Sequence record: MK524177.1
DNA length: 57,228 bases
Source: Escherichia phage PHB10
Direction: 5' to 3' (one strand)
Shown: positions 1 to 57,228 of the stretch, piece after piece
Layout: every line of letters starts with the position of its first letter
Position numbering within the stretch: position 1 is the first letter of the stretch
Notes under the pieces: generated by a model
What the model was told of the DNA's origin: nothing
What the model saw: the letters and a program-made list of their open reading frames with translations, nothing else
Database searches by the model: none
Translations under genes and position numbers: made by a program

Positions 1-165
1 CATCGGCCATGACTGTTTTTCAGGGTTGATGCCTTCACCGGCGATCTGTTCAAATCCGTCTCCGAAGGATGCAGAGCGTGTTGCGTAAGTAAGCTCCCCT
101 TCCATTCCCGCCTGAATCTGGGTTCGCCAGGTAAATGTTTCGATCGCCACCTTTCCTCCGGGCAT
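1..165 (-). CDS. minor tail protein M, N-terminal portion (gene runs off the window start; start ATG 165 or GTG 150)
   Basis: Minus-strand translation ...ETFTWRTQIQAGMEGELTYATRSASFGDGFEQIAGEGINPEKQSW resembles the lambda gpM N-terminus as I recall it (TF.W, GM, FGDG); GGAGG 4 nt upstream of GTG 150. Confidence 0.6.
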   Translation of the reverse strand, partial: MPGGKVAIETFTWRTQIQAGMEGELTYATRSASFGDGFEQIAGEGINPEKQSWPM

Positions 166-187
166 AAAAAACCCGCCGAAGCGGGTT
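166..187 (-). terminator. intrinsic terminator after the lipoprotein moron
   Basis: GC stem 170-176/181-187 (acccgcc/ggcgggt) followed on the minus strand by a U-run (plus A-run 166-171). Confidence 0.55.
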
Positions 188-203
188 AAGTAGATACGTC
201 AGC

Positions 204-1007
204 TCAAAGGTATCTTTTCTTTAGATCTTCAAGCCTGCTGTTTTCTTGCTCTGTAAAGCCAGAAGCATCAAACATCGCTTCTTTATTTGCACCATTTACT
301 CTCGTTACTGTAACTGTGAAGACCGCATCAGCTGGAGCATCAACCTGCCCCCATTCAGAAAACTTATTCGGAGCCAATGCCCAAGTAGCTTCTTCACCCG
401 GTTCAAGCCCGCCAGCAATTTCGTAGTTAAAATCTTTTTCCAGCCATGGAACTGAACGTCCATCGCTGGCTATCACACCATTGAAGTACACACGGGAAAT
501 AGCTTTATCAGTATTGTTTTTCACAACAAGGCGAATAATAGGTTGTGGCTTCCCATACTCTTCAGGTTCCAGGCTAAATCGAGATGATAGAACCTGTACT
601 TTTTTGAGTTCTTCTTTGGCCTTCTCAGAGTCAGCTTTTTTCTGTTCAAGCTCTTTGATTTCCTGAATAGCCTGCTCTTTCTGCTTAAGTTCCCTCTCGG
701 CAGTTACTTGCTGAGCATAAGAGATGATTTCCTCTCCAGTTTTGCCAGACAGGGGCTCGCGCATCTTCTTGCTTAGATCTTCTTTGTCACTTTCTGACGA
801 TGCTCGCATTAGGTCAGCCATATTAATGTTACTGAACGCTACGACCTTTAAAGCGCTATCAAATTCTTCCCGTTTATTTTCCGGAAGAGATTCTCTGACC
901 TTGGCTATAGATGATTTCATTGCGTCATCAGTTGATGAGTCAATTTTAGGTTTATCGCACCCGGCTAATAAGAAGGAAAGAAATAACACACCTACAATTT
1001 TTTTCAT
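204..1007 (-). CDS. lipoprotein of unknown function (moron between tape measure gene and M)
   Basis: Signal peptide with lipobox MKKIVGVLFLSFLLAGC; Lys/Glu-rich coiled-coil middle; lower GC by eye; lambda has no gene between H and M. Confidence 0.65.
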   Translation of the reverse strand: MKKIVGVLFLSFLLAGCDKPKIDSSTDDAMKSSIAKVRESLPENKREEFDSALKVVAFSNINMADLMRASSESDKEDLSKKMREPLSGKTGEEIISYAQQVTAERELKQKEQAIQEIKELEQKKADSEKAKEELKKVQVLSSRFSLEPEEYGKPQPIIRLVVKNNTDKAISRVYFNGVIASDGRSVPWLEKDFNYEIAGGLEPGEEATWALAPNKFSEWGQVDAPADAVFTVTVTRVNGANKEAMFDASGFTEQENSRLEDLKKRYL

Positions 1008-1082
1008 GTCCCTATTCCATCAGTAAAAATTGAGATTAATCCTATCAGGAATTGGCATAACGGCAAAATCTGCGGAGGCACT

Positions 1083-3995
1083 TTATCTTGATTTCGTTGC
1101 ATTCCAGATGAGACCTCCAGGCTGGAGCTGTTTGGCTATACCTGCGCGTACTGACTGATCAATGGTCTGCTTGTAAGCCCGAGAAATGGCGTCACTGTCA
1201 TCAGAAGCCTGCTGCTGAGTGTTCTGGTTATGAACGATCACGGACGTTTGAACGGTTACGCCGCCAGTTGCCGAAGATTGCAGCCCATACATCGGGGCGT
1301 GGCCAACATAGCCGCCGTTTGCATATCCCTGAGCTCCACGCATAAGCGCATAGAGATTACCGACACCCAGCGCACTGGTCGCTTCCTTCGTAAACACAAA
1401 CTCACCACCGTGAACTACGCCTTTCGGTTGGTATTTGCCGCCATCACCGGTGTAACCGCCGCTATCGAATCCCGGCACCAGACCGCCACCAGAGAAACCA
1501 AAAAACGCCCCGATACCCGTTCCACCAAAGGCTGACTTCATTCCATTAACCAGAGCCAGTTGAGTCAGCATCTGGGTTATGCCCTTCAGGAAGGTAGTCA
1601 GGAAGTCTGAGAAGTTAGATTTACCAGTAGTAAAAAAGTCAGTGAGTGTGCTGGCCATCCCGGTGAACGCATTGTTGGTAATCGTCTGCACCTGCGAGTA
1701 AACATTAGTCGCGCTGTCCTCAAATTCAGCCCAACCCTTTTTCGCGCCGGTCAACCAGTCGCCACGCAACCTGTCCTCTGCATCATAGTAATCATTCGCC
1801 GCTTTAAGCTGCTTCTGATAGCCCTCGTCGTCAAGCGTGCCGCCAGAGTTGATCCAGCCAGAGGAAAGCTGGCTCTTTGCCAGCTCACGTTGTGCCTGAA
1901 GGTCACTCATTCCGGCACCGTTCACTAATGCAGCCTGCTTTTCTGCCATCTGCGTGACGTATTTCTGCGAGGTATCCATGCGCTTATTCAGCAGTTCTTG
2001 CGCAGAAATCTGATCACCCAACAGGGCTTTCTGCCGCGCTAACTGCAGCACCTGGTCTTTACTCGCGAGCAGGGATTGCTCCTGCTTTGTCAGAGAGCGA
2101 GATCGGGAGGCCTCCTCCAGCACCTGAAATTTCGCTTCAGTCGTCCACAGATCTTTGCGCTGCTGGCTGATAGTGTCGTTCAGCCCTTTATGCTGCTGCA
2201 GCGCGCGTAACTGTGCCTGAAGCGCCAGCAGCTCGGCCTGGGCAGCGTCCGTGCTGCGATCGCCAGCCGATAAAGAGCCCTGCTTTCCGGTTTTGGTCTT
2301 TTTGCCAAAAGAAGCGACTCCTTCCCGATCCTTCTGGGTGGTTGCGGTACTTATCTTTCTGGTCGTATCGAGGTATTTACCTGCACTGATATCAGCGGCA
2401 TCCCAGTCTTTTTTCAGCTGAGAGACGCTGTCGCCATAAGCGCCGGCCATTTGTTCGTTATAGTCCTGCCATCCCTGCAAAGTATCCGTTTTCGCCCAGT
2501 CAGGAATGAGATTAATCGCAGCCGCGATAGAGGAAGAAATGATCTGGTTCAGCTTCTGGAAAACGATCGCTACGCTGTAATAAATTGCGTTGAATTCCTT
2601 CAGTGTGTTTGATGCCAGCTCAGCAACCCACTGACCGATACTCTGCATAGCCCCAGACGCCCAGCCCTTGATATCCAGCCACAGGCGACCAAACGGTGTC
2701 AGCGAGTCGTAAGCCTGCTCTCCACGTTCTGCCATCGTATCGCCAAACAGGTCCATAGCCTGCGTAACGGCCGCTGTCTGGTCCTTTTGCTTCACCAGCT
2801 CATCAATGTGCTTAAGCTGTGAAACGGTCAGGAAATTATATTGTTCGTTGAGACTCTGCAGCGCTTTAACAGGGTCTTTTTCGATGTCCTTATAGGCTTT
2901 GGTGATGTCCTGCGCCGAGACTATACCGGTCTGAACCGCCAGCGCCGTGGAGCCCGCTGCTTTTTCAAGTTGCTGCTGTGTCAGCGATCCCATGCCAACC
3001 AGTTCAGTCATTAAACTCTGAACGGTTCCTACAGTCGCGCCAGTAGAGGCAGCAATAGACTGGGAGGAAGCCATGATCTGGAGCGCTGACGTGCCGGCAA
3101 TGTTGCCAGTCCTGATAATAGCCTTGTTGATTTCGTCGTAGGCGGTGAAGTAGTCCGAACCCGCTTTTGCAGCAATCAGAACAGCACCGGCCAGGCCACC
3201 AATGGCCACTCGGGCAGGAGTCACCATCGACAACATCGCTTTCAGAGCATTGTTTACACCGCCAAACGAATCGCGCAGCTGGCCGCCCTGCTGAATGGCC
3301 ACCATATAAACCGGCATACCGGACGCCAGTGAGGTCACAATGTCGGTCATTTGCATCGGGAGATAACGCATCGCGTTGCGGTATTGCCCCGCGCTGATCG
3401 CTCCTGACTTCCACGCTTCCTCCTGCTCTTTCAGTCGGGCGATCATCGGTGCAGCACGATCGGACACGCCAAGTTGGGCTGCTTTTAGCTCTAATAGTTC
3501 TGCGCGCGTTTTTCCGATTGCTGTGACCTGCTCTTCCAGCGAATCGATAAAGGTTTTGCCCGCCGCAGCTGCACGCTGTGCTGCCTGTGCCTGTTCAATG
3601 CGAGCCCGCCCCTCTGCGGTCTCACACTCCATGACCTGCGCCAGTTTAGCTCGGGTCGTCTCAAGCACGCTGTTGTAGCGAGTAAAGTCTTCATCCCCTA
3701 CCAGCCCTTTACCGCGAAACTTCGCCAGGCTCTCCTGGATCGTGTCCAGTTCATCCAGCGCCTTGTTTACCGGGCTAATTTTATTCAGCAGGTTCTGCAA
3801 CTCCTGGCGCTGTTGCTTCAGACTTTCGCTGTTTTTCTTTTGGTTATCGATACCGGTGCGGAACGTACTGTTCAGGTCATCAGCTTTACCTGCCGCGGCG
3901 GTCGCGGTTTCCTGAAAGCGATCCAGTGCCTGATTGCCGCGCTCCAGCTCACTGGTATTTACACGCAGGGAAATCGTGGCGATATCGTTACTCAT
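1083..3995 (-). CDS. tail tape measure protein (H-like)
   Basis: 970 aa, coiled-coil-rich, Gly-rich C-terminus; lies between the G/GT chaperone and M as in lambda; start overlaps the GT stop (ATGA). Confidence 0.85.
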
Positions 3996-4312
3996 TCCGC
4001 CCTCTCTTTATGCATAATTTTTAGCGCAGCACTTTCCATCACCCGGATGTCCGAAAGCGCGGTTGCCTCGTCGTCGACGTTGTGCAAACGCATCACCCAG
4101 GGCAAAACGTTATAGTCGAGCCCGGACGCGCCCCCCATTCCCGTTCGCCATTGCGTACTGACAGTCTGAAACACCAGGAATGAAGTCCATACATCTGGCC
4201 AGACGTCGATGTATTGATCGTCGTAATCATCCGGCGTAAGCCCGTATGGTGCCAGGTCTGCCGCTGTGGGTTCAGGCGTATAGAACGCAGAGGCAACCGC
4301 TATCAGTTTTTT
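3992..4312 (-). CDS. GT-type -1 frameshift extension of the tail assembly chaperone
   Basis: Slippery AAAAAAC (minus strand, 4312..4306) just before the G stop; the -1 frame stays open to 3992 and its stop overlaps the tape measure start. Confidence 0.65.
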
Positions 4313-4614
4313 TCGCGCTGCCCCATCAGCTCGCGGTAGTAGGTTTCCGGGATGGCCTTCATCGCCGCCGGATAGTTTTCCAGCAGCACCGACAGGTTTT
4401 CCGCGTTGAATGCATCCGGAAGTGCCCAGCCAGCAATGATTTCCATCAGAAAATCAGTGGCGGTTTTACCTTCGAGTTTTTCGAGGTCAGCCAGTTCTTT
4501 AAGTGGCTTGTGGTTGAACGTGAACGTCAACACGCCATCCTCATCGCCAGCTCGGGGGATCGAGACATTGGCCTTGAATGTAGGTTTTGGCTGAAGGGAG
4601 AATTTGGTCGCCAT
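4303..4614 (-). CDS. tail assembly chaperone (G-like)
   Basis: 103 aa ORF directly upstream of the tape measure gene; ends at a slippery heptamer. Confidence 0.75.
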   Translation of the reverse strand: MATKFSLQPKPTFKANVSIPRAGDEDGVLTFTFNHKPLKELADLEKLEGKTATDFLMEIIAGWALPDAFNAENLSVLLENYPAAMKAIPETYYRELMGQREKN

Positions 4615-4678
4615 CGATACCTCTTAACGAAAAAAGCCTCCATTATGAGAGGCATGGAATAGTGAAAGCTCTGACGGG

Positions 4679-5350
4679 TCAGGCGGCAGCGTCAGTTACC
4701 TTGTAGAACGTCATCGCCGGTGACTGCAGGTTCAGCACCACACTTACTGTCTCTACCTCGTTAACCGCAGTAGTTGGCGTATCGTCAAAGGACGCCGTGG
4801 CCGCCCAGTAACGGTTTTCCTTCGCCTTCGGCACGTACATGTAAGCCGCAACCGTCTCTTCGTCTTCGTCCAGTTGGCGCAGCAACGGATATACCGGGAG
4901 AGTTGAGTCGTGAGCGATCGAGTAGGTCTGAGAGACAGCGGATTTATAAGTATTCAGGTTGCGCTGGCGATCATCGCTCAGGAACTGAATCTGTGTGGTG
5001 TTCTGATCGCCACCAGATTTCGACACCTCAGTAATTTGCGGCAGCTCGGTCCATTCAAGCACCTTGCGGATCGAACCGGTACCGCCACCAGCGGCATATT
5101 TGTTTTTGTTGGTGGTATTGATATTGCGAAGAGTTACGGCGCTTTCGGCAATCGCATCAATTTTTGCAATGACGTTATCAACACCGGACCAGTTGCAGTT
5201 CACATGAACAATATCACCCACCTTGAGTGCGTCCGCTTCACTCACGGTGATCACCATATTTTCGGCGTTCGTCGCCCCGGTGAAAGTAATGGCTGGGCCA
5301 TAACCCGATGCCAGATAGACGTGAGCGCCGTTAGGCAATGCAAAGCCCAT
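4679..5350 (-). CDS. major tail protein (V-like)
   Basis: Position upstream of the G/GT chaperone; likely start at MGFALPNG (ATG 5350) preceded by AAGGAG. Confidence 0.65.
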   Translation of the reverse strand: MGFALPNGAHVYLASGYGPAITFTGATNAENMVITVSEADALKVGDIVHVNCNWSGVDNVIAKIDAIAESAVTLRNINTTNKNKYAAGGGTGSIRKVLEWTELPQITEVSKSGGDQNTTQIQFLSDDRQRNLNTYKSAVSQTYSIAHDSTLPVYPLLRQLDEDEETVAAYMYVPKAKENRYWAATASFDDTPTTAVNEVETVSVVLNLQSPAMTFYKVTDAAA

Positions 5351-5416
5351 ATTGGTTACTCCTTTAGAAACGGGAAAACCGGCAAAGTGCCGGTCAGTTT
5401 TAGAAGGTTGCAAGGA

Positions 5417-5827
5417 TTAGCTGGAGATATCAGCTCGATAATTGAGACTAACGGGAATGGTATAAGAGACAGATGTAGTGATCCCGCGGAAAACACCAGG
5501 CGTTTGATCTATCCAGCATGTAAAACCCCTGCCTTCAATCTCCTGCCCCTCGGGGAACAATTCAGCCACGCGATCAGCCAGGGCCACAACATCGGTACGG
5601 CCTGTGCCGGCTGGGGCCACAACGTTAATCTGGTATACACCTGAATAAATGCGGCAGCGCAATCCAAGGTCTACCGTACGCGGCGTGGCGGGCATGTCAT
5701 GGACAGCAAAATAGAGCCCATCAGATGGCGGTGTGAAAGGCACGTTTTCCCAGGCAATTGGGATCCCTTCAGCATCAGCCCACTCGCCGAGCCTGGCGGC
5801 CAGCGCCGCCGCGATATCGGGAATCAT
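5417..5827 (-). CDS. tail terminator protein (U-like), putative
   Basis: 136 aa, position between the Z-like and V-like genes. Confidence 0.5.
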   Translation of the reverse strand: MIPDIAAALAARLGEWADAEGIPIAWENVPFTPPSDGLYFAVHDMPATPRTVDLGLRCRIYSGVYQINVVAPAGTGRTDVVALADRVAELFPEGQEIEGRGFTCWIDQTPGVFRGITTSVSYTIPVSLNYRADISS

Positions 5828-6408
5828 TTAGTCACCTCCCTTACTGCATCCTCAAAAAATCGCTGAAACTCAGCAGCAGTAATGCGTACCATCCCTCCCG
5901 GAGCCTGGGAAGAGTGCCCCATCTCCAGTCGATACGCGTAAGGGACGTTGTTGCAGAAATAAATAGCCTTCATCCCGACTTTGAACAGCGACAGCGTGTA
6001 ATTTCCTGCGGCTTTTGTCAGATTTCCGGTTTTATCGACACGTCCCGTTTCATCTGTGGTCGGTGCATCAAAAGACACCTGCCAGTTGCCCCGAAACCGT
6101 CCACCGGTATATCCGGGCGGCGCTTTGATATCCATCCCATCCACCAGTCGAGCCTTCTTCTTAAGTCGCCCGGTTTTAGTCAGATTATTAGGGTTCGATT
6201 TTTGCGCTTCGTTATGGTCGTATACCGCCTGATTGTAAGAGGCTGCCGTCTGGTTGATGCCCCAGAGTTCGGGGTTGCCGACAGGTGACATAATCACCAG
6301 TTGATTAAGGATCCGAATGCCGACAGCACGTACGACCGCTTCCTGATTCGCTTTGGCTTTGTCCACGAACGCGGTGATGGCAGCCGTGAACGCCTTATTA
6401 TCGTCCAT
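5824..6408 (-). CDS. tail completion protein (Z-like / HK97 gp10-like), putative
   Basis: 194 aa, position in the head-tail joining block; overlapping stop/start with neighbours. Confidence 0.5.
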   Translation of the reverse strand: MDDNKAFTAAITAFVDKAKANQEAVVRAVGIRILNQLVIMSPVGNPELWGINQTAASYNQAVYDHNEAQKSNPNNLTKTGRLKKKARLVDGMDIKAPPGYTGGRFRGNWQVSFDAPTTDETGRVDKTGNLTKAAGNYTLSLFKVGMKAIYFCNNVPYAYRLEMGHSSQAPGGMVRITAAEFQRFFEDAVREVTK

Positions 6409-6409
6409 G

Positions 6410-6760
6410 TTATGCCCTCAACTGAGCTTTGTAGCAGAGCACCACAGCGCCCGGTTTCACGGGGTTTGGTTTAACTACGCGGTGGCTTACGCCGTCCACG
6501 TCGATCAGATCGCCGGTTTTAATGTCCTTCTCAGCACTGAAGACAATCCGTACATCACCGTTTTCAATGACGGTTCCATCAATTTCGCCTGGCGCGTAAT
6601 CCGTCTTCACTCCTGTGGCGGTGAATTGGATATCCTCGGAACGATGCTCCACACCACCGATGACGATTAACGTGCCCTTACGCGTGACGTTGTATGCAAT
6701 GCCGTTCTGCTTGAGCATACGAGTCGTTGTCGCCTGCATTCGCTGATAGTTGATGGCCAT
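6410..6760 (-). CDS. head closure / head-tail adaptor protein, putative
   Basis: 116 aa, size and position match an FII-like head-tail joining protein. Confidence 0.5.
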   Translation of the reverse strand: MAINYQRMQATTTRMLKQNGIAYNVTRKGTLIVIGGVEHRSEDIQFTATGVKTDYAPGEIDGTVIENGDVRIVFSAEKDIKTGDLIDVDGVSHRVVKPNPVKPGAVVLCYKAQLRA

Positions 6761-7275
6761 TACGCGCGCTCCGCGAAAGTATTGATTGCATATCCACGCC
6801 CACCAGCCAGGTTGCCGAGAATAGCCATTACCGCCGGGTAAGTTGGCGTAAACACCTCACCGTCGGCAACCGCATAAGTCATGGTTACGGCGCCTTCGAC
6901 ACGTTCGGTTTTAACCGCGGCCTCACGAACGCTTGAAAGCAAATCGCCATCAATCGCCTCGATAGCCAGCATGCATTGTGCGGTGATAACCTGCCGCGGC
7001 ACCTGGTCGGGTGGGAAGTCGTGTCCATCCAGAATGACATTTGCGCGTGGCCAGGCCAGCGGCTGTCGAGGGTCTGCTTTGGAACCTACCCAATCAAGAC
7101 CTTCTAGGTAGTCCATCGCCTTAATCAGTAATGGTGTGAGCTTTTCAGGCACCTCAACTCCTCTCAGCGTGGCAAATGACGCCAGTTCATCTTCGCTGGC
7201 GTAACTGTTAACGTCAGCGGCGGTGATATCAGTATTAATCATCTGAGCATCCGTTGAATGGGGCTTACGCCCCAT
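6760..7275 (-). CDS. head-tail connector protein (gp6-like), putative
   Basis: 171 aa, immediately downstream of the capsid gene. Confidence 0.45.
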   Translation of the reverse strand: MGRKPHSTDAQMINTDITAADVNSYASEDELASFATLRGVEVPEKLTPLLIKAMDYLEGLDWVGSKADPRQPLAWPRANVILDGHDFPPDQVPRQVITAQCMLAIEAIDGDLLSSVREAAVKTERVEGAVTMTYAVADGEVFTPTYPAVMAILGNLAGGRGYAINTFAERA

Positions 7276-7278
7276 CGG

Positions 7279-7566
7279 TTAGCCTGCAGCAGGTGCGGTG
7301 AAGGTGATTTCCTCACTCGATTTAGCAATACCATCAACAGTACCAGTGACCGTGAAAGTACCAGCCGTATCGGAGGTAAGCTTGACCGTCGCCCCACCAG
7401 CAGAGCCGGTTTGAGAACTGGCAGTGCTGAGCGTGCCGCCGCTTGAATTCCAGGCAACGGTTTTGCCGGAAACACCTGCGCCGTTTAGCATGTACTTCAG
7501 GGAAATGGTGACCGCATCGGTGCTGTCAGCGGTTGCGGAGGTTTTATCCGCTGACAGCGTTACTCC
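7279..7566 (-). CDS. Ig-like (Big_2-type) domain, probable C-terminal extension of the major capsid protein by -1 frameshift
   Basis: ORF GKTVAWNSSGGTLSTASSQTGSAGGATVKLTSDTAGTFTVTGTVDG is Ig-like; no SD before its ATG 7491; its frame is the -1 frame of the capsid gene and is open from 7584 across a G-run (7565-7569) beside the capsid stop. Confidence 0.45.
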   Translation of the reverse strand, partial: GVTLSADKTSATADSTDAVTISLKYMLNGAGVSGKTVAWNSSGGTLSTASSQTGSAGGATVKLTSDTAGTFTVTGTVDGIAKSSEEITFTAPAAG

Positions 7567-8513
7567 CCCGCTGCGGATCCCAGCTTAATCAGCACGCCAG
7601 CCGTAGATTTGTTACTGGTGAAGTGCTTCTTCCAGTTACCTGCAGTGCCGATTTTGGTCAGGTCCGGGTTGTCACCTTTGGAGGTATCCCAGCTGTAACC
7701 CAGCAGGTCGACATTCACCACGCCTTCAGCACGGTACCCGATCGCCAGGTTTTCCTGATCGTTGATGTCGTAGGAACGGAACCCCGGAGCCTGAGACTCA
7801 GTAACAGTCACCGCCCCGGTCACCAGCCCGAGAATCGCATCCGCGTCCATGGTGTCGGTCACCAGCACAGGCTTACCCAGCGTGCCCGGCTGCCCGCCGT
7901 AAACCACCACACCCGCTTCTTCATAGATTTTGTTGGCAATCGCCTCATCCACGATGTCGAAGTAAGTGGCGGAGTGCATAACGAAGAGCACGACACGGTT
8001 GAACTTATCGCCGTACTTACGCAGGCCGCGCGTCAGGGTCTTCTTGCCGTCTGTTTCGATATCGGCGGTGACCACCATATCCGCGTTGGCGCCAATAGCA
8101 GCCGTCAGCGCCTTCAGGCCGTATTTCACGTAGCCTTCCAGCGTCGCGTCAGCCACATCAGTGCCGATCACTTCGGAGAACTCGTCAACCGAGCGGCCGC
8201 GGCGTTTGAACGCTTCTTCAGTAGTTTCGTATGGACCGTATTTCCACGGCGCTTTGACGGATACGGCTTCACCGGCGCCAATCTTCTTACCCGTCACCTT
8301 TTCGGTGGAGTTAACGTCACGCGATTCTATTGAGCCGCCCACCTTGTAGAAGGCACGCTTGCGGAAGTCGCCTTCAATCAGTTCGTTATCCAGCAGGATC
8401 GCGCCGTTGGAGGACGCGTTGAAAATTGCCAGGTTGTCCTGGCGACGCTCGAGGAAAGCGGTCTGCGCCAGATCGTCATAAATGATCAGGTCACTATTAA
8501 CAGTGGTAGACAT
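7560..8513 (-). CDS. major capsid protein, putative
   Basis: 317 aa ORF between the scaffold and connector genes. Confidence 0.6.
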   Translation of the reverse strand: MSTTVNSDLIIYDDLAQTAFLERRQDNLAIFNASSNGAILLDNELIEGDFRKRAFYKVGGSIESRDVNSTEKVTGKKIGAGEAVSVKAPWKYGPYETTEEAFKRRGRSVDEFSEVIGTDVADATLEGYVKYGLKALTAAIGANADMVVTADIETDGKKTLTRGLRKYGDKFNRVVLFVMHSATYFDIVDEAIANKIYEEAGVVVYGGQPGTLGKPVLVTDTMDADAILGLVTGAVTVTESQAPGFRSYDINDQENLAIGYRAEGVVNVDLLGYSWDTSKGDNPDLTKIGTAGNWKKHFTSNKSTAGVLIKLGSAAGE

Positions 8514-8524
8514 GGGTTAATCCC

Positions 8525-9295
8525 TTATTTCGGAAGTTTGAGGAAGGCCTGCTGGCCATGCTTGCGGATGTAGTCCGCTTTGTCGCTGGCGCTCATTTCG
8601 GAACGTTTCAGGCTGCCAACGCCGTTTGGTTTGTGTCCGCCCGCGCCGGTGCCTTCTGCGCGTGGGAACAGATGCGGAGCCGTCTCCTTAAGAGACTCCG
8701 CCCACTCAAGCGGGCTTAGTGGGGTTTTGCCGTCTTTACCGAACAGAACATCGCCATTTGCATCAACTGCTACGGCCTCGCCTTCGTCGTTGAGCTGGAA
8801 TGTGCCTTTGGCACGCAGAATCAGATCGTCGGATGCTTCCGGCAGCGCGCCAGCTTTTGAGGCTGCTGCACGGATTGCATCGCCCAGAACTCGATCCCGG
8901 AATTTGTTGGAGAACGCTTCGGCTTTGTCCGCGCGTTCATTTGCGGCTTTAATCTGCTTATCAACGTCAGCACGCAGACGCTCGGTGCGCTTATCGAGCA
9001 CCTCATCGATTTTTCCGGCGGCAATCAGCTTTGCCTCTTCGTCGTCGGAAAAACGCTGGAGAATGCCGCGCACAGCATCAGGATCGATACCATCGAAGCG
9101 TGACAAGGTTTCTTTTTGCTGCTTGATGGTACCCAGCAGCTCAGAGTTTTTCGATTTCAGGCCCGTGACTTCGCTGGTCACACGCTCATCAATCAGCTTC
9201 TGGATTTCTGGGGTGATTTCGATACCACCGCCACCGCTGCCCTCGCCGCCGCTTTCAGGTGCGTAATATTTCAGAAGCATGTTTCGAATTAACAT
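8525..9295 (-). CDS. scaffolding protein, putative
   Basis: Acidic coiled-coil protein upstream of the capsid gene; likely start MLIRNM at 9295 with GAGGGG SD (longer ORF to 9424 overlaps the upstream gene). Confidence 0.5.
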   Translation of the reverse strand: MLIRNMLLKYYAPESGGEGSGGGGIEITPEIQKLIDERVTSEVTGLKSKNSELLGTIKQQKETLSRFDGIDPDAVRGILQRFSDDEEAKLIAAGKIDEVLDKRTERLRADVDKQIKAANERADKAEAFSNKFRDRVLGDAIRAAASKAGALPEASDDLILRAKGTFQLNDEGEAVAVDANGDVLFGKDGKTPLSPLEWAESLKETAPHLFPRAEGTGAGGHKPNGVGSLKRSEMSASDKADYIRKHGQQAFLKLPK

Positions 9296-9330
9296 AATTT
9301 CCCCTCGGGATTTTGCCGGGCCTCGCCCAT

Positions 9331-9356
9331 AAAAAAGCCCCGGCGGATGCCAGGGC
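9331..9356 (-). terminator. intrinsic terminator-like hairpin between minor head protein and scaffold genes
   Basis: 8-bp GC stem (one G-U pair) followed on the minus strand by a U6 run. Confidence 0.4.
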
Positions 9357-9375
9357 GTGGAGTAAGATGTGATTG

Positions 9376-18746: not shown

Positions 18747-19580
18747 CTATTTTGTTATCTGCTTCAGCTGCGCATCAGCCCAAGCTTCTTCGATATCAAA
18801 CTTGGTGATTAACTGATCGTAAAATGGCTTAACAGACTTCTTCCAGCTATCGAGGCTGATTGTATCTGTTATCTGACACACCGCGGCGTAAGCCTCAGTG
18901 GAAGGGATTCGTTCATACCCCCGCCCGCTGCAGCGCTTGCAATGAGCCAGAACCGGAACGCCCTGCTTTTCTGTAAGAGCTCGGTTAATGGCTTTCCCGC
19001 GTCCATGGCAATCTCTACAGGCACAACTAACGACCTTCTTGCCCTTACACTGAGGGCAGAGAACGCGCGCTATCTCCCTGACCCGTCTGCGCACCTCGTA
19101 CTCAGAAGGTCGAATATCTTCGACGCCCATGTGCAAAGACATCTTCACGAATTTCTTCTCTTTAGCCGGAGTGTGAGACTTCATGCTGAATACATCAGCG
19201 TCAATAAACCCTTCCCCATTGCAGCCATCGCACTGCTTCACGCTGGCGGCGCTGCGGGAATAGTCCTCGAACGCGAAGGTGGCCAACTGATGCATCACCA
19301 GTGGCTTAACCCCGGCATCCAGTTTGCGCAGCGCAGCCACCCGATCGCACTTGAACAGCGCATACTGGGCCAGCAATTCGATCGCCCTCTCCCGGTCATT
19401 GTTGCTGATACCCATCTTCCCGAGAAAAGCGCTGTAACCCAAAGCTGCCCGTTCCTGCGTCATGCCCATAGCGGCCATGATATCCGTCCCGGTTAAAGAG
19501 TCTGACGCCGTTGCACGCGGAGAGTCGCTAATCATCGTCGATTTGGCGAAGTGATATTTAAGGGTGTTTTCAAGATTCAT
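18747..19580 (-). CDS. late-gene antiterminator Q-like protein with four CxxCxGxG zinc-finger repeats, putative
   Basis: Position between rusA and the lysis leader; repeats [32 protein letters not shown]. Confidence 0.55.
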
Positions 19581-19951
19581 GCAGTCTCCAGCTCGGTGAT
19601 GGTGAGTTCTAATTTCCCGCCCTTAACGACAGGCATTTTCACAACGCGATAATCCACAACCTGGCAGTCATCAAGCCAGAATCCCGCCTTGGTTAAAGCG
19701 TCGAATGCAGCTTTCTGCAGGTTATCCAGATCGCGGCGCCGGCGATCAGGCATGTGACATTCAATACGAATTTTGAGTAGTGCAGTCGTCCGGATATTTA
19801 ACCGGGCGCTTCGAATGACACTGGCCACGGCATAGCGGTACGCGACGCCCTCAGCGCTAATGTGAGTTCGCCCGCGGTTGTGCCGGTAATACCGGTTGTT
19901 GCTCGGCGGCCAGGGCAAAGTGATTTGATATGTATTCACTTTCACCCCCAC
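19577..19951 (-). CDS. rusA: Holliday junction resolvase RusA
   Basis: Near-identical motifs to E. coli RusA ([56 protein letters not shown]). Confidence 0.9.
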
Positions 19952-20151
19952 ATCCGGTTTCGCCAGCGGCTATCCGCGCGCGCTGGCGTATTTGAGGTTG
20001 GCAGGAATGCACTTACAGTCCAGGTCACGTAATCCGGATTAAGGCTGCGCTCTACTCGCACGCCGCGCGCTTTGTAACGCTTAACCAGTTCTTCGGCCTG
20101 TTCGGTGCTGCAGTCGGTATGGTGAAACCAAGAATATTTCATGCCCTTCAC
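19942..20151 (-). CDS. hypothetical nin-region protein
   Basis: 69 aa ORF overlapping the rusA start. Confidence 0.35.
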
Positions 20152-20750
20152 CCCGCAAAGCCAAGCAGCTGCGCAGCGACATTTTCGGCCTCATCACGAC
20201 TGCGGAATGAACGGGACAGGACCCAGCGCCAGAGGACATCGAGCGCAGCTTTATAGAGTTGCTGGAACTCGAGCTCGTCCATGTTGGCGAATGAGATGCT
20301 ACGAGGGTGCTTTTTGAGGGTGCCGTCAGGTAGCTGAATAGCATCAAAGTGCCCTGCCTCGACGATCACCCAGGAGCGGTAAGCATCGAAGGATTTGCAC
20401 AGGCTAATGCCATTCGTGACGCGCCGGTAAGCAACCTGCTCAAGATACTGCTCAGCAGCATCGATCAGCGCGCCCTCATTCCCGCCATACGAAGCCAGGA
20501 ACCTGGCGTAGCCGGTGATCAGCTTCCGCTCGTTGCTAGATATAGCCCCGCCGGTTGGTTCCCAGTATTCAAAACCGAGATTGAGAAGCGCGAAAAAGCG
20601 CCGATGAAACGCCGGGTTACGTACCCGCCTGAACTCGGCAACAAGAACATCGCCGAACCGGGTTTTGGATTGCAGAATATCGCTGGTCTCGGGCGTAGCC
20701 GGGATCAGTATTCCTGAGTGGTGTTTGATAAGTTGTAATTCTAGCGCCAT
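20148..20750 (-). CDS. nin-region phage protein (DUF1367-like), function unknown
   Basis: 200 aa ORF; family assignment from memory only. Confidence 0.45.
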   Translation of the reverse strand: MALELQLIKHHSGILIPATPETSDILQSKTRFGDVLVAEFRRVRNPAFHRRFFALLNLGFEYWEPTGGAISSNERKLITGYARFLASYGGNEGALIDAAEQYLEQVAYRRVTNGISLCKSFDAYRSWVIVEAGHFDAIQLPDGTLKKHPRSISFANMDELEFQQLYKAALDVLWRWVLSRSFRSRDEAENVAAQLLGFAG

Positions 20751-20789
20751 GGTTCTCTCCGTGGCGCATCAGGTATAGGGTGTTCAGGC

Positions 20790-21032
20790 CTATGAAAGAA
20801 TAATATCAGACGGTGGTGTAACTCGGTACCCCAGCCGTTTTGCAAATTGCATAAACCCGTTGAGAGTGAAGATTTCTTCCTCTTCGAGTAACGGTCGTAA
20901 TGAAACTATTCCATTTACTCGATAAACCAGATATCTCCCTTCCGCCGGGAAGCTATAGATAACTGCTTTATCGGCCCTTCTGACCACGTCGTACCATTGA
21001 TCATCTGCATTAAAGGCATCTGTACTACACAC
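20790..21032 (-). CDS. hypothetical small protein downstream of the dinI-like gene (candidate antirepressor)
   Basis: 80 aa, GTG start with GGGGG SD; in the same transcription unit as the LexA-controlled dinI-like gene. Confidence 0.4.
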   Translation of the reverse strand: MCSTDAFNADDQWYDVVRRADKAVIYSFPAEGRYLVYRVNGIVSLRPLLEEEEIFTLNGFMQFAKRLGYRVTPPSDIILS

Positions 21033-21138
21033 TATTTCCCCCAGAGCGACTTATCGACGCGATAAACAGTAATCGGGAACAGCCAGGGGAACGCAAACAG
21101 CGATACTCTTTGAAACTGCTCCAGTGAAATTCACGCGA

Positions 21139-21363
21139 TTAATAAAACCACTCGTCCGCGCTTTCCCAGGTCTCCTGCAGGATATGTTCGACCTCTTTCT
21201 TGTCACCTCCGAAAACAGTCAAACCATCATTACTGGCACGTTTAATCGTTAGCTGGCAATCATCGAATTGCTTGCTAAGTCTTTTGAGCAGTTCTGACTC
21301 GAGAGCAGGTAAAGCTCCATCAGGAAGTTTCTTCATACGATCAATGGTTAACTCAATTTTCAT
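21139..21363 (-). CDS. DinI-like protein
   Basis: MKIELTIDRMKKLPDGALPALESELLKRL...ILQETWESADEWFY resembles E. coli DinI; start at 21363 with GGAGGG SD. Confidence 0.8.
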   Translation of the reverse strand: MKIELTIDRMKKLPDGALPALESELLKRLSKQFDDCQLTIKRASNDGLTVFGGDKKEVEHILQETWESADEWFY

Positions 21364-21382
21364 TATTCCCTCCGCAACGAAC

Positions 21383-21402
21383 AACTGTATGTATATACAG
21401 TA
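21383..21402 (-). promoter_or_regulatory. LexA (SOS) box overlapping the dinI-like promoter
   Basis: AACTGTATGTATATACAGTA fits CTGT-N8-ACAG; TTGCAA-N17-TATAAA promoter immediately upstream on the minus strand. Confidence 0.75.
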
Positions 21403-21789
21403 TATTTATAAACTTATGTTACGGATTTTGCAACGTTTTAAGAGCATACGATGGATATCATTGAGGTTGTGTGGCCCACACACGAACCAAAGGCCGCATC
21501 TATTTTAATGGCATATAGGGGGTTAGGTTTGAGGGCGAAGGCAATAATATGTTTGTTTTTTTGCATGACACACAAGCACCACATCCTGACCAGAGAGCCA
21601 TTAGTTCACCTTAAGGCAGAGGATGAGATGTCAGTTTTGTTCCAACAGCAGATATTGGCTGAATAGAATCAGTCGTGACAGCCGTCTAAAAGGCAACCGG
21701 AGGTTATCTGCCATTGGAAACGCGCTTGTAGGTATATTTTTCATTGGATTCGCAGCACGACTCGCAAACACATCTTCCTTAGCGGGCAA

Positions 21790-21812
21790 CAAAACCGCCG
21801 TGAGGCGGTTTT
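21790..21812. terminator. bidirectional terminator-like hairpin at the boundary of the cargo island
   Basis: accgcc-gtga-ggcggt with T-run on plus and A-run before. Confidence 0.4.
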
Positions 21813-21944
21813 TTTCGTTCTTTCGATGAATGGCGCGTCGGCTTTTGCTCATAGCAGACCTTCATCCTAGCCATCATGACCGCTTCGTGCCATATGTGCA
21901 CGTAGCTAACAACAATCTGAGTTACTAATCGGCGGACAAGGTCA

Positions 21945-22901
21945 TCATGTATTTTCAGGACAAAGATGCCGGCAGAACCAGTCAACAACCACATTGATGA
22001 CCTCGGGTTGATACCAGTGATAATCACCATGTTCGGCGCCTTCGATAAGTACGTAGTCCGCTTTATTTCCTTCGTCCAAAAGGCCTTCGTAAAGCGTTGC
22101 GCTCTGCTTTGGTGATACTAATGTATCTTTAGTGCCATGCATTATCAGGAATGGAGGTTTGCGCCCTCTAATATGTCCTATGGGGCTTGCATTTATCGCT
22201 TTCTCAGGTGTAGAAGCGATGGATGCGCCTGGAAAGTTCCTGAAAGCAACACCATTAATTAGCAGTGATTCCGTGACCGCAGGAGACTGATGCACTTTTT
22301 GACGGTGATCAGGAAAACCATCACCTATGTTACGCAGGTCTGATATTCCGTAAAGCGTGGCCACAGCCTGCACATCAGCGGACTGGCTGAGAAAATCGCC
22401 GTGTTCGAATGATTTATCGCCATTTGTGGTACCCAGCATCTGAGCCAGCCATCCTCCAGCAGAATCGCCAAATACACCAATTCGTGAGGGGTCAATACCA
22501 TAATCGGGGGCATGTTGACGAAGGTATCTTACTGCTGCTTTAGCATCTACTATTGGTGCAGGGAAGGTATCCGGGATTGTCCTATATTCTGCCGCAGCAA
22601 CAACAAAGCCAGCCTCCGCCAGGGCCATACGCATTTCCATAAATTTGTTGTGCTCAGCCGTCATAAATCCTCCTCCAGGAAAATAGATGATGGCTGGTTT
22701 CAAAAAACTGGTACGAGGCACCAGAAAAGACATGTGTAAATGCCTGACCGAGCGAGTGCTTTTAACTGTCTCATAAACAACATCGCTGATGTTATCTATC
22801 GGGTTACGCGTCATAGCGACCTGAATAATTTCTGCTCCATGAACATAACCGGGAAGATTGTAATGATCAGAAGATACTGCGCCAGTTTGTTTAGAAATCA
22901 T
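21945..22901 (-). CDS. alpha/beta hydrolase (esterase/lipase-type)
   Basis: GDSAGG nucleophile elbow, HGTKD, oxyanion region FPGGGF. Confidence 0.8.
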   Translation of the reverse strand: MISKQTGAVSSDHYNLPGYVHGAEIIQVAMTRNPIDNISDVVYETVKSTRSVRHLHMSFLVPRTSFLKPAIIYFPGGGFMTAEHNKFMEMRMALAEAGFVVAAAEYRTIPDTFPAPIVDAKAAVRYLRQHAPDYGIDPSRIGVFGDSAGGWLAQMLGTTNGDKSFEHGDFLSQSADVQAVATLYGISDLRNIGDGFPDHRQKVHQSPAVTESLLINGVAFRNFPGASIASTPEKAINASPIGHIRGRKPPFLIMHGTKDTLVSPKQSATLYEGLLDEGNKADYVLIEGAEHGDYHWYQPEVINVVVDWFCRHLCPENT

Positions 22902-23090
22902 AAAAAGCTTCCATTGAAAACAGATCTCCGAAGAATCGAATCCTCTATAACTATATCATCCCGTACGAGTCTAGTGAGATCGGTTCTTTCCCTGTATAAC
23001 TAATATAAATATTCATTCTCAAGACTTATCCATGCAAGTACAGTATTTGTGACAAATCCTGGGAAGTGATGTTTTTTCATTCAGAAACAG

Positions 23091-23525
23091 TTACGTCATT
23101 GGATTGCTGTTATTTTTGTTATATTTCAACCTGTCTTCACGAAATCGATCCGCATTTTCGACGATCCAGGTCCATAGCGGAATCATACGAACAAGCAGTT
23201 CCATACCAGTATCAGACAGCTCGTATTCGACTCGTGGTGGAACTTCATTGAAATCATGGCGGATAACAAGGCCGTCCCGCTCAAGTTGTCGTAATGTGCG
23301 CGTCAGCATGCGCTGAGTCACTCCGTGCATACGCCTACCAATCTCAGCATGGCGTAGTCTTCCATACACGCCAAGAGTGTTGATAACACCCAATGACCAG
23401 CGACTTCCTGCATGGGTCAGCACTTCCCGCCGTAAGCCATCATCATCGTCTCTCAGCCCCTTACAAACATCCTGCGAATACTGAAGAATCTCGTCCCGAT
23501 CCATTTCACTGACTCCCGGTATCAT
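23091..23525 (-). CDS. HxlR-family winged-helix transcriptional regulator
   Basis: Motif WSLGVINTLGVYGRLRHAEIGRRMHGVTQRMLTRTLRQLERDGLV; divergent from the NmrA-like gene; start probably 23525. Confidence 0.75.
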   Translation of the reverse strand: MIPGVSEMDRDEILQYSQDVCKGLRDDDDGLRREVLTHAGSRWSLGVINTLGVYGRLRHAEIGRRMHGVTQRMLTRTLRQLERDGLVIRHDFNEVPPRVEYELSDTGMELLVRMIPLWTWIVENADRFREDRLKYNKNNSNPMT

Positions 23526-23594
23526 ACATGTACCTTCTTTTTTAGCCTGTTGTGAATTGCTAGAGTGGCGCAACAATTCATGTAAGGCCAGATT

Positions 23595-24545
23595 ATGAAC
23601 AAAATTGATCTTAACACTACGTCTGAAAATATCCTCGTGCTCGGTGCCGGTGAGCTGGGCCTCCCCGTTCTGCGAAATCTTGCCCTTCGGGCAAAAGATT
23701 TGAAGGGAACAAAAATCAGCGTGCTGTTGCGCGAAAGTACCTTAACTTCAGATGAACCTGGAAAAAAATTAGTTCTCAAGGAAATCAGAAACCTCGGTAT
23801 TAATATTGTCACAGGTGATCTCGTCATGAGTTCTGTCGACGATTTGGCCAGCCTCTTTGCGCAATTTGACACAGTCGTTGGCTGCACGGGGTACGCGGCT
23901 GGAATAAATACACCGATGAAACTGGCGCAGGCGGCTCTGCAGGCGCGGATTCCACGATATTTTCCATGGCAGTTTGGTGCCGATTTTGATGCCATCGGAC
24001 GCGGCAGTCCACAAGACATCTTCGACGCGCAGATTGACGTGCGTGATTTACTACGCAGCCAGCATGAAACCGAGTGGGTCATCATTTCGACCGGCATCTT
24101 CATGAGCTATTTGTTCGAACCAGACTTCGGTGTGGTCGATCTACAGAACGATACTGTTCACGCACTCGGCAGTATTGACAACACCATGACGCTGACAACA
24201 CCGGATGATATCGGGATGCTAACGGCAGCGATTGTATTTAACACTCCTCGCATTCGGAACGAAATTGTATATATCGCCGGTGATACACTGACCTACGCAG
24301 ATGTGGCAGATAAGCTGCAATCAGCGCTTGGCCGTCCTTTCAGCTGCACGGAATGGAGCGAACAACATCTGATGGATAAACTGGCGCTCAACCCGCAAGA
24401 CATGATGTCTAAGTATCGTGCCGTTTTTGCACAGGGGCGGGGAGTTGCTTGGGATAAAAAGCAGACATTCAATGAACGCCATAACATTCCGGTTACCGAT
24501 GTGGCAGCCTGGATTAATGCAAACCTGATCCCAGGCAGCTCATGA
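23595..24545 (+). CDS. NmrA-family NAD(P)-binding oxidoreductase
   Basis: N-terminal Rossmann motif VLGAGELG; typical HxlR/NmrA divergent pair. Confidence 0.75.
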   Translation: MNKIDLNTTSENILVLGAGELGLPVLRNLALRAKDLKGTKISVLLRESTLTSDEPGKKLVLKEIRNLGINIVTGDLVMSSVDDLASLFAQFDTVVGCTGYAAGINTPMKLAQAALQARIPRYFPWQFGADFDAIGRGSPQDIFDAQIDVRDLLRSQHETEWVIISTGIFMSYLFEPDFGVVDLQNDTVHALGSIDNTMTLTTPDDIGMLTAAIVFNTPRIRNEIVYIAGDTLTYADVADKLQSALGRPFSCTEWSEQHLMDKLALNPQDMMSKYRAVFAQGRGVAWDKKQTFNERHNIPVTDVAAWINANLIPGSS

Positions 24546-24652
24546 TAGACGTATTTAGGCTGCTGTAATAAATACCAGAGTCTTTCTCCTGCCTACCCGA
24601 ATAGGTGATGAGAAAGACTCTGTTCCCCCTGTTGGCACTGATAGTAAAGCGG

Positions 24653-25513
24653 TTAAGCTGTGTGAGCTGAAAACCGGCTCTCCGGTAAACCGGGGAATAC
24701 GGCTGATTTCGCTCTTAGCAGCGCTCCATCATGCCTTGACGGCACAGAAAGACCCACGCTGGCACTAGTACAATACAGCGTTGTGAATGCTTCTCCCGCG
24801 AGTGTCGGGCAAGTGCTCTGAATTCCTGGGGAGGGCAGGATACGATCCGTCGTTCCGTCCGGACGATAACGTACAACACGGCTTCCTCCCCATTCGGCAT
24901 TCCAGATATAGCCCATTGCGTCCACGCAGGAGCCGTCAGGCGCCCCCTTTCCCTCTGTTGCAGTGAACACACGCTGGTTATTCATAGTGGGATAATCACA
25001 GCACAATATACGGCCCTGCATCGAGTCACAGTAATACATCGTGCTGCCGTCCGGACTGAAGCAGATGCTGTTCGGGATGGACACCTCAGGCAGGGGTAGC
25101 GTTTCAATGCTGAGTGTCGCTGCATTTAGCCTGTGAAATTTTCCGATGACTTTCGCGGGGTACCCGTCATCCATGGTCCCGAAGACGAAATTACCCTCAC
25201 GGTCGCACCGACCATCCCCTGTCCGTGTTCCCGGCCCTCCCGGTGACCCCACTACCGGTGTAAAGATACCCGTATTCAGATCGCAGAAGGCGAATCTGGA
25301 CGCCAGCCCCATCAGTAAAACGTCAGAATTTTCAGTAAGTGCAAACGATCCGAGGCGCTCAGGCAGCGACCAGCGCATCACAACACCGGTATCTTCTTCA
25401 AGGGCAAGCAGCTCGCTGCCTTCAATGTCAGTCCAATAAATCCTGCGAGTCCTCTCGCACCAGATTGGGCACTCTCCAAGCAAATTTCTGGTATCAGCAG
25501 CCACTGAAAACAT
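24653..25513 (-). CDS. SMP-30/gluconolactonase/LRE-family protein
   Basis: Beta-propeller-like repeats (GECPIW, DxxG motifs); start MFSVAADT at 25513 with GGGAGA SD. Confidence 0.75.
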   Translation of the reverse strand: MFSVAADTRNLLGECPIWCERTRRIYWTDIEGSELLALEEDTGVVMRWSLPERLGSFALTENSDVLLMGLASRFAFCDLNTGIFTPVVGSPGGPGTRTGDGRCDREGNFVFGTMDDGYPAKVIGKFHRLNAATLSIETLPLPEVSIPNSICFSPDGSTMYYCDSMQGRILCCDYPTMNNQRVFTATEGKGAPDGSCVDAMGYIWNAEWGGSRVVRYRPDGTTDRILPSPGIQSTCPTLAGEAFTTLYCTSASVGLSVPSRHDGALLRAKSAVFPGLPESRFSAHTA

Positions 25514-25611
25514 GTTATTTCTCCCGCATATAAAAGTTTCGCATCGCCTGAACAATAGCTTACGGCCATCTGCACTATGGCAGAGCGCCGTAAGGAGCAT
25601 TCCCCACCCTG

Positions 25612-26085
25612 TCAGGGCAAAAAACGCGCTGAAAGTTTGTCACCAAAAAGCATGATGGCGAGTCCTGCCAGCATGACCAGCATGCCCCCCAGTTTGAGCA
25701 GCGAAACCGGTCGCCTAACAGCACCCAGCAGACCGAAATGGTCAATCATTTGCGACGAGAGTAACTGCCCAACGATTGCCAGCCCTAGCAGAGCTGAAAA
25801 ACCGATTTTCGGTGCCAGCACTACGTAGCTGAATAACGCACAGGCACCGATCAGACCGCCCGCCAGACTCCACGCAGGCTGCGAAGGAATAGCAGCGAGA
25901 GAGGTAAATAACCCTCCACGAAGCAGCGAGTAAATCCCGAGACTCAACGCCCCGGCCGTAAATGAGAAGAATGCGGCGGTAACCGGGTCCCCCCCGAGTC
26001 CTTTTGCAAGCTGACTGTTCAGGGTCGTCTGCAGAGTAATACCAAGACCCGCTGCAAAAGCTATTACGTAATAAATCGCGCTCAT
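25612..26085 (-). CDS. small DMT-superfamily membrane transporter, putative
   Basis: 157 aa, four to five hydrophobic helices. Confidence 0.65.
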   Translation of the reverse strand: MSAIYYVIAFAAGLGITLQTTLNSQLAKGLGGDPVTAAFFSFTAGALSLGIYSLLRGGLFTSLAAIPSQPAWSLAGGLIGACALFSYVVLAPKIGFSALLGLAIVGQLLSSQMIDHFGLLGAVRRPVSLLKLGGMLVMLAGLAIMLFGDKLSARFLP

Positions 26086-26099
26086 GCTGTTTTTCCCTG

Positions 26100-27497
26100 T
26101 CAGTTTGCCTGTACCAGCGGCAGAAATTTCTCCGCAAAGATGTCCGGCTCATACCCGGCGGCAGCAAAAAGGTGTTCGCGTGATTCATCGATGGCAGCAC
26201 GAAGACGCTCGCTGTCCACGCCCAGAACTTTACCGTTCTTCTTGACGATGCGCCCGCCAATCATAACGGTATCGATGTTGCTGCGTTCAGTTGCATGCAC
26301 CACCGTCCCGAAGGCATTCCCGTTCGGGTAGAGATTGAGATCAGCAGCATTAATCAGGATCAGGTCGGCCTGTTTTCCTGGCGTCAGGCTACCCACTTTA
26401 TCCTGTAGCCCGGCACAGGTCGCACCATCGACGGTCGCCGACTTCAGCAGTTGCGCTGCCGGGAGCGTTGTTATTGAATGCCCTGAATCACAGCAGTGCT
26501 GCTTATGCATACCCATTACTCGCTGCAGATAGAACGCCACGCGCATTTCCATAAACATATCTGTGCTGTAAGACGTTTCGTTATCCACGCTCAGGCCAGG
26601 ATTGATGCCATGGCGCTGTGCGGCCTCAATGGCAAACATCCCGCTTTCAATGCCATAGTGCGAATCTGAGCGCGGACAGACGTTCACCCGTACGCCGGCT
26701 TCACGCAGGATTTCCCAGCCCTCATCAGGTAGTGCGGTACAGTGGTTGAAGATATTGTCCGGGCCAAGCAGACCCTGCCGATGCAGAGATTCAAGCTCGG
26801 AGGCCATCTCAGCACCAAAGAATTCGGTCACGATCGGCAACCCCAGCCTGCGCGCTTCAGCCCATAATTCTGGCTCCAGCTGAGCCATAACCCCCAAAGT
26901 CACAAGACCCTCTGGGTTATCCCTGAAATACTTTTCCTGCAGACGCTGCCAGTTACCTGGCCAATGTGCACGATCCCATTCACCCGCAACCGGTGCGCCG
27001 GAAGCATGAATGGCGCGAATGCCGCTATCAAGCAGAGCCTCGACTGCAGCGTCGGAATGCGCTGCGGTACGGCTGTTATGCGAGTTATCGATCATCGTAG
27101 TGATACCCGCGTCAATCGCGCCCAGCGCCGTCAGCAGGTTGCCGACATAGATATCTTCAGGACGGTAATATTTAGCGAACGAAAAGTGCGTGGCGTTGCT
27201 GTAGTCGTCCAGACAGGTGGCGTTGGGGTTGATGCGGCGTAGCTGACCTTCCCAGGCGTGACGATGAGAATCAACCATCCCAGGCATGGCAATCATATTT
27301 TTGGCATCAATAACACGAGCACCTGGCGCGTCAAGGTTCTGACCAACGGCGGTAATGATTGAGCCGTTGATGAGAATGTCACCGCGCTCAATATTACCGA
27401 CGCTATCGTCCATACTCAGTATGGTTGCGCCGCGAATCAGCGTTACCGGCGGGTTTTCCGTCTGTTTCTTAACAATATTTCTGTTGTAATTGGTCAT
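26100..27497 (-). CDS. amidohydrolase-family metal-dependent hydrolase (deaminase-like)
   Basis: 465 aa with metal-binding motif MPGMVDSHRHAWEGQ and conserved downstream His/Asp residues. Confidence 0.8.
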   Translation of the reverse strand: MTNYNRNIVKKQTENPPVTLIRGATILSMDDSVGNIERGDILINGSIITAVGQNLDAPGARVIDAKNMIAMPGMVDSHRHAWEGQLRRINPNATCLDDYSNATHFSFAKYYRPEDIYVGNLLTALGAIDAGITTMIDNSHNSRTAAHSDAAVEALLDSGIRAIHASGAPVAGEWDRAHWPGNWQRLQEKYFRDNPEGLVTLGVMAQLEPELWAEARRLGLPIVTEFFGAEMASELESLHRQGLLGPDNIFNHCTALPDEGWEILREAGVRVNVCPRSDSHYGIESGMFAIEAAQRHGINPGLSVDNETSYSTDMFMEMRVAFYLQRVMGMHKQHCCDSGHSITTLPAAQLLKSATVDGATCAGLQDKVGSLTPGKQADLILINAADLNLYPNGNAFGTVVHATERSNIDTVMIGGRIVKKNGKVLGVDSERLRAAIDESREHLFAAAGYEPDIFAEKFLPLVQAN

Positions 27498-27639
27498 TGT
27501 AATCGTCTCTTTCAGATTAAGAAGGAAAACGATACGCCTCCCGATTAAGATGAAAAAGATGACTAACGTGTTTTCATAATTCAGAATTAACGAATAATAA
27601 TGGTTAACAACTTTACACGATATTCAGGAGAGCAGTCAG

Positions 27640-28527
27640 GTGGATCGCATTCAGGCTATGCAGGTTTTTTTAAGGGTGGCTGAAGCCGGAAGCTTTGTCA
27701 GGGCAGCGGAAACACTGTCCCTGCCTTCCTCTACTGTTACCAGCACCATCAAAAACTTGGAGAAATATCTGCAGGTGCGTCTGCTCAACCGGACCACAAG
27801 GAGGGTCAGCCTTACGTCTGAAGGTCTGCAATACCTGGCGCAATGCAGGGAAATCCTTGCCTTAATTGAACATACTGAAGCCAGTCTGGCTGATTCGAAC
27901 AAGCGCCCCCGGGGCCGCTTACGCGTTGATATGCCCGGCGGTATAGCCCATTTCATCGTTATGCCAAATCTGAAAGAATTCTACAGCCGGTATCCTGATA
28001 TTTACCTGATGATCGGTGTCAGTGACCGGCAAGTTGATCTGGTTCAGGAGGGTGTGGATTGCGTGATCAGAACCGGAGATTTGCTTAGCTCAACACTTGT
28101 TGCCCGTCCGCTTGGGCAGTTCCGCTGGATCACCTGCGCCTCTCCCGAATATCTCAGAAAGTATGGTATTCCACAGTCACCTCAGGATTTATCTCATCAC
28201 AGGGCTATTCATTATTTTTCAGGGCAAAACCGACGTACAGACGAATTGCGTTTTGTACATGGAACAGAAACGCTGTCTGTATCCGTCAGCGGGCAGGCAG
28301 CCGTCAATGAGACGGGACTCTATATAAAAATGTGCCTCGAAGGGTTCGGACTGGCGCAGCTTGCTGAAAACGTTGTAGCAGAACACCTGCAAAAAGGAAC
28401 ACTGGTTGAAGTCCTGGCCGACTGGCAGCCGTCGTCTGTTCCTGTCACTTTGCTTTATCCCCATCAGCGTTTTCTTTCACCCGCCGTACGCGCATTTGCA
28501 GACTGGGTAGATGAAATCTTTAGTTGA
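27640..28527 (+). CDS. LysR-family transcriptional regulator
   Basis: N-terminal HTH (MQVFLRVAEAGSFVRAAETLSLPSSTVTSTIKNLEKYL) and LysR substrate-binding domain. Confidence 0.85.
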   Translation: MDRIQAMQVFLRVAEAGSFVRAAETLSLPSSTVTSTIKNLEKYLQVRLLNRTTRRVSLTSEGLQYLAQCREILALIEHTEASLADSNKRPRGRLRVDMPGGIAHFIVMPNLKEFYSRYPDIYLMIGVSDRQVDLVQEGVDCVIRTGDLLSSTLVARPLGQFRWITCASPEYLRKYGIPQSPQDLSHHRAIHYFSGQNRRTDELRFVHGTETLSVSVSGQAAVNETGLYIKMCLEGFGLAQLAENVVAEHLQKGTLVEVLADWQPSSVPVTLLYPHQRFLSPAVRAFADWVDEIFS

Positions 28528-28725
28528 TATGTCTGTTACAGCCACCCGAGCACATTAAAAGTCAGCAGTATTCAGGATACCTGGCAGGACGGCAGGCTTT
28601 GCTTCGCGGATGCGTCCATTCCGGAACGGCGGCTTCACAGGTAAAGAGCTGTACCCAAAAATTCAATTCTCCGTTTTAAAAGTAACGCCTCCGGCTAAGA
28701 ACCCCAGCCGCATCCGGGGCCTCTT

Positions 28726-29619
28726 TTAACTGAAATGTCTGAGTAAAATATCTTCAAGGATGTGAAAAACGGTCCTGATGCGTTGCGGTACAAGGGTCTG
28801 ATAGGGCCGGTAAAGATAAAGCTGCCAGGTTTCCAGTTTTAGTTCCGGTAAAACATTCACCAGCCTGCCGTCTTCGAGATATTCCCTGCAGGCCAGATTA
28901 CTCGACTGGATCACTACTTTACCGGCTAATGCAGCCTGAATCTCAGACTGGGAGTCGGTAGTAATAAATTCAAGATGTCGTGGTACAAAAGTATCGACGC
29001 CATCGAGCATATATTCGAATACTTTGCCGGTATCAGGATTCAACAGGCCACTGAAAGGATAGCGCTGGCGCAGATCGTCGAAATTTTCCGGCGCACCCAG
29101 CCGCTCAATGAGCCCGGGAGATGCCATCAGCGCGTGATGAACAAGCGTAATGGGCCTGATAATAAAGTTCGGATTTGGCTCCCGCTCAATACGGATCCCC
29201 ATGTCAATGCGGTTCTGAACAGTATCCAGCTTCATCATGTCCAGCCGCCAGTCTATAAACAGCTCAGGATAAGGACGAAGCGCATTCAGAAGCTCATAGA
29301 GTACCTGTTCGTGCCCGGGAAAGCGAAACAGGGTGATCCTCACAATCCCCTTCATCTCATTGTCATCTCTGGCCGTTTGAAACAGGGCCTCTGAATCCTC
29401 AAGCAAACGAAGGGCCCCCGGCAGGAAGAGCTCACCAAAGCTGGTCAGCACAATAGATCGGGTATTCCGCTTAAAAAGTGGCTCGCCGAGCTGATTTTCC
29501 AGTTCAGCAATAGTGCGCGTCACCACTGAAGGAGAAATGGCCAGTCTGACCGCTGCTTCACGAAAATTCATCGTTTCTGCAGCGGCAACAAAAAATTTCA
29601 GCGCATCTAGTTTATTCAT
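28726..29619 (-). CDS. LysR-family transcriptional regulator
   Basis: HTH LDALKFFVAAAETMNFREAAVRLAISPSVVTRTIAELE; divergent from the AKR operon; start probably 29619. Confidence 0.85.
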   Translation of the reverse strand: MNKLDALKFFVAAAETMNFREAAVRLAISPSVVTRTIAELENQLGEPLFKRNTRSIVLTSFGELFLPGALRLLEDSEALFQTARDDNEMKGIVRITLFRFPGHEQVLYELLNALRPYPELFIDWRLDMMKLDTVQNRIDMGIRIEREPNPNFIIRPITLVHHALMASPGLIERLGAPENFDDLRQRYPFSGLLNPDTGKVFEYMLDGVDTFVPRHLEFITTDSQSEIQAALAGKVVIQSSNLACREYLEDGRLVNVLPELKLETWQLYLYRPYQTLVPQRIRTVFHILEDILLRHFS

Positions 29620-29736
29620 GATTGTTGTTTTTTTAGCAATTCTGACTTTCAAAATTAACAATTTTTATGCAACAAATCCAGCCATATACTTAACCGCTCT
29701 AAAACATCACTGAGTTAAGAAAAGTCAGGATTCACT

Positions 29737-30702
<966 letters not shown>

Positions 30703-30717
30703 AAATAAGAGATCGAA

Positions 30718-31233
30718 ATGAAAACAACTGTATTTGTTACCCATCCCAATATTCATCTGTCCCGTGTTAACTCGGCGCTGGCAAATAGTGCAGCTTCACT
30801 GCCCGATATTAATGTACGTTATCTGTATGACATGTATCCGGATGGTAAAATCGACGTGGCCGCTGAACAGGCTGCGCTGGAAAATACCGATCGTATTGTG
30901 CTGCAGTTCCCGATGCAGTGGTACAGCACGCCGCCACTTCTCAAGCAGTGGCTTGATGATGTACTGACCTACGGCTGGTCACATGGTGGCGAAACTCAGG
31001 CGCTGCATGGCAAGCAACTCATGCTGGCAGTTTCGCTCGGTGGTGCTGAGTCTGCGTATCAGCCTGATGGAGCAGCCGGTCATACGGTTAGCGAATATCT
31101 GCTGTCCTTTGAAACAATCTCCGGGTATCTGGGTATGCATTATCTCAAGCCTTTCATTACCGGCGGAAGTGCGACGATCACCGACGGGGAAATTGCGGCA
31201 CAGGCTGAACGCTACAAAACGGTATTAGTCTGA
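30718..31233 (+). CDS. flavodoxin-like NAD(P)H-dependent oxidoreductase
   Basis: 171 aa, flavodoxin-fold-like; 15 nt downstream of the AKR gene (operon). Confidence 0.65.
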   Translation: MKTTVFVTHPNIHLSRVNSALANSAASLPDINVRYLYDMYPDGKIDVAAEQAALENTDRIVLQFPMQWYSTPPLLKQWLDDVLTYGWSHGGETQALHGKQLMLAVSLGGAESAYQPDGAAGHTVSEYLLSFETISGYLGMHYLKPFITGGSATITDGEIAAQAERYKTVLV

Positions 31234-31481
31234 TTAGCATCATGCATTCTTTCGATTATTAAAACGCTCTGATGTGCTGGTTGTCGCTGAGGATTATAAT
31301 TGTGGCAACCTGCACAACTATGGCTGCTGATGGCTGTTGTTACTGCCCTCAGCAAACACAAGATACCTGCCCCTACGCTTTGCCTTTCCGAGATAACGGG
31401 TGAAGATATCTGCTCCCCGTTGATTGACACAGAACGCTATTTGCAATGTTCGCTCCTCGCTCAAAGCGGACCAGTTCATCT

Positions 31482-32168
31482 CTATGCCCTCCCATCAGCC
31501 TTCATTCGCTCATATTTGGCTTTCAAAAGCTCCGCTGGAGTTGGCCCTTTCGATGCCACTGGCGCTGCCAGCGCCCTACGAACAGGCGGAATTGGCTTCC
31601 CGGACAGCACTCGCTTCTCCCACATACCCAGAATCTCGCCAGCCTCGCGCTCGAGCTCTTTCTGACACAACTGGCCATCGGTTCCGCGGCGACGCAGTTC
31701 GAGGCAGATGTGGTAAAAAACCGGCTTTGGCCAGGGATACTGCTCGCTGCTCGGGTACCGGAACACCAGCTTGCGCCACTTCCAGTATTCAGCCATCACG
31801 TCAGCGGTGGTGATCCCCAGCACACAGCGCCCTTCCCTGCACCACTTGATGAACTGGCCTGGCGAAGGCAGGAATGGACGCTCCTGACGACGCACCATGC
31901 GCATTCCCGCTTCAACCTGCTCCAGAGTGGTGATCCCGTTTTCTTTGAACGCCAGCACCCACTGACGGCGAATCTCGTTCACGTCTTCCTGGCTGCGGTT
32001 TACCAGGCTTGCCGGAAACGCAGCCGCCAGCTGTACGAATAGCCCGTTGATAATCTGGGCCACCTGCTGCGTTTGCTCGCGCTCGGTGTACTGCTCAGGC
32101 AGGTTATGCGCCACACGGCGAGCCTGTTCCCGGTCAAAATTGCGAATGCTCTCGGCAAGATTTTTCAT
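31482..32168 (-). CDS. replication protein P (helicase loader)
   Basis: Strong similarity to lambda P as I recall it (NFDREQ.RR.A.N.PEQY, QVAQIINGxF, RRQWVLAF.ENGITT, RPFLPSPGQF). Confidence 0.85.
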   Translation of the reverse strand: MKNLAESIRNFDREQARRVAHNLPEQYTEREQTQQVAQIINGLFVQLAAAFPASLVNRSQEDVNEIRRQWVLAFKENGITTLEQVEAGMRMVRRQERPFLPSPGQFIKWCREGRCVLGITTADVMAEYWKWRKLVFRYPSSEQYPWPKPVFYHICLELRRRGTDGQLCQKELEREAGEILGMWEKRVLSGKPIPPVRRALAAPVASKGPTPAELLKAKYERMKADGRA

Positions 32169-33115
32169 TCCAGCACCCCGTCAATCCAGTCGGTGTTATG
32201 CAGGTCAATACCGCCCCGTGATGGCTTTACCGTTCCGGTAGCGCGTAGCCGTTTGGTAGTGAGCTGATCCCACTGCTTGCGCAGACTCGAGGGGCTCAGG
32301 ATGTTGTCTTTCCAAAACTCGTCCCGGTTGGCCCACTGGAACAGGTCACAGATTTCGTAGTGAGTACGCTTGTCCTGGACGCGCATCAGCCTGATGGTGT
32401 TTGCCCATTCAGCCCAGTTGGGCTCGGATAGCGATGCGTTGACGGTGAGAAGCCTGTCGTAAATCCAGCGGGCGGCCTTGAGGTCGTCAGCGGATCCCCA
32501 TGATTTACCTGCCGGGGTGTATATCCCGTCGGCAGCTTCAGGATGGCGAGAGAGAAACTTTTGAGTTTTCTGGTTTCGGGATTCGTCAGAATTCCGAGAC
32601 GAGGATCTTTTAATATTGTTCTTGTTATAGTCTTGGGTGTCTACCGTTTCCGGGAAGGTTTTTCCCGTTTTCGGCAACACTTTTCCCGATTTCGGGAAGA
32701 CTTTTCCCGTTTTCGGTTTGTCTAAAATCCAGGCGGAAAGGTCAGTATTTATACCGACCGTTTTCATCACCCCCTGCTTCTGACTGAAGATAATTTTGCG
32801 TTCAGCGAGTGATTTGAGCGCATCCGAAACGTGGGAATCACTCAGCCCTGTAAGCTCGGCGATCACCGTGTTCGTAACGCGGTCCTGCTTCTTGTTCCAG
32901 CCGTAGGTAAGCCAGATCACCGCCTCAAAACACTGCCACTCCCGGCCTGACATTCTCAGACGAGGCTTAAGCTGTTGGATCTCGTTAGCGACCTTGGTAT
33001 ACCCGTTCGACAGGTCGGCCATACGACCTCCCGGTTGTTCGGTTCTTTGGGGGAAATTGATAATTTCAGCTGTGTTTGACATACTTAGCTCCGCAATTAC
33101 ACTCCGTTTTTGCAC
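32165..33115 (-). CDS. replication initiator O-like protein
   Basis: Upstream of P with overlapping stop/start; contains the ori iterons, which encode the repeated PKTGK peptide. Confidence 0.8.
   Translation of the reverse strand: MQKRSVIAELSMSNTAEIINFPQRTEQPGGRMADLSNGYTKVANEIQQLKPRLRMSGREWQCFEAVIWLTYGWNKKQDRVTNTVIAELTGLSDSHVSDALKSLAERKIIFSQKQGVMKTVGINTDLSAWILDKPKTGKVFPKSGKVLPKTGKTFPETVDTQDYNKNNIKRSSSRNSDESRNQKTQKFLSRHPEAADGIYTPAGKSWGSADDLKAARWIYDRLLTVNASLSEPNWAEWANTIRLMRVQDKRTHYEICDLFQWANRDEFWKDNILSPSSLRKQWDQLTTKRLRATGTVKPSRGGIDLHNTDWIDGVLE
32628..32711. repeat. replication origin iterons inside the O gene
   Basis: Three 21-bp repeats TTTTCCCG(T/A)TTTCGG at 32649, 32670, 32691 plus a partial inverted copy at 32634; AT-rich stretch at 32590-32627. 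Confidence 0.7.
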
Positions 33116-33166
33116 CTGAAAGCCGTTGGTGTTCGAGCACCGCGGCTTTCGCCTTTTCTGAAGTCT

Positions 33167-33718
33167 TCACATTGCCCCCAACATGGTTGTGACCATCGCC
33201 AGCAGCGGCGCCGTAAGGTCCGGATCGATCCTGAACATTTCGAAAATCCCCTCGCCTAACTCCTTCAGTTTTTCCTTCTTCGGTGCATCGAGCATCAGAG
33301 CTTGCTTCGCCTCACTTACCTCTTTTTCCAGCCGGGCCATTCGGTAAGCAAACGAGTCGTTCTTTACGACACGGTCGCGGTATCGAAGCGGCAATACAGA
33401 CATGATCGCGGGCACCAGCTGTTCGACGTTCTTTCGGTACGATACGGAGTCTTCTTTGTTGTCGAGCCAGCGGAACAGCTTCACGTTCCAGACATCGGCC
33501 TGGCCTGAGAAATCCACGCCATCAAGTTGAAGTTCTTCCGCCGCTTCTTGGATTTGAAGCGCAACAGCTACGCGCCCTTCTGCCGCTGCCCACGCCCGGA
33601 CTGCAGAACAAATATCGCGATGATCAATATCCTGCTCTGCCGATTTGCTTTGATGACACGGGAATATCATTGGATTAGAGCAAGCTCTGCTACTCTGTTG
33701 AAATGAAACAGTTTGCAT
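33167..33718 (-). CDS. hypothetical regulatory protein in the cII position (YdaT-like?)
   Basis: 183 aa ORF between the cro-like gene and O. Confidence 0.35.
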   Translation of the reverse strand: MQTVSFQQSSRACSNPMIFPCHQSKSAEQDIDHRDICSAVRAWAAAEGRVAVALQIQEAAEELQLDGVDFSGQADVWNVKLFRWLDNKEDSVSYRKNVEQLVPAIMSVLPLRYRDRVVKNDSFAYRMARLEKEVSEAKQALMLDAPKKEKLKELGEGIFEMFRIDPDLTAPLLAMVTTMLGAM

Positions 33719-33720
33719 AG

Positions 33721-33948
33721 TTAAGGTTCCTGTTTAGGTAAACCGTCGGTGGGGTTTGGATAGAGATCGGGTCGTAACTCGTGGGGAGTTACTCCGGTCA
33801 TTTTAAAAATGGGAAAGATGTAGTTTGGAGGGACGATCCCATGGTCACGATTCTTCCAATGACTTACGGACATACTCGTAACACCTAGCGCGATGCTGAG
33901 CTTTCTGGCTGAGCCAGCAGCTTTAATTGCTTTATCGAGTGCGGACAT
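33721..33948 (-). CDS. Cro/YdaS-like HTH regulator
   Basis: 75 aa, HTH KLSIALGVTSMSVSHWK, ELRPD motif; divergent from the repressor; AGGAGAAG SD. Confidence 0.7.
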   Translation of the reverse strand: MSALDKAIKAAGSARKLSIALGVTSMSVSHWKNRDHGIVPPNYIFPIFKMTGVTPHELRPDLYPNPTDGLPKQEP

Positions 33949-33976
33949 GTGCTTCTCCTGATTATAGACAGCGCAA

Positions 33977-34042
33977 GTAAACCATAGATTTACATTATAT
34001 GCAAACCATAACTTTATTGCGTGTATAAACCAAGTATTTACA
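33977..34042. promoter_or_regulatory. operator region: three AAACCA-N4-TTTA repeats and divergent promoters
   Basis: Repeats at 33978, 34003, 34027 (24-25 bp spacing); TACAAT -10 hexamer at 34039-34044 placed for a leaderless repressor transcript. Confidence 0.45.
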
Positions 34043-34050
34043 ATGGCATT

Positions 34051-34425
34051 ATGAGAAAAGAAGAACCCAACCTCCTATTGGTGGACCGCCTAACTGAGAT
34101 CACAGATCGTGGCGTTACCAAAGCAGACATGGCACGAATAGCTGGAGTCACCCCTCAGGCCGTAAACGGCTGGTTCAAAAAAGGCGTGATCAGTAAGAAA
34201 TCGGCACTGGCTATAGCCGATGCTGTAGGCATTTCAGTCGCCTGGCTACTTGGTGAGGATGTTGGAGAGAAGGACGGCCTTAAGCCGGACGAGCAGCGCT
34301 TACTAGAACTCTACCGCCAATTGCCAGAAGAAGAGCAGCAGAACATGCTTCGTATCTTTGCGCTTCGCTTGAAGGAGTTGGATGAGCTGTATGAGAAGTA
34401 CATGAAAGGGCGCATAAAAAATTAA
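34051..34425 (+). CDS. prophage repressor (XRE-type HTH, no peptidase domain), probably leaderless
   Basis: HTH TKADMARIAGVTPQAVNGWFKKG plus coiled-coil C-terminus; no SD before ATG 34051 and a -10 hexamer 7 nt upstream. Confidence 0.65.
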   Translation: MRKEEPNLLLVDRLTEITDRGVTKADMARIAGVTPQAVNGWFKKGVISKKSALAIADAVGISVAWLLGEDVGEKDGLKPDEQRLLELYRQLPEEEQQNMLRIFALRLKELDELYEKYMKGRIKN

Positions 34426-34512
34426 TTAAGTGAATTGATGCTACGATTGTTGATGTGACGTTAATGACCCGTTTTCACTTAAGTTATCTAACCATACGTA
34501 CGTGGAAAAAAG

Positions 34513-34833
34513 ATGGACGAAGAAAATAAAGATAATGCTGAAAACCTAGGCGAAAGCGGTATCACAAGAGCGCTTTCAATTCTTGGAGAAGAATTTGGTA
34601 ATTATTTTCTAGAATTGGAATCTAAGCACGGGGAGATGGTTTGTCCTTTATGCAGAGGTACCATGTGGGGTATCCCTCCAAGATTCGACTCTGCCGAACA
34701 CCCTGCTATCGTGACTCTCCCTTTACCTAACTCTGCCGGGCGTGGTATCTGGGCTTATCCTCTCATCTGCTCTGGATGCGGTTTCATTGCAACGTTTTCT
34801 GCATTTGAAGTTTCAAAGAAGATTCGGGGATAA
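34513..34833 (+). CDS. small zinc-ribbon protein (CPLC...CSGC), first gene of repressor-linked module
   Basis: 106 aa, four Cys in two CxxC pairs, acidic N-terminus; AT-rich; 87 nt downstream of the repressor. Confidence 0.5.
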   Translation: MDEENKDNAENLGESGITRALSILGEEFGNYFLELESKHGEMVCPLCRGTMWGIPPRFDSAEHPAIVTLPLPNSAGRGIWAYPLICSGCGFIATFSAFEVSKKIRG

Positions 34834-34839
34834 ATTCTC

Positions 34840-35217
34840 ATGGCAGCCGTGTGCTTAGACTCCAACTCGATAATGAGGCTAACGGTTAGCACTTCAGAGA
34901 TTTTTGAGGCATTGCCGACAATCGAAAATCGCATCGGGGACACGCCTTACACACCCGACGAAGCTACCGTTATGATCATTACAACTAATGTGTCTCGTTC
35001 AGAAAATTGTACTGGTTTGCTGATACTATCTGTAATATTAGTATGTTTAATTGGTGTTATAGTAAATGTATTAGGAGGTAAAGTAATGCACTACATCCCC
35101 TTGTACATCGCACTTGCACCTGTATTTTATTGGGTGCTTAAAATCGCTTACGCATTTTTTGTTGTTAAGTTTCATAAACTTCAAACTAGTTCTTCATTTT
35201 TCAAGCAGGAAGACTAA
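34840..35217 (+). CDS. small membrane protein (soluble N-terminal domain plus two TM helices), second gene of module
   Basis: 125 aa; 6-nt gap after the previous gene; hydrophobic segments LLILSVILVCLIGVIVNVLGG and IPLYIALAPVFYWVLKIAYAFFVV. Confidence 0.5.
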   Translation: MAAVCLDSNSIMRLTVSTSEIFEALPTIENRIGDTPYTPDEATVMIITTNVSRSENCTGLLILSVILVCLIGVIVNVLGGKVMHYIPLYIALAPVFYWVLKIAYAFFVVKFHKLQTSSSFFKQED

Positions 35218-35639
35218 TGCCTAACGATAATCTTAAAAACACAGCTAAAAATGGTCTTCCACTAGTCATAGCAAGCGTGTTGTGTGGATACGCAACGAAC
35301 GCAATTCCTGTTCTCTTCCCTGCAGGTGAAACAAGAGAATGGGCTTATCGCTCGATTCCTTTCTTGTCTATCATTATTTTATTCATTATCAAGACCTTGA
35401 AAGATTTTGGCGGTATGTCTTTTAGTAATCTTGTGTTCACAATCTGCGCGAGTTCAGAAAAAAAACGACTTCTAGCGATGATAAATGACAGCAATCTGAG
35501 CCAAGCGACAAGAGATGATGCTAAAAAGCGGTATGACGAAATTGGCCGCCAAGAACTTGAGCTTGGATCTCGGTTTCTGAAGTATGTTTCACAATGGTCG
35601 GTTATAAATAAATCCCCAACCCCCCCACCTACTGATTAA
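35217..35639 (+). CDS. small membrane protein (two TM helices plus charged C-terminal domain), third gene of module
   Basis: 140 aa; start overlaps the previous stop (TAATG); followed by a terminator. Confidence 0.5.
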   Translation: MPNDNLKNTAKNGLPLVIASVLCGYATNAIPVLFPAGETREWAYRSIPFLSIIILFIIKTLKDFGGMSFSNLVFTICASSEKKRLLAMINDSNLSQATRDDAKKRYDEIGRQELELGSRFLKYVSQWSVINKSPTPPPTD

Positions 35640-35651
35640 CTATTGTCTACA

Positions 35652-35677
35652 ACCCGGCCATCGCGTCGGGTTTTTTA
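35652..35677 (+). terminator. intrinsic terminator ending the repressor-module operon
   Basis: 7-bp stem (35652-58/35665-71) with 6-nt loop followed by T6. Confidence 0.6.
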
Positions 35678-36112
35678 TATCCCAATCAACTCGACACTCC
35701 TCTAAACTCCAGCCCCGTACTCATTATGCCCGAGCTTAGCATCATTTTTTTGCCTGTTATACCTCACCCTTCTTATAAAAATCCCCACATAAACCCCTGC
35801 TTTACAATTTTTGTAATCCTTTGATTGACACAGTTATAAACCAGTGATTTAATCGAGCTTACCAAGACGCACTACGAACCACCAAGGCAGGACGCCCACG
35901 AAGTAGCCGCCGACGGCATACGAATAGTCGGATGAGGTGGAGAGATTAACGCGCATCAGGTGTAAATGTTCCGCTGGCCGGCGATAAGGCAAACGAGGGT
36001 GAGAATGATTGATTTCGCACGCAAACCAGGACGGCAGCAGGCTGTAAAGCTGAACTTCCTCGAAGTGATTCTTCGCCGCTTATGCTATCTGCTGGCGCAA
36101 AAGGGGAATCCA

Positions 36113-36277
36113 GATGTGTAGCTCAACGAAATGCGGGTACTGCGGCAAGCCGGTTGAACCGAAGGAAGTAGTTAAATGTACCCTTCTCTATCGCAACGGC
36201 GCCCAGCTGGCGCGCAAAGAAAAAGAATACTGCTCTGAACGTTGTGCTTCGTACGACCAGATGGCCCACGAGGCATA
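36113..36277 (+). CDS. small zinc-ribbon protein upstream of the recE-like gene (YdaE-like position), putative
   Basis: 54 aa MCSSTKCGYCGKPVEP...YCSERCASYDQMAHEA with CxxC and CxxxC; SD AGGGG; shorter than the ORF-track cutoff. Confidence 0.4.
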
Positions 36278-36418
36278 ACGTAAAAGCCGCGCAAGGCGGC
36301 CCGTACGTCCGGTGCTCCCGACCAAAGTTACACCGGAAAACTACTTAAAAAACCAAAGTTCACCCAATGGGCGCTATCTCTGGCCCGGGGATCTTACATC
36401 CAAAAAAGAGGATCTCAC

Positions 36419-39400
36419 ATGGAATTTTTCTATGTAGTGAAGGCTACGCAGAAATCTGGCAAAGAAGACGCAGTGATTTGGTTCACTGCTAAATCAGAAG
36501 CCCGTGCCAACCTGCAGCTCGATGTCGAGCTGGAAGATGCAGGTATTGAAACCGGCCGCGGTAAGGATTACTCAAAACCGGTTCGCACCGATTTCCCTGT
36601 TTACAACGATCTGCCTGAAGAAAGCACCGTGGATTACATCTGGTGCAAACGCTACGAACTGCAGGACGATGGACGCACCTGGCTGCCAAAGGCTGGTGCT
36701 GAGTCGACTGGTGACATGGACAGCTCTGCCGCACCGGAGACGACCGTTAATGTCGAAACTACCGTCGAAAGTGTCCCGCTTGAAAACCGCACTCCAGCGG
36801 TCCGTTTTGCCGTCCATCTGACCAGCGACAAATACCAGTCACACATCACTAAAGAGCAGCAGCTGGCTGCCAGCGAAATGTCACTGGATGAAGGCAACAC
36901 CTATCTCCAGAATCTGCTACTGGCGAAGAACGACACCCCTGAAGTTGCCGAACTCAGCCTGAACGCTGAGTGGAAACTGGTACAGGTGATTAAACAGGTA
37001 TTCGCGCTAGATGAAGAGCACGAAGTAAAGCTACTTGCTGCTTTCATGGCCGACTGGTTGAGAGTTGATGCCGGCGCCCGTAATGAGGTAGTGAGAGAGT
37101 GGAAGAACGGAAAGCTTACTCTGCTCAAATCAGAAAGAACCAGCGACGCCGGGGTTGAAACTGATCAGCATATCGCTATTGATGACGGTATCCAGATCGG
37201 CGAGCACGACGATGAAAACACCCGTTATCCAGTGTGCAGAATGCCCTTCCGCAAGCAACTTCTTTCACAGTTCACCGCCGACGAACTGCGCCACCACTTA
37301 ACCCGCGAAGAATACGAAGGTATCAGCGCGCTGGAAATGGACACAGACAACAGCTATGTCCAGAACCTGCTTCTGGCGGCAGAAAACTGCGAAGAGGTTA
37401 AGGGTTACGATACCAAAGACCTGTGGCGCTACACCGACGCCATTCGCAAGGTGTTCAGCCAGGAGAAGCGTCACGAACTCGCTTTGGTTCTCCGATTCAC
37501 CAGAATCTGGGCTGCGACTGATTACATTGACCGCGGCACCCTGGTGCGCGAATGGGTTGAGGGTAATCGCATTTCTGAAGTAGGTTCTCCTGCACCTTTA
37601 GAACCAGAAAAACCAGAAACAACCGAATCCTATAAACGCGCTGTTGCCCAGAACATGGCGAACTTGAGCATTGAGATCGCGATTGCTCAGCTTTACCCAG
37701 ATGCAGTACCGGGGCAAATCAACCGTACGCAACTCCTGGCCGCCAAAGAACTCGCTGACAAAAAAGATGAGTCGCACGCCAAGGCGCTCAAGGTTCTTAG
37801 TAAAACCACCGACATCCTCGACTACGACGCCAACAGTATTTTTGGAGTTACCCGCGCTATTTCATGGTCTGGAGAAGAAAGCACAACCAAACTGCGTAGC
37901 CAGGTGCGTGAGTGGTTCACGGCGAACGGCATCTATGAAAGCGGTGAGCGCTCTAAAGGATATCCAGAATGGAACGAAGACTCCCGCGAGGTTCGTCATT
38001 CCACAGTGGAAGAACCAAGTACTCCAAGCCAGACAAAGGTCGCAAGCCTTGGAAGCGGCGTGTTCTCCATCGATGGCCTGATGGATGGAAATACCGAACC
38101 GGTCATCAATACCAACTCAAATGAAGTCGAAAAAACGGAAAAAACAGCGGAGACCACCAGCGATGTGCAGATGGAAACGGCTAAGCCAGAAAAAGACGAA
38201 GATGTTGGTTCGGTACCACCGAGCGAAAGCACTGATGCAGCTAATTCGCAGACAGATTCCGTAACGTTGGAAGAACAGCAAGCAGAACCGGTAATTGAGT
38301 ACCCAGCTTATTTCGAGCCTGGCCGCTACGAAGGCCTACCGAATGACGTTTATCACGCAGCAAACGGTATTAGCTCAACCCAGGTGAAAGATGCCCGGGT
38401 CAGCCTGATGTATTTCAACGCACGCCATGTGGCTAAAACTATCCCGCGCACAGCATCCAAAGTTCTGGACATGGGGAACCTGGTGCACGCCCTTGCACTG
38501 CAACCGGAAAACCTCGATGCAGAGTTCAGCGTGGAGCCTGAGATCCCGGACGGTGCTTTCACCACAACCGCAACTCTGCGCGAGTTCATCGACGAGTACA
38601 ACGCTAGCCTGCCGGCGCTGCTAAGCGCTGACGAGATTAAAGCGTTGCTTGAAGAACATAACGCATCCCTTACAGCTCCAGTGCCGCTTGGCGCGAGCCT
38701 GGAAGAAACGGCTCAAAGCTATATGGCTCTCCCTGCTGAGTACCAGCGTATTGAAGAAGGCCAGAAGCAAACGGCAACGGCAATGAAGGCGTGCATCAAA
38801 GAGTACAACGCTACCCTGCCCGTGCCGGTTAAAACCAGCGGCAGCCGTGATGCGTTATTTGAGCAATTAGCAATCATCAATCCAGACCTGGTGGCGCAAG
38901 AAGCGCAGAAACCGACACCGCTGAAAGTGTCAGGCAGCAAAGCAGACATGATCCAGGCTGTTAAGTCGGTTAAGCCCGATGCCATATTCGCCGACGAACT
39001 GCTGGATGCCTGGCGCGACAACCCTGGCGAAAAGATTCTGGTTACCCGCCAGCAGCTGGCCACAGCGCGGGCAATTCAGTCTGCACTCCTGGCGCACCCT
39101 ACAGCTGGCATGCTGCTGACACATCCAAGCCGCGCTGTTGAAGTGAGTTACTTCGGCTTTGACGACGAAACAGGTTTAGAAGTGCGTGTACGCCCTGATC
39201 TCGAGATTGAACTGGACGGCGTGCGAATTGGCGCCGACCTGAAAACCATCAGTATGTGGAATGTGAAGCAAGAAAGCCTTCGCGCCAGGCTGCACAGGGA
39301 AATCATAGACCGTGACTATCACCTCAGCGCGGCTATGTATTGCGAGACCGCGGCGCTGGACCAGTTCTTCTGGATTTTCGTCAACAAAGACGAGAACTAC

Positions 39401-39592
39401 CACTGGATCGCTATCATCGAGGCGTCAACCGAACTGCTGGAGCTGGGCATGCTCGAGTATCGCAAAACGATGCGCGCCATCGCCACAGGCTTCGATACTG
39501 GCGAATGGCCAGCGCCGATCACTACCGATTACACCGATGAACTGAACGACTTCGACCTGCGCCGCCTCGAAGCGCTGCGCGCTCAGGCTTAA
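36419..39592 (+). CDS. RecE-like exonuclease VIII (PD-(D/E)XK nuclease C-terminal domain with long acidic N-terminal region)
   Basis: 1057 aa; C-terminal VRPDLEI...ADLKT nuclease-like motifs; immediately followed by the annealing-protein gene. Confidence 0.7.
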   Translation: MEFFYVVKATQKSGKEDAVIWFTAKSEARANLQLDVELEDAGIETGRGKDYSKPVRTDFPVYNDLPEESTVDYIWCKRYELQDDGRTWLPKAGAESTGDMDSSAAPETTVNVETTVESVPLENRTPAVRFAVHLTSDKYQSHITKEQQLAASEMSLDEGNTYLQNLLLAKNDTPEVAELSLNAEWKLVQVIKQVFALDEEHEVKLLAAFMADWLRVDAGARNEVVREWKNGKLTLLKSERTSDAGVETDQHIAIDDGIQIGEHDDENTRYPVCRMPFRKQLLSQFTADELRHHLTREEYEGISALEMDTDNSYVQNLLLAAENCEEVKGYDTKDLWRYTDAIRKVFSQEKRHELALVLRFTRIWAATDYIDRGTLVREWVEGNRISEVGSPAPLEPEKPETTESYKRAVAQNMANLSIEIAIAQLYPDAVPGQINRTQLLAAKELADKKDESHAKALKVLSKTTDILDYDANSIFGVTRAISWSGEESTTKLRSQVREWFTANGIYESGERSKGYPEWNEDSREVRHSTVEEPSTPSQTKVASLGSGVFSIDGLMDGNTEPVINTNSNEVEKTEKTAETTSDVQMETAKPEKDEDVGSVPPSESTDAANSQTDSVTLEEQQAEPVIEYPAYFEPGRYEGLPNDVYHAANGISSTQVKDARVSLMYFNARHVAKTIPRTASKVLDMGNLVHALALQPENLDAEFSVEPEIPDGAFTTTATLREFIDEYNASLPALLSADEIKALLEEHNASLTAPVPLGASLEETAQSYMALPAEYQRIEEGQKQTATAMKACIKEYNATLPVPVKTSGSRDALFEQLAIINPDLVAQEAQKPTPLKVSGSKADMIQAVKSVKPDAIFADELLDAWRDNPGEKILVTRQQLATARAIQSALLAHPTAGMLLTHPSRAVEVSYFGFDDETGLEVRVRPDLEIELDGVRIGADLKTISMWNVKQESLRARLHREIIDRDYHLSAAMYCETAALDQFFWIFVNKDENYHWIAIIEASTELLELGMLEYRKTMRAIATGFDTGEWPAPITTDYTDELNDFDLRRLEALRAQA

Positions 39593-39601
39593 GGGGGATT
39601 T

Positions 39602-40687
39602 ATGCATAACACTAACGTTACCGTTGCTGACCAGAACACCGTTATTAACTCCAACGTGGCTTTGTTCGATTCCCAGTATCTGAACGCCATCAGCACGTTC
39701 GCGCAGATTATGGCCCAGGGCACCGCTACTGTTCCTAAGCACCTGCAGGGCAATCAGGCCGACTGCATGGCTGTAGCGATGCAAGCGGCACAGTGGCAGA
39801 TGAATCCCTTTGCCGTGGCGCAGAAGACGCACCTGATTAACGGTGTGCTCGGGTATGAAGCGCAGCTGGTTAATGCCGTCATTTCTCGAAGCGGCGTGCT
39901 GGCAAGTCGCTTTGAATATGAATGGTACGGGCCATGGGAAAAGGTTGTTGGAAAATTCCACATCCGTAAAGGCGACAAAGGCGAGTACCGCGTCCCGGGT
40001 TGGAACCTGGCTGACGAAGCCGGGATCGGCATCATTATCCGCGCAACGTTGAAAGGTGAAGATCAGCCGAGAGAACTTGATTTACTGCTGGCTCAGGCCC
40101 GTACTCGAAACTCTACCCTCTGGGCTGACGACCCTCGCCAGCAGCTGGCGTACCTGGCCGTCAAACGCTGGGCGAGACTGTTCTGCCCGGATGTGATTCT
40201 GGGCGTGTACACTCCTGATGAGCTCGATGATCGTCATGAAGAACGAGAGGTAAATCCCGCACCGGCGCAGCACGTTAGCCTTGCTGATATTTCAGGTGAC
40301 GATGTCACTACTACTCAACCGGCTCAGGAATCAGCTCAAAATATCGATGCACTTGCTGATGATTTCCGTGATCGCATCGAGGCGGCTCAGGATGTGGATA
40401 GTGCTAAAGCTCTGCGCGCAGATATTGAAACAGTCAAAGTAACGCTGGGTTCTGCCCTGTTCACTGAACTGAAGAACAAAGCTGTGAAGCGTTATTACCT
40501 GGTGGACGCACGCAACAAGGTTGAGGCCGCTATTAACTCCCTGCCACAGCCCGACGAGCCGAATGCCGCCGAACGGTTCGCGGAAGCCGAGCGCGTGCTG
40601 GCATCTTCAAAGCGTCACCTGGGCGACGAGCTGCACGATCAGTTCAGCATCACCCTAGCGGATATGAAACCGGAATACGTGGACTAA
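39602..40687 (+). CDS. ssDNA annealing protein (RecT/Bet-type partner of the exonuclease)
   Basis: 361 aa ORF 10 nt downstream of the RecE-like gene; family call from context. Confidence 0.6.
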   Translation: MHNTNVTVADQNTVINSNVALFDSQYLNAISTFAQIMAQGTATVPKHLQGNQADCMAVAMQAAQWQMNPFAVAQKTHLINGVLGYEAQLVNAVISRSGVLASRFEYEWYGPWEKVVGKFHIRKGDKGEYRVPGWNLADEAGIGIIIRATLKGEDQPRELDLLLAQARTRNSTLWADDPRQQLAYLAVKRWARLFCPDVILGVYTPDELDDRHEEREVNPAPAQHVSLADISGDDVTTTQPAQESAQNIDALADDFRDRIEAAQDVDSAKALRADIETVKVTLGSALFTELKNKAVKRYYLVDARNKVEAAINSLPQPDEPNAAERFAEAERVLASSKRHLGDELHDQFSITLADMKPEYVD

Positions 40688-40725
40688 CGAGATCGGGAGG
40701 GGAAACCCTCCCACAAGGAGAAGAA

Positions 40726-40968
40726 ATGCGACTGATTAATCGAGGCAGTAAGCAATCCCCTTTGGCTCGCCAGGCATGTGAAATCGCACTCGCAGCCCAC
40801 CAGCAAAGATACGGCGACTATGGGCGCAGCAAGATGAAAGAGACCTATACGGTGAGAGTGGATGGCGTGAAGGTCTGGGTTGAAGTGGTCAACTGCAAGG
40901 CAAGCTACGTGGCCACAGCAATGACCGGCATGCGCCGACTGCGTTCCCTGCCCGGCCTGGCAAACTGA
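40726..40968 (+). CDS. hypothetical small protein
   Basis: 80 aa ORF between the recombination genes and xis. Confidence 0.35.
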   Translation: MRLINRGSKQSPLARQACEIALAAHQQRYGDYGRSKMKETYTVRVDGVKVWVEVVNCKASYVATAMTGMRRLRSLPGLAN

Positions 40969-41032
40969 AACTGAAATATCAACGACTACAGACCGGCATA
41001 TTTATACTCATGCCGGTTACCTGAGGTGAACC

Positions 41033-41245
41033 ATGTCGCAGGTAATATTTAACGAAGAATGGGTTGTTGGCGCAAGGCTCACAGAAAAAACAGGCCTGAC
41101 CGAACGACAGATTGAGAAGTATCGCCAGGGCTGTTGGGTGGAAGGTGTCCATTTTAAACGGGTTTCTCCTTCCGGAGAAAAAACCTTGCGTGGCACAACC
41201 TGGTACAACTATCCGAGAATTAATCAGTTAATAAGGGATGCGTAA
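41033..41245 (+). CDS. xis: excisionase
   Basis: 70 aa basic protein immediately upstream of and overlapping int. Confidence 0.7.
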
Positions 41246-42485
41246 GATGGCAGCTATGCCTACAGGTGTCGAAATCAGAAACAATAAGATTTGTATCTGG
41301 TTTATGTACCGGGGAAAGCGTTGCCGCGAAATTCTCAAAGGTTGGATTAACACTCCGGCGAACATCAAAAAAGCCGGAAATCTTCGGGCTGTGATCGTTA
41401 GTGAGATCAACCTTGGAGAGTTTGATTACCACCAGCGCTTTCCTTCATCGTCCAGAGCAAAAAAAACCGTAACCACTGTTTCAGTTCAAACCTTTTCAGA
41501 GCTGTGTGAACTGTGGACGAGCATTAAAGAAACCGAAATTAGCGCGAATACCATGCGTAAGACGCGCTCACAACTCGGTACGTTAATGCACATCATTAAC
41601 GGAGATACGCCTGTTTCAACTATACGCCACAGCGACATTCTGAAATACAGGAAGGAGCTGTTGAACGGTGAGACACTTTACCTGGCAAATCCCAGAAGTA
41701 ACAAACAGGGACGCACTGTGCGTACCGTGAACAACTATATATCGCTTCTGTGCTCCCTTCTTCGGTTTGCACACAAATCTGGCTTTATCAGTGGCAAACC
41801 ATTTGAAGGGATCAAGAAACTACACAAAGGGAAAGTAAAACCGGATCCTTTAACGAAGCAGGAGTTTAGTTTGCTTGCGGCATCCGAGCGTGGCCAAAGC
41901 CTCAATATGTGGACGTTCGCAGTTTATACTGGTGTCCGTCATGGAGAGCTTGCAGCTCTTGCCTGGGAAGATATCGACTGGGAAAAAGGTACGGCTCATA
42001 TACAGCGCAACCTTAATGCGCTAGGAATGTTCGTCCCACCAAAAACCGATGCAGGTGATCGAGTTATCACGCTATTAGAGCCGGCACTTGAAGCCTTGAA
42101 AGCACAGCGCAAGCTAACAGCGCTGCAGCCTAAAACCGAAATTGTCTTTAATCATCGCGAGTATGGCGCAGTGGAACATCAAAGCCTGCGATTCGTTTTC
42201 ATACCCCGGATGCGCAAAGGAGAACAGAAAGCCTACTACTCTTTATCGAGCATCGGTGCGAGATTCAACGCAGCTGTAAATCGTGCTGGTATTCGCCGCC
42301 GGAATCCGTACCATACGCGGCATACTTTTGCCTGCTGGCTTTTATCTGCCGGCGCTAACCCGTCTTTCATAGCCAGCCAGATGGGGCATGAAAACGCGCA
42401 AATGGTTTATGAAGTCTACGGTGCGTGGATTGAAGAAATGAATGGCGAACAGGTGCTGATGCTTAACGATAAGCTGGCACGCTGA
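41238..42485 (+). CDS. int: tyrosine integrase (lambda-type with N-terminal arm-binding domain)
   Basis: C-terminal catalytic motifs (R...[28 protein letters not shown]...Y); 415 aa; adjacent to the repeat-flanked att region. Confidence 0.9.
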
Positions 42486-42493
42486 AAAATTTT

Positions 42494-42740
42494 TGCCCCT
42501 ATTATGCCCCTATTGGCTCCGAAGGTAGTAATAAATGCAAGAAAATCAACAAAATACAAAGAAAGAGCAATACAACCTGAATAAGCTACGCTGATTTTGC
42601 CAACTCATTGATATCATTTGTTTTTCATTTAAATCAATTAGTTATAGCATAATAGTTTCTCCCTAAAGCTACCCAGAACTACAATTTTAGTGCCCTTTTT
42701 TTGCCCCTATTTCGCATTTTTGCCCCTAAATTTGCCCCTA
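42494..42740. repeat. attP-like attachment region: five direct TTTGCCCCTATT arm-type repeats flanking an AT-rich core
   Basis: Perfect TGCCCCTA at 42494, 42505, 42702, 42721, 42733 (degenerate copies at 42691, 42772); AT-rich 42513-42690 between clusters; starts 6 nt after the int stop. Confidence 0.5.
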
Positions 42741-42811
42741 TCTTTAGCCAGTGCGCCACCCTTATTCTCCCTGCCCTATACTTTAAGTCTGACATCTGGT
42801 TCGAGGTTTCT

Positions 42812-43486
42812 ATGTGTGGACGCTTTGCACAAGCTCAAACGCGTGAAGAATATCTGGCTTACCTGGCCGATGAAGCCGATCGCGACATCGCATACGACCC
42901 TGAACCTATTGGACGTTACAACGTGGCGCCAGGTACCAAAGTTCTGTTGCTGAGCGAACGTGACGAGCAGTTGCATCTCGATCCGGTCCTGTGGTCTTAC
43001 GCGCCCGGGTGGTGGGATAAAGCACCATTGATAAACGCGCGTGTCGAGACAGCGGCCACCAGCAGGATGTTCAAACCTCTCTGGCAGCATGGCCGGGCAA
43101 TCTGCTTTGCTGATGGATGGTTCGAGTGGAAGAAGGAAGGCGACAAGAAGCAGCCATATTTTATTCACCGGGCAGACGGTCAGCCGATATTTATGGCCGC
43201 GATCGGCAGCATACCGTTTGAGCGAGGCGATGAAGCAGAAGGTTTTCTGATAGTAACGTCTGCCGCTGACAAAGGCCTAGTGGATATTCACGACCGCCGG
43301 CCCCTGGTCCTATCACCAGAAGCGGCCCGGGAATGGATGCGCCAGCATGTTGGAGGAAAAGAAGCGGAAGAGATTGTATCTGACGGCTCTGTACCAGCTG
43401 AGATGTTTGTCTGGCATGCTGTGTCCCGTGAAGTAGGAAATGTAAAAAATCAGGGGAGAAAATTGATAGAACAAATAGATATATAA
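42812..43486 (+). CDS. SOS response-associated peptidase (SRAP / YedK-like abasic-site processing protein)
   Basis: Starts MCGRF (catalytic Cys2 hallmark); about 225 aa. Confidence 0.85.
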   Translation: MCGRFAQAQTREEYLAYLADEADRDIAYDPEPIGRYNVAPGTKVLLLSERDEQLHLDPVLWSYAPGWWDKAPLINARVETAATSRMFKPLWQHGRAICFADGWFEWKKEGDKKQPYFIHRADGQPIFMAAIGSIPFERGDEAEGFLIVTSAADKGLVDIHDRRPLVLSPEAAREWMRQHVGGKEAEEIVSDGSVPAEMFVWHAVSREVGNVKNQGRKLIEQIDI

Positions 43487-43537
43487 TCTGATGTACTTTT
43501 GATGTGTACTTTATATTTGGTTTAATATTATCTCCCT

Positions 43538-43738
43538 TTAAGAAAGAAATATATTTGCAGCCATCGGACCACTAACCCCATTTATACGATAAAATTCAAC
43601 ACGAACGCCAGGTTTTAACGTTTGGCTTTCATTATTACTAAATGCGGAAATATGTAAAAAAACATCTTTCCTGCCATCTGATGGGATAATCAATCCCTTT
43701 CCGCTCTTGAAGTCAAAACTTTTGACAATTCCTGTCAT
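43538..43738 (-). CDS. cold-shock-domain protein (CspA family)
   Basis: [33 protein letters not shown]... RNP-like motifs. Confidence 0.8.
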
Positions 43739-44037
43739 TTTACGAGACAAATATTTTCCTAATGGCAATCCAGATTTGACTATACAGGATTGGTTAATAA
43801 TAGCCAAACCTATTTTATTGGCCTTCCGGAAGGCTAAAATAAAATTTGCTTAATCTTTCAGCACGTGCCTTAATGGTTTGGCTGATTCATTGCGATGATG
43901 AATCTAACTTTTCCAAAAGCCGTTCTCATAACTAGGTGTTATCTCTGATATCCCTCCTTTTGAGTCCATACATATACCAGCATACGTTTCTTATCATGAG
44001 CTTGCTTGTCAGTTTGAAATGTTCAAACGGAGTTTGT

Positions 44038-44256
44038 ATGTCATCTAAAATCATAGGTCTTGTTAAGTGGTTTAACGAAGATAAGGGGTTTGGCTTTATC
44101 TCCCCACTTGATGGAAGTAAAGATGTTCTTGTTCACACTTCTTCCCTGCGGGGAGAAACATTTAATACTCTTTTTGAAGGACAAAAAGTCAAATTCGCTA
44201 TCATAGCTGGAACTAAAGGTCCAATCGCTGCCAATGTAACACTTTGCGATAGATAA
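44038..44256 (+). CDS. cold-shock-domain protein (CspA family)
   Basis: [35 protein letters not shown]; start 44038 with GGAG SD. Confidence 0.85.
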
Positions 44257-44497
44257 TTTTAGATGGTTTACTTAAGCCAGCATGACTTTATCAGTGAAAG
44301 GTGATGTTCGGTTACTCACATCATTACAACAGGCCAGCATATTTACTTACCATCAAGTTTGCTGACCGATGTGATGAAATGCAGGACTGCTGCATGAACA
44401 GTCTCAAAGCAGAAGCTAACTGCTTATAAAATACTAAAGTGCGTAAGAGGTTAGGCAGCCTCCAAAAGCATCACTTCTTATTTTTTAATAATTTTTT

Positions 44498-44662
44498 TTA
44501 GAAGCGCTGGGAAGATTTGAACAAAGCACAGCAGTATGGGCACACCAACTGAGCCCCCTTTTGTACACGATTGTAACTATGTTCGGAATCTTTTGAGCAG
44601 TTTGGACAAGGACATTTTACCAAATAATTTCGGCGGAATTGAGTATTTTTACGTGCAGACAT
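44498..44662 (-). CDS. small Cys-rich zinc-ribbon protein
   Basis: 54 aa from MSARKN with CPCPNC...CPYCC; GGAGAAG SD. Confidence 0.4.
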   Translation of the reverse strand: MSARKNTQFRRNYLVKCPCPNCSKDSEHSYNRVQKGAQLVCPYCCALFKSSQRF

Positions 44663-44810
44663 AGACTTCTCCAGTTCAAATGGACCGTTACAGTACACGT
44701 TAAGACTGTATAATGCTTGTTTTAATTTCGAAAGAGGCAAAAAAAATGAACAAACAGAACTCTTTCGACCACCTGCAGGGGCTAGAAACCCTCAAAATAC
44801 ATGGTGATAT

Positions 44811-45038
44811 ATGAAAAAAGTAATCATTTTTTTTAATGGTAAGCCAAGTAAAGTTATCACTGTGCTTAAAGGTGTGACATCAATACTCGAAGAATATCCT
44901 AATGGAGAAGTGATAAACCTTCAGATAATGTCAGCAGGTTTTCCCTCTTTAACAGGTGACCATGAAGTGGTTTATGTGGCATCAGATCGAGAGCTTACCT
45001 CTCAGGAAATATTAGATGCGGCGCAGAAGTATCTTTGA
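44811..45038 (+). CDS. hypothetical protein (self-contained AT-rich moron)
   Basis: 75 aa ORF with its own terminator. Confidence 0.4.
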   Translation: MKKVIIFFNGKPSKVITVLKGVTSILEEYPNGEVINLQIMSAGFPSLTGDHEVVYVASDRELTSQEILDAAQKYL

Positions 45039-45099
45039 CGCCTGAGATTCAACGCCAACATTCATAAAATCATTATTATAACTACGTTTAATTATTATG

Positions 45100-45124
45100 G
45101 CCTGCTTAATGCAGGCTTTTTTTT
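45100..45124 (+). terminator. intrinsic terminator
   Basis: gcctgc-ttaat-gcaggc followed by T8. Confidence 0.65.
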
Positions 45125-45211
45125 ACCCCCACACAAACAATTATAATTAAGACAAGTGCATCCAACATCATGGCAATATGACTTTATTGCTGAAGCAACC
45201 ATAAGGCTTCC

Positions 45212-45550
45212 ATGAAAATCCTACAATACACAGTATTAATAGTTATTGAAGCACGATCCTCAGATAATAATATCAACCCTCTTCTCTTGGGTCTCTTGCA
45301 TGACAGAAACTATTCAAGTAAGTCAAACCGAGGCGTTAAACTTCCATCCCATGCATTCATTGGTTCAGAGGGGCAGGCAGTTTTAGAGTGGCAGTCTGAA
45401 AAAGATGGAGCAGAAATACTAAAAAAAAGACTCTACCAGATGCTGCATGGAATTACACGTTTAGAAGAGTTTCCCACAGCAATTTTTCTAATGATTTGCC
45501 CAGAAGAAAAAACCTTAACCTTTGTTTCAAGACTTAAAGAAAAAAAATGA
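45212..45550 (+). CDS. hypothetical protein (AT-rich moron)
   Basis: 112 aa ORF. Confidence 0.4.
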   Translation: MKILQYTVLIVIEARSSDNNINPLLLGLLHDRNYSSKSNRGVKLPSHAFIGSEGQAVLEWQSEKDGAEILKKRLYQMLHGITRLEEFPTAIFLMICPEEKTLTFVSRLKEKK

Positions 45551-45926
45551 ACATCGTTATTTCAGCCTTCACCATCTCAAAATGCTGCGATCGTGAAAAC
45601 TGCGAAAGAAAATCATGAGGCACATCAGTAAATATTGTATCATTTGCTAAGCATTGCTGTTACATTCGGTTTAATGATGAATCCTCCTAAGCGGCAGGGC
45701 TAATTAACCTGATGATTTGTATATCAAGCGGCTCATCGTGAATTTCTGAAGCAGCGAGTCACGAGTGGTTAGGTCAATGACTCACCGGGAGGCACCCGGC
45801 ATCATATCCGTAAGCCCCTGTATAATTGCAGGGGCTTATTTACATTACAAAAGCATAGTCTTAGACATATTACTGTTAATACTCATAGCCGATAATTAGG
45901 CTCGAATGAATAGACCGTTTAAAGAA

Positions 45927-47195
45927 TCATCTAACTTTTATTAGGTCTGAATACCTCGTAGTATATCGTGGAGATAACATATCCCGTTTCATCTGCCACT
46001 GCTGCTGTATGCCCTGCCCGGCAAAGTAAAGCGTTCCTTTTCCATCTTTCGCGTTCAAGTGATCGAGCACCTCCATCAACTTATCGCTTCCTGCGCGTGG
46101 AGCGTTCTCATCGAAAAGGTTCAACTGCGCCACCCCTTGGCTGAAAAAATCTCCCAGCATGATTCCAGCCTTTTGATAGCGATAGCCATCCTTCCAGATT
46201 TTGTCCAGGCACTTTACCGCGGCGTTGATTATGTCGCGGGAATCCTGTGTAGGGGTGAGAAGCTTCATGGACGCGCTGTTACCGTAATATGGCTCGTTAA
46301 GCGCAAAGGGAGAGGTTTTCACGAACGCAGAAATAAAGCGGCAGTACTGATGCTCTCCCCGCAACTTTTCTGCGCCTCGGGCCGCATAACTGCAAATGGC
46401 CTGCCTCATTTGTTCGTAATCAGTGACGCGTTCACCGAATGACCTGCTACAGACGATCTCCTGCTTTGCCGGCGCAAATTCCTCCAGCTCGAGACAGGGC
46501 TCGCCGCGCAGCTCCCGGACAGTTCGCTCCAGGACGACATTAAAGTGTTTGCGGATAATCCACGTGCTTTGTTCAGAAAGGTCCAGAGCTGTTTTGATGC
46601 CCATGGCATTCAGCTTCTTACTGATGCGCCTGCCTACGCCCCATACATCTTCTACTGGCACGATGTCGAGCAATCGGCGCTGGCGGTCGATATTGGATAA
46701 ATCAACTACCCCTCCCGTTTGCCGCTGCCATTTCTTCGCGGCGTGGTTGGCCAGCTTGGCCAGTGTCTTTGTCTGGGCAATTCCAATCCCGACAGTCAGG
46801 TGCGTCCGCTTCAGAACGGTAGCGCGGATTTCTTTGCCGAACTCAGTAAGATCCCGGCAATTGCGAACACCTGTTAGGTCACAAAATGCTTCATCGATAC
46901 TGTAAATTTCTACGCGAGGGCTCAACTCCTCCAGTGTGGTCATTACTCGATTCGACATGTCTGCGTACAGCTCGTAGTTACTGCTGAAGCAAACAACCCC
47001 AGCGCGCCGAAATAAGTCCTTTTGCTTGAAGAAAGGCTCTCCCATTGTAATTCCAGCCGCCTTGGCCTCGGCGCTGCGCGCGATTACGCAGCCGTCATTG
47101 TTCGAAAGAACAACCACTGGCCGCCCTTTCAAATCGGGACGAAACACCGTCTCGCATGATGCGTAGAACGAATTCACGTCGCAGAGCGCAAACAT
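45927..47195 (-). CDS. umuC: translesion DNA polymerase V catalytic subunit UmuC
   Basis: Y-family polymerase N-terminus [15 protein letters not shown]; 422 aa; directly downstream of umuD. Confidence 0.9.
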
Positions 47196-47197
47196 AC

Positions 47198-47617
47198 TCA
47201 GCTCGCCGATTTGACGATGAAAGTAACAACGCCGAAAACGTCCAGCGTATCTTCGCTGCCTACAACAATCGGACTGTAGGCGCTATTCATTGGGATGAGT
47301 TGGACATTTGGACGCAACTGCAAACGCTTAACAGTGAATTCCCCTTCAACCGCGGCGATGACAATGTCACCGTGCTCAGCCGTGCGCGAACTATCCACCA
47401 CCAGCAGATCACCGTCGCTTATCCCGGCTTCGATCATTGAATCCCCCGCGGCTTTGACGAAATATGTAGAGCTCGGGTGAGCGACAAGTAACTCATTGAG
47501 ATCGATACGCTGTTCAACGTAATCAGCTGCGGGGCTTGGGAAACCACACTGTACTAAGTCACTGAAAAGCGGAAGAGCGATAATATCTCGCAGTTCTGTT
47601 GGCCTGATGAATTCCAT
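47198..47617 (-). CDS. umuD: UmuD (LexA-like S24 peptidase, polymerase V accessory subunit)
   Basis: 139 aa from MEFIRP; Ser-Lys dyad context (AAGDSM ... VKRL). Confidence 0.9.
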
Positions 47618-47632
47618 TGCACACACCTCAAA

Positions 47633-47652
47633 TACTGTTTTTATATACAGTA
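47633..47652 (-). promoter_or_regulatory. LexA (SOS) box upstream of umuDC
   Basis: TACTGTTTTTATATACAGTA fits CTGT-N8-ACAG, 16 nt upstream of the umuD start. Confidence 0.8.
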
Positions 47653-47858
47653 GTTTTATTTGTAAGTGTCCGCAAGATACAGGCCCTATCGTCACTGCTT
47701 AAAGCTTCGCCGTTTCGTTTCTAAGTTTATCTCTCGTTTCGAATTATCTCTTTTGTAAATTTTTCAATAATGGCGCAGATGTAAGCAGATTTGAGGGAGA
47801 CAAAGCCCGTTAAATGCCAGAACGGGCTGCGACTGAAAGCTAAGTCTTCATGATTCCG

Positions 47859-49406
47859 CTATTTTTGCTTAAGCTCCTGGAGCTCTTTCTGTGTTGCCTC
47901 CAGCTGTTTAATGACGTAGTTCAGTGCCAACACGGTATCAAGCATGATGACGTTGCTATCCAGCGCTAACGTATCGTCAGCATCAACCCTGTTGCCTTCA
48001 CCATCAAATTTCGGTGCTGCAGGGACCAACGTTACGTACTCACTGTCGATCTTCATGACATCCTGAGCGATAACACCTCGGCGAACTCTCTCCAAAGGGT
48101 CATCGTTGTATACGTAAGTTGCTGGCAGGAATTTCTTGATATTCTCGTATGACTGATAACCATCATCGTATTTCACACTATGTTTCAGTTCGATATCACA
48201 GTTTGGTTGTTTAGAGAAAATATAATTGCCCCCAAAACCACCACTGCCTGAAACTGAAATATCCGCGGTAACGGTATTAAACGAGAAAATACGCGTTCCT
48301 GCAGATCCGCTATCACCAATGGTTACAAGTTCAATAGATGGCCAGTTGCTTTTCCCCTGGGAAATAGATCCAAGAGCGGTAACGGCGTGATACCCCCCTG
48401 AGCAATAGGTATGCCACCTGCCAAATGGTACAAATCCACTATCGTTTGGAGTTGATAGGTTTGGGCGTGCAAACGATGTGTTCGTGCTGTAGCCGTTAAC
48501 AATATCTTGGTAACCGCCACCGTACCCCTCACCGGGGCCGATATGACTTTTAGACTGAAACGCACCATAAGGGTACCAGCGGAAATCAGCACCGGAGCTT
48601 ACACCGTCAAAGATGTTCATTTGTACCCGAGCTAAATCAGTTCCCGCGCCGCGTACTGCACCGAGCCGCCAGGTGCCCGAATAATAGTTACCAGAAAGCC
48701 AGTTAACATAATTCTCGGCCGGACCATCGGAGCCAACATTACCTAAAGTAATGGCTTTATTACCCCCACTACCAGTAGCGATACCGACCTCATTACCTGC
48801 GGTTGAGATTATGCTTCCTGTAACAGTACCGCCTAACTTTCCTTCAATGGTGTTAAGACGCGAATCATTCCCGGCCGCCACGGTTCCGGCAGCCGTTCCA
48901 ACGTTTTTGGTGGCGCTGTCTCCCAAATCGAGGTTTTTGCGAGCGTCTGCGGCATTCGTTGCGCCGGTTCCGCCGTCTGCGACAGCAAGCGCACCGTTGC
49001 TCCCTTTCTGTGCCAGTTTACCGATGCCAGGGATGGTTACGGAGGTGCCGTTGATGGTTACGGTGATGCTCTGATTGGCTGAGGTTGTGGCGAACGTATC
49101 CCACGCGCCAATATTCTCGTCATACTCTTTGATGAGCTGCGACATGGCCTGTGCCAGTCCGTCGACAGAGATATTGTCGGACACCAGGATTCCATACTTC
49201 TGGCCGCTCAACGCCGGGGAAGCAGCTGGCGTAACCGTCATTGACGTGGCGCTGTTCACGGATGAAATCTGGAACATCTGAACCGGGTTAGACATGACGA
49301 TAATCGTCTGGCCAGCGCGAACCTGGCTGGCCGGTGCCGTCCAGTTCGTGCCCGTGCCGGTGGCGGTGTTTCCGTTAATGGCGATGGTGCCAGTGTTATA
49401 AAGCAT
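47859..49406 (-). CDS. tail fibre protein with C-terminal intramolecular chaperone-like domain
   Basis: Gly/Thr/Ser-rich repeats; C-terminal region ending in coiled coil LEATQKELQELKQK; start MLYNTG at 49406 with GGAGAA SD. Confidence 0.65.
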   Translation of the reverse strand: MLYNTGTIAINGNTATGTGTNWTAPASQVRAGQTIIVMSNPVQMFQISSVNSATSMTVTPAASPALSGQKYGILVSDNISVDGLAQAMSQLIKEYDENIGAWDTFATTSANQSITVTINGTSVTIPGIGKLAQKGSNGALAVADGGTGATNAADARKNLDLGDSATKNVGTAAGTVAAGNDSRLNTIEGKLGGTVTGSIISTAGNEVGIATGSGGNKAITLGNVGSDGPAENYVNWLSGNYYSGTWRLGAVRGAGTDLARVQMNIFDGVSSGADFRWYPYGAFQSKSHIGPGEGYGGGYQDIVNGYSTNTSFARPNLSTPNDSGFVPFGRWHTYCSGGYHAVTALGSISQGKSNWPSIELVTIGDSGSAGTRIFSFNTVTADISVSGSGGFGGNYIFSKQPNCDIELKHSVKYDDGYQSYENIKKFLPATYVYNDDPLERVRRGVIAQDVMKIDSEYVTLVPAAPKFDGEGNRVDADDTLALDSNVIMLDTVLALNYVIKQLEATQKELQELKQK

Positions 49407-49420
49407 ATTTTCTCCAGGCA

Positions 49421-49447
49421 ATAAAAAACCCCGCCGAGGCGAGGTTT
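49421..49447 (-). terminator. terminator-like GC hairpin after the small lipoprotein gene
   Basis: GC hairpin followed on the minus strand by a U-run, just upstream of the fibre RBS. Confidence 0.4.
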
Positions 49448-49464
49448 GCATTCAAAGTCGTGAG

Positions 49465-49698
49465 TTATTTACATGTCGTGCTTGTGAATGTGTTCGCACT
49501 TACCCAACGCCAGTTGAAGGGATATCCGGCCCGGTATTGAGTCTGGTTGTTTTGTTTTCTAACGCCGTAAATCATAACGGTATTCTCATGGTCACCCATA
49601 TATGCCGTGCCGCTGCAAATAGGTTCCTGTTTCTCAAGTACACCAGCACAACCAGACAGCATTAAAGCGATCGCCATGCTGATAATTAGCCTTTTCAT
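49465..49698 (-). CDS. small lipoprotein (Cor/Llp-like superinfection-exclusion candidate)
   Basis: 77 aa, signal peptide with lipobox MKRLIISMAIALMLSGC, between tail tip genes and fibre. Confidence 0.5.
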   Translation of the reverse strand: MKRLIISMAIALMLSGCAGVLEKQEPICSGTAYMGDHENTVMIYGVRKQNNQTQYRAGYPFNWRWVSANTFTSTTCK

Positions 49699-49809
49699 TT
49701 TGAAAGTATCCAGAGGAATTCAGTAGGTTCGAAGATATCAATACAAAATCGATGGGTATAATTGATTATGTAGATCAATTATTTGTTATTGATCGCTCAA
49801 AACGATCAA

Positions 49810-50490
49810 TCAGTCATAGGCTGCGGTGTTGATGGCCGTCAATGCTATTCCTGTGGTTGTCCCTCCCGCTGCAGAACCAGTAGCTGTTGTCGAAGGCGCG
49901 GCATTTATCCTGGTCGACGAACCGTTAAAGCGGCAGCCTGCATAGGCTGTTATATTCACGATTGTTGGAGGCTTGGTATTGTTGTTCTGTACGATTTGTG
50001 AGCCCAGAATTGCAGGTGCTACCGCATAACTACCCTGCAACGTAACATCAATGTTAATCCCTCCCGTTGAGGCTCCTGGTGTTCCGACAGTAACGAGGTC
50101 AGTAAGCACGCGGCTTTCGTTTGTCAGTACCAGCTTTCCGGCTTCATCCCAGACAGCAAATCCCCAGTCGGGCAACGTTTGTGGAAAGATGGCAAAGATG
50201 TACGCCGTCAGAGTGTGTGACTGACCATAAGCGTTGCTTGAACCAACAAGAATGTTTCCTCCTGACCGGGTTGCCCCGACTGTAGTGGGCTGGGCTGTAT
50301 CACTCGTTTTGCAAAAAACCATCGCCGGATAAGAAGCATCCAGAGCTACCGTCGCAGAAGCACCGTGGTATGCCCCATTTGCCACTGAGTTAACCACTAC
50401 CTTTCTGTACAGACAAAACGGCGTTGACTGAGGAGTAATAAACGGATTTCCGCTTTCCAGCGCAATCAGTGCACCATAATCTGCCATCAT
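49810..50490 (-). CDS. tail-associated protein of unknown function
   Basis: 226 aa, Gly/Thr/Ser-rich, downstream of J. Confidence 0.4.
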   Translation of the reverse strand: MMADYGALIALESGNPFITPQSTPFCLYRKVVVNSVANGAYHGASATVALDASYPAMVFCKTSDTAQPTTVGATRSGGNILVGSSNAYGQSHTLTAYIFAIFPQTLPDWGFAVWDEAGKLVLTNESRVLTDLVTVGTPGASTGGINIDVTLQGSYAVAPAILGSQIVQNNNTKPPTIVNITAYAGCRFNGSSTRINAAPSTTATGSAAGGTTTGIALTAINTAAYD

Positions 50491-50789
50491 GCATTCTCCA
50501 CGAAGACCACCAGTTCACATTCCGAGGCCGGATAATTACCAATACCAACTTCGCTGGCAGTGCTGAGAGTGATGGTGTTCCCGTTAGCGATAATGCGTCG
50601 ACCCACCGAGACCGCGCCCTTATCAAGGGACACCGCAAATCCGACCTTCATCCCCGCCGGAATGGTAAAGGACCAGTTGCCCGAGGTTTGCCCCTCGGAA
50701 AGCTGAATACGCCCTACCACTGATACGGGTTTGATACCGTAGTTGTTCGGGATGCCGTTGGCGTCCCAGGTCTGAATACCCCAGGCCAT
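50487..50789 (-). CDS. tail-associated protein of unknown function
   Basis: 100 aa; start overlaps the J stop. Confidence 0.4.
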   Translation of the reverse strand: MAWGIQTWDANGIPNNYGIKPVSVVGRIQLSEGQTSGNWSFTIPAGMKVGFAVSLDKGAVSVGRRIIANGNTITLSTASEVGIGNYPASECELVVFVENA

Positions 50790-53700
50790 TAAAACACTCC
50801 TGTAAGTTTGCCTATCTGAACACGGAGCCTGTTAGCATCCCGAATGCTGATGGTGACGTTAGTCTGCTTCATGCCTCCGGAACTGTCGCTCCCGTAGTTC
50901 TGCATCGTTCCGTCTTTACCCCAGCGCCAGCCAGCGCTTCCGGCAACATAATTATTAGACTGCAGAGAATCCGTAATTTTACCGAACTGGATACTCGCAT
51001 CACGGAAGAACGCATCATTGATGAATGTCTGCCCGTTCTGGATAACAAATGGCAAAGAAACAGTGCTGCCAGCTTGGGAGGTAACGGCAAAACGGTCGGC
51101 CAGGAAGATAACCTGTGACTGCATCCCTGATGGCGTATTCTCCACCCCGATCCCCATTCCTGCAGCGTAATACTGGCCATTACTCGTTACCCCAACTTTG
51201 ATGTTGTACATCGCGCTGAGCTGGCCGTTTACGTTCGCAATGGCCTGGGCGTTCGTGGTGATAGAGGCAGTATGTCCATTGACTGTCGCCGTAATAGCAT
51301 TTATCTGCGTGGCTGTAGACTGCTGATAATTCGAAACCGTATCGCTCAGGCTGTTGATGGATGCCGTATTACCGTTGACGTTCGTTTGCAGACTCAGCAA
51401 TGCGCGTGCCGTTGCCTCCCTGTCATTGACGATCACCTCATCAATGCGGTCTAGCTGCGCGCTGTTACCGGCAACCGAAGCCGACAGGGTTTTACGTGTG
51501 GCCACCTGAGCGAGGTTGGCCTGGATTATCGCAATTGCCGAGTTCTTCACGCCTCCTGTCATGCCGTCCATCGAAACAGAAATCTCGTCTATCTTCACTT
51601 CGGCCTGCGCCAGCCCGTCAGCGTTCTCCTGGATGTCTTTCGCCTGCTGCTCGAGCTCGTCGGCATGCTTTTTAATGTCATCCGCCATGCCTGCAACTTT
51701 TTCGTTGCTGTCCACTGCGTTCTCGATCAGGTCTTTGAAGGTATCAGAGTCTTTCATTCCCTCCAGAATCACATCGGTGATGTCAGAAACATCGATACTT
51801 GCCTGTCCTCGCACCCATTCTGTGTACCCTGATTCGTTGCCGCTGCGGTCCACCAGCTGCGCGCGGTACCAGAAAATCTGCTCAGCCTTAAGGCCCATCT
51901 GCTGATATTTGCGCTGCGGGTAAGGCACATCGGCCAGCAGCATCGCATCTTCTTCGGTACCAGTCAGGCTGTACTGAATTTCCGTCTTCAGCGTGTCGTC
52001 GGTATTCGCCGGGAATCCCCAGTTGAGCTCGATACCGAATACCACGCTTTCAGAAGCGATGAAGCCAACCGGCTTCGGTGGATTGCCCACTTTACCCGTC
52101 AGCGTTTTCTCTTCTGAATAGCCCCAGCCTGACGAAATTTCGGCAGCATTGATGGCGCGCACGCGCACCAGGTAGCGCCCGGCATAAATCCCCGGGACGT
52201 CGAATGATGTGGTGGAGCTGCGCGGCACGTTAACCCAGTTCCCGTCGTTGCGGCGCCATTGCGCTTCATAGGCGATAGCGTTCTGCGCCTGGTCCCAGCT
52301 CACGCGCATCGTTTCGACACTGATATTTTGCTGCACCACAGAAAACGAGCTGATGACGATGTTCGCAGGCGGCGACTGGTTGCCCGGCGGGATCACGCTC
52401 ACCGGCCGCTGGTCAATGATGGCTCCGGTATCAATGCGATCGAATTTATCCGGATCGTGATTTGCACCGACGATTGTGAACGTGCCGTCATTATTATCAG
52501 TTACTGTAATAACGCGATACTGCTGTGCGTAGAGCTCATCAGACTCAATGACCCATACGGCCTCGGCCTGTGGAAGCTCGCTAAAGGCGGTTGTCACGGT
52601 AACCATTCCACCTGACAGGGACTGAATCGTCCGGGATTGGGTAATACCCGACGGCAGGTTTACCATTATCCTGTCACCGGCCTTAGCACTTGGCACCCGG
52701 TCAAGTTTGAGTACACGACCATTAACCGCGGATAATCGACCGCCTAAATCTCGGCCAGAGAGATTTCGGTCAGCGACAGCAATTATGTAGCCAGGCTGAG
52801 GAATATTGCCGTCCAGACCAACGTCAAACGTTACAATCCTATCTTTATTGTTGGTCAGGATCCCCCAGCGCCCTTTCCTGTTAGCCTCAGATTGCCGGGT
52901 GCATCCGATAGCGGTGATCTCAAGCTGGTTGAAACCATAGCGCGCCACCAGAGCCTGCTCGAAGACGGGCTCCATTGCGTCAGCATAGCCATTTGCCGGA
53001 TCCGACCAGGAAACAAGAGCGTTTGTGTAGCGACTTTTAGTTGTGCTACTGGAATACACAAATTTGCCGTCAACTACGTTAGCGTGCGTGTAGGTAAAAT
53101 CGACATCTCTGGGCATGTCTGCAAGGGCAACAATCTGGTCGTCTCCCCAGTAGGTCATACCTCGAAAAATGGCGGCAAAGTCTCGCAGCACAGTGTAAGC
53201 GTCATTTCGATCTTGAATGTATACGTTGCAGGTGTAACGCGGTTCAGTTCCGCTCCCCCCCTTACCATCCGGTACCAGTTGATCACAATACTGAGCGACC
53301 TGATAAAGGGTCCATTTATCAATATTGGCTGCTGTTAGCCGATTACCAAGGCCGAAGCGGTCAGTGACTACCAGATCGTAAAATATCCACGCAGGGTTAT
53401 CCGTCCATGCCCACTTAAATGCTCCCGTCCAGGTGCCGCTGTACGTTCGTGTTTCTGGGTCATAGGTATCGGGCACACGAATAACACGCCCGCGGGGCTC
53501 GCAAGAAATTTGCGGAATTGAGCCATTGAACTGGCTCGAATCAAATTCGATGTACAGTAGCGCGGTGTTCGGATAGCGCAATTTGGCGTCGATTACTTCT
53601 GTGAAGCTTTGCAGCGTCATCGTGTCGCCAATCTTAGCGCTATTTGCGTCTGCGGTAATCTTGCGCAGCCTGATGGTCCAGGTGCTGCCCGCCTGAGGTA

Positions 53701-54238
53701 AATCAATACGGTGGCTGCGTTCATAACCAGAGGTGGTTTTCCCGGTCACGCTGGTATTTAGCACCGTCTGCCAGGTACCGCCATCTGTCTGCAGGTCAAA
53801 TGCGTAGTTGACCGAATAGCCAACCAGATCGCCATCGTCCTCCTGTTTGAAGAGAGAAGGCCATTTTAGACGCAGGCGAACAGCTGAAAGCTGCGTATTG
53901 GTGAACGTGCGCGTCCACGCTGTAGAGCTGGAAACTTCGGAACCTACATTGATTTCATTTTCGGTACCTGGGATCCCTTGAATGTATTTTTGCGCCTGAG
54001 TTCCAGAACGAAACTCCCACGCCACGCCGCTGAAGTTCTGTGAACCATCTGCGTTCTCAAGTGCGGTGCCATCGAGATAAATATCGCGCGCAGTAAGTCC
54101 ACCAGCAAACTCCCCCTCTCCCAGCGCGAGAAGGATTTTTGCCTTGGCAACTGACTGCAGGTCGTCTGGCTGTTCTGTAGGAGTTCTTGAGCTTGAACTG
54201 CCGCCCTTGCGGCCTTTAATAGCGGTTGCTATAGCCAT
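50789..54238 (-). CDS. host specificity / central tail fibre protein J
   Basis: 1149 aa; lambda J-like length, composition and position after I. Confidence 0.9.
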   Translation of the reverse strand: MAIATAIKGRKGGSSSSRTPTEQPDDLQSVAKAKILLALGEGEFAGGLTARDIYLDGTALENADGSQNFSGVAWEFRSGTQAQKYIQGIPGTENEINVGSEVSSSTAWTRTFTNTQLSAVRLRLKWPSLFKQEDDGDLVGYSVNYAFDLQTDGGTWQTVLNTSVTGKTTSGYERSHRIDLPQAGSTWTIRLRKITADANSAKIGDTMTLQSFTEVIDAKLRYPNTALLYIEFDSSQFNGSIPQISCEPRGRVIRVPDTYDPETRTYSGTWTGAFKWAWTDNPAWIFYDLVVTDRFGLGNRLTAANIDKWTLYQVAQYCDQLVPDGKGGSGTEPRYTCNVYIQDRNDAYTVLRDFAAIFRGMTYWGDDQIVALADMPRDVDFTYTHANVVDGKFVYSSSTTKSRYTNALVSWSDPANGYADAMEPVFEQALVARYGFNQLEITAIGCTRQSEANRKGRWGILTNNKDRIVTFDVGLDGNIPQPGYIIAVADRNLSGRDLGGRLSAVNGRVLKLDRVPSAKAGDRIMVNLPSGITQSRTIQSLSGGMVTVTTAFSELPQAEAVWVIESDELYAQQYRVITVTDNNDGTFTIVGANHDPDKFDRIDTGAIIDQRPVSVIPPGNQSPPANIVISSFSVVQQNISVETMRVSWDQAQNAIAYEAQWRRNDGNWVNVPRSSTTSFDVPGIYAGRYLVRVRAINAAEISSGWGYSEEKTLTGKVGNPPKPVGFIASESVVFGIELNWGFPANTDDTLKTEIQYSLTGTEEDAMLLADVPYPQRKYQQMGLKAEQIFWYRAQLVDRSGNESGYTEWVRGQASIDVSDITDVILEGMKDSDTFKDLIENAVDSNEKVAGMADDIKKHADELEQQAKDIQENADGLAQAEVKIDEISVSMDGMTGGVKNSAIAIIQANLAQVATRKTLSASVAGNSAQLDRIDEVIVNDREATARALLSLQTNVNGNTASINSLSDTVSNYQQSTATQINAITATVNGHTASITTNAQAIANVNGQLSAMYNIKVGVTSNGQYYAAGMGIGVENTPSGMQSQVIFLADRFAVTSQAGSTVSLPFVIQNGQTFINDAFFRDASIQFGKITDSLQSNNYVAGSAGWRWGKDGTMQNYGSDSSGGMKQTNVTISIRDANRLRVQIGKLTGVF

Positions 54239-54245
54239 ATTGCGC

Positions 54246-54270
54246 CCATAAAAAAAGCCACCGGGAGGTG
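54246..54270 (-). terminator. intrinsic terminator-like hairpin between I and J
   Basis: gccacc-tccc-ggtggc followed on the minus strand by U7, 10 nt upstream of the J start. Confidence 0.45.
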
Positions 54271-54288
54271 GCTTGTTGATAAATCTAT

Positions 54289-54891
54289 TTACTGTTGGTC
54301 TTCTACATAGATACCGGCGGAGATGATCGCGCCACCTATACGGCGCCGTCCGTACAAGAGTGGTACCGGATTGCCCTGAGCTGTCGTATTTGTTACTCCA
54401 CCAAAGGCATAACTGGCCTTGTTGTCTGCCGATTGCTTGCTGGCAAGTCCGGTTGTCTGTGGAGAAAGCATTTGAACGACACCGCCAAGGGCCATCGCAG
54501 CGCCAAATTGCATTAGAGGAACGCCGACAGCACCACCGCCAAAGTATGACGCCACAGCACCAACTGCGACCAAAGCCACACCTAAGATGGTCTGGAATAC
54601 TCCACCACGTTTACTCCCGAGGATAACCGGCGCGATACGGATATCAGCGGTACTCTGATCCATAGAGAGTTCATCATCGTTCAGGTTACGCTTACCGCTG
54701 AATACAGCGTAAGTAAGCCCACGCTGCTTGCTGGTATTCAAAAACCGCTCGAAGCCTGGCACTATAACGCACAATGCACGGATGGCTTCTTTAGGCGAAG
54801 CAACAGAAAGTTTGAATTCACGACCAAATGTTGAGCCAAGTATTCCATAGAGGCGTATGGTTCTCATCGGCTGACCAGTTAAAAATGTCAT
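54289..54891 (-). CDS. tail assembly protein I
   Basis: Lambda gpI-like; likely start MTFLTGQ at 54891 with GGAGG SD. Confidence 0.8.
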   Translation of the reverse strand: MTFLTGQPMRTIRLYGILGSTFGREFKLSVASPKEAIRALCVIVPGFERFLNTSKQRGLTYAVFSGKRNLNDDELSMDQSTADIRIAPVILGSKRGGVFQTILGVALVAVGAVASYFGGGAVGVPLMQFGAAMALGGVVQMLSPQTTGLASKQSADNKASYAFGGVTNTTAQGNPVPLLYGRRRIGGAIISAGIYVEDQQ

Positions 54892-54985
54892 ACATGCCTC
54901 CAAAGTCTCTCTTGACTAAGAGAGACTATTAATGTTGATAGACTTTTTGATGTTTTTAACACGCAATCCAAGAATTCAAATCAAC

Positions 54986-55597
54986 TTACTTATTTTTGGC
55001 TGACGGATTAGCAACTTCTGGGTGTTTTTTATTGAATTCTATAAAGCTACTTGGGCATTCCTTTGAAAGTAAATAATAATTTACTAAACATGCATCCGCC
55101 TTAGCTTCATCGCTCGAATGATACACACCATCTGCCAAAGATAATGTCGGAGCTAAATACCTGGCTTTAATCAACTCTTGCCCCAACGCCAAAGCATCCT
55201 TAGAAGTAGCTGCTGAACAAGACGTAACAGCACCGTCAAATAACGTCTTATTACCTTTGCAATTTAAGGACGCATCTAAGAAGGACTCGTGTAAATCGGT
55301 GCGCACTTGAATAAATGCAGGATCAGTAATATTTGAACCAGCCAAGATCCCTATCAGACCTAACCCACCTCCGATTGTAGCAATGGCTGAACCATTGGCG
55401 AGGTTCAAATCTCCCCATACCAACCATCGCAACAGGAAAAAACTCACTGCTACGGACGTTATCAAATATCCAAACCCAGTCCATAGATTGTGACTGTGCC
55501 CGAAGAAACTCAAGCATGCAAGCCCGACCCCAACGACAAATGGAACGCAGACAACGACCATTTTAATATAAAAATTATTCAAGTTGACAAATGCCAC
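54986..55597 (-). CDS. membrane protein of unknown function (moron inserted between K and I)
   Basis: About 3 N-terminal TM helices plus soluble C-terminal domain; AT-rich by eye; lambda K and I are adjacent; start uncertain (GTG 55597 or ATG 55561). Confidence 0.5.
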   Translation of the reverse strand: MAFVNLNNFYIKMVVVCVPFVVGVGLACLSFFGHSHNLWTGFGYLITSVAVSFFLLRWLVWGDLNLANGSAIATIGGGLGLIGILAGSNITDPAFIQVRTDLHESFLDASLNCKGNKTLFDGAVTSCSAATSKDALALGQELIKARYLAPTLSLADGVYHSSDEAKADACLVNYYLLSKECPSSFIEFNKKHPEVANPSAKNK

Positions 55598-55633
55598 ATT
55601 AATATCCGTTAATGAAGTAAGTTGGGCTCATTA

Positions 55634-56347
55634 TTATATAAACTTCGATTGATGGCGAAGGATTTTGTTTGTCCTCTCACGCCAATATCCACCATATGGC
55701 ACACGCTGGCTTAAATGACCGTAAAGATGATGAAGTAAGATATCACCTTCAAGCAATATGCCGGCATGGTTCCACTTGTTAGACTGAACTTGCATGATCA
55801 CCATATCCCCCGGTTGCAGCGGCCCGTCGAATTCACGGAAACCACACTCATACCAGCAATCCTGATAGAAATTGTCCAGATAGCAGTCCTCCCACCACGG
55901 ATAATCAACACGGTAATCTTTCAATTCGATACCATGTTCCTGCCTGTAATAGCTCATCACCAGTCCCCAACAGTCATAGTGTCCAAGCACAAACGGCCGC
56001 CCGATCAGTGGCAAATCACCGCGGGGAGTGATGGTGCGAAAGTCGCCTTCCGGCCAACTGACAATATGCCAGGGCAGCAACGTTGCATCGCATTGAGCCT
56101 TGTCCAGTTCGCTTGGTTGGGTTGTCGCGTCAGGGTGACTATGTACGATTCCCGTTATCGTCCCCCAGTCTTCAGCAGCGGCGTAATCCTCTGGTGAAAG
56201 GTGAAACTGTTCCGTTGGTTCAGCAGCCAGATTACGGCATGGAAAATAGCGTTCCACCCGGCTTTTCTGCGCTATCACGCCGCAGCATTCGTGGGGATAG
56301 TCTTTCGCAGCATGTGACAGGATGTCCTGAATTGTTTTCTGACGCAT
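55634..56347 (-). CDS. tail assembly protein K (JAB/MPN plus NlpC/P60 domains)
   Basis: JAMM motif HSHPDATTQPSELD and NlpC/P60-like Cys in YDCWGLV. Confidence 0.85.
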   Translation of the reverse strand: MRQKTIQDILSHAAKDYPHECCGVIAQKSRVERYFPCRNLAAEPTEQFHLSPEDYAAAEDWGTITGIVHSHPDATTQPSELDKAQCDATLLPWHIVSWPEGDFRTITPRGDLPLIGRPFVLGHYDCWGLVMSYYRQEHGIELKDYRVDYPWWEDCYLDNFYQDCWYECGFREFDGPLQPGDMVIMQVQSNKWNHAGILLEGDILLHHLYGHLSQRVPYGGYWRERTNKILRHQSKFI

Positions 56348-56348
56348 G

Positions 56349-57104
56349 TTAACTCCTGATCAAAGATGTTCCCGGAAAACCACCGAAAGGAAGTTCATTG
56401 TGTTCACCAAACCGAAGCTTGCAGGCGGTGAGCGTGCCGTTGCATTCATCCAATGAGGGATCGCTTACCGGATTGTTGTTTCTGTCGAAGTAAAGCGTGC
56501 CGGCATAATCGCACCCATCGCCGGTGCGGTACCTATTCCGGATGCACCATGTGCAAAGGGAATGCAACTGTCTGGTCGGAATCATCAATCCCTGCAGATC
56601 CATCGGGCTGGTAAGAACAAACTCGATACTTTCACCGGGAAGCTCACTATTTTTACCGTCGATATAGAAAACCCGCTTCCTCACCTGCAAGGGATCTGCT
56701 GTTGGATTTCCATCCGAGAAATTGCGCGCATCCAGGTAATGCGCAAAAGTGTCATGAATCGTAACTTTGGCCTGCAGCATATCGTCATAGGCCAGACAGA
56801 GCGCAGTGATAGAGCTGTCAATGTTGGCGACGGTGAGCGTCGGCTGGGCGCTACTGCCATCGGTTGACGCTTCCAGTCCCTCGAGCTTATATGGCCAGGC
56901 ACCATACTCTTCGCCCTGCCACCAGATACTCTTCGCCTTTAACTTTGATTCGTCGCCGCCAGCAGCCGCAATCTCTTCTTCAGTATGCGGGAGGTTATAA
57001 GCGTGAAAGCGCAGAACGTCGTCCAGACCAAACGCAGAACCGTCTACCTCAAGAAGACGTATTTTTTCACCCGGTTCGAGGTGTTGATAATCTTCAGTAA
57101 TCAT
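56349..57104 (-). CDS. minor tail protein L
   Basis: 251 aa with C-terminal Cys cluster CTWC...C...C as in lambda gpL; start overlaps the M stop (ATGA). Confidence 0.85.
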   Translation of the reverse strand: MITEDYQHLEPGEKIRLLEVDGSAFGLDDVLRFHAYNLPHTEEEIAAAGGDESKLKAKSIWWQGEEYGAWPYKLEGLEASTDGSSAQPTLTVANIDSSITALCLAYDDMLQAKVTIHDTFAHYLDARNFSDGNPTADPLQVRKRVFYIDGKNSELPGESIEFVLTSPMDLQGLMIPTRQLHSLCTWCIRNRYRTGDGCDYAGTLYFDRNNNPVSDPSLDECNGTLTACKLRFGEHNELPFGGFPGTSLIRS

Positions 57105-57228
57105 GGTGCGTATGCCTGTTTGAAGGTTGCTTTTATAGTCATCACTTTGCTGGATAGCGGCTGGACTTTAATGGAATCAGCTTCAATCCGGTATAAACCG
57201 GTTTCGCCGACAGGAGACGTCCAGATAA
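57105..57228 (-). CDS. minor tail protein M, C-terminal portion (gene start lies beyond window end)
   Basis: Open frame ...IWTSPVGETGLYRIEADSIKVQPLSSKVMTIKATFKQAYAP* ending at TGA overlapping the L start; resembles the lambda gpM C-terminus as I recall it. Confidence 0.6.

Follow-up and report, generated by a model that had tools for sequence, protein, structure and literature searches.

Cor, Llp and related phage lipoproteins

The Cor proteins of the temperate phages HK022, N15, and phi80 protect lysogens from FhuA-dependent phages by inactivation of FhuA, with lowered ferrichrome uptake (PMC3594210). Exclusion of FhuA-dependent phages has been reported for lysogens of HK022, N15, phi80, and mEp167, and the functional data on Cor all come from E. 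coli phages. HK022 gp27, phi80 Cor, N15 gp24, and mEp167 Cor have the same length, lipobox, and three cysteines as the protein described here, and the genes of this temperate-phage set share a location, with J, gp22, and gp23 ahead of cor and a terminator and side tail fiber gene behind it. T1 and other Drexlerviridae encode Cor proteins of the same family, in the same cassette, that are reported to block FhuA, but T1 is a virulent phage in which cor is inverted, lying on the strand opposite to the retained cassette. Phages that target FhuA, including T1, HK022, N15, ES18, phi80, and phages of the BASEL collection, are reported to carry the three-gene cassette consistently (PMC13164509).

Phage T5 encodes Llp (PDB 8A60 chain B, 7QJF), a lipoprotein of the outer-membrane inner leaflet that attaches to FhuA from the periplasmic side and remodels the FhuA plug; EL7 and EL8 collapse, with the result that the receptor-binding protein cannot bind (PMC9586334; bioRxiv 10.64898/2026.03.26.714494). 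A disulfide in Llp is reported in the literature to be essential for FhuA binding. T5 is lytic and has no J-type tip, and its llp gene adjoins the gene for the receptor-binding protein pb5. Lipoproteins of the Rtp45 type, encoded by small siphophages that target LptD, are also small and periplasmic, lie near the receptor-binding locus, and block the phage's own receptor, but their target is LptDE, whose extracellular loops they displace physically, whereas the Llp-like mode is long-range allostery on a TonB-dependent transporter.

The window, by which we mean the whole 57,228-nt stretch of PHB10 (MK524177.1) that was analyzed, looks like the complete, circularly permuted 57.2-kb genome of a temperate lambdoid phage. 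The features that bear on this reading and on the transcriptional setting of the locus, apart from the tail-tip genes, are the following:

204..1007: tail gene M, which joins L across the window ends
~15.5-16.6 kb: lysis genes and spanin
18747..19580: Q-like antiterminator, upstream of cor and sharing the strand of the lysis, head, and tail genes
41238..42485: integrase
43936..44256: cold-shock-domain gene
56349..57104: tail gene L, which joins M across the window ends

The tail-tip region from J to the fiber gene is 86.5% identical at the DNA level to mEp390 over ~5.5 kb, and outside it there are only scattered short DNA matches to known phages. E. coli complete genomes cover only ~30% of the 3.2-kb region, a result that speaks against E. 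coli as the host.

The cor gene and its lipoprotein product

The sequence-only reading had singled out a 77-aa lipoprotein with the lipobox LSGC as a candidate exclusion protein of the Cor/Llp kind, and both the lipoprotein signals and the family assignment held up on analysis. The gene and its export signal are located as follows:

49465..49698, minus strand: cor coding sequence with an ATG start, encoding a 77-aa prolipoprotein and a 61-aa mature protein from Cys17 (ORF list, family searches)
49648..49698, minus strand: cor signal peptide and lipobox L-S-G-C, with codons 14-17 at 49648..49659 (translation, hydropathy)

The full 77-aa sequence of Cor is MKRLIISMAIALMLSGCAGVLEKQEPICSGTAYMGDHENTVMIYGVRKQNNQTQYRAGYPFNWRWVSANTFTSTTCK. 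Its N terminus, beginning MKRLIISMAIALMLSGCAGV, reads in translation as a basic n-region (K2, R3) followed at residues 4-14 by a hydrophobic core with a Kyte-Doolittle peak of 2.86 over 11 residues. The lipobox is L14-S15-G16-C17, with Cys17 as the predicted acylated residue and Ala18 at +2. Under the Lol sorting rule, Ala at +2 predicts transfer to the outer membrane, and from the lipobox together with this residue Cor is predicted to be lipidated and located in the outer membrane. L14 and C17 are invariant in the Cor/Llp alignment, and the three cysteines C17, C28, and C76 are invariant in Cor proteins and T5 Llp. The mature part contains the Cor motif RAGYPF(N/S)W; among 39 mature Cor sequences, G42, P44, and F55 (mature-protein numbering) are invariant and Y43, F45, and W47 nearly so.

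The NCBIfam equivalog model NF047972, "phage exclusion lipoprotein Cor," matched residues 1-76 of 77 with 140.9 bits (E 9e-42) against a cut-off of 31 bits, and PHROG 1119, "Cor superinfection exclusion protein," matched at E 1.6e-36. Given these family E-values, the ORF is not a chance one. A single residue change, T40N, separates the protein from the UniRef entry Q6IWY0_9CAUD, "Cor" (99% identity), and identity is 92% to HK022 Cor (gp27), 79% to phi80 Cor, 62% to N15 Cor (gp24), and 35% to T1 Cor. All defining features of the Cor family that can be tested are present in the gene, and it is almost certainly cor, a bona fide family member.

Using tblastn, we detected a Cor homolog in 238 phage genomes, where the informative names are mostly Cor or superinfection exclusion protein. 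The family is compact, since only 35 of 1.84 billion cluster representatives, searched exhaustively, matched with E ≤ 0.001. The record of mEp390 cites "AAT11800 Cor [Phage mEp167]"; we found no paper mentioning Q6IWY0 or AAT11800, and Q6IWY0 is presumably the experimentally studied Cor of mEp167. The gene, the family, the cassette, and the phenotype have already been described, and RefSeq already lists the exact protein, on 375 contigs, under the name 'phage exclusion lipoprotein Cor [Enterobacter]'. Only the host genus and the larger carrier phage are unusual for this copy of Cor: the host is read as Enterobacter, from the name of the identical RefSeq protein, rather than E. coli, and the carrier has 57 kb with a full umuDC operon beside the fiber gene, whereas the Cor protein itself does not differ from the known temperate-phage Cor proteins. 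In one Enterobacter chromosome (GCA_040561195.1; JBBFQE010000001.1), two distinct prophages both have a gene for the identical Cor, placed after different J proteins of 1157 and 1165 aa.

Public names also touch on the idea that the gene encodes a small lipoprotein unrelated to Cor, for example an Rz1-type o-spanin, Bor, or host-type YceK. Some JGI members of the Cor cluster are labeled 'uncharacterized protein YceK', and the homolog in phage ECP1 is named 'lipase chaperone', both of them misleading names. A Pfam search of Cor returned no family at E up to 0.1, the YceK family included, whereas the Cor model matches the protein over its full length, and the window has its lysis genes and spanin in another place. 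The family searches rule out an o-spanin, Bor, or YceK, and the probability of such an assignment is negligible. We detected no model for Cor in PADLOC.

Tail-tip neighborhood, terminator, and receptor type

The location that the sequence-only reading gave for the gene, between tail-tip genes and a tail fiber gene, was confirmed: cor follows J and two small genes and lies directly upstream of the fiber gene. The local order is J, the 100-aa gene, the 226-aa gene, cor, terminator, and side fiber:

50789..54238, minus strand: J, central tail fiber/host specificity protein, 1149 aa, with an FhuA-type C terminus
50487..50789, minus strand: 100-aa gene, first gene of the cor cassette, homolog of N15 gp22 (PHROG 557, E 3.4e-34; synteny)
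49810..50490, minus strand: 226-aa gene, second gene of the cor cassette, homolog of N15 gp23 (PHROG 425, E 3.5e-72; synteny)
49416..49447, minus strand: intrinsic terminator, 17 nt past the cor stop codon, immediately ahead of the fiber ribosome-binding site (RBS) (terminator scan, fold, annotation of relatives)
47859..49406, minus strand: side tail fiber, 515 aa from ATG 49406, downstream of the cor terminator (PHROG 1980, Pfam PF13884)

The same order of J, gp22-like gene, gp23-like gene, cor, terminator, and fiber is found in N15, phi80, HK140, and mEp390, with the terminator annotated. HK022 has the same spacing from J to cor, and its record annotates neither the intervening genes nor a terminator. 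Enterobacter chromosomal prophages carry an identical cor after the same genes, and their gene tables list no terminators. In lambda and HK97, which use LamB, we found no such cassette after J. Both by sequence and by neighborhood the gene falls outside Llp, its neighbors being J, the gp22-like and gp23-like genes, and the side fiber gene rather than a pb5 gene. The 226-aa and 100-aa cassette proteins have neither a signal peptide nor a hydrophobic segment (peak 19-residue hydropathy of 1.14 and 0.88, respectively) and gave no match in Pfam, NCBIfam, or PADLOC; instead of being membrane proteins, they may belong to the tail tip or act in receptor recognition.

The terminator-like hairpin that the sequence-only reading had ascribed to cor is real. 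Its stem has nine pairs, five of them G-C, and runs on the minus strand from 49447 to 49426 as AAACCTCGC-CTCG-GCGGGGTTT, followed by the T-run TTTATT; a region of 66 nt containing it folds at -17.3 kcal/mol (z = -2.2). A rho-independent terminator is annotated at the same position in HK140, mEp390, phi80, and N15, and the stem is preserved in N15 by substitutions on both arms (CCCTGC..GCAGGG versus CCTCGC..GCGGGG).

The hairpin also bears on the start of the fiber gene, which is most likely ATG 49406 and not the mechanical ORF start at 49451. This assignment follows from three sequence features: the RBS GGAGAA at 49415..49410 and the ATG at 49406 are common to HK022, phi80, and mEp390; the alignments to PHROG 1980 (E 3.1e-85) begin at residue 15-16 of the mechanical ORF; and a start at 49451 would overlap the hairpin. 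The fiber protein ends in an S74 intramolecular chaperone domain (Pfam PF13884).

Over its full length, J is 84% identical to the HK022 protein, 69% to that of N15, and 57% to that of phi80, and its closest relative is J of mEp390, with 92% identity for the entire protein and 96% for its last 299 aa. Its C terminus aligns end to end with those of HK022, phi80, N15, and T1; over the last 100-150 aa, identity is 62-74% to HK022 and phi80, 51-58% to N15, and 45-50% to T1, and no meaningful alignment was obtained with lambda or HK97. Judged by these alignments, the C terminus of J belongs to the type seen in the FhuA-dependent phages HK022, phi80, N15, and T1. The presence of cor marks PHB10 as very probably FhuA-dependent.

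A shift in receptor specificity is possible, given the 62-74% identity of the J end to HK022 and phi80, and a Cor-family protein could have been retargeted, in step with a changed J tip, to another TonB-dependent transporter or receptor of Enterobacter. Cor-like proteins do occur in phages that use BtuB (PMC13164509), and in all phage records other than mEp390 the last 299 aa of J are less than 90% identical to those of PHB10. However, the Cor protein is one residue from Q6IWY0 and has 92% identity to HK022 Cor, PHB10 carries the complete gp22/gp23/cor cassette that goes with FhuA use, and the J C terminus can still be aligned end to end with the four FhuA-dependent phages. We consider retargeting very unlikely.

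Fold, mode of action, and expression of Cor

Mature Cor was modeled with AlphaFold2 from 39 family members as an all-beta protein with a mean pLDDT of 85.2. The best matches to this model in BFVD were a T1-like exclusion protein and lipoproteins of T5-like phages. A Foldseek search against the PDB placed Llp only 36th (E 0.28, TM 0.58), among Tudor and chromo barrels, and was not discriminating. By sequence, the relation to Llp is faint: global alignment gives 21% identity, with the lipobox Cys and both remaining cysteines aligned; the Cor profile shows no significant relation to Llp in hhalign (E 0.81); and phmmer with Cor against PDB sequences did not find Llp, its matches being weak, spurious ones to designed 'Pizza' propeller proteins. 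Two recent reports state that Cor and Llp share a fold (bioRxiv 10.64898/2026.03.26.714494; PMC13164509). The predicted fold of the protein studied here is Llp-like, and Cor and Llp probably share a distant ancestry. The sequence-only reading had attributed both Cor and Llp to lambdoid phages, which is right for Cor; Llp belongs to the lytic phage T5 and is related by fold only.

An action of Cor like that of Llp has been proposed (PMC9586334; bioRxiv 10.64898/2026.03.26.714494), and we adopt Llp-like inactivation of FhuA for Cor because the BFVD matches agree with the two reports of a shared fold. The Cor precursor would be exported, acylated at Cys17, and cut by signal peptidase II, leaving a mature protein of 61 residues that is predicted to form a small beta-barrel, probably stabilized by a Cys28-Cys76 disulfide. 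In this host, too, we infer that the target is FhuA, the TonB-dependent ferrichrome transporter, and that Cor acts by periplasmic allostery: it would most likely bind the periplasmic side of FhuA and, as with T5 Llp, force the receptor into a conformation that phage receptor-binding proteins cannot use. PHB10 itself and other FhuA-dependent phages (T1, T5, phi80, HK022, and N15 types) would thereby be excluded, at the cost of ferrichrome uptake. By analogy with Llp, allosteric inactivation of FhuA from the periplasm appears reasonably probable as the mechanism of Cor. The blocking of the phage receptor that the sequence-only reading had proposed is supported as far as exclusion is concerned, on the evidence of the homologs (PMC3594210), but the block would probably come from binding at the periplasmic face and not from a cover on the outside.

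The main rival to the Llp-like mechanism is indirect action, in which Cor would work via or with OmpA, OmpC, OmpF, OmpW, LamB, or Slp rather than by direct periplasmic binding to FhuA. A 2018 study by Arguijo-Hernandez et al., in the account of it given in PMC13164509, reports interaction of Cor with several other outer-membrane proteins, and the 2026 Llp preprint describes the molecular action of Cor itself as not yet worked out (bioRxiv 10.64898/2026.03.26.714494). The lack of a sequence-profile link between Cor and Llp points the same way. The agreement of the BFVD matches with the two structural reports leads us to prefer direct inactivation of FhuA, and we regard the indirect route as unlikely.

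As a whole, the best explanation of the gene is that it encodes the FhuA-phage exclusion (lysogenic conversion) lipoprotein Cor, and we hold this to be very probable. The gene belongs to the late operon, since it shares its strand with the lysis, head, and tail genes and has the Q-like antiterminator upstream. In lambdoid late operons, Q-antiterminated late transcription reads through terminators. From this and the presence of the Q-like gene, late transcription must pass the cor terminator, because the fiber gene lies beyond it. The terminator would stop prophage-state transcripts before the fiber gene, Q-antiterminated late transcription would read through, and cor would be made in lytic growth as well, keeping progeny off infected cells and debris.

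This last activity might even be the main one, with cor serving mainly as a late lytic function and not as a prophage-expressed lysogenic-conversion moron. Such a role would fit the position of cor on the late-operon strand downstream of the Q-like antiterminator, and a sigma-70 promoter scan of 49000..50600 found 0 consensus sites and thus none upstream of cor. Llp and T1 Cor are, moreover, described as acting in lytic infection (bioRxiv 10.64898/2026.03.26.714494; PMC13164509). Against a mainly lytic role stand the reported exclusion by lysogens of HK022, N15, phi80, and mEp167, the annotation of HK022 cor as a moron (in a record that defines no promoter for it), and the conserved terminator right after cor, which fits an independent transcription unit; a terminator of its own directly downstream is a moron feature. 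We expect cor to be expressed in the lysogen, and a mainly lytic function seems doubtful.

The region in which a promoter or operator for cor would be sought is the spacer between the 226-aa gene and cor:

49699..49809, minus strand: AT-rich intergenic spacer of 111 nt upstream of cor, containing a weak RBS and a pair of perfect palindromes based on ATTGAT(C)

Aligned with the corresponding sequences of mEp390, HK140, HK022, phi80, and N15, the spacer has a mean column identity of 83%. The palindromes are ATTGATCG-N7-CGATCAAT at 49788..49810 and ATAATTGAT-N7-ATCAATTAT at 49758..49782, and the spacer contains three GATC sites. ATTGATC occurs 11 times in the whole window versus 9.4 expected, which is not above chance, and its local clustering is notable in that 3 of the 11 copies fall within 38 bp in the cor spacer. 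Phage gtr operons for O-antigen modification switch on and off in a regulator- or Dam-dependent manner, and the ATTGAT(C) palindromes with the three Dam GATC sites could in principle be an operator that makes prophage expression of cor conditional. If so, the cells of a lysogen population would differ in FhuA function and in resistance to phages. Both palindromes are kept in mEp390 and HK140, save one base at the outer end of a 9-nt arm in HK140, but they are broken in HK022 and phi80 without compensating change, which argues against an essential operator; we consider conditional expression through such an operator highly improbable.

Two further regulatory sites in the spacer were considered and rejected. 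The best match to a Fur box, which would have allowed coregulation with fhuA, was 11/19, a score reached by 69% of shuffles. Half-sites of an FNR site (TTGAT and ATCAA) are present, but with spacings of 7 and 11 instead of 4.

If FhuA is inactivated as proposed, Enterobacter lysogens are predicted to resist other FhuA-dependent phages and to take up less ferrichrome, albomycin, and colicin M, and such resistance would be relevant to the choice of therapeutic phages against the Enterobacter cloacae complex. The practical value of finding cor here is annotation, and it adds little as a discovery.

Two other loci near the tail genes differ from their counterparts in related phages:

45927..47695: complete umuD-umuC-like (DNA polymerase V) operon, adjoining the tail fiber gene
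54986..55597: gene for a 203-aa strongly hydrophobic protein, resembling a multi-pass membrane protein, between tail genes K and I

At the position of the umuDC operon, N15 and mEp390 have only a UmuD-like gene, and DinI is found in mEp390, HK140, and phi80. The 203-aa protein gave no match in Pfam, PHROGs, or PADLOC. In mEp390 and HK140, the slot between K and I is occupied by small lipoprotein genes, with an annotated promoter in mEp390, and the hydrophobic gene of PHB10 may be another moron or exclusion gene.

Follow-up and report, generated by a model that had tools for sequence, protein, structure and literature searches.

The 50-nt intergenic gap between tail genes I and J of Escherichia phage PHB10 encodes an RNA hairpin that adjoins a run of seven U. 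This element is probably a Rho-independent terminator of the late strand, homologous to the corresponding element of HK97, N15, HK633 and HK75, fixed to J behind a slot for cargo genes, stopping unmodified RNA polymerase and crossed by way of the antiterminator Q. Since the homologous hairpin is already annotated in HK97, N15 and HK633/HK75 (and an analogue of it in T1), its occurrence at I|J is ordinary and does not amount to a discovery. What is mildly new is the arrangement: the terminator stays with the essential gene that follows it, whereas the cargo before it is replaced, and T1-like virulent phages have a terminator-plus-promoter version of the same boundary.

It is textbook matter that lambdoid late operons contain intrinsic terminators, that these are associated with morons and that Q overrides them. 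Q and N modify RNA polymerase so that it overrides terminators, over long distances in the case of Q (PMC7547250), and the λ late genes are transcribed into a single Q-dependent mRNA of ~27 kb (PMC10695390). Morons bring their own promoter and terminator, and can in this way be expressed while the prophage is repressed (PMC3594210).

The I|J hairpin and its setting

The window (the whole stretch of DNA that was analysed, 57,228 nt of sequence record MK524177.1) presents the I|J junction on its minus strand, in the following order of transcription:

54289..54891, minus: gene for tail assembly protein I (phrog_32 at 3e-77), with its ATG at 54891 after GGAGG and its stop codon at 54291..54289
54275..54288, minus: empty cargo (moron) slot, 14 variable nt that separate the stop codon of I from the stem
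54255..54274, minus: putative I|J terminator stem-loop, AAGCCACC-UCCC-GGUGGCUU, 8 bp with 5 G-C pairs and a tetraloop (5' arm AAGCCACC at 54274..54267, loop UCCC at 54266..54263, 3' arm GGUGGCUU at 54262..54255)
54250..54256, minus: U-tract of 7 T, read directly from the sequence
54239..54249, minus: J leader of 11 nt, AUGGGCGCAAU, from the end of the U-tract up to the ATG of J
50789..54238, minus: gene for host-specificity/central tail fibre protein J (phrog_31 and phrog_2589, E = 0), with its ATG at 54238..54236

The stem begins 14 nt past the I stop codon, and the first two T of the run are able to pair with the AA at the base of the stem. The initial annotation had placed this structure at 54246..54270, which is essentially the right position; it had clipped 4 nt of the 5' arm and had omitted the strand. 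The genes that it had named on either side (I and J here, a MuF-like gene and a scaffold gene elsewhere) are also those found by PHROG matches, the latter two being phrog_241 and phrog_206, respectively.

The sequence features by which an intrinsic terminator is recognized are all found here: a G+C-rich stem of 5-14 bp with a short loop, an adjoining U-tract, and a location outside coding sequence in the orientation of the late genes. On folding, the stem-loop is assigned -13.2 kcal/mol (z = -2.34; 3 of 200 shuffled sequences are equally stable), and the hairpin is recovered by a strict scan for terminators, at a dG of -12.6, as well as by a pattern scan. The element is one-directional because the plus-strand side reads GTTGAT; a bidirectional I|J terminator is ruled out by this absence of a T-run on the plus-strand side. 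Only 11 nt separate the T-run from the ATG of J, so that a promoter for J has no room and expression of J must rely on readthrough. (The Shine-Dalgarno-like element of the J leader is weak, being limited to GGG.) We infer from these features of the sequence that the I|J hairpin terminates transcription of the late strand. A scan of the whole window against Rfam at gathering thresholds assigned no family to this hairpin or to the three others that are discussed below.

Two further features of the junction were considered and set aside. A second hairpin, over the start of J, is predicted, and requires codons 2-3 of the window's own J gene, which are not conserved in relatives. A short open reading frame that starts with the ATG just after the U-run (AUG GGC GCA AUA UGG ...) might have served as a device for translational coupling, and neither its length nor the position of its stop codon is conserved: it has 6 codons here and 11 in the commonest variant, is open through all 20 readable codons in N15, and has its ATG replaced by CTG in several λ-type loci.

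The window is a circularly permuted lambdoid genome, in which gene M starts with GTG at 150, passes position 1 and resumes at 57228. On the late strand the order is cII-O-P, NinB and RusA; Q; holin, endolysin, spanin and terminase; portal, MuF, scaffold and capsid; and the tail genes, J, cor and the tail fibre gene. Integrase, RecT and a RecE-like exonuclease are encoded on the opposite strand. The lysis, head and tail genes constitute one co-oriented minus-strand block that extends from the holin gene at 16857 to the tail fibre gene at 47859 across the window ends, and it is within this single late block that the canonical terminator signatures lie, as the initial annotation had maintained. 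(Among cultured phages none is closely related in the head region, the best match being to Klebsiella prophages, with 79% identity over 20% of the query.) The elements ahead of the block, and a gene that lies just upstream of I, bear on how it may be transcribed:

18747..19580, minus: Q-type late antiterminator gene (PF03589, 'Antitermination protein Q', 2e-45; phrog_127, 3e-103)
18639..18664, minus: tR'-like strong terminator, 83 nt past the Q stop codon (strict scan, dG -17.2)
54986..55597, minus: low-GC gene in the slot between K and I, ~191-203 aa, moron-like cargo (GC 0.37-0.44, flanks 0.51-0.55)

The Q protein of phage 82 belongs to the PF03589 family; that of λ is not known to do so. 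The tR'-like terminator is preceded by a promoter-like TTTACT...TGgTAATTT (read by eye, unscored), and three more canonical terminators lie upstream of the holin gene. Q, promoter-like sequence, terminator and downstream block together have the appearance of a Q-antiterminated late operon, and the layout resembles that of λ, in which Q, PR' and tR' serve a long Q-dependent late operon that crosses terminators. Readthrough of the I|J hairpin under the control of Q is what established lambdoid biology would best lead one to infer.

The gene in the K|I slot has no match in PHROG, Pfam or NCBIfam (I, Q and the cargo-like genes likewise received no name from NCBIfam). A promoter-like site precedes it at 55658..55630, with only 9/12 matches to consensus. 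It has no canonical terminator of its own, the sole structure before I being a U-less 10-bp hairpin at 54927..54904; its transcript would therefore meet no canonical stop before the putative I|J terminator. In a lysogen, unmodified RNA polymerase would halt at the I|J hairpin, ahead of the 3.4-kb J gene and what lies beyond it; the halted polymerase could originate at a cargo promoter, most likely, in this phage, at the promoter-like site of the K|I-slot gene, and by terminating at I|J it would be kept out of J. During lytic growth, Q-modified polymerase coming from the late promoter would pass I|J along with the other terminators of the late operon, and J, for lack of room for its own promoter, would depend on this readthrough. 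In relatives with low-GC cargo between I and the hairpin, the cargo may use the I|J hairpin as its only terminator. No transcript data or 3'-end mapping for the I|J hairpin in this phage or its relatives were found in the searchable literature. A reading of the hairpin in terms of prophage small RNAs was discarded: the sRNAs of Tree et al. (PMC4104026) are at the moron site of PR' and not at I|J. The λ sRNA study also reports nothing at I|J.

All four hairpin-plus-U-run structures listed by the initial annotation are present, on the minus strand, which is the coding strand of the late genes. The three others, with the cargo genes that precede two of them, are:

9331..9356, minus: putative MuF-like/scaffold terminator, GCCCUGGC-AUCC-GCCGGGGC followed by U6 (-17.5 kcal/mol; stem-loop 9356..9337, T6 9336..9331)
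164..187, minus: putative terminator after the DUF6694 lipoprotein gene and before M (GTG at 150) (-11.8 kcal/mol; stem-loop 187..170 followed by a T-run)
204..1007, minus: DUF6694 lipoprotein gene (PF20404)
49421..49447, minus: putative terminator after cor and before the tail fibre gene (ATG at 49406) (-14.3 kcal/mol; stem-loop 49447..49426 followed by T6)
49465..49698, minus: cor superinfection-exclusion gene (phrog_1119)

The MuF|scaffold hairpin lies between the stop codon of the MuF-like gene at 9376 and the ATG of the scaffold gene at 9295. Comparison of the window with its shuffled counterparts distinguishes such structures from chance occurrences. With the strict definition (one compact hairpin with 5 pairs or more, dG <= -8 kcal/mol, and 5 or more consecutive T directly against it), 12 sites are found, as against 0.99 +/- 0.98 in 200 dinucleotide-preserving shuffles (maximum 5), a 12-fold enrichment; at dG <= -10 the numbers are 11 and 0.36 +/- 0.57. 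A looser pattern scan reveals no enrichment (19 sites, 17.9 in shuffles), and the departure from randomness is therefore limited to the high-quality class. In the structural-gene part of the late operon, all four strict sites are on the coding strand and all four are intergenic, in a region of which intergenic gaps make up ~4% (an estimate from ORF coordinates).

A conserved unit in front of J and a variable slot before it

Relatives were compared in two sets that amount together to ~200 contigs. The first consists of 80 IMG/VR contigs with relatives of I that are 75-100% identical; 77 of these were scorable, and N15, HK633 and HK75 bring the number of junctions to 80. The hairpin directly follows I, at a distance of 14-20 nt, in 40 of the 80, while in 39-40 an insert of 317, 689, 823, 863 or 1056 nt separates it from the I stop codon. 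The unit of hairpin, T-run and ATGGGCGCAAT-ATG nevertheless abuts J in all junctions except one, in which the J start is probably mis-called. The second set comes from a scan for the exact 28-nt cassette, with at least 120 further contigs listed: J is downstream in 120 of 120 among these listed matches, and of the 108 listed contigs in which I was found, 76 have an empty slot and 32 an occupied one. (What this means for the slot is that it is occupied in roughly 30-50% of relatives, with inserts that range from 317 to ~1400 nt.) The inserts are of low GC content (0.34-0.41, as against 0.50-0.56 in the flanks) and fall into six or more kinds that are unrelated to each other; a UPF0257 lipoprotein and a putative AbiC-like abortive-infection protein (PF16872) are among their products. 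As J is always downstream of the cassette and the cargo is in front of it, the terminator belongs to the 5' flank of J: hairpin, U7 and leader are a unit fixed to J, and the bases between the I stop codon and the hairpin are the cargo slot.

In two insert-bearing loci (L012 and L030), the conserved hairpin is the only terminator-like site past the cargo, and a consensus scan of the same two loci discerned no convincing promoter between I and the start of the cargo. In another (L047), the cargo ORF overlaps the I stop codon (ATGA) and looks translationally coupled to I.

Sequence conservation follows the same boundaries. Pairwise identity among 62 distinct junctions averages 86.8% over the 39 nt that extend from the hairpin to the ATG, as against 83-85% in adjacent coding sequence and 59% in the 14 nt just upstream of the hairpin. 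The stem core GCCACC/GGTGGC is nearly invariant in 25 distinct relatives, while the loop is variable and takes at least eight forms, including TCCC, TCCG, TTCG, TCAG, TCTG and CTAG. In alignment A1 the T-run has five invariant columns and two that are nearly invariant; the leader is likewise invariant or nearly so. Codons 2-8 of J vary, at least 12 N-terminal variants being found behind an identical cassette among the contigs listed. Covariation in the N15/HK97-type group is weak: one compensatory change from A-U to G-C and some G-U wobbles, with 92% of cells paired and a score that is matched by 47 of 500 shuffles. Close homologues alone therefore do not prove the structure, and conservation of the stem could come in part from recent common descent or from linkage to J. 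Hairpins that appear to have arisen independently at the same site, as far as their unrelated stems indicate, constitute a stronger argument than covariation among close homologues.

Hairpins at I|J are found in other phages, homologous ones among them. By megablast the I|J region had no match in the phage collection, and relatives were found only in distant mode and in E. coli genomes; the distant-mode search matches 66 phage records, of which several annotate a terminator under the match. HK97 (NC_002167), which shares the lambdoid late operon of the window, has a 'terminator, putative' at 15107..15129, 11 nt before J as in the window. Its GCCACC-TTTG-GGTGGC followed by T6, ATGGACGCGAT and ATG is homologous with the window's GCCACC-TCCC-GGTGGC followed by T7, ATGGGCGCAAT and ATG. 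Two genes, gp22 ('moron product') and gp23 ('reverse moron product'), occupy the slot of HK97 and HK022, whereas that of the window is empty. The slot is also empty in HK633 (JQ086377) and HK75 (HM173637), which carry annotated terminators both before and after I. N15 (AF064539) has a stem_loop at 15307..15330, designated 'putative rho-indep. transcription terminator', between its genes 20 (I) and 21 (J). N15 and the window are homologous in hairpin, T-run and leader, both have an empty slot, and DNA identity is ~73% across I and the start of J. N15 differs from the window in having no cargo in the K|I slot and in being a linear plasmid prophage, whereas the window encodes integrase.

T1 (AY216660) has a 'terminator, rho-independent' at 24972..24994 between its I and J homologues, in the same gap and with the same geometry as in the window. 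In T1 and its Drexlerviridae relatives, which are virulent phages, the stem is unrelated to that of the window (CCCGCC/GCGGG in T1). Hairpins with U-runs and unrelated stems occupy the I|J gap of T1, Rtp, GH-K3, BEK12B, mEp043, a Pseudomonas phage and an Stx phage, and unrelated ones are found in λ and PP9W2 too. In EP23, phi644-2 and KW1E, I and J overlap and there is no hairpin. In λ, the I|J gap is 60 nt long and contains AAACCGCC-NNNN-GGCGGTTT, the stem being invariant and the loop variable in 80 λ-like contigs. The λ U-run is interrupted (UUUUGUCAUUU) and the hairpin is therefore possibly a poor terminator; no annotation of it, and no experiment on it, was found.

Junctions recovered with the I protein of T1 are nearly all T1-like, and 51 of 59 distinct ones have a terminator. 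(RNAalifold on 16 T1-like junctions gave 5 pairs only and no covariation, the MAFFT alignment having put the arms out of register; the T1-like junctions were scored by per-sequence folding instead.) Nearly all T1-like junctions with a terminator have TATAAT or TACAAT a few bases past the U-run and ~45 nt before J. Thus J looks separately promoted in these phages, whereas the window has no room for such a promoter. N15, which has no cargo on either side of I, and the virulent T1-like phages keep a hairpin; insulation of cargo therefore cannot be its only or its original role. A somewhat comparable arrangement, in a system with a different tail type and unrelated sequences, may be seen in the high-turnover cargo site of a late operon that lies before a receptor-binding protein gene.

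The MuF|scaffold hairpin appears to be the same kind of element at another empty slot. It is present in all 76 related loci with a locatable scaffold start, and changes in its stem are mostly wobble-compatible. Beyond its 5' edge, on the upstream side, the loci differ far more from each other, and two of them have unrelated sequence there. In a Klebsiella phage whose scaffold-capsid region is 79% identical, the stem differs (AGGCTGCC/GGCGGCCT), the leader downstream of it is homologous, and MuF is separated from the hairpin by an inserted gene of 79 aa. The contrast that the initial annotation drew between 'operon-internal' and 'moron' terminators accordingly does not hold, in that the relatives place the I|J and MuF|scaffold hairpins among the cargo-slot terminators as well. 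The four hairpins can be thought of as one class, judging by what precedes them, with two of the slots occupied in this phage (by the lipoprotein gene and by cor) and two of them empty.

Other readings of the element

Several other functions can be envisaged for the hairpin. Q-modified polymerase might partly terminate at it, in which case it would be a leaky attenuator that sets how much J, and how much of the downstream fibre or cargo gene products, is made for a given amount of the upstream tail proteins. We consider this doubtful. Retention of the hairpin in the cargo-free N15 and in most T1-like junctions is consistent with such a role, as is a weaker hairpin with U6 downstream of the major tail protein gene (4653..4636), which is a classic position for dosage control; on the other hand, Q-modified polymerase overrides terminators over long distances (PMC7547250). 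Moreover, the conserved TATAAT after the T1-like terminator suggests that termination there is efficient, with re-initiation at J in place of attenuation. The tail-tip proteins on either side are all required in similarly few copies, and there is therefore no obvious step in dosage to be made at I|J. The proposal of the initial annotation that such hairpins set the stoichiometry of tail proteins has found nothing in its support. Alternatively, the element may act in the RNA, the hairpin shielding upstream mRNA from 3' exonucleases or serving the initiation of J translation, with the U-run as an enhancer of ribosome binding. The T-run and the 11-nt leader are conserved like coding sequence, yet codons 2-8 of J vary, and J has upstream of it only the weak GGG, both of which would suit a role in translation. 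Nevertheless, this reading is quite unlikely: the geometry is exactly that of an intrinsic terminator, two cargo loci in relatives have no other terminator, and the hairpin over the J start depends on codons that are specific to the window.

It is improbable, in turn, that the cassette acts at the level of DNA as a short patch of homology for recombination at a module boundary, the hairpin being incidental. In the I|J hairpin as in the MuF|scaffold hairpin, divergence does set in sharply at the 5' edge, while hairpin and leader stay conserved, and one contig (L326) joins a divergent I protein, 44% identical to that of T1, to the same cassette. Against this, the loop varies freely and the stem does not, which suggests selection on pairing more than on sequence identity as such, and unrelated stems occupy the same site in other phage groups. 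The attenuator, RNA-level and recombination readings are each compatible with termination. Finally, that the hairpin is there by chance and without function deserves practically no credence, even though the loose scan of the window yields no excess of sites over shuffled sequence: strict sites are enriched 12-fold, ~200 contigs have conserved the element, and other lineages have independent equivalents of it in the same gap. A terminator fixed to J, which stops unmodified polymerase and is crossed with Q, is the reading that we prefer.

Terminators as possible boundaries of virion modules

A wider proposition can be put forward tentatively, as a possibility that we consider less likely than not to be right in full: the terminators before J and before the scaffold gene may be an old, lineage-spanning boundary between transcription units of the λ-type virion modules, rather than a by-product of morons, with a promoter-added form in T1-like phages, a promoterless form in temperate phages that have Q, and a docking site for cargo. 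On this proposition, virulent T1-like phages would have added a promoter at the boundary, whereas temperate Q-using phages would rely on antitermination without one. The downstream gene being already insulated, the bases in front of the terminator would be a preferred docking site for swaps of defence and other cargo.

The preferred reading of I|J as a terminator of unmodified polymerase predicts a lysogenic transcript that would start before the K|I-slot gene, run across I and end at ~54250. The practical use of the comparison is as a handle by which cargo and defence slots may be spotted in related prophages. If the old-boundary proposition is true, 'a conserved terminator glued to an essential late gene' would become a rule for locating hotspots of cargo and defence genes in uncultivated phage genomes.

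Genome layout and cargo outside the tail operon

Gene M, which encodes a minor tail protein, starts with GTG at position 150 of the minus strand, crosses position 1 and resumes at the opposite end of the window (1..150 and 57101..57228). The window is therefore a complete lambdoid genome, circularly permuted. The vegetative order of b-region, integrase and recombination genes is found within it.

The interval from the gene of the late antiterminator Q to the holin gene (16900..18670) contains four canonical late-strand terminators, with a tRNA and an Rfam match to STnc100 among them. This layout resembles that of the convergent prophage sRNAs at the moron (cargo) site of PR', the late promoter site of lambdoid phages (PMC4104026).

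Features of the Q-to-holin interval
18664..18639, late strand, canonical terminator
17910..17889, late strand, canonical terminator
17807..17880, tRNA
17258..17463, STnc100 match (Rfam)
17288..17269, late strand, canonical terminator
17118..17146, plus strand, convergent hairpin with T6
16921..16902, late strand, canonical terminator

Replication gene P is separated from NinB by ~9.5 kb of metabolic-looking genes, an odd and unusually large cargo for a nin region. In the b-region, Rfam matches to the cspA thermoregulator and to a second copy of STnc100 adjoin umuC-like and probable umuD-like genes. Elsewhere, a 31-nt stretch, TGCTCTTGCCGACGAGGGGCAGTCTCTTTCT, is present in two identical copies 115 nt apart (14934..14954 and 15049..15069), both within a single ORF (14588..15082, phrog_13619), which suggests an internal duplication.

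Features of the nin region and b-region
20148..20750, NinB
21791..21812, two-way terminator flanking the metabolic-looking block
21900..31450, metabolic-looking block, including an esterase (phrog_3341), an amidohydrolase (PF01979) and an aldo/keto reductase (PF00248)
31482..32168, replication gene P
43911..44310, plus strand, cspA thermoregulator match (79.5 bits)
45642..45843, plus strand, second STnc100 copy (52.7 bits)
45927..47195, umuC-like gene
47198..47695, probable umuD-like gene

Further hairpins of the late operon

Two more hairpins are found among the tail genes.

Additional hairpins
4636..4653, minus strand, GCCUCU-CAUAAU-GGAGGC with U6, a fifth and weaker structure of its kind
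4679..5413, major tail protein gene (phrog_584)
54904..54927, perfect 10-bp hairpin, AGUCUCUCUU-AGUC-AAGAGAGACU

The first (-9.1 kcal/mol, equalled in stability by 0 of 200 shuffles) lies directly 3' of the major tail protein gene and 5' of the tail assembly chaperone gene; the initial annotation did not list it. The second (-13.9 kcal/mol, likewise equalled in none of 200 shuffles) lies between tail gene I and the cargo gene of the K|I slot, and is not followed by a U-run. The GGAGG Shine-Dalgarno sequence of I begins 2 nt past its end, and relatives with the same K|I slot content (L012) retain it. Weak terminator, RNA stabiliser and processing site are candidate roles.

Terminator flanks and the I|J junction

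At several terminators the T-run is followed by (A/G)TGGG(C/G)G. The I|J (54244..54256) and MuF|scaffold (9325..9336) terminators both run on into TTTTTTATGGGCG, and the lambda lom terminator (in the lom-stf gap, L005) into TTTTTTGTGGGGTGAATATGG. The HK97 K|I-slot terminator (L257 2800..2840) consists of AACCACC-TACG-GGTGGTT, a T-run, ATGGGGGCAGC and ATG, and is, by eye, ~75% identical to that phage's own I|J cassette. Terminator-leader cassettes with this common flank could share an origin, or merely common constraints.

In virulent T1-like phages (L259..L319), a highly conserved TATAAT or TACAAT occurs 6-10 nt past the I|J terminator (e.g. L087 1498..1545), followed by a conserved AGCACAAAAGG box 5' of J. 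With this pairing of terminator and putative promoter, J looks like a transcription unit of its own.

Relatives carry cargo in the I|J slot (L072 3166..3927, L012 3139..3873, L070 3169..4110). It includes one putative AbiC-like abortive-infection protein (PF16872, 4e-20) and a UPF0257 lipoprotein (PF06788), together with several proteins that have no family match. On the strength of this AbiC-like and other cargo, tail-operon slots may be sites for defence genes.

Follow-up and report, generated by a model that had tools for sequence, protein, structure and literature searches.

Both edges of the window, by which we mean the whole 57,228-nt stretch of DNA analysed here, are ends of one minor tail gene on the minus strand that resembles the gene for phage lambda gpM. 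Its 5′ part (1..165) reads, from 165 to 1, MPGGKVAIETFTWRTQ...EKQSWPM and comprises 55 codons from the ATG at 165 (full translation, MPGGKVAIETFTWRTQIQAGMEGELTYATRSASFGDGFEQIAGEGINPEKQSWPM), or 50 codons from the GTG at 150, which is the M start called in relatives. Its 3′ part (57101..57228) consists of 2 nt of a split codon, 41 codons that read IWTSPVGETG...KQAYAP on the minus strand of 57226..57101 (full translation, IWTSPVGETGLYRIEADSIKVQPLSSKVMTIKATFKQAYAP), and a stop at 57101-57103 that overlaps the ATG of an L-like gene at 57104. These translations agree with the original prediction, which had placed both edges inside the same gene, M, with a gpM-like N-terminus on the minus strand of 1..165 and a C-terminus ending at the L start on that of 57105..57228.

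To relate the two fragments to each other, exact 41-mers from both window edges were scanned in IMG/VR. Both co-occur in 6 contigs, in the order window end, 70 nt, window start, and BLAST gave the same 70-nt spacing in 24/24 IMG/VR loci retrieved with the edge sequences; in one of these (L001, where the 70-nt segment is 557-626), the identity to the window is 100% on both sides of this segment. When the window ends were aligned with 38 full-length copies of M (19 distinct alleles, 363 columns, 0 gaps), they proved contiguous with 70 nt between them. The missing piece thus amounts to 24 codons including the split one; that a piece was missing had been foreseen, and the earlier estimate of roughly 20 codons needs this correction. 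Adding the 70 nt to the window restores the frame and yields an M ORF of 120 amino acids, or 115 as called in relatives from the internal GTG. The rebuilt 120-residue product matches phrog_14, 'minor tail protein', in a single stretch from residue 5 to 119 (E=7e-33), and the 115-residue products of relatives match PF05939 (Phage_min_tail). Fusing the edges without the 70 nt shifts the M frame and leads to an early stop, as expected from the prediction that the reading frames do not join directly. The two fragments, which might have come from clearly different genes, belong to one gene from which 70 nt are absent in the window, and the agreement is far beyond chance. The product resembles lambda gpM in its size, its whole-length family match and the place of its gene between the tape measure and L/K/I/J; it differs in that an extra gene for a DUF6694 lipoprotein parts M from the tape measure.

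Possible causes of the 70-nt gap

The cause of the gap is probably technical. No hairpin is found in the 70-nt segment (z = −0.30), no repeats flank it, and it has no similarity to lambda or vectors. Hypervariability as a cause of the break was rejected, with 13/70 variable columns in the missing segment compared with 32/165 and 19/128 in the flanks. In IMG/VR, there is no alternative allele, inversion or deletion junction at this segment, and no contig starts at its right border.

The same borders do recur elsewhere: the ends of four independent public contigs coincide with them to within one base. M position 166 is the end of two ENA contigs in metaSPAdes style (L036 and L057), a JGI contig ends at position 234 (L011) and a MEGAHIT contig starts at 235 (L058). 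No contigs ending one codon either side of these borders appeared in the look-ups; an exact look-up of the 50- and 55-residue edge fragments of M returned only two short ENA contigs, and that of the 41-residue fragment returned no record. Such recurrence would be expected if a 68-70-nt M segment underwent site-specific excision or inversion. The rearrangement would turn this tail-tip gene off in a fraction of the population, and assemblies would then break where the segment begins and ends. We consider this highly improbable. M position 111 is a common SNP and the last leftward difference in 10/18 alleles; k=55 is the default largest k of metaSPAdes and k=123 is used in JGI MEGAHIT runs, and 111+55 = 166 while 111+123 = 234. 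Three of the four contig ends thus equal a common SNP plus a standard k, and the fourth agrees with k=127 if one counts from the M/L junction. Moreover, no alternative junction is present in IMG/VR, and 46 other contigs (37 from IMG/VR and 9 from JGI metagenomes) run through the segment. Graph arithmetic from SNP 111 plus k is the most economical account of the recurrent ends, and a site-specific effect was dropped as their explanation.

For the window edges themselves, the distances to the common SNPs at 111 and 291 are 54 and 55 nt, which misses a clean k=55 fit by one base on one side; they would agree with a k=55 assembly if the sample had contained a second element that is identical between these two SNPs. 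Alternatively, a FASTA line may have been lost. The line width of NCBI efetch FASTA is 70, and because 57,298 = 818×70+38, the window corresponds to a 57,298-nt record minus exactly one full line.

The gap could also be genuine: if the source were a closed circle of 57,228 nt from which the 70 nt are really absent, the phage would be defective, its M frameshifted. With a 70-nt deletion allele, graph branch points would fall exactly at the window edges, and the fused edges do give a truncated ORF. The point of linearisation would, however, have to coincide with the deletion, IMG/VR holds no deletion allele beside these flanks, and the same 37 IMG/VR and 9 JGI metagenome contigs pass the borders intact, which makes a true deletion very unlikely.

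Gene map and cargo

Gene identities were assigned by PHROG and Pfam scans of the window ORFs; the DinI-like gene was named solely from relatives' gene calls. Across the junction, the order is tape measure H, lipoprotein, M, M, L, K, an ORF, I and J, and it is the same in all relatives. On one side lie the DUF6694 lipoprotein gene (204..1007) and the H-like tail tape measure gene (1083..3995, identified by a profile match); on the other lie the genes for minor tail protein L (56349..57104), tail protein K with its JAB/NlpC-P60 domains (55634..56347), an I-like tail assembly protein (54289..54903) and the central tail fibre J (50789..54238), all on the minus strand. The predicted continuity of gene order (H, lipoprotein, M on one side and M, L, K, I, J on the other) is confirmed by this map; the ORF that had been taken for I was the wrong one. 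This ORF, 54986-55597, was rejected as gene I for having no family match, and the I-like tail assembly gene is 54289-54903. Past J follow a lom-like gene, a membrane protein gene and a side tail fibre gene with an S74 chaperone domain (47859..49451, minus strand).

The remainder of the map is that of a lambdoid phage. The head and packaging set comprises the small (13150-14136) and large (11865-13187) terminase genes, present in a single copy on the minus strand (11865..14136), portal, a Mu-F-like head protein, scaffold, major head protein and adaptors, and further tail genes encode the tail terminator, major tail protein and chaperone. The integration and recombination block contains attP, int, xis, DUF4060, recT and recE, where the RecE/RecT module near xis/int is recognised by PF06630 and PF12684 on a 1057-residue ORF and by PF03837 on a 361-residue ORF. 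The immunity and replication block consists of the repressor region, ydaS/ydaT-like genes and lambda O/P-type replication genes (31482..33115, minus strand). Past the 9.4-kb cargo island described below come late control and lysis genes (DinI-like, NinB, RusA, Q, tRNA-Arg, holin, endolysin and Rz), and an Ivy-like gene leads back to the terminase. Terminase, portal, head, tail, lysis, Q, O/P, repressor region, recET, xis and int are each present in one copy, and a self-comparison of the window revealed no large internal repeat, showing that it holds one genome and not more. The window is one genome length, 57,228 + 70 = 57,298 nt, with every lambdoid module present once.

Several smaller features accompany these modules. 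The 203-residue ORF 54986-55597 between K and I has no PHROG or Pfam match; in two relatives (L029 and L031), the same slot holds a 59-residue ORF and a Fic-domain gene, and it looks like a moron exchange slot within the tail operon. The DUF6694 slot between the tape measure and M is likewise variable, with unrelated sequence in many relatives, and in L036 the tape measure directly adjoins M. A tRNA-Arg gene with anticodon TCT (17805-17881) lies between the Q antiterminator and the lysis genes. Inside the O gene, 3.5 copies of the 21-bp repeat CCGTTTTCGGGAAGACTTTTC (32644-32716) are probably origin iterons, as in lambda. To the right of the repressor gene, the region 34412-35819 contains three ORFs of 106, 125 and 140 residues that match no family, and megablast against the retrieved relatives gave no match for it. 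In the corresponding slot, which is variable and possibly defence-related, relatives carry DUF6932 and BstA_C genes.

Two blocks in this map looked chromosomal. The first (42812..47695), between attP and the tail fibre gene, carries genes for an SRAP peptidase (YedK-like), two cold-shock proteins, UmuC and UmuD, with small ORFs between the csp and umu genes; a YnfU-like small ORF also occurs in the att-proximal cargo according to relatives' gene calls. The second is a 9.4-kb block (21945-31233) of bacterial-type metabolic and regulatory genes inserted between the replication gene P and DinI/NinB, encoding an esterase, an HxlR regulator, NmrA-like and SMP-30/gluconolactonase-like proteins, a YdcZ exporter, an amidohydrolase, two LysR regulators, an aldo/keto reductase and a flavodoxin-fold reductase. 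We rejected host DNA as the origin of either. SRAP-umuDC is found at the prophage end beside att in E. coli and Enterobacter relatives, including the att-proximal end of an E. coli prophage (L025) that occupies a different site, dcp, where it lies next to tail fibre genes. The 9.4-kb block has P on one side and DinI/NinB on the other in every relative, with 99-99.8% identity, and the integrated relatives reside in Enterobacter. Judged by these gene neighbourhoods, both blocks are phage cargo that travels with the phage. The 9.4-kb block brings the genome to 57.3 kb; classical lambdoid phages have genomes of about 48 kb, and at this larger size efficient packaging is uncertain.

One further feature is private to the window, namely a perfect tandem duplication of 115 bp (14907..15136, two units) that covers the ribosome-binding site, start, signal peptide and first 31 codons of the Ivy-like lysozyme-inhibitor gene (14588-15001). 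The unit is single-copy in 16/16 IMG/VR relatives carrying the sequence, and the unit-unit junction (15021/15022) was not found in IMG/VR. The duplication may be a private mutation, or it may be a closure overlap that was left untrimmed in a circular contig before this was rotated, in which case it would itself support that the record had been handled as a circle.

The attachment site and its chromosomal target

Genes for an IntR/XisR-like pair, an excisionase (41033-41245) and a tyrosine integrase (41238/41247-42485), lie on the plus strand at 41033..42485 and are followed by attP (42490..42741). An exact-product look-up of the integrase, using both starts, returned no record. We located the attL end of integrated relatives by exact-protein look-up with the excisionase and the attR end by look-up with the SRAP protein. 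On the attL side, chromosomes of 4.6-4.9 Mb read recE-recT-DUF4060-xis-int, 50 nt, a gene of 311 codons, and then dbpA, ynaL and zntB; the 311-residue product is TtcA, scoring 511 bits with the NCBIfam equivalog NF007972, whose cut-off is 272. On the attR side, the host genes pfo, an ompN-type porin, GFA, glyoxalase and DUF1294 are followed by SRAP, csp, csp, umuC, umuD and the tail fibre. The integrated relatives thus occupy the 5′ end of ttcA in Enterobacter chromosomes. Two of these genomes (GCA_023154415.1 and GCA_023752225.1) carry the attR end and an intact H-lipoprotein-M-L region about 10-16 kb apart, and in two locus pairs (L030/L051 and L033/L053) the same genomes carry intact M.

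Alignments identified a 71-bp core (42514-42584) that is common to attL, attR and the window. To the left of the core, the window follows attL, with the integrase end and TTGCCCCTA repeats, and is unlike attR; to the right, it follows attR, with an AT-rich stretch, more TTGCCCCTA repeats and SRAP, and is unlike attL, which runs into ttcA. The window is thus attL-like up to 42584 and attR-like from 42514, so that the predicted arrangement, with int and an att-like site internal and attP in place of attL/attR, holds at base resolution. The TTGCCCCTA-type repeats on both sides of the core (int-proximal, 42490-42513; distal, 42687-42741) are putative arm-type integrase sites.

The core carries an ATG and 18 codons that resemble the TtcA N-terminus, providing a substitute ttcA start (MQENQQNTKKEQYNLNKL). 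This fits the published arrangement of Rac, whose attL lies inside ttcA and whose integration alters the TtcA N-terminus (PMC4632033). The xis-int-att region aligns with E. coli intR/xisR/ttcA at 67.9% nucleotide identity. On the host side of attR, integrated relatives (L051:4594-4694, L069:1158-1458 and L068) retain a 100-250-bp remnant of an integrase 3′ end, so that the 'attB' of those relatives is itself a scar left by an earlier Rac-like prophage.

Physical state of the DNA and comparison with known phages

The identity of the edge gene, the gap of 70 nt, the single set of modules and the attP are observed features, from which we infer the physical state of the DNA and its circularity. 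In the reading that we favour, the window would be a complete copy of the phage minus 70 nt, in its non-integrated form and opened inside the gpM-like gene. The IntR-type tyrosine integrase would insert the phage into the 5′ end of ttcA, and excision would rejoin the int arm and the cargo arm at the 71-bp core, giving the arrangement seen in the window. The source would be circular, concatemeric or circularly permuted phage DNA, from an excised or replicating prophage or from virions, and its arbitrary opening point would be the work of an assembler or of a slicing step; the window, and not the phage, would then lack the 70 nt. We put the probability that free circular, concatemeric or permuted phage DNA was the source at roughly 0.7. 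Two considerations point in this direction: a slice cut from a larger record would have only about a 0.1% chance of matching one genome length to within 70 nt, and a short-read contig that passes the 71-bp att core unbroken would imply few attL and attR molecules in the sample.

An internal attP is also expected in a dilysogen, where a true attP lies between the two copies in the same gene order as in the window. In principle, a chromosome with two prophages in tandem (attL-phage-attP-phage-attR) could have been cut in M of the first copy and again in M of the second to give the window, and relatives are commonly integrated as prophages at the ttcA site. We regard such an array as unlikely, since a slice of unit length minus 70 nt would be the coincidence of about 0.1% given above if the repeat did not guide the cutting, both copies would be merged into one by a short-read assembly, and none of the retrieved chromosomal relatives shows one.

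A singly integrated prophage should yield a contig bounded by the att core, so that passage through the core indicates either real attP molecules or a wrong join. In the latter case, the core, a direct repeat at attL and attR, would have produced a graph cycle, which the assembler walked and then broke in M. The 71-bp core does exceed common k values such as 55, and a 57,206-nt Logan contig of a close relative (L074) seems, from its coordinates, to span attR to the int 3′ end; if so bounded, it would show that a core-to-core edge exists in such graphs. This explanation needs both a wrong pairing of cores and a separate break in M, whereas the normal graph output is a core-bounded contig, as L074 appears to be, and paired reads would favour the true host-phage pairings. 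We give a false join as little weight as the tandem array.

The original prediction had left the source open between a circular phage or phage-plasmid contig, an excised form and a tandem array. The attP form and the single genome length are borne out; a phage-plasmid is very unlikely. A replicon kept outside the chromosome would agree with the non-integrated arrangement and with an O/P replicon with iterons, but the ORFs scanned with Pfam and PHROGs (all except a few small ones) include no partition, plasmid-replication or telomere-resolvase genes, int, xis and attP are complete, relatives are integrated at ttcA, and PLSDB holds no match.

Free phage DNA thus remains the preferred source. In having one genome length, an internal attP and an arbitrary opening, the window resembles excised or induced prophages recovered as circular contigs in isolate and virome assemblies. 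It differs from them in its internal 115-bp tandem duplication, in the missing 70 nt and in the absence of a terminal k-mer overlap. Typical de Bruijn circular contigs have a terminal repeat, whereas the first and last 300 nt of the window share no 8-, 10- or 12-mers and the ends stop 70 nt short of meeting. The edge break in M is probably an ordinary consequence of the assembly or slicing of circular phage DNA and no new biological feature, and the truncation of M is not a real one. The window is to be regarded as an entire temperate phage genome (about 57.2-57.3 kb) in the excised form, not as a prophage with host flanks, and it is in this frame that the att-side cargo, the metabolic island and the attachment site are to be read.

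The DNA is unlike that of lambda, with no megablast match in the phage collection and a single blastn match, to Cronobacter phage phiES15, at 68%. Megablast of the window gave no matches in GenBank phages or PLSDB, and the window edge sequence was not found in GTDB representative genomes. One relative resides in E. bugandensis CP039452 (PMC6639611), and others in E. cloacae, E. chuandaensis and E. sichuanensis.

This temperate phage of the Enterobacter cloacae complex joins the Rac-like lambdoid group. With Rac of E. coli K-12 and the prophages CP-933R and Sp10, which are rac-like, it shares a xis-int-att region alignable to intR/xisR/ttcA, an attachment core located in ttcA at the 5′ coding end, where the phage supplies a substitute N-terminus, recE-recT, and ydaS/ydaT-like genes beside O/P. 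It differs from Rac in the divergence of int/xis, which are just 67.9% identical at the nucleotide level, in the hosts of its relatives, which are Enterobacter and not E. coli, and in its cargo of SRAP, csp, umuDC, the Ivy-like gene and the 9.4-kb metabolic island. Rac of K-12 is a decayed remnant of 23 kb, whereas the genome described here looks complete, with full head, tail and lysis modules. Although of modest interest, it adds to this group an apparently complete Rac-like Enterobacter phage that targets ttcA and brings its own substitute ttcA start.
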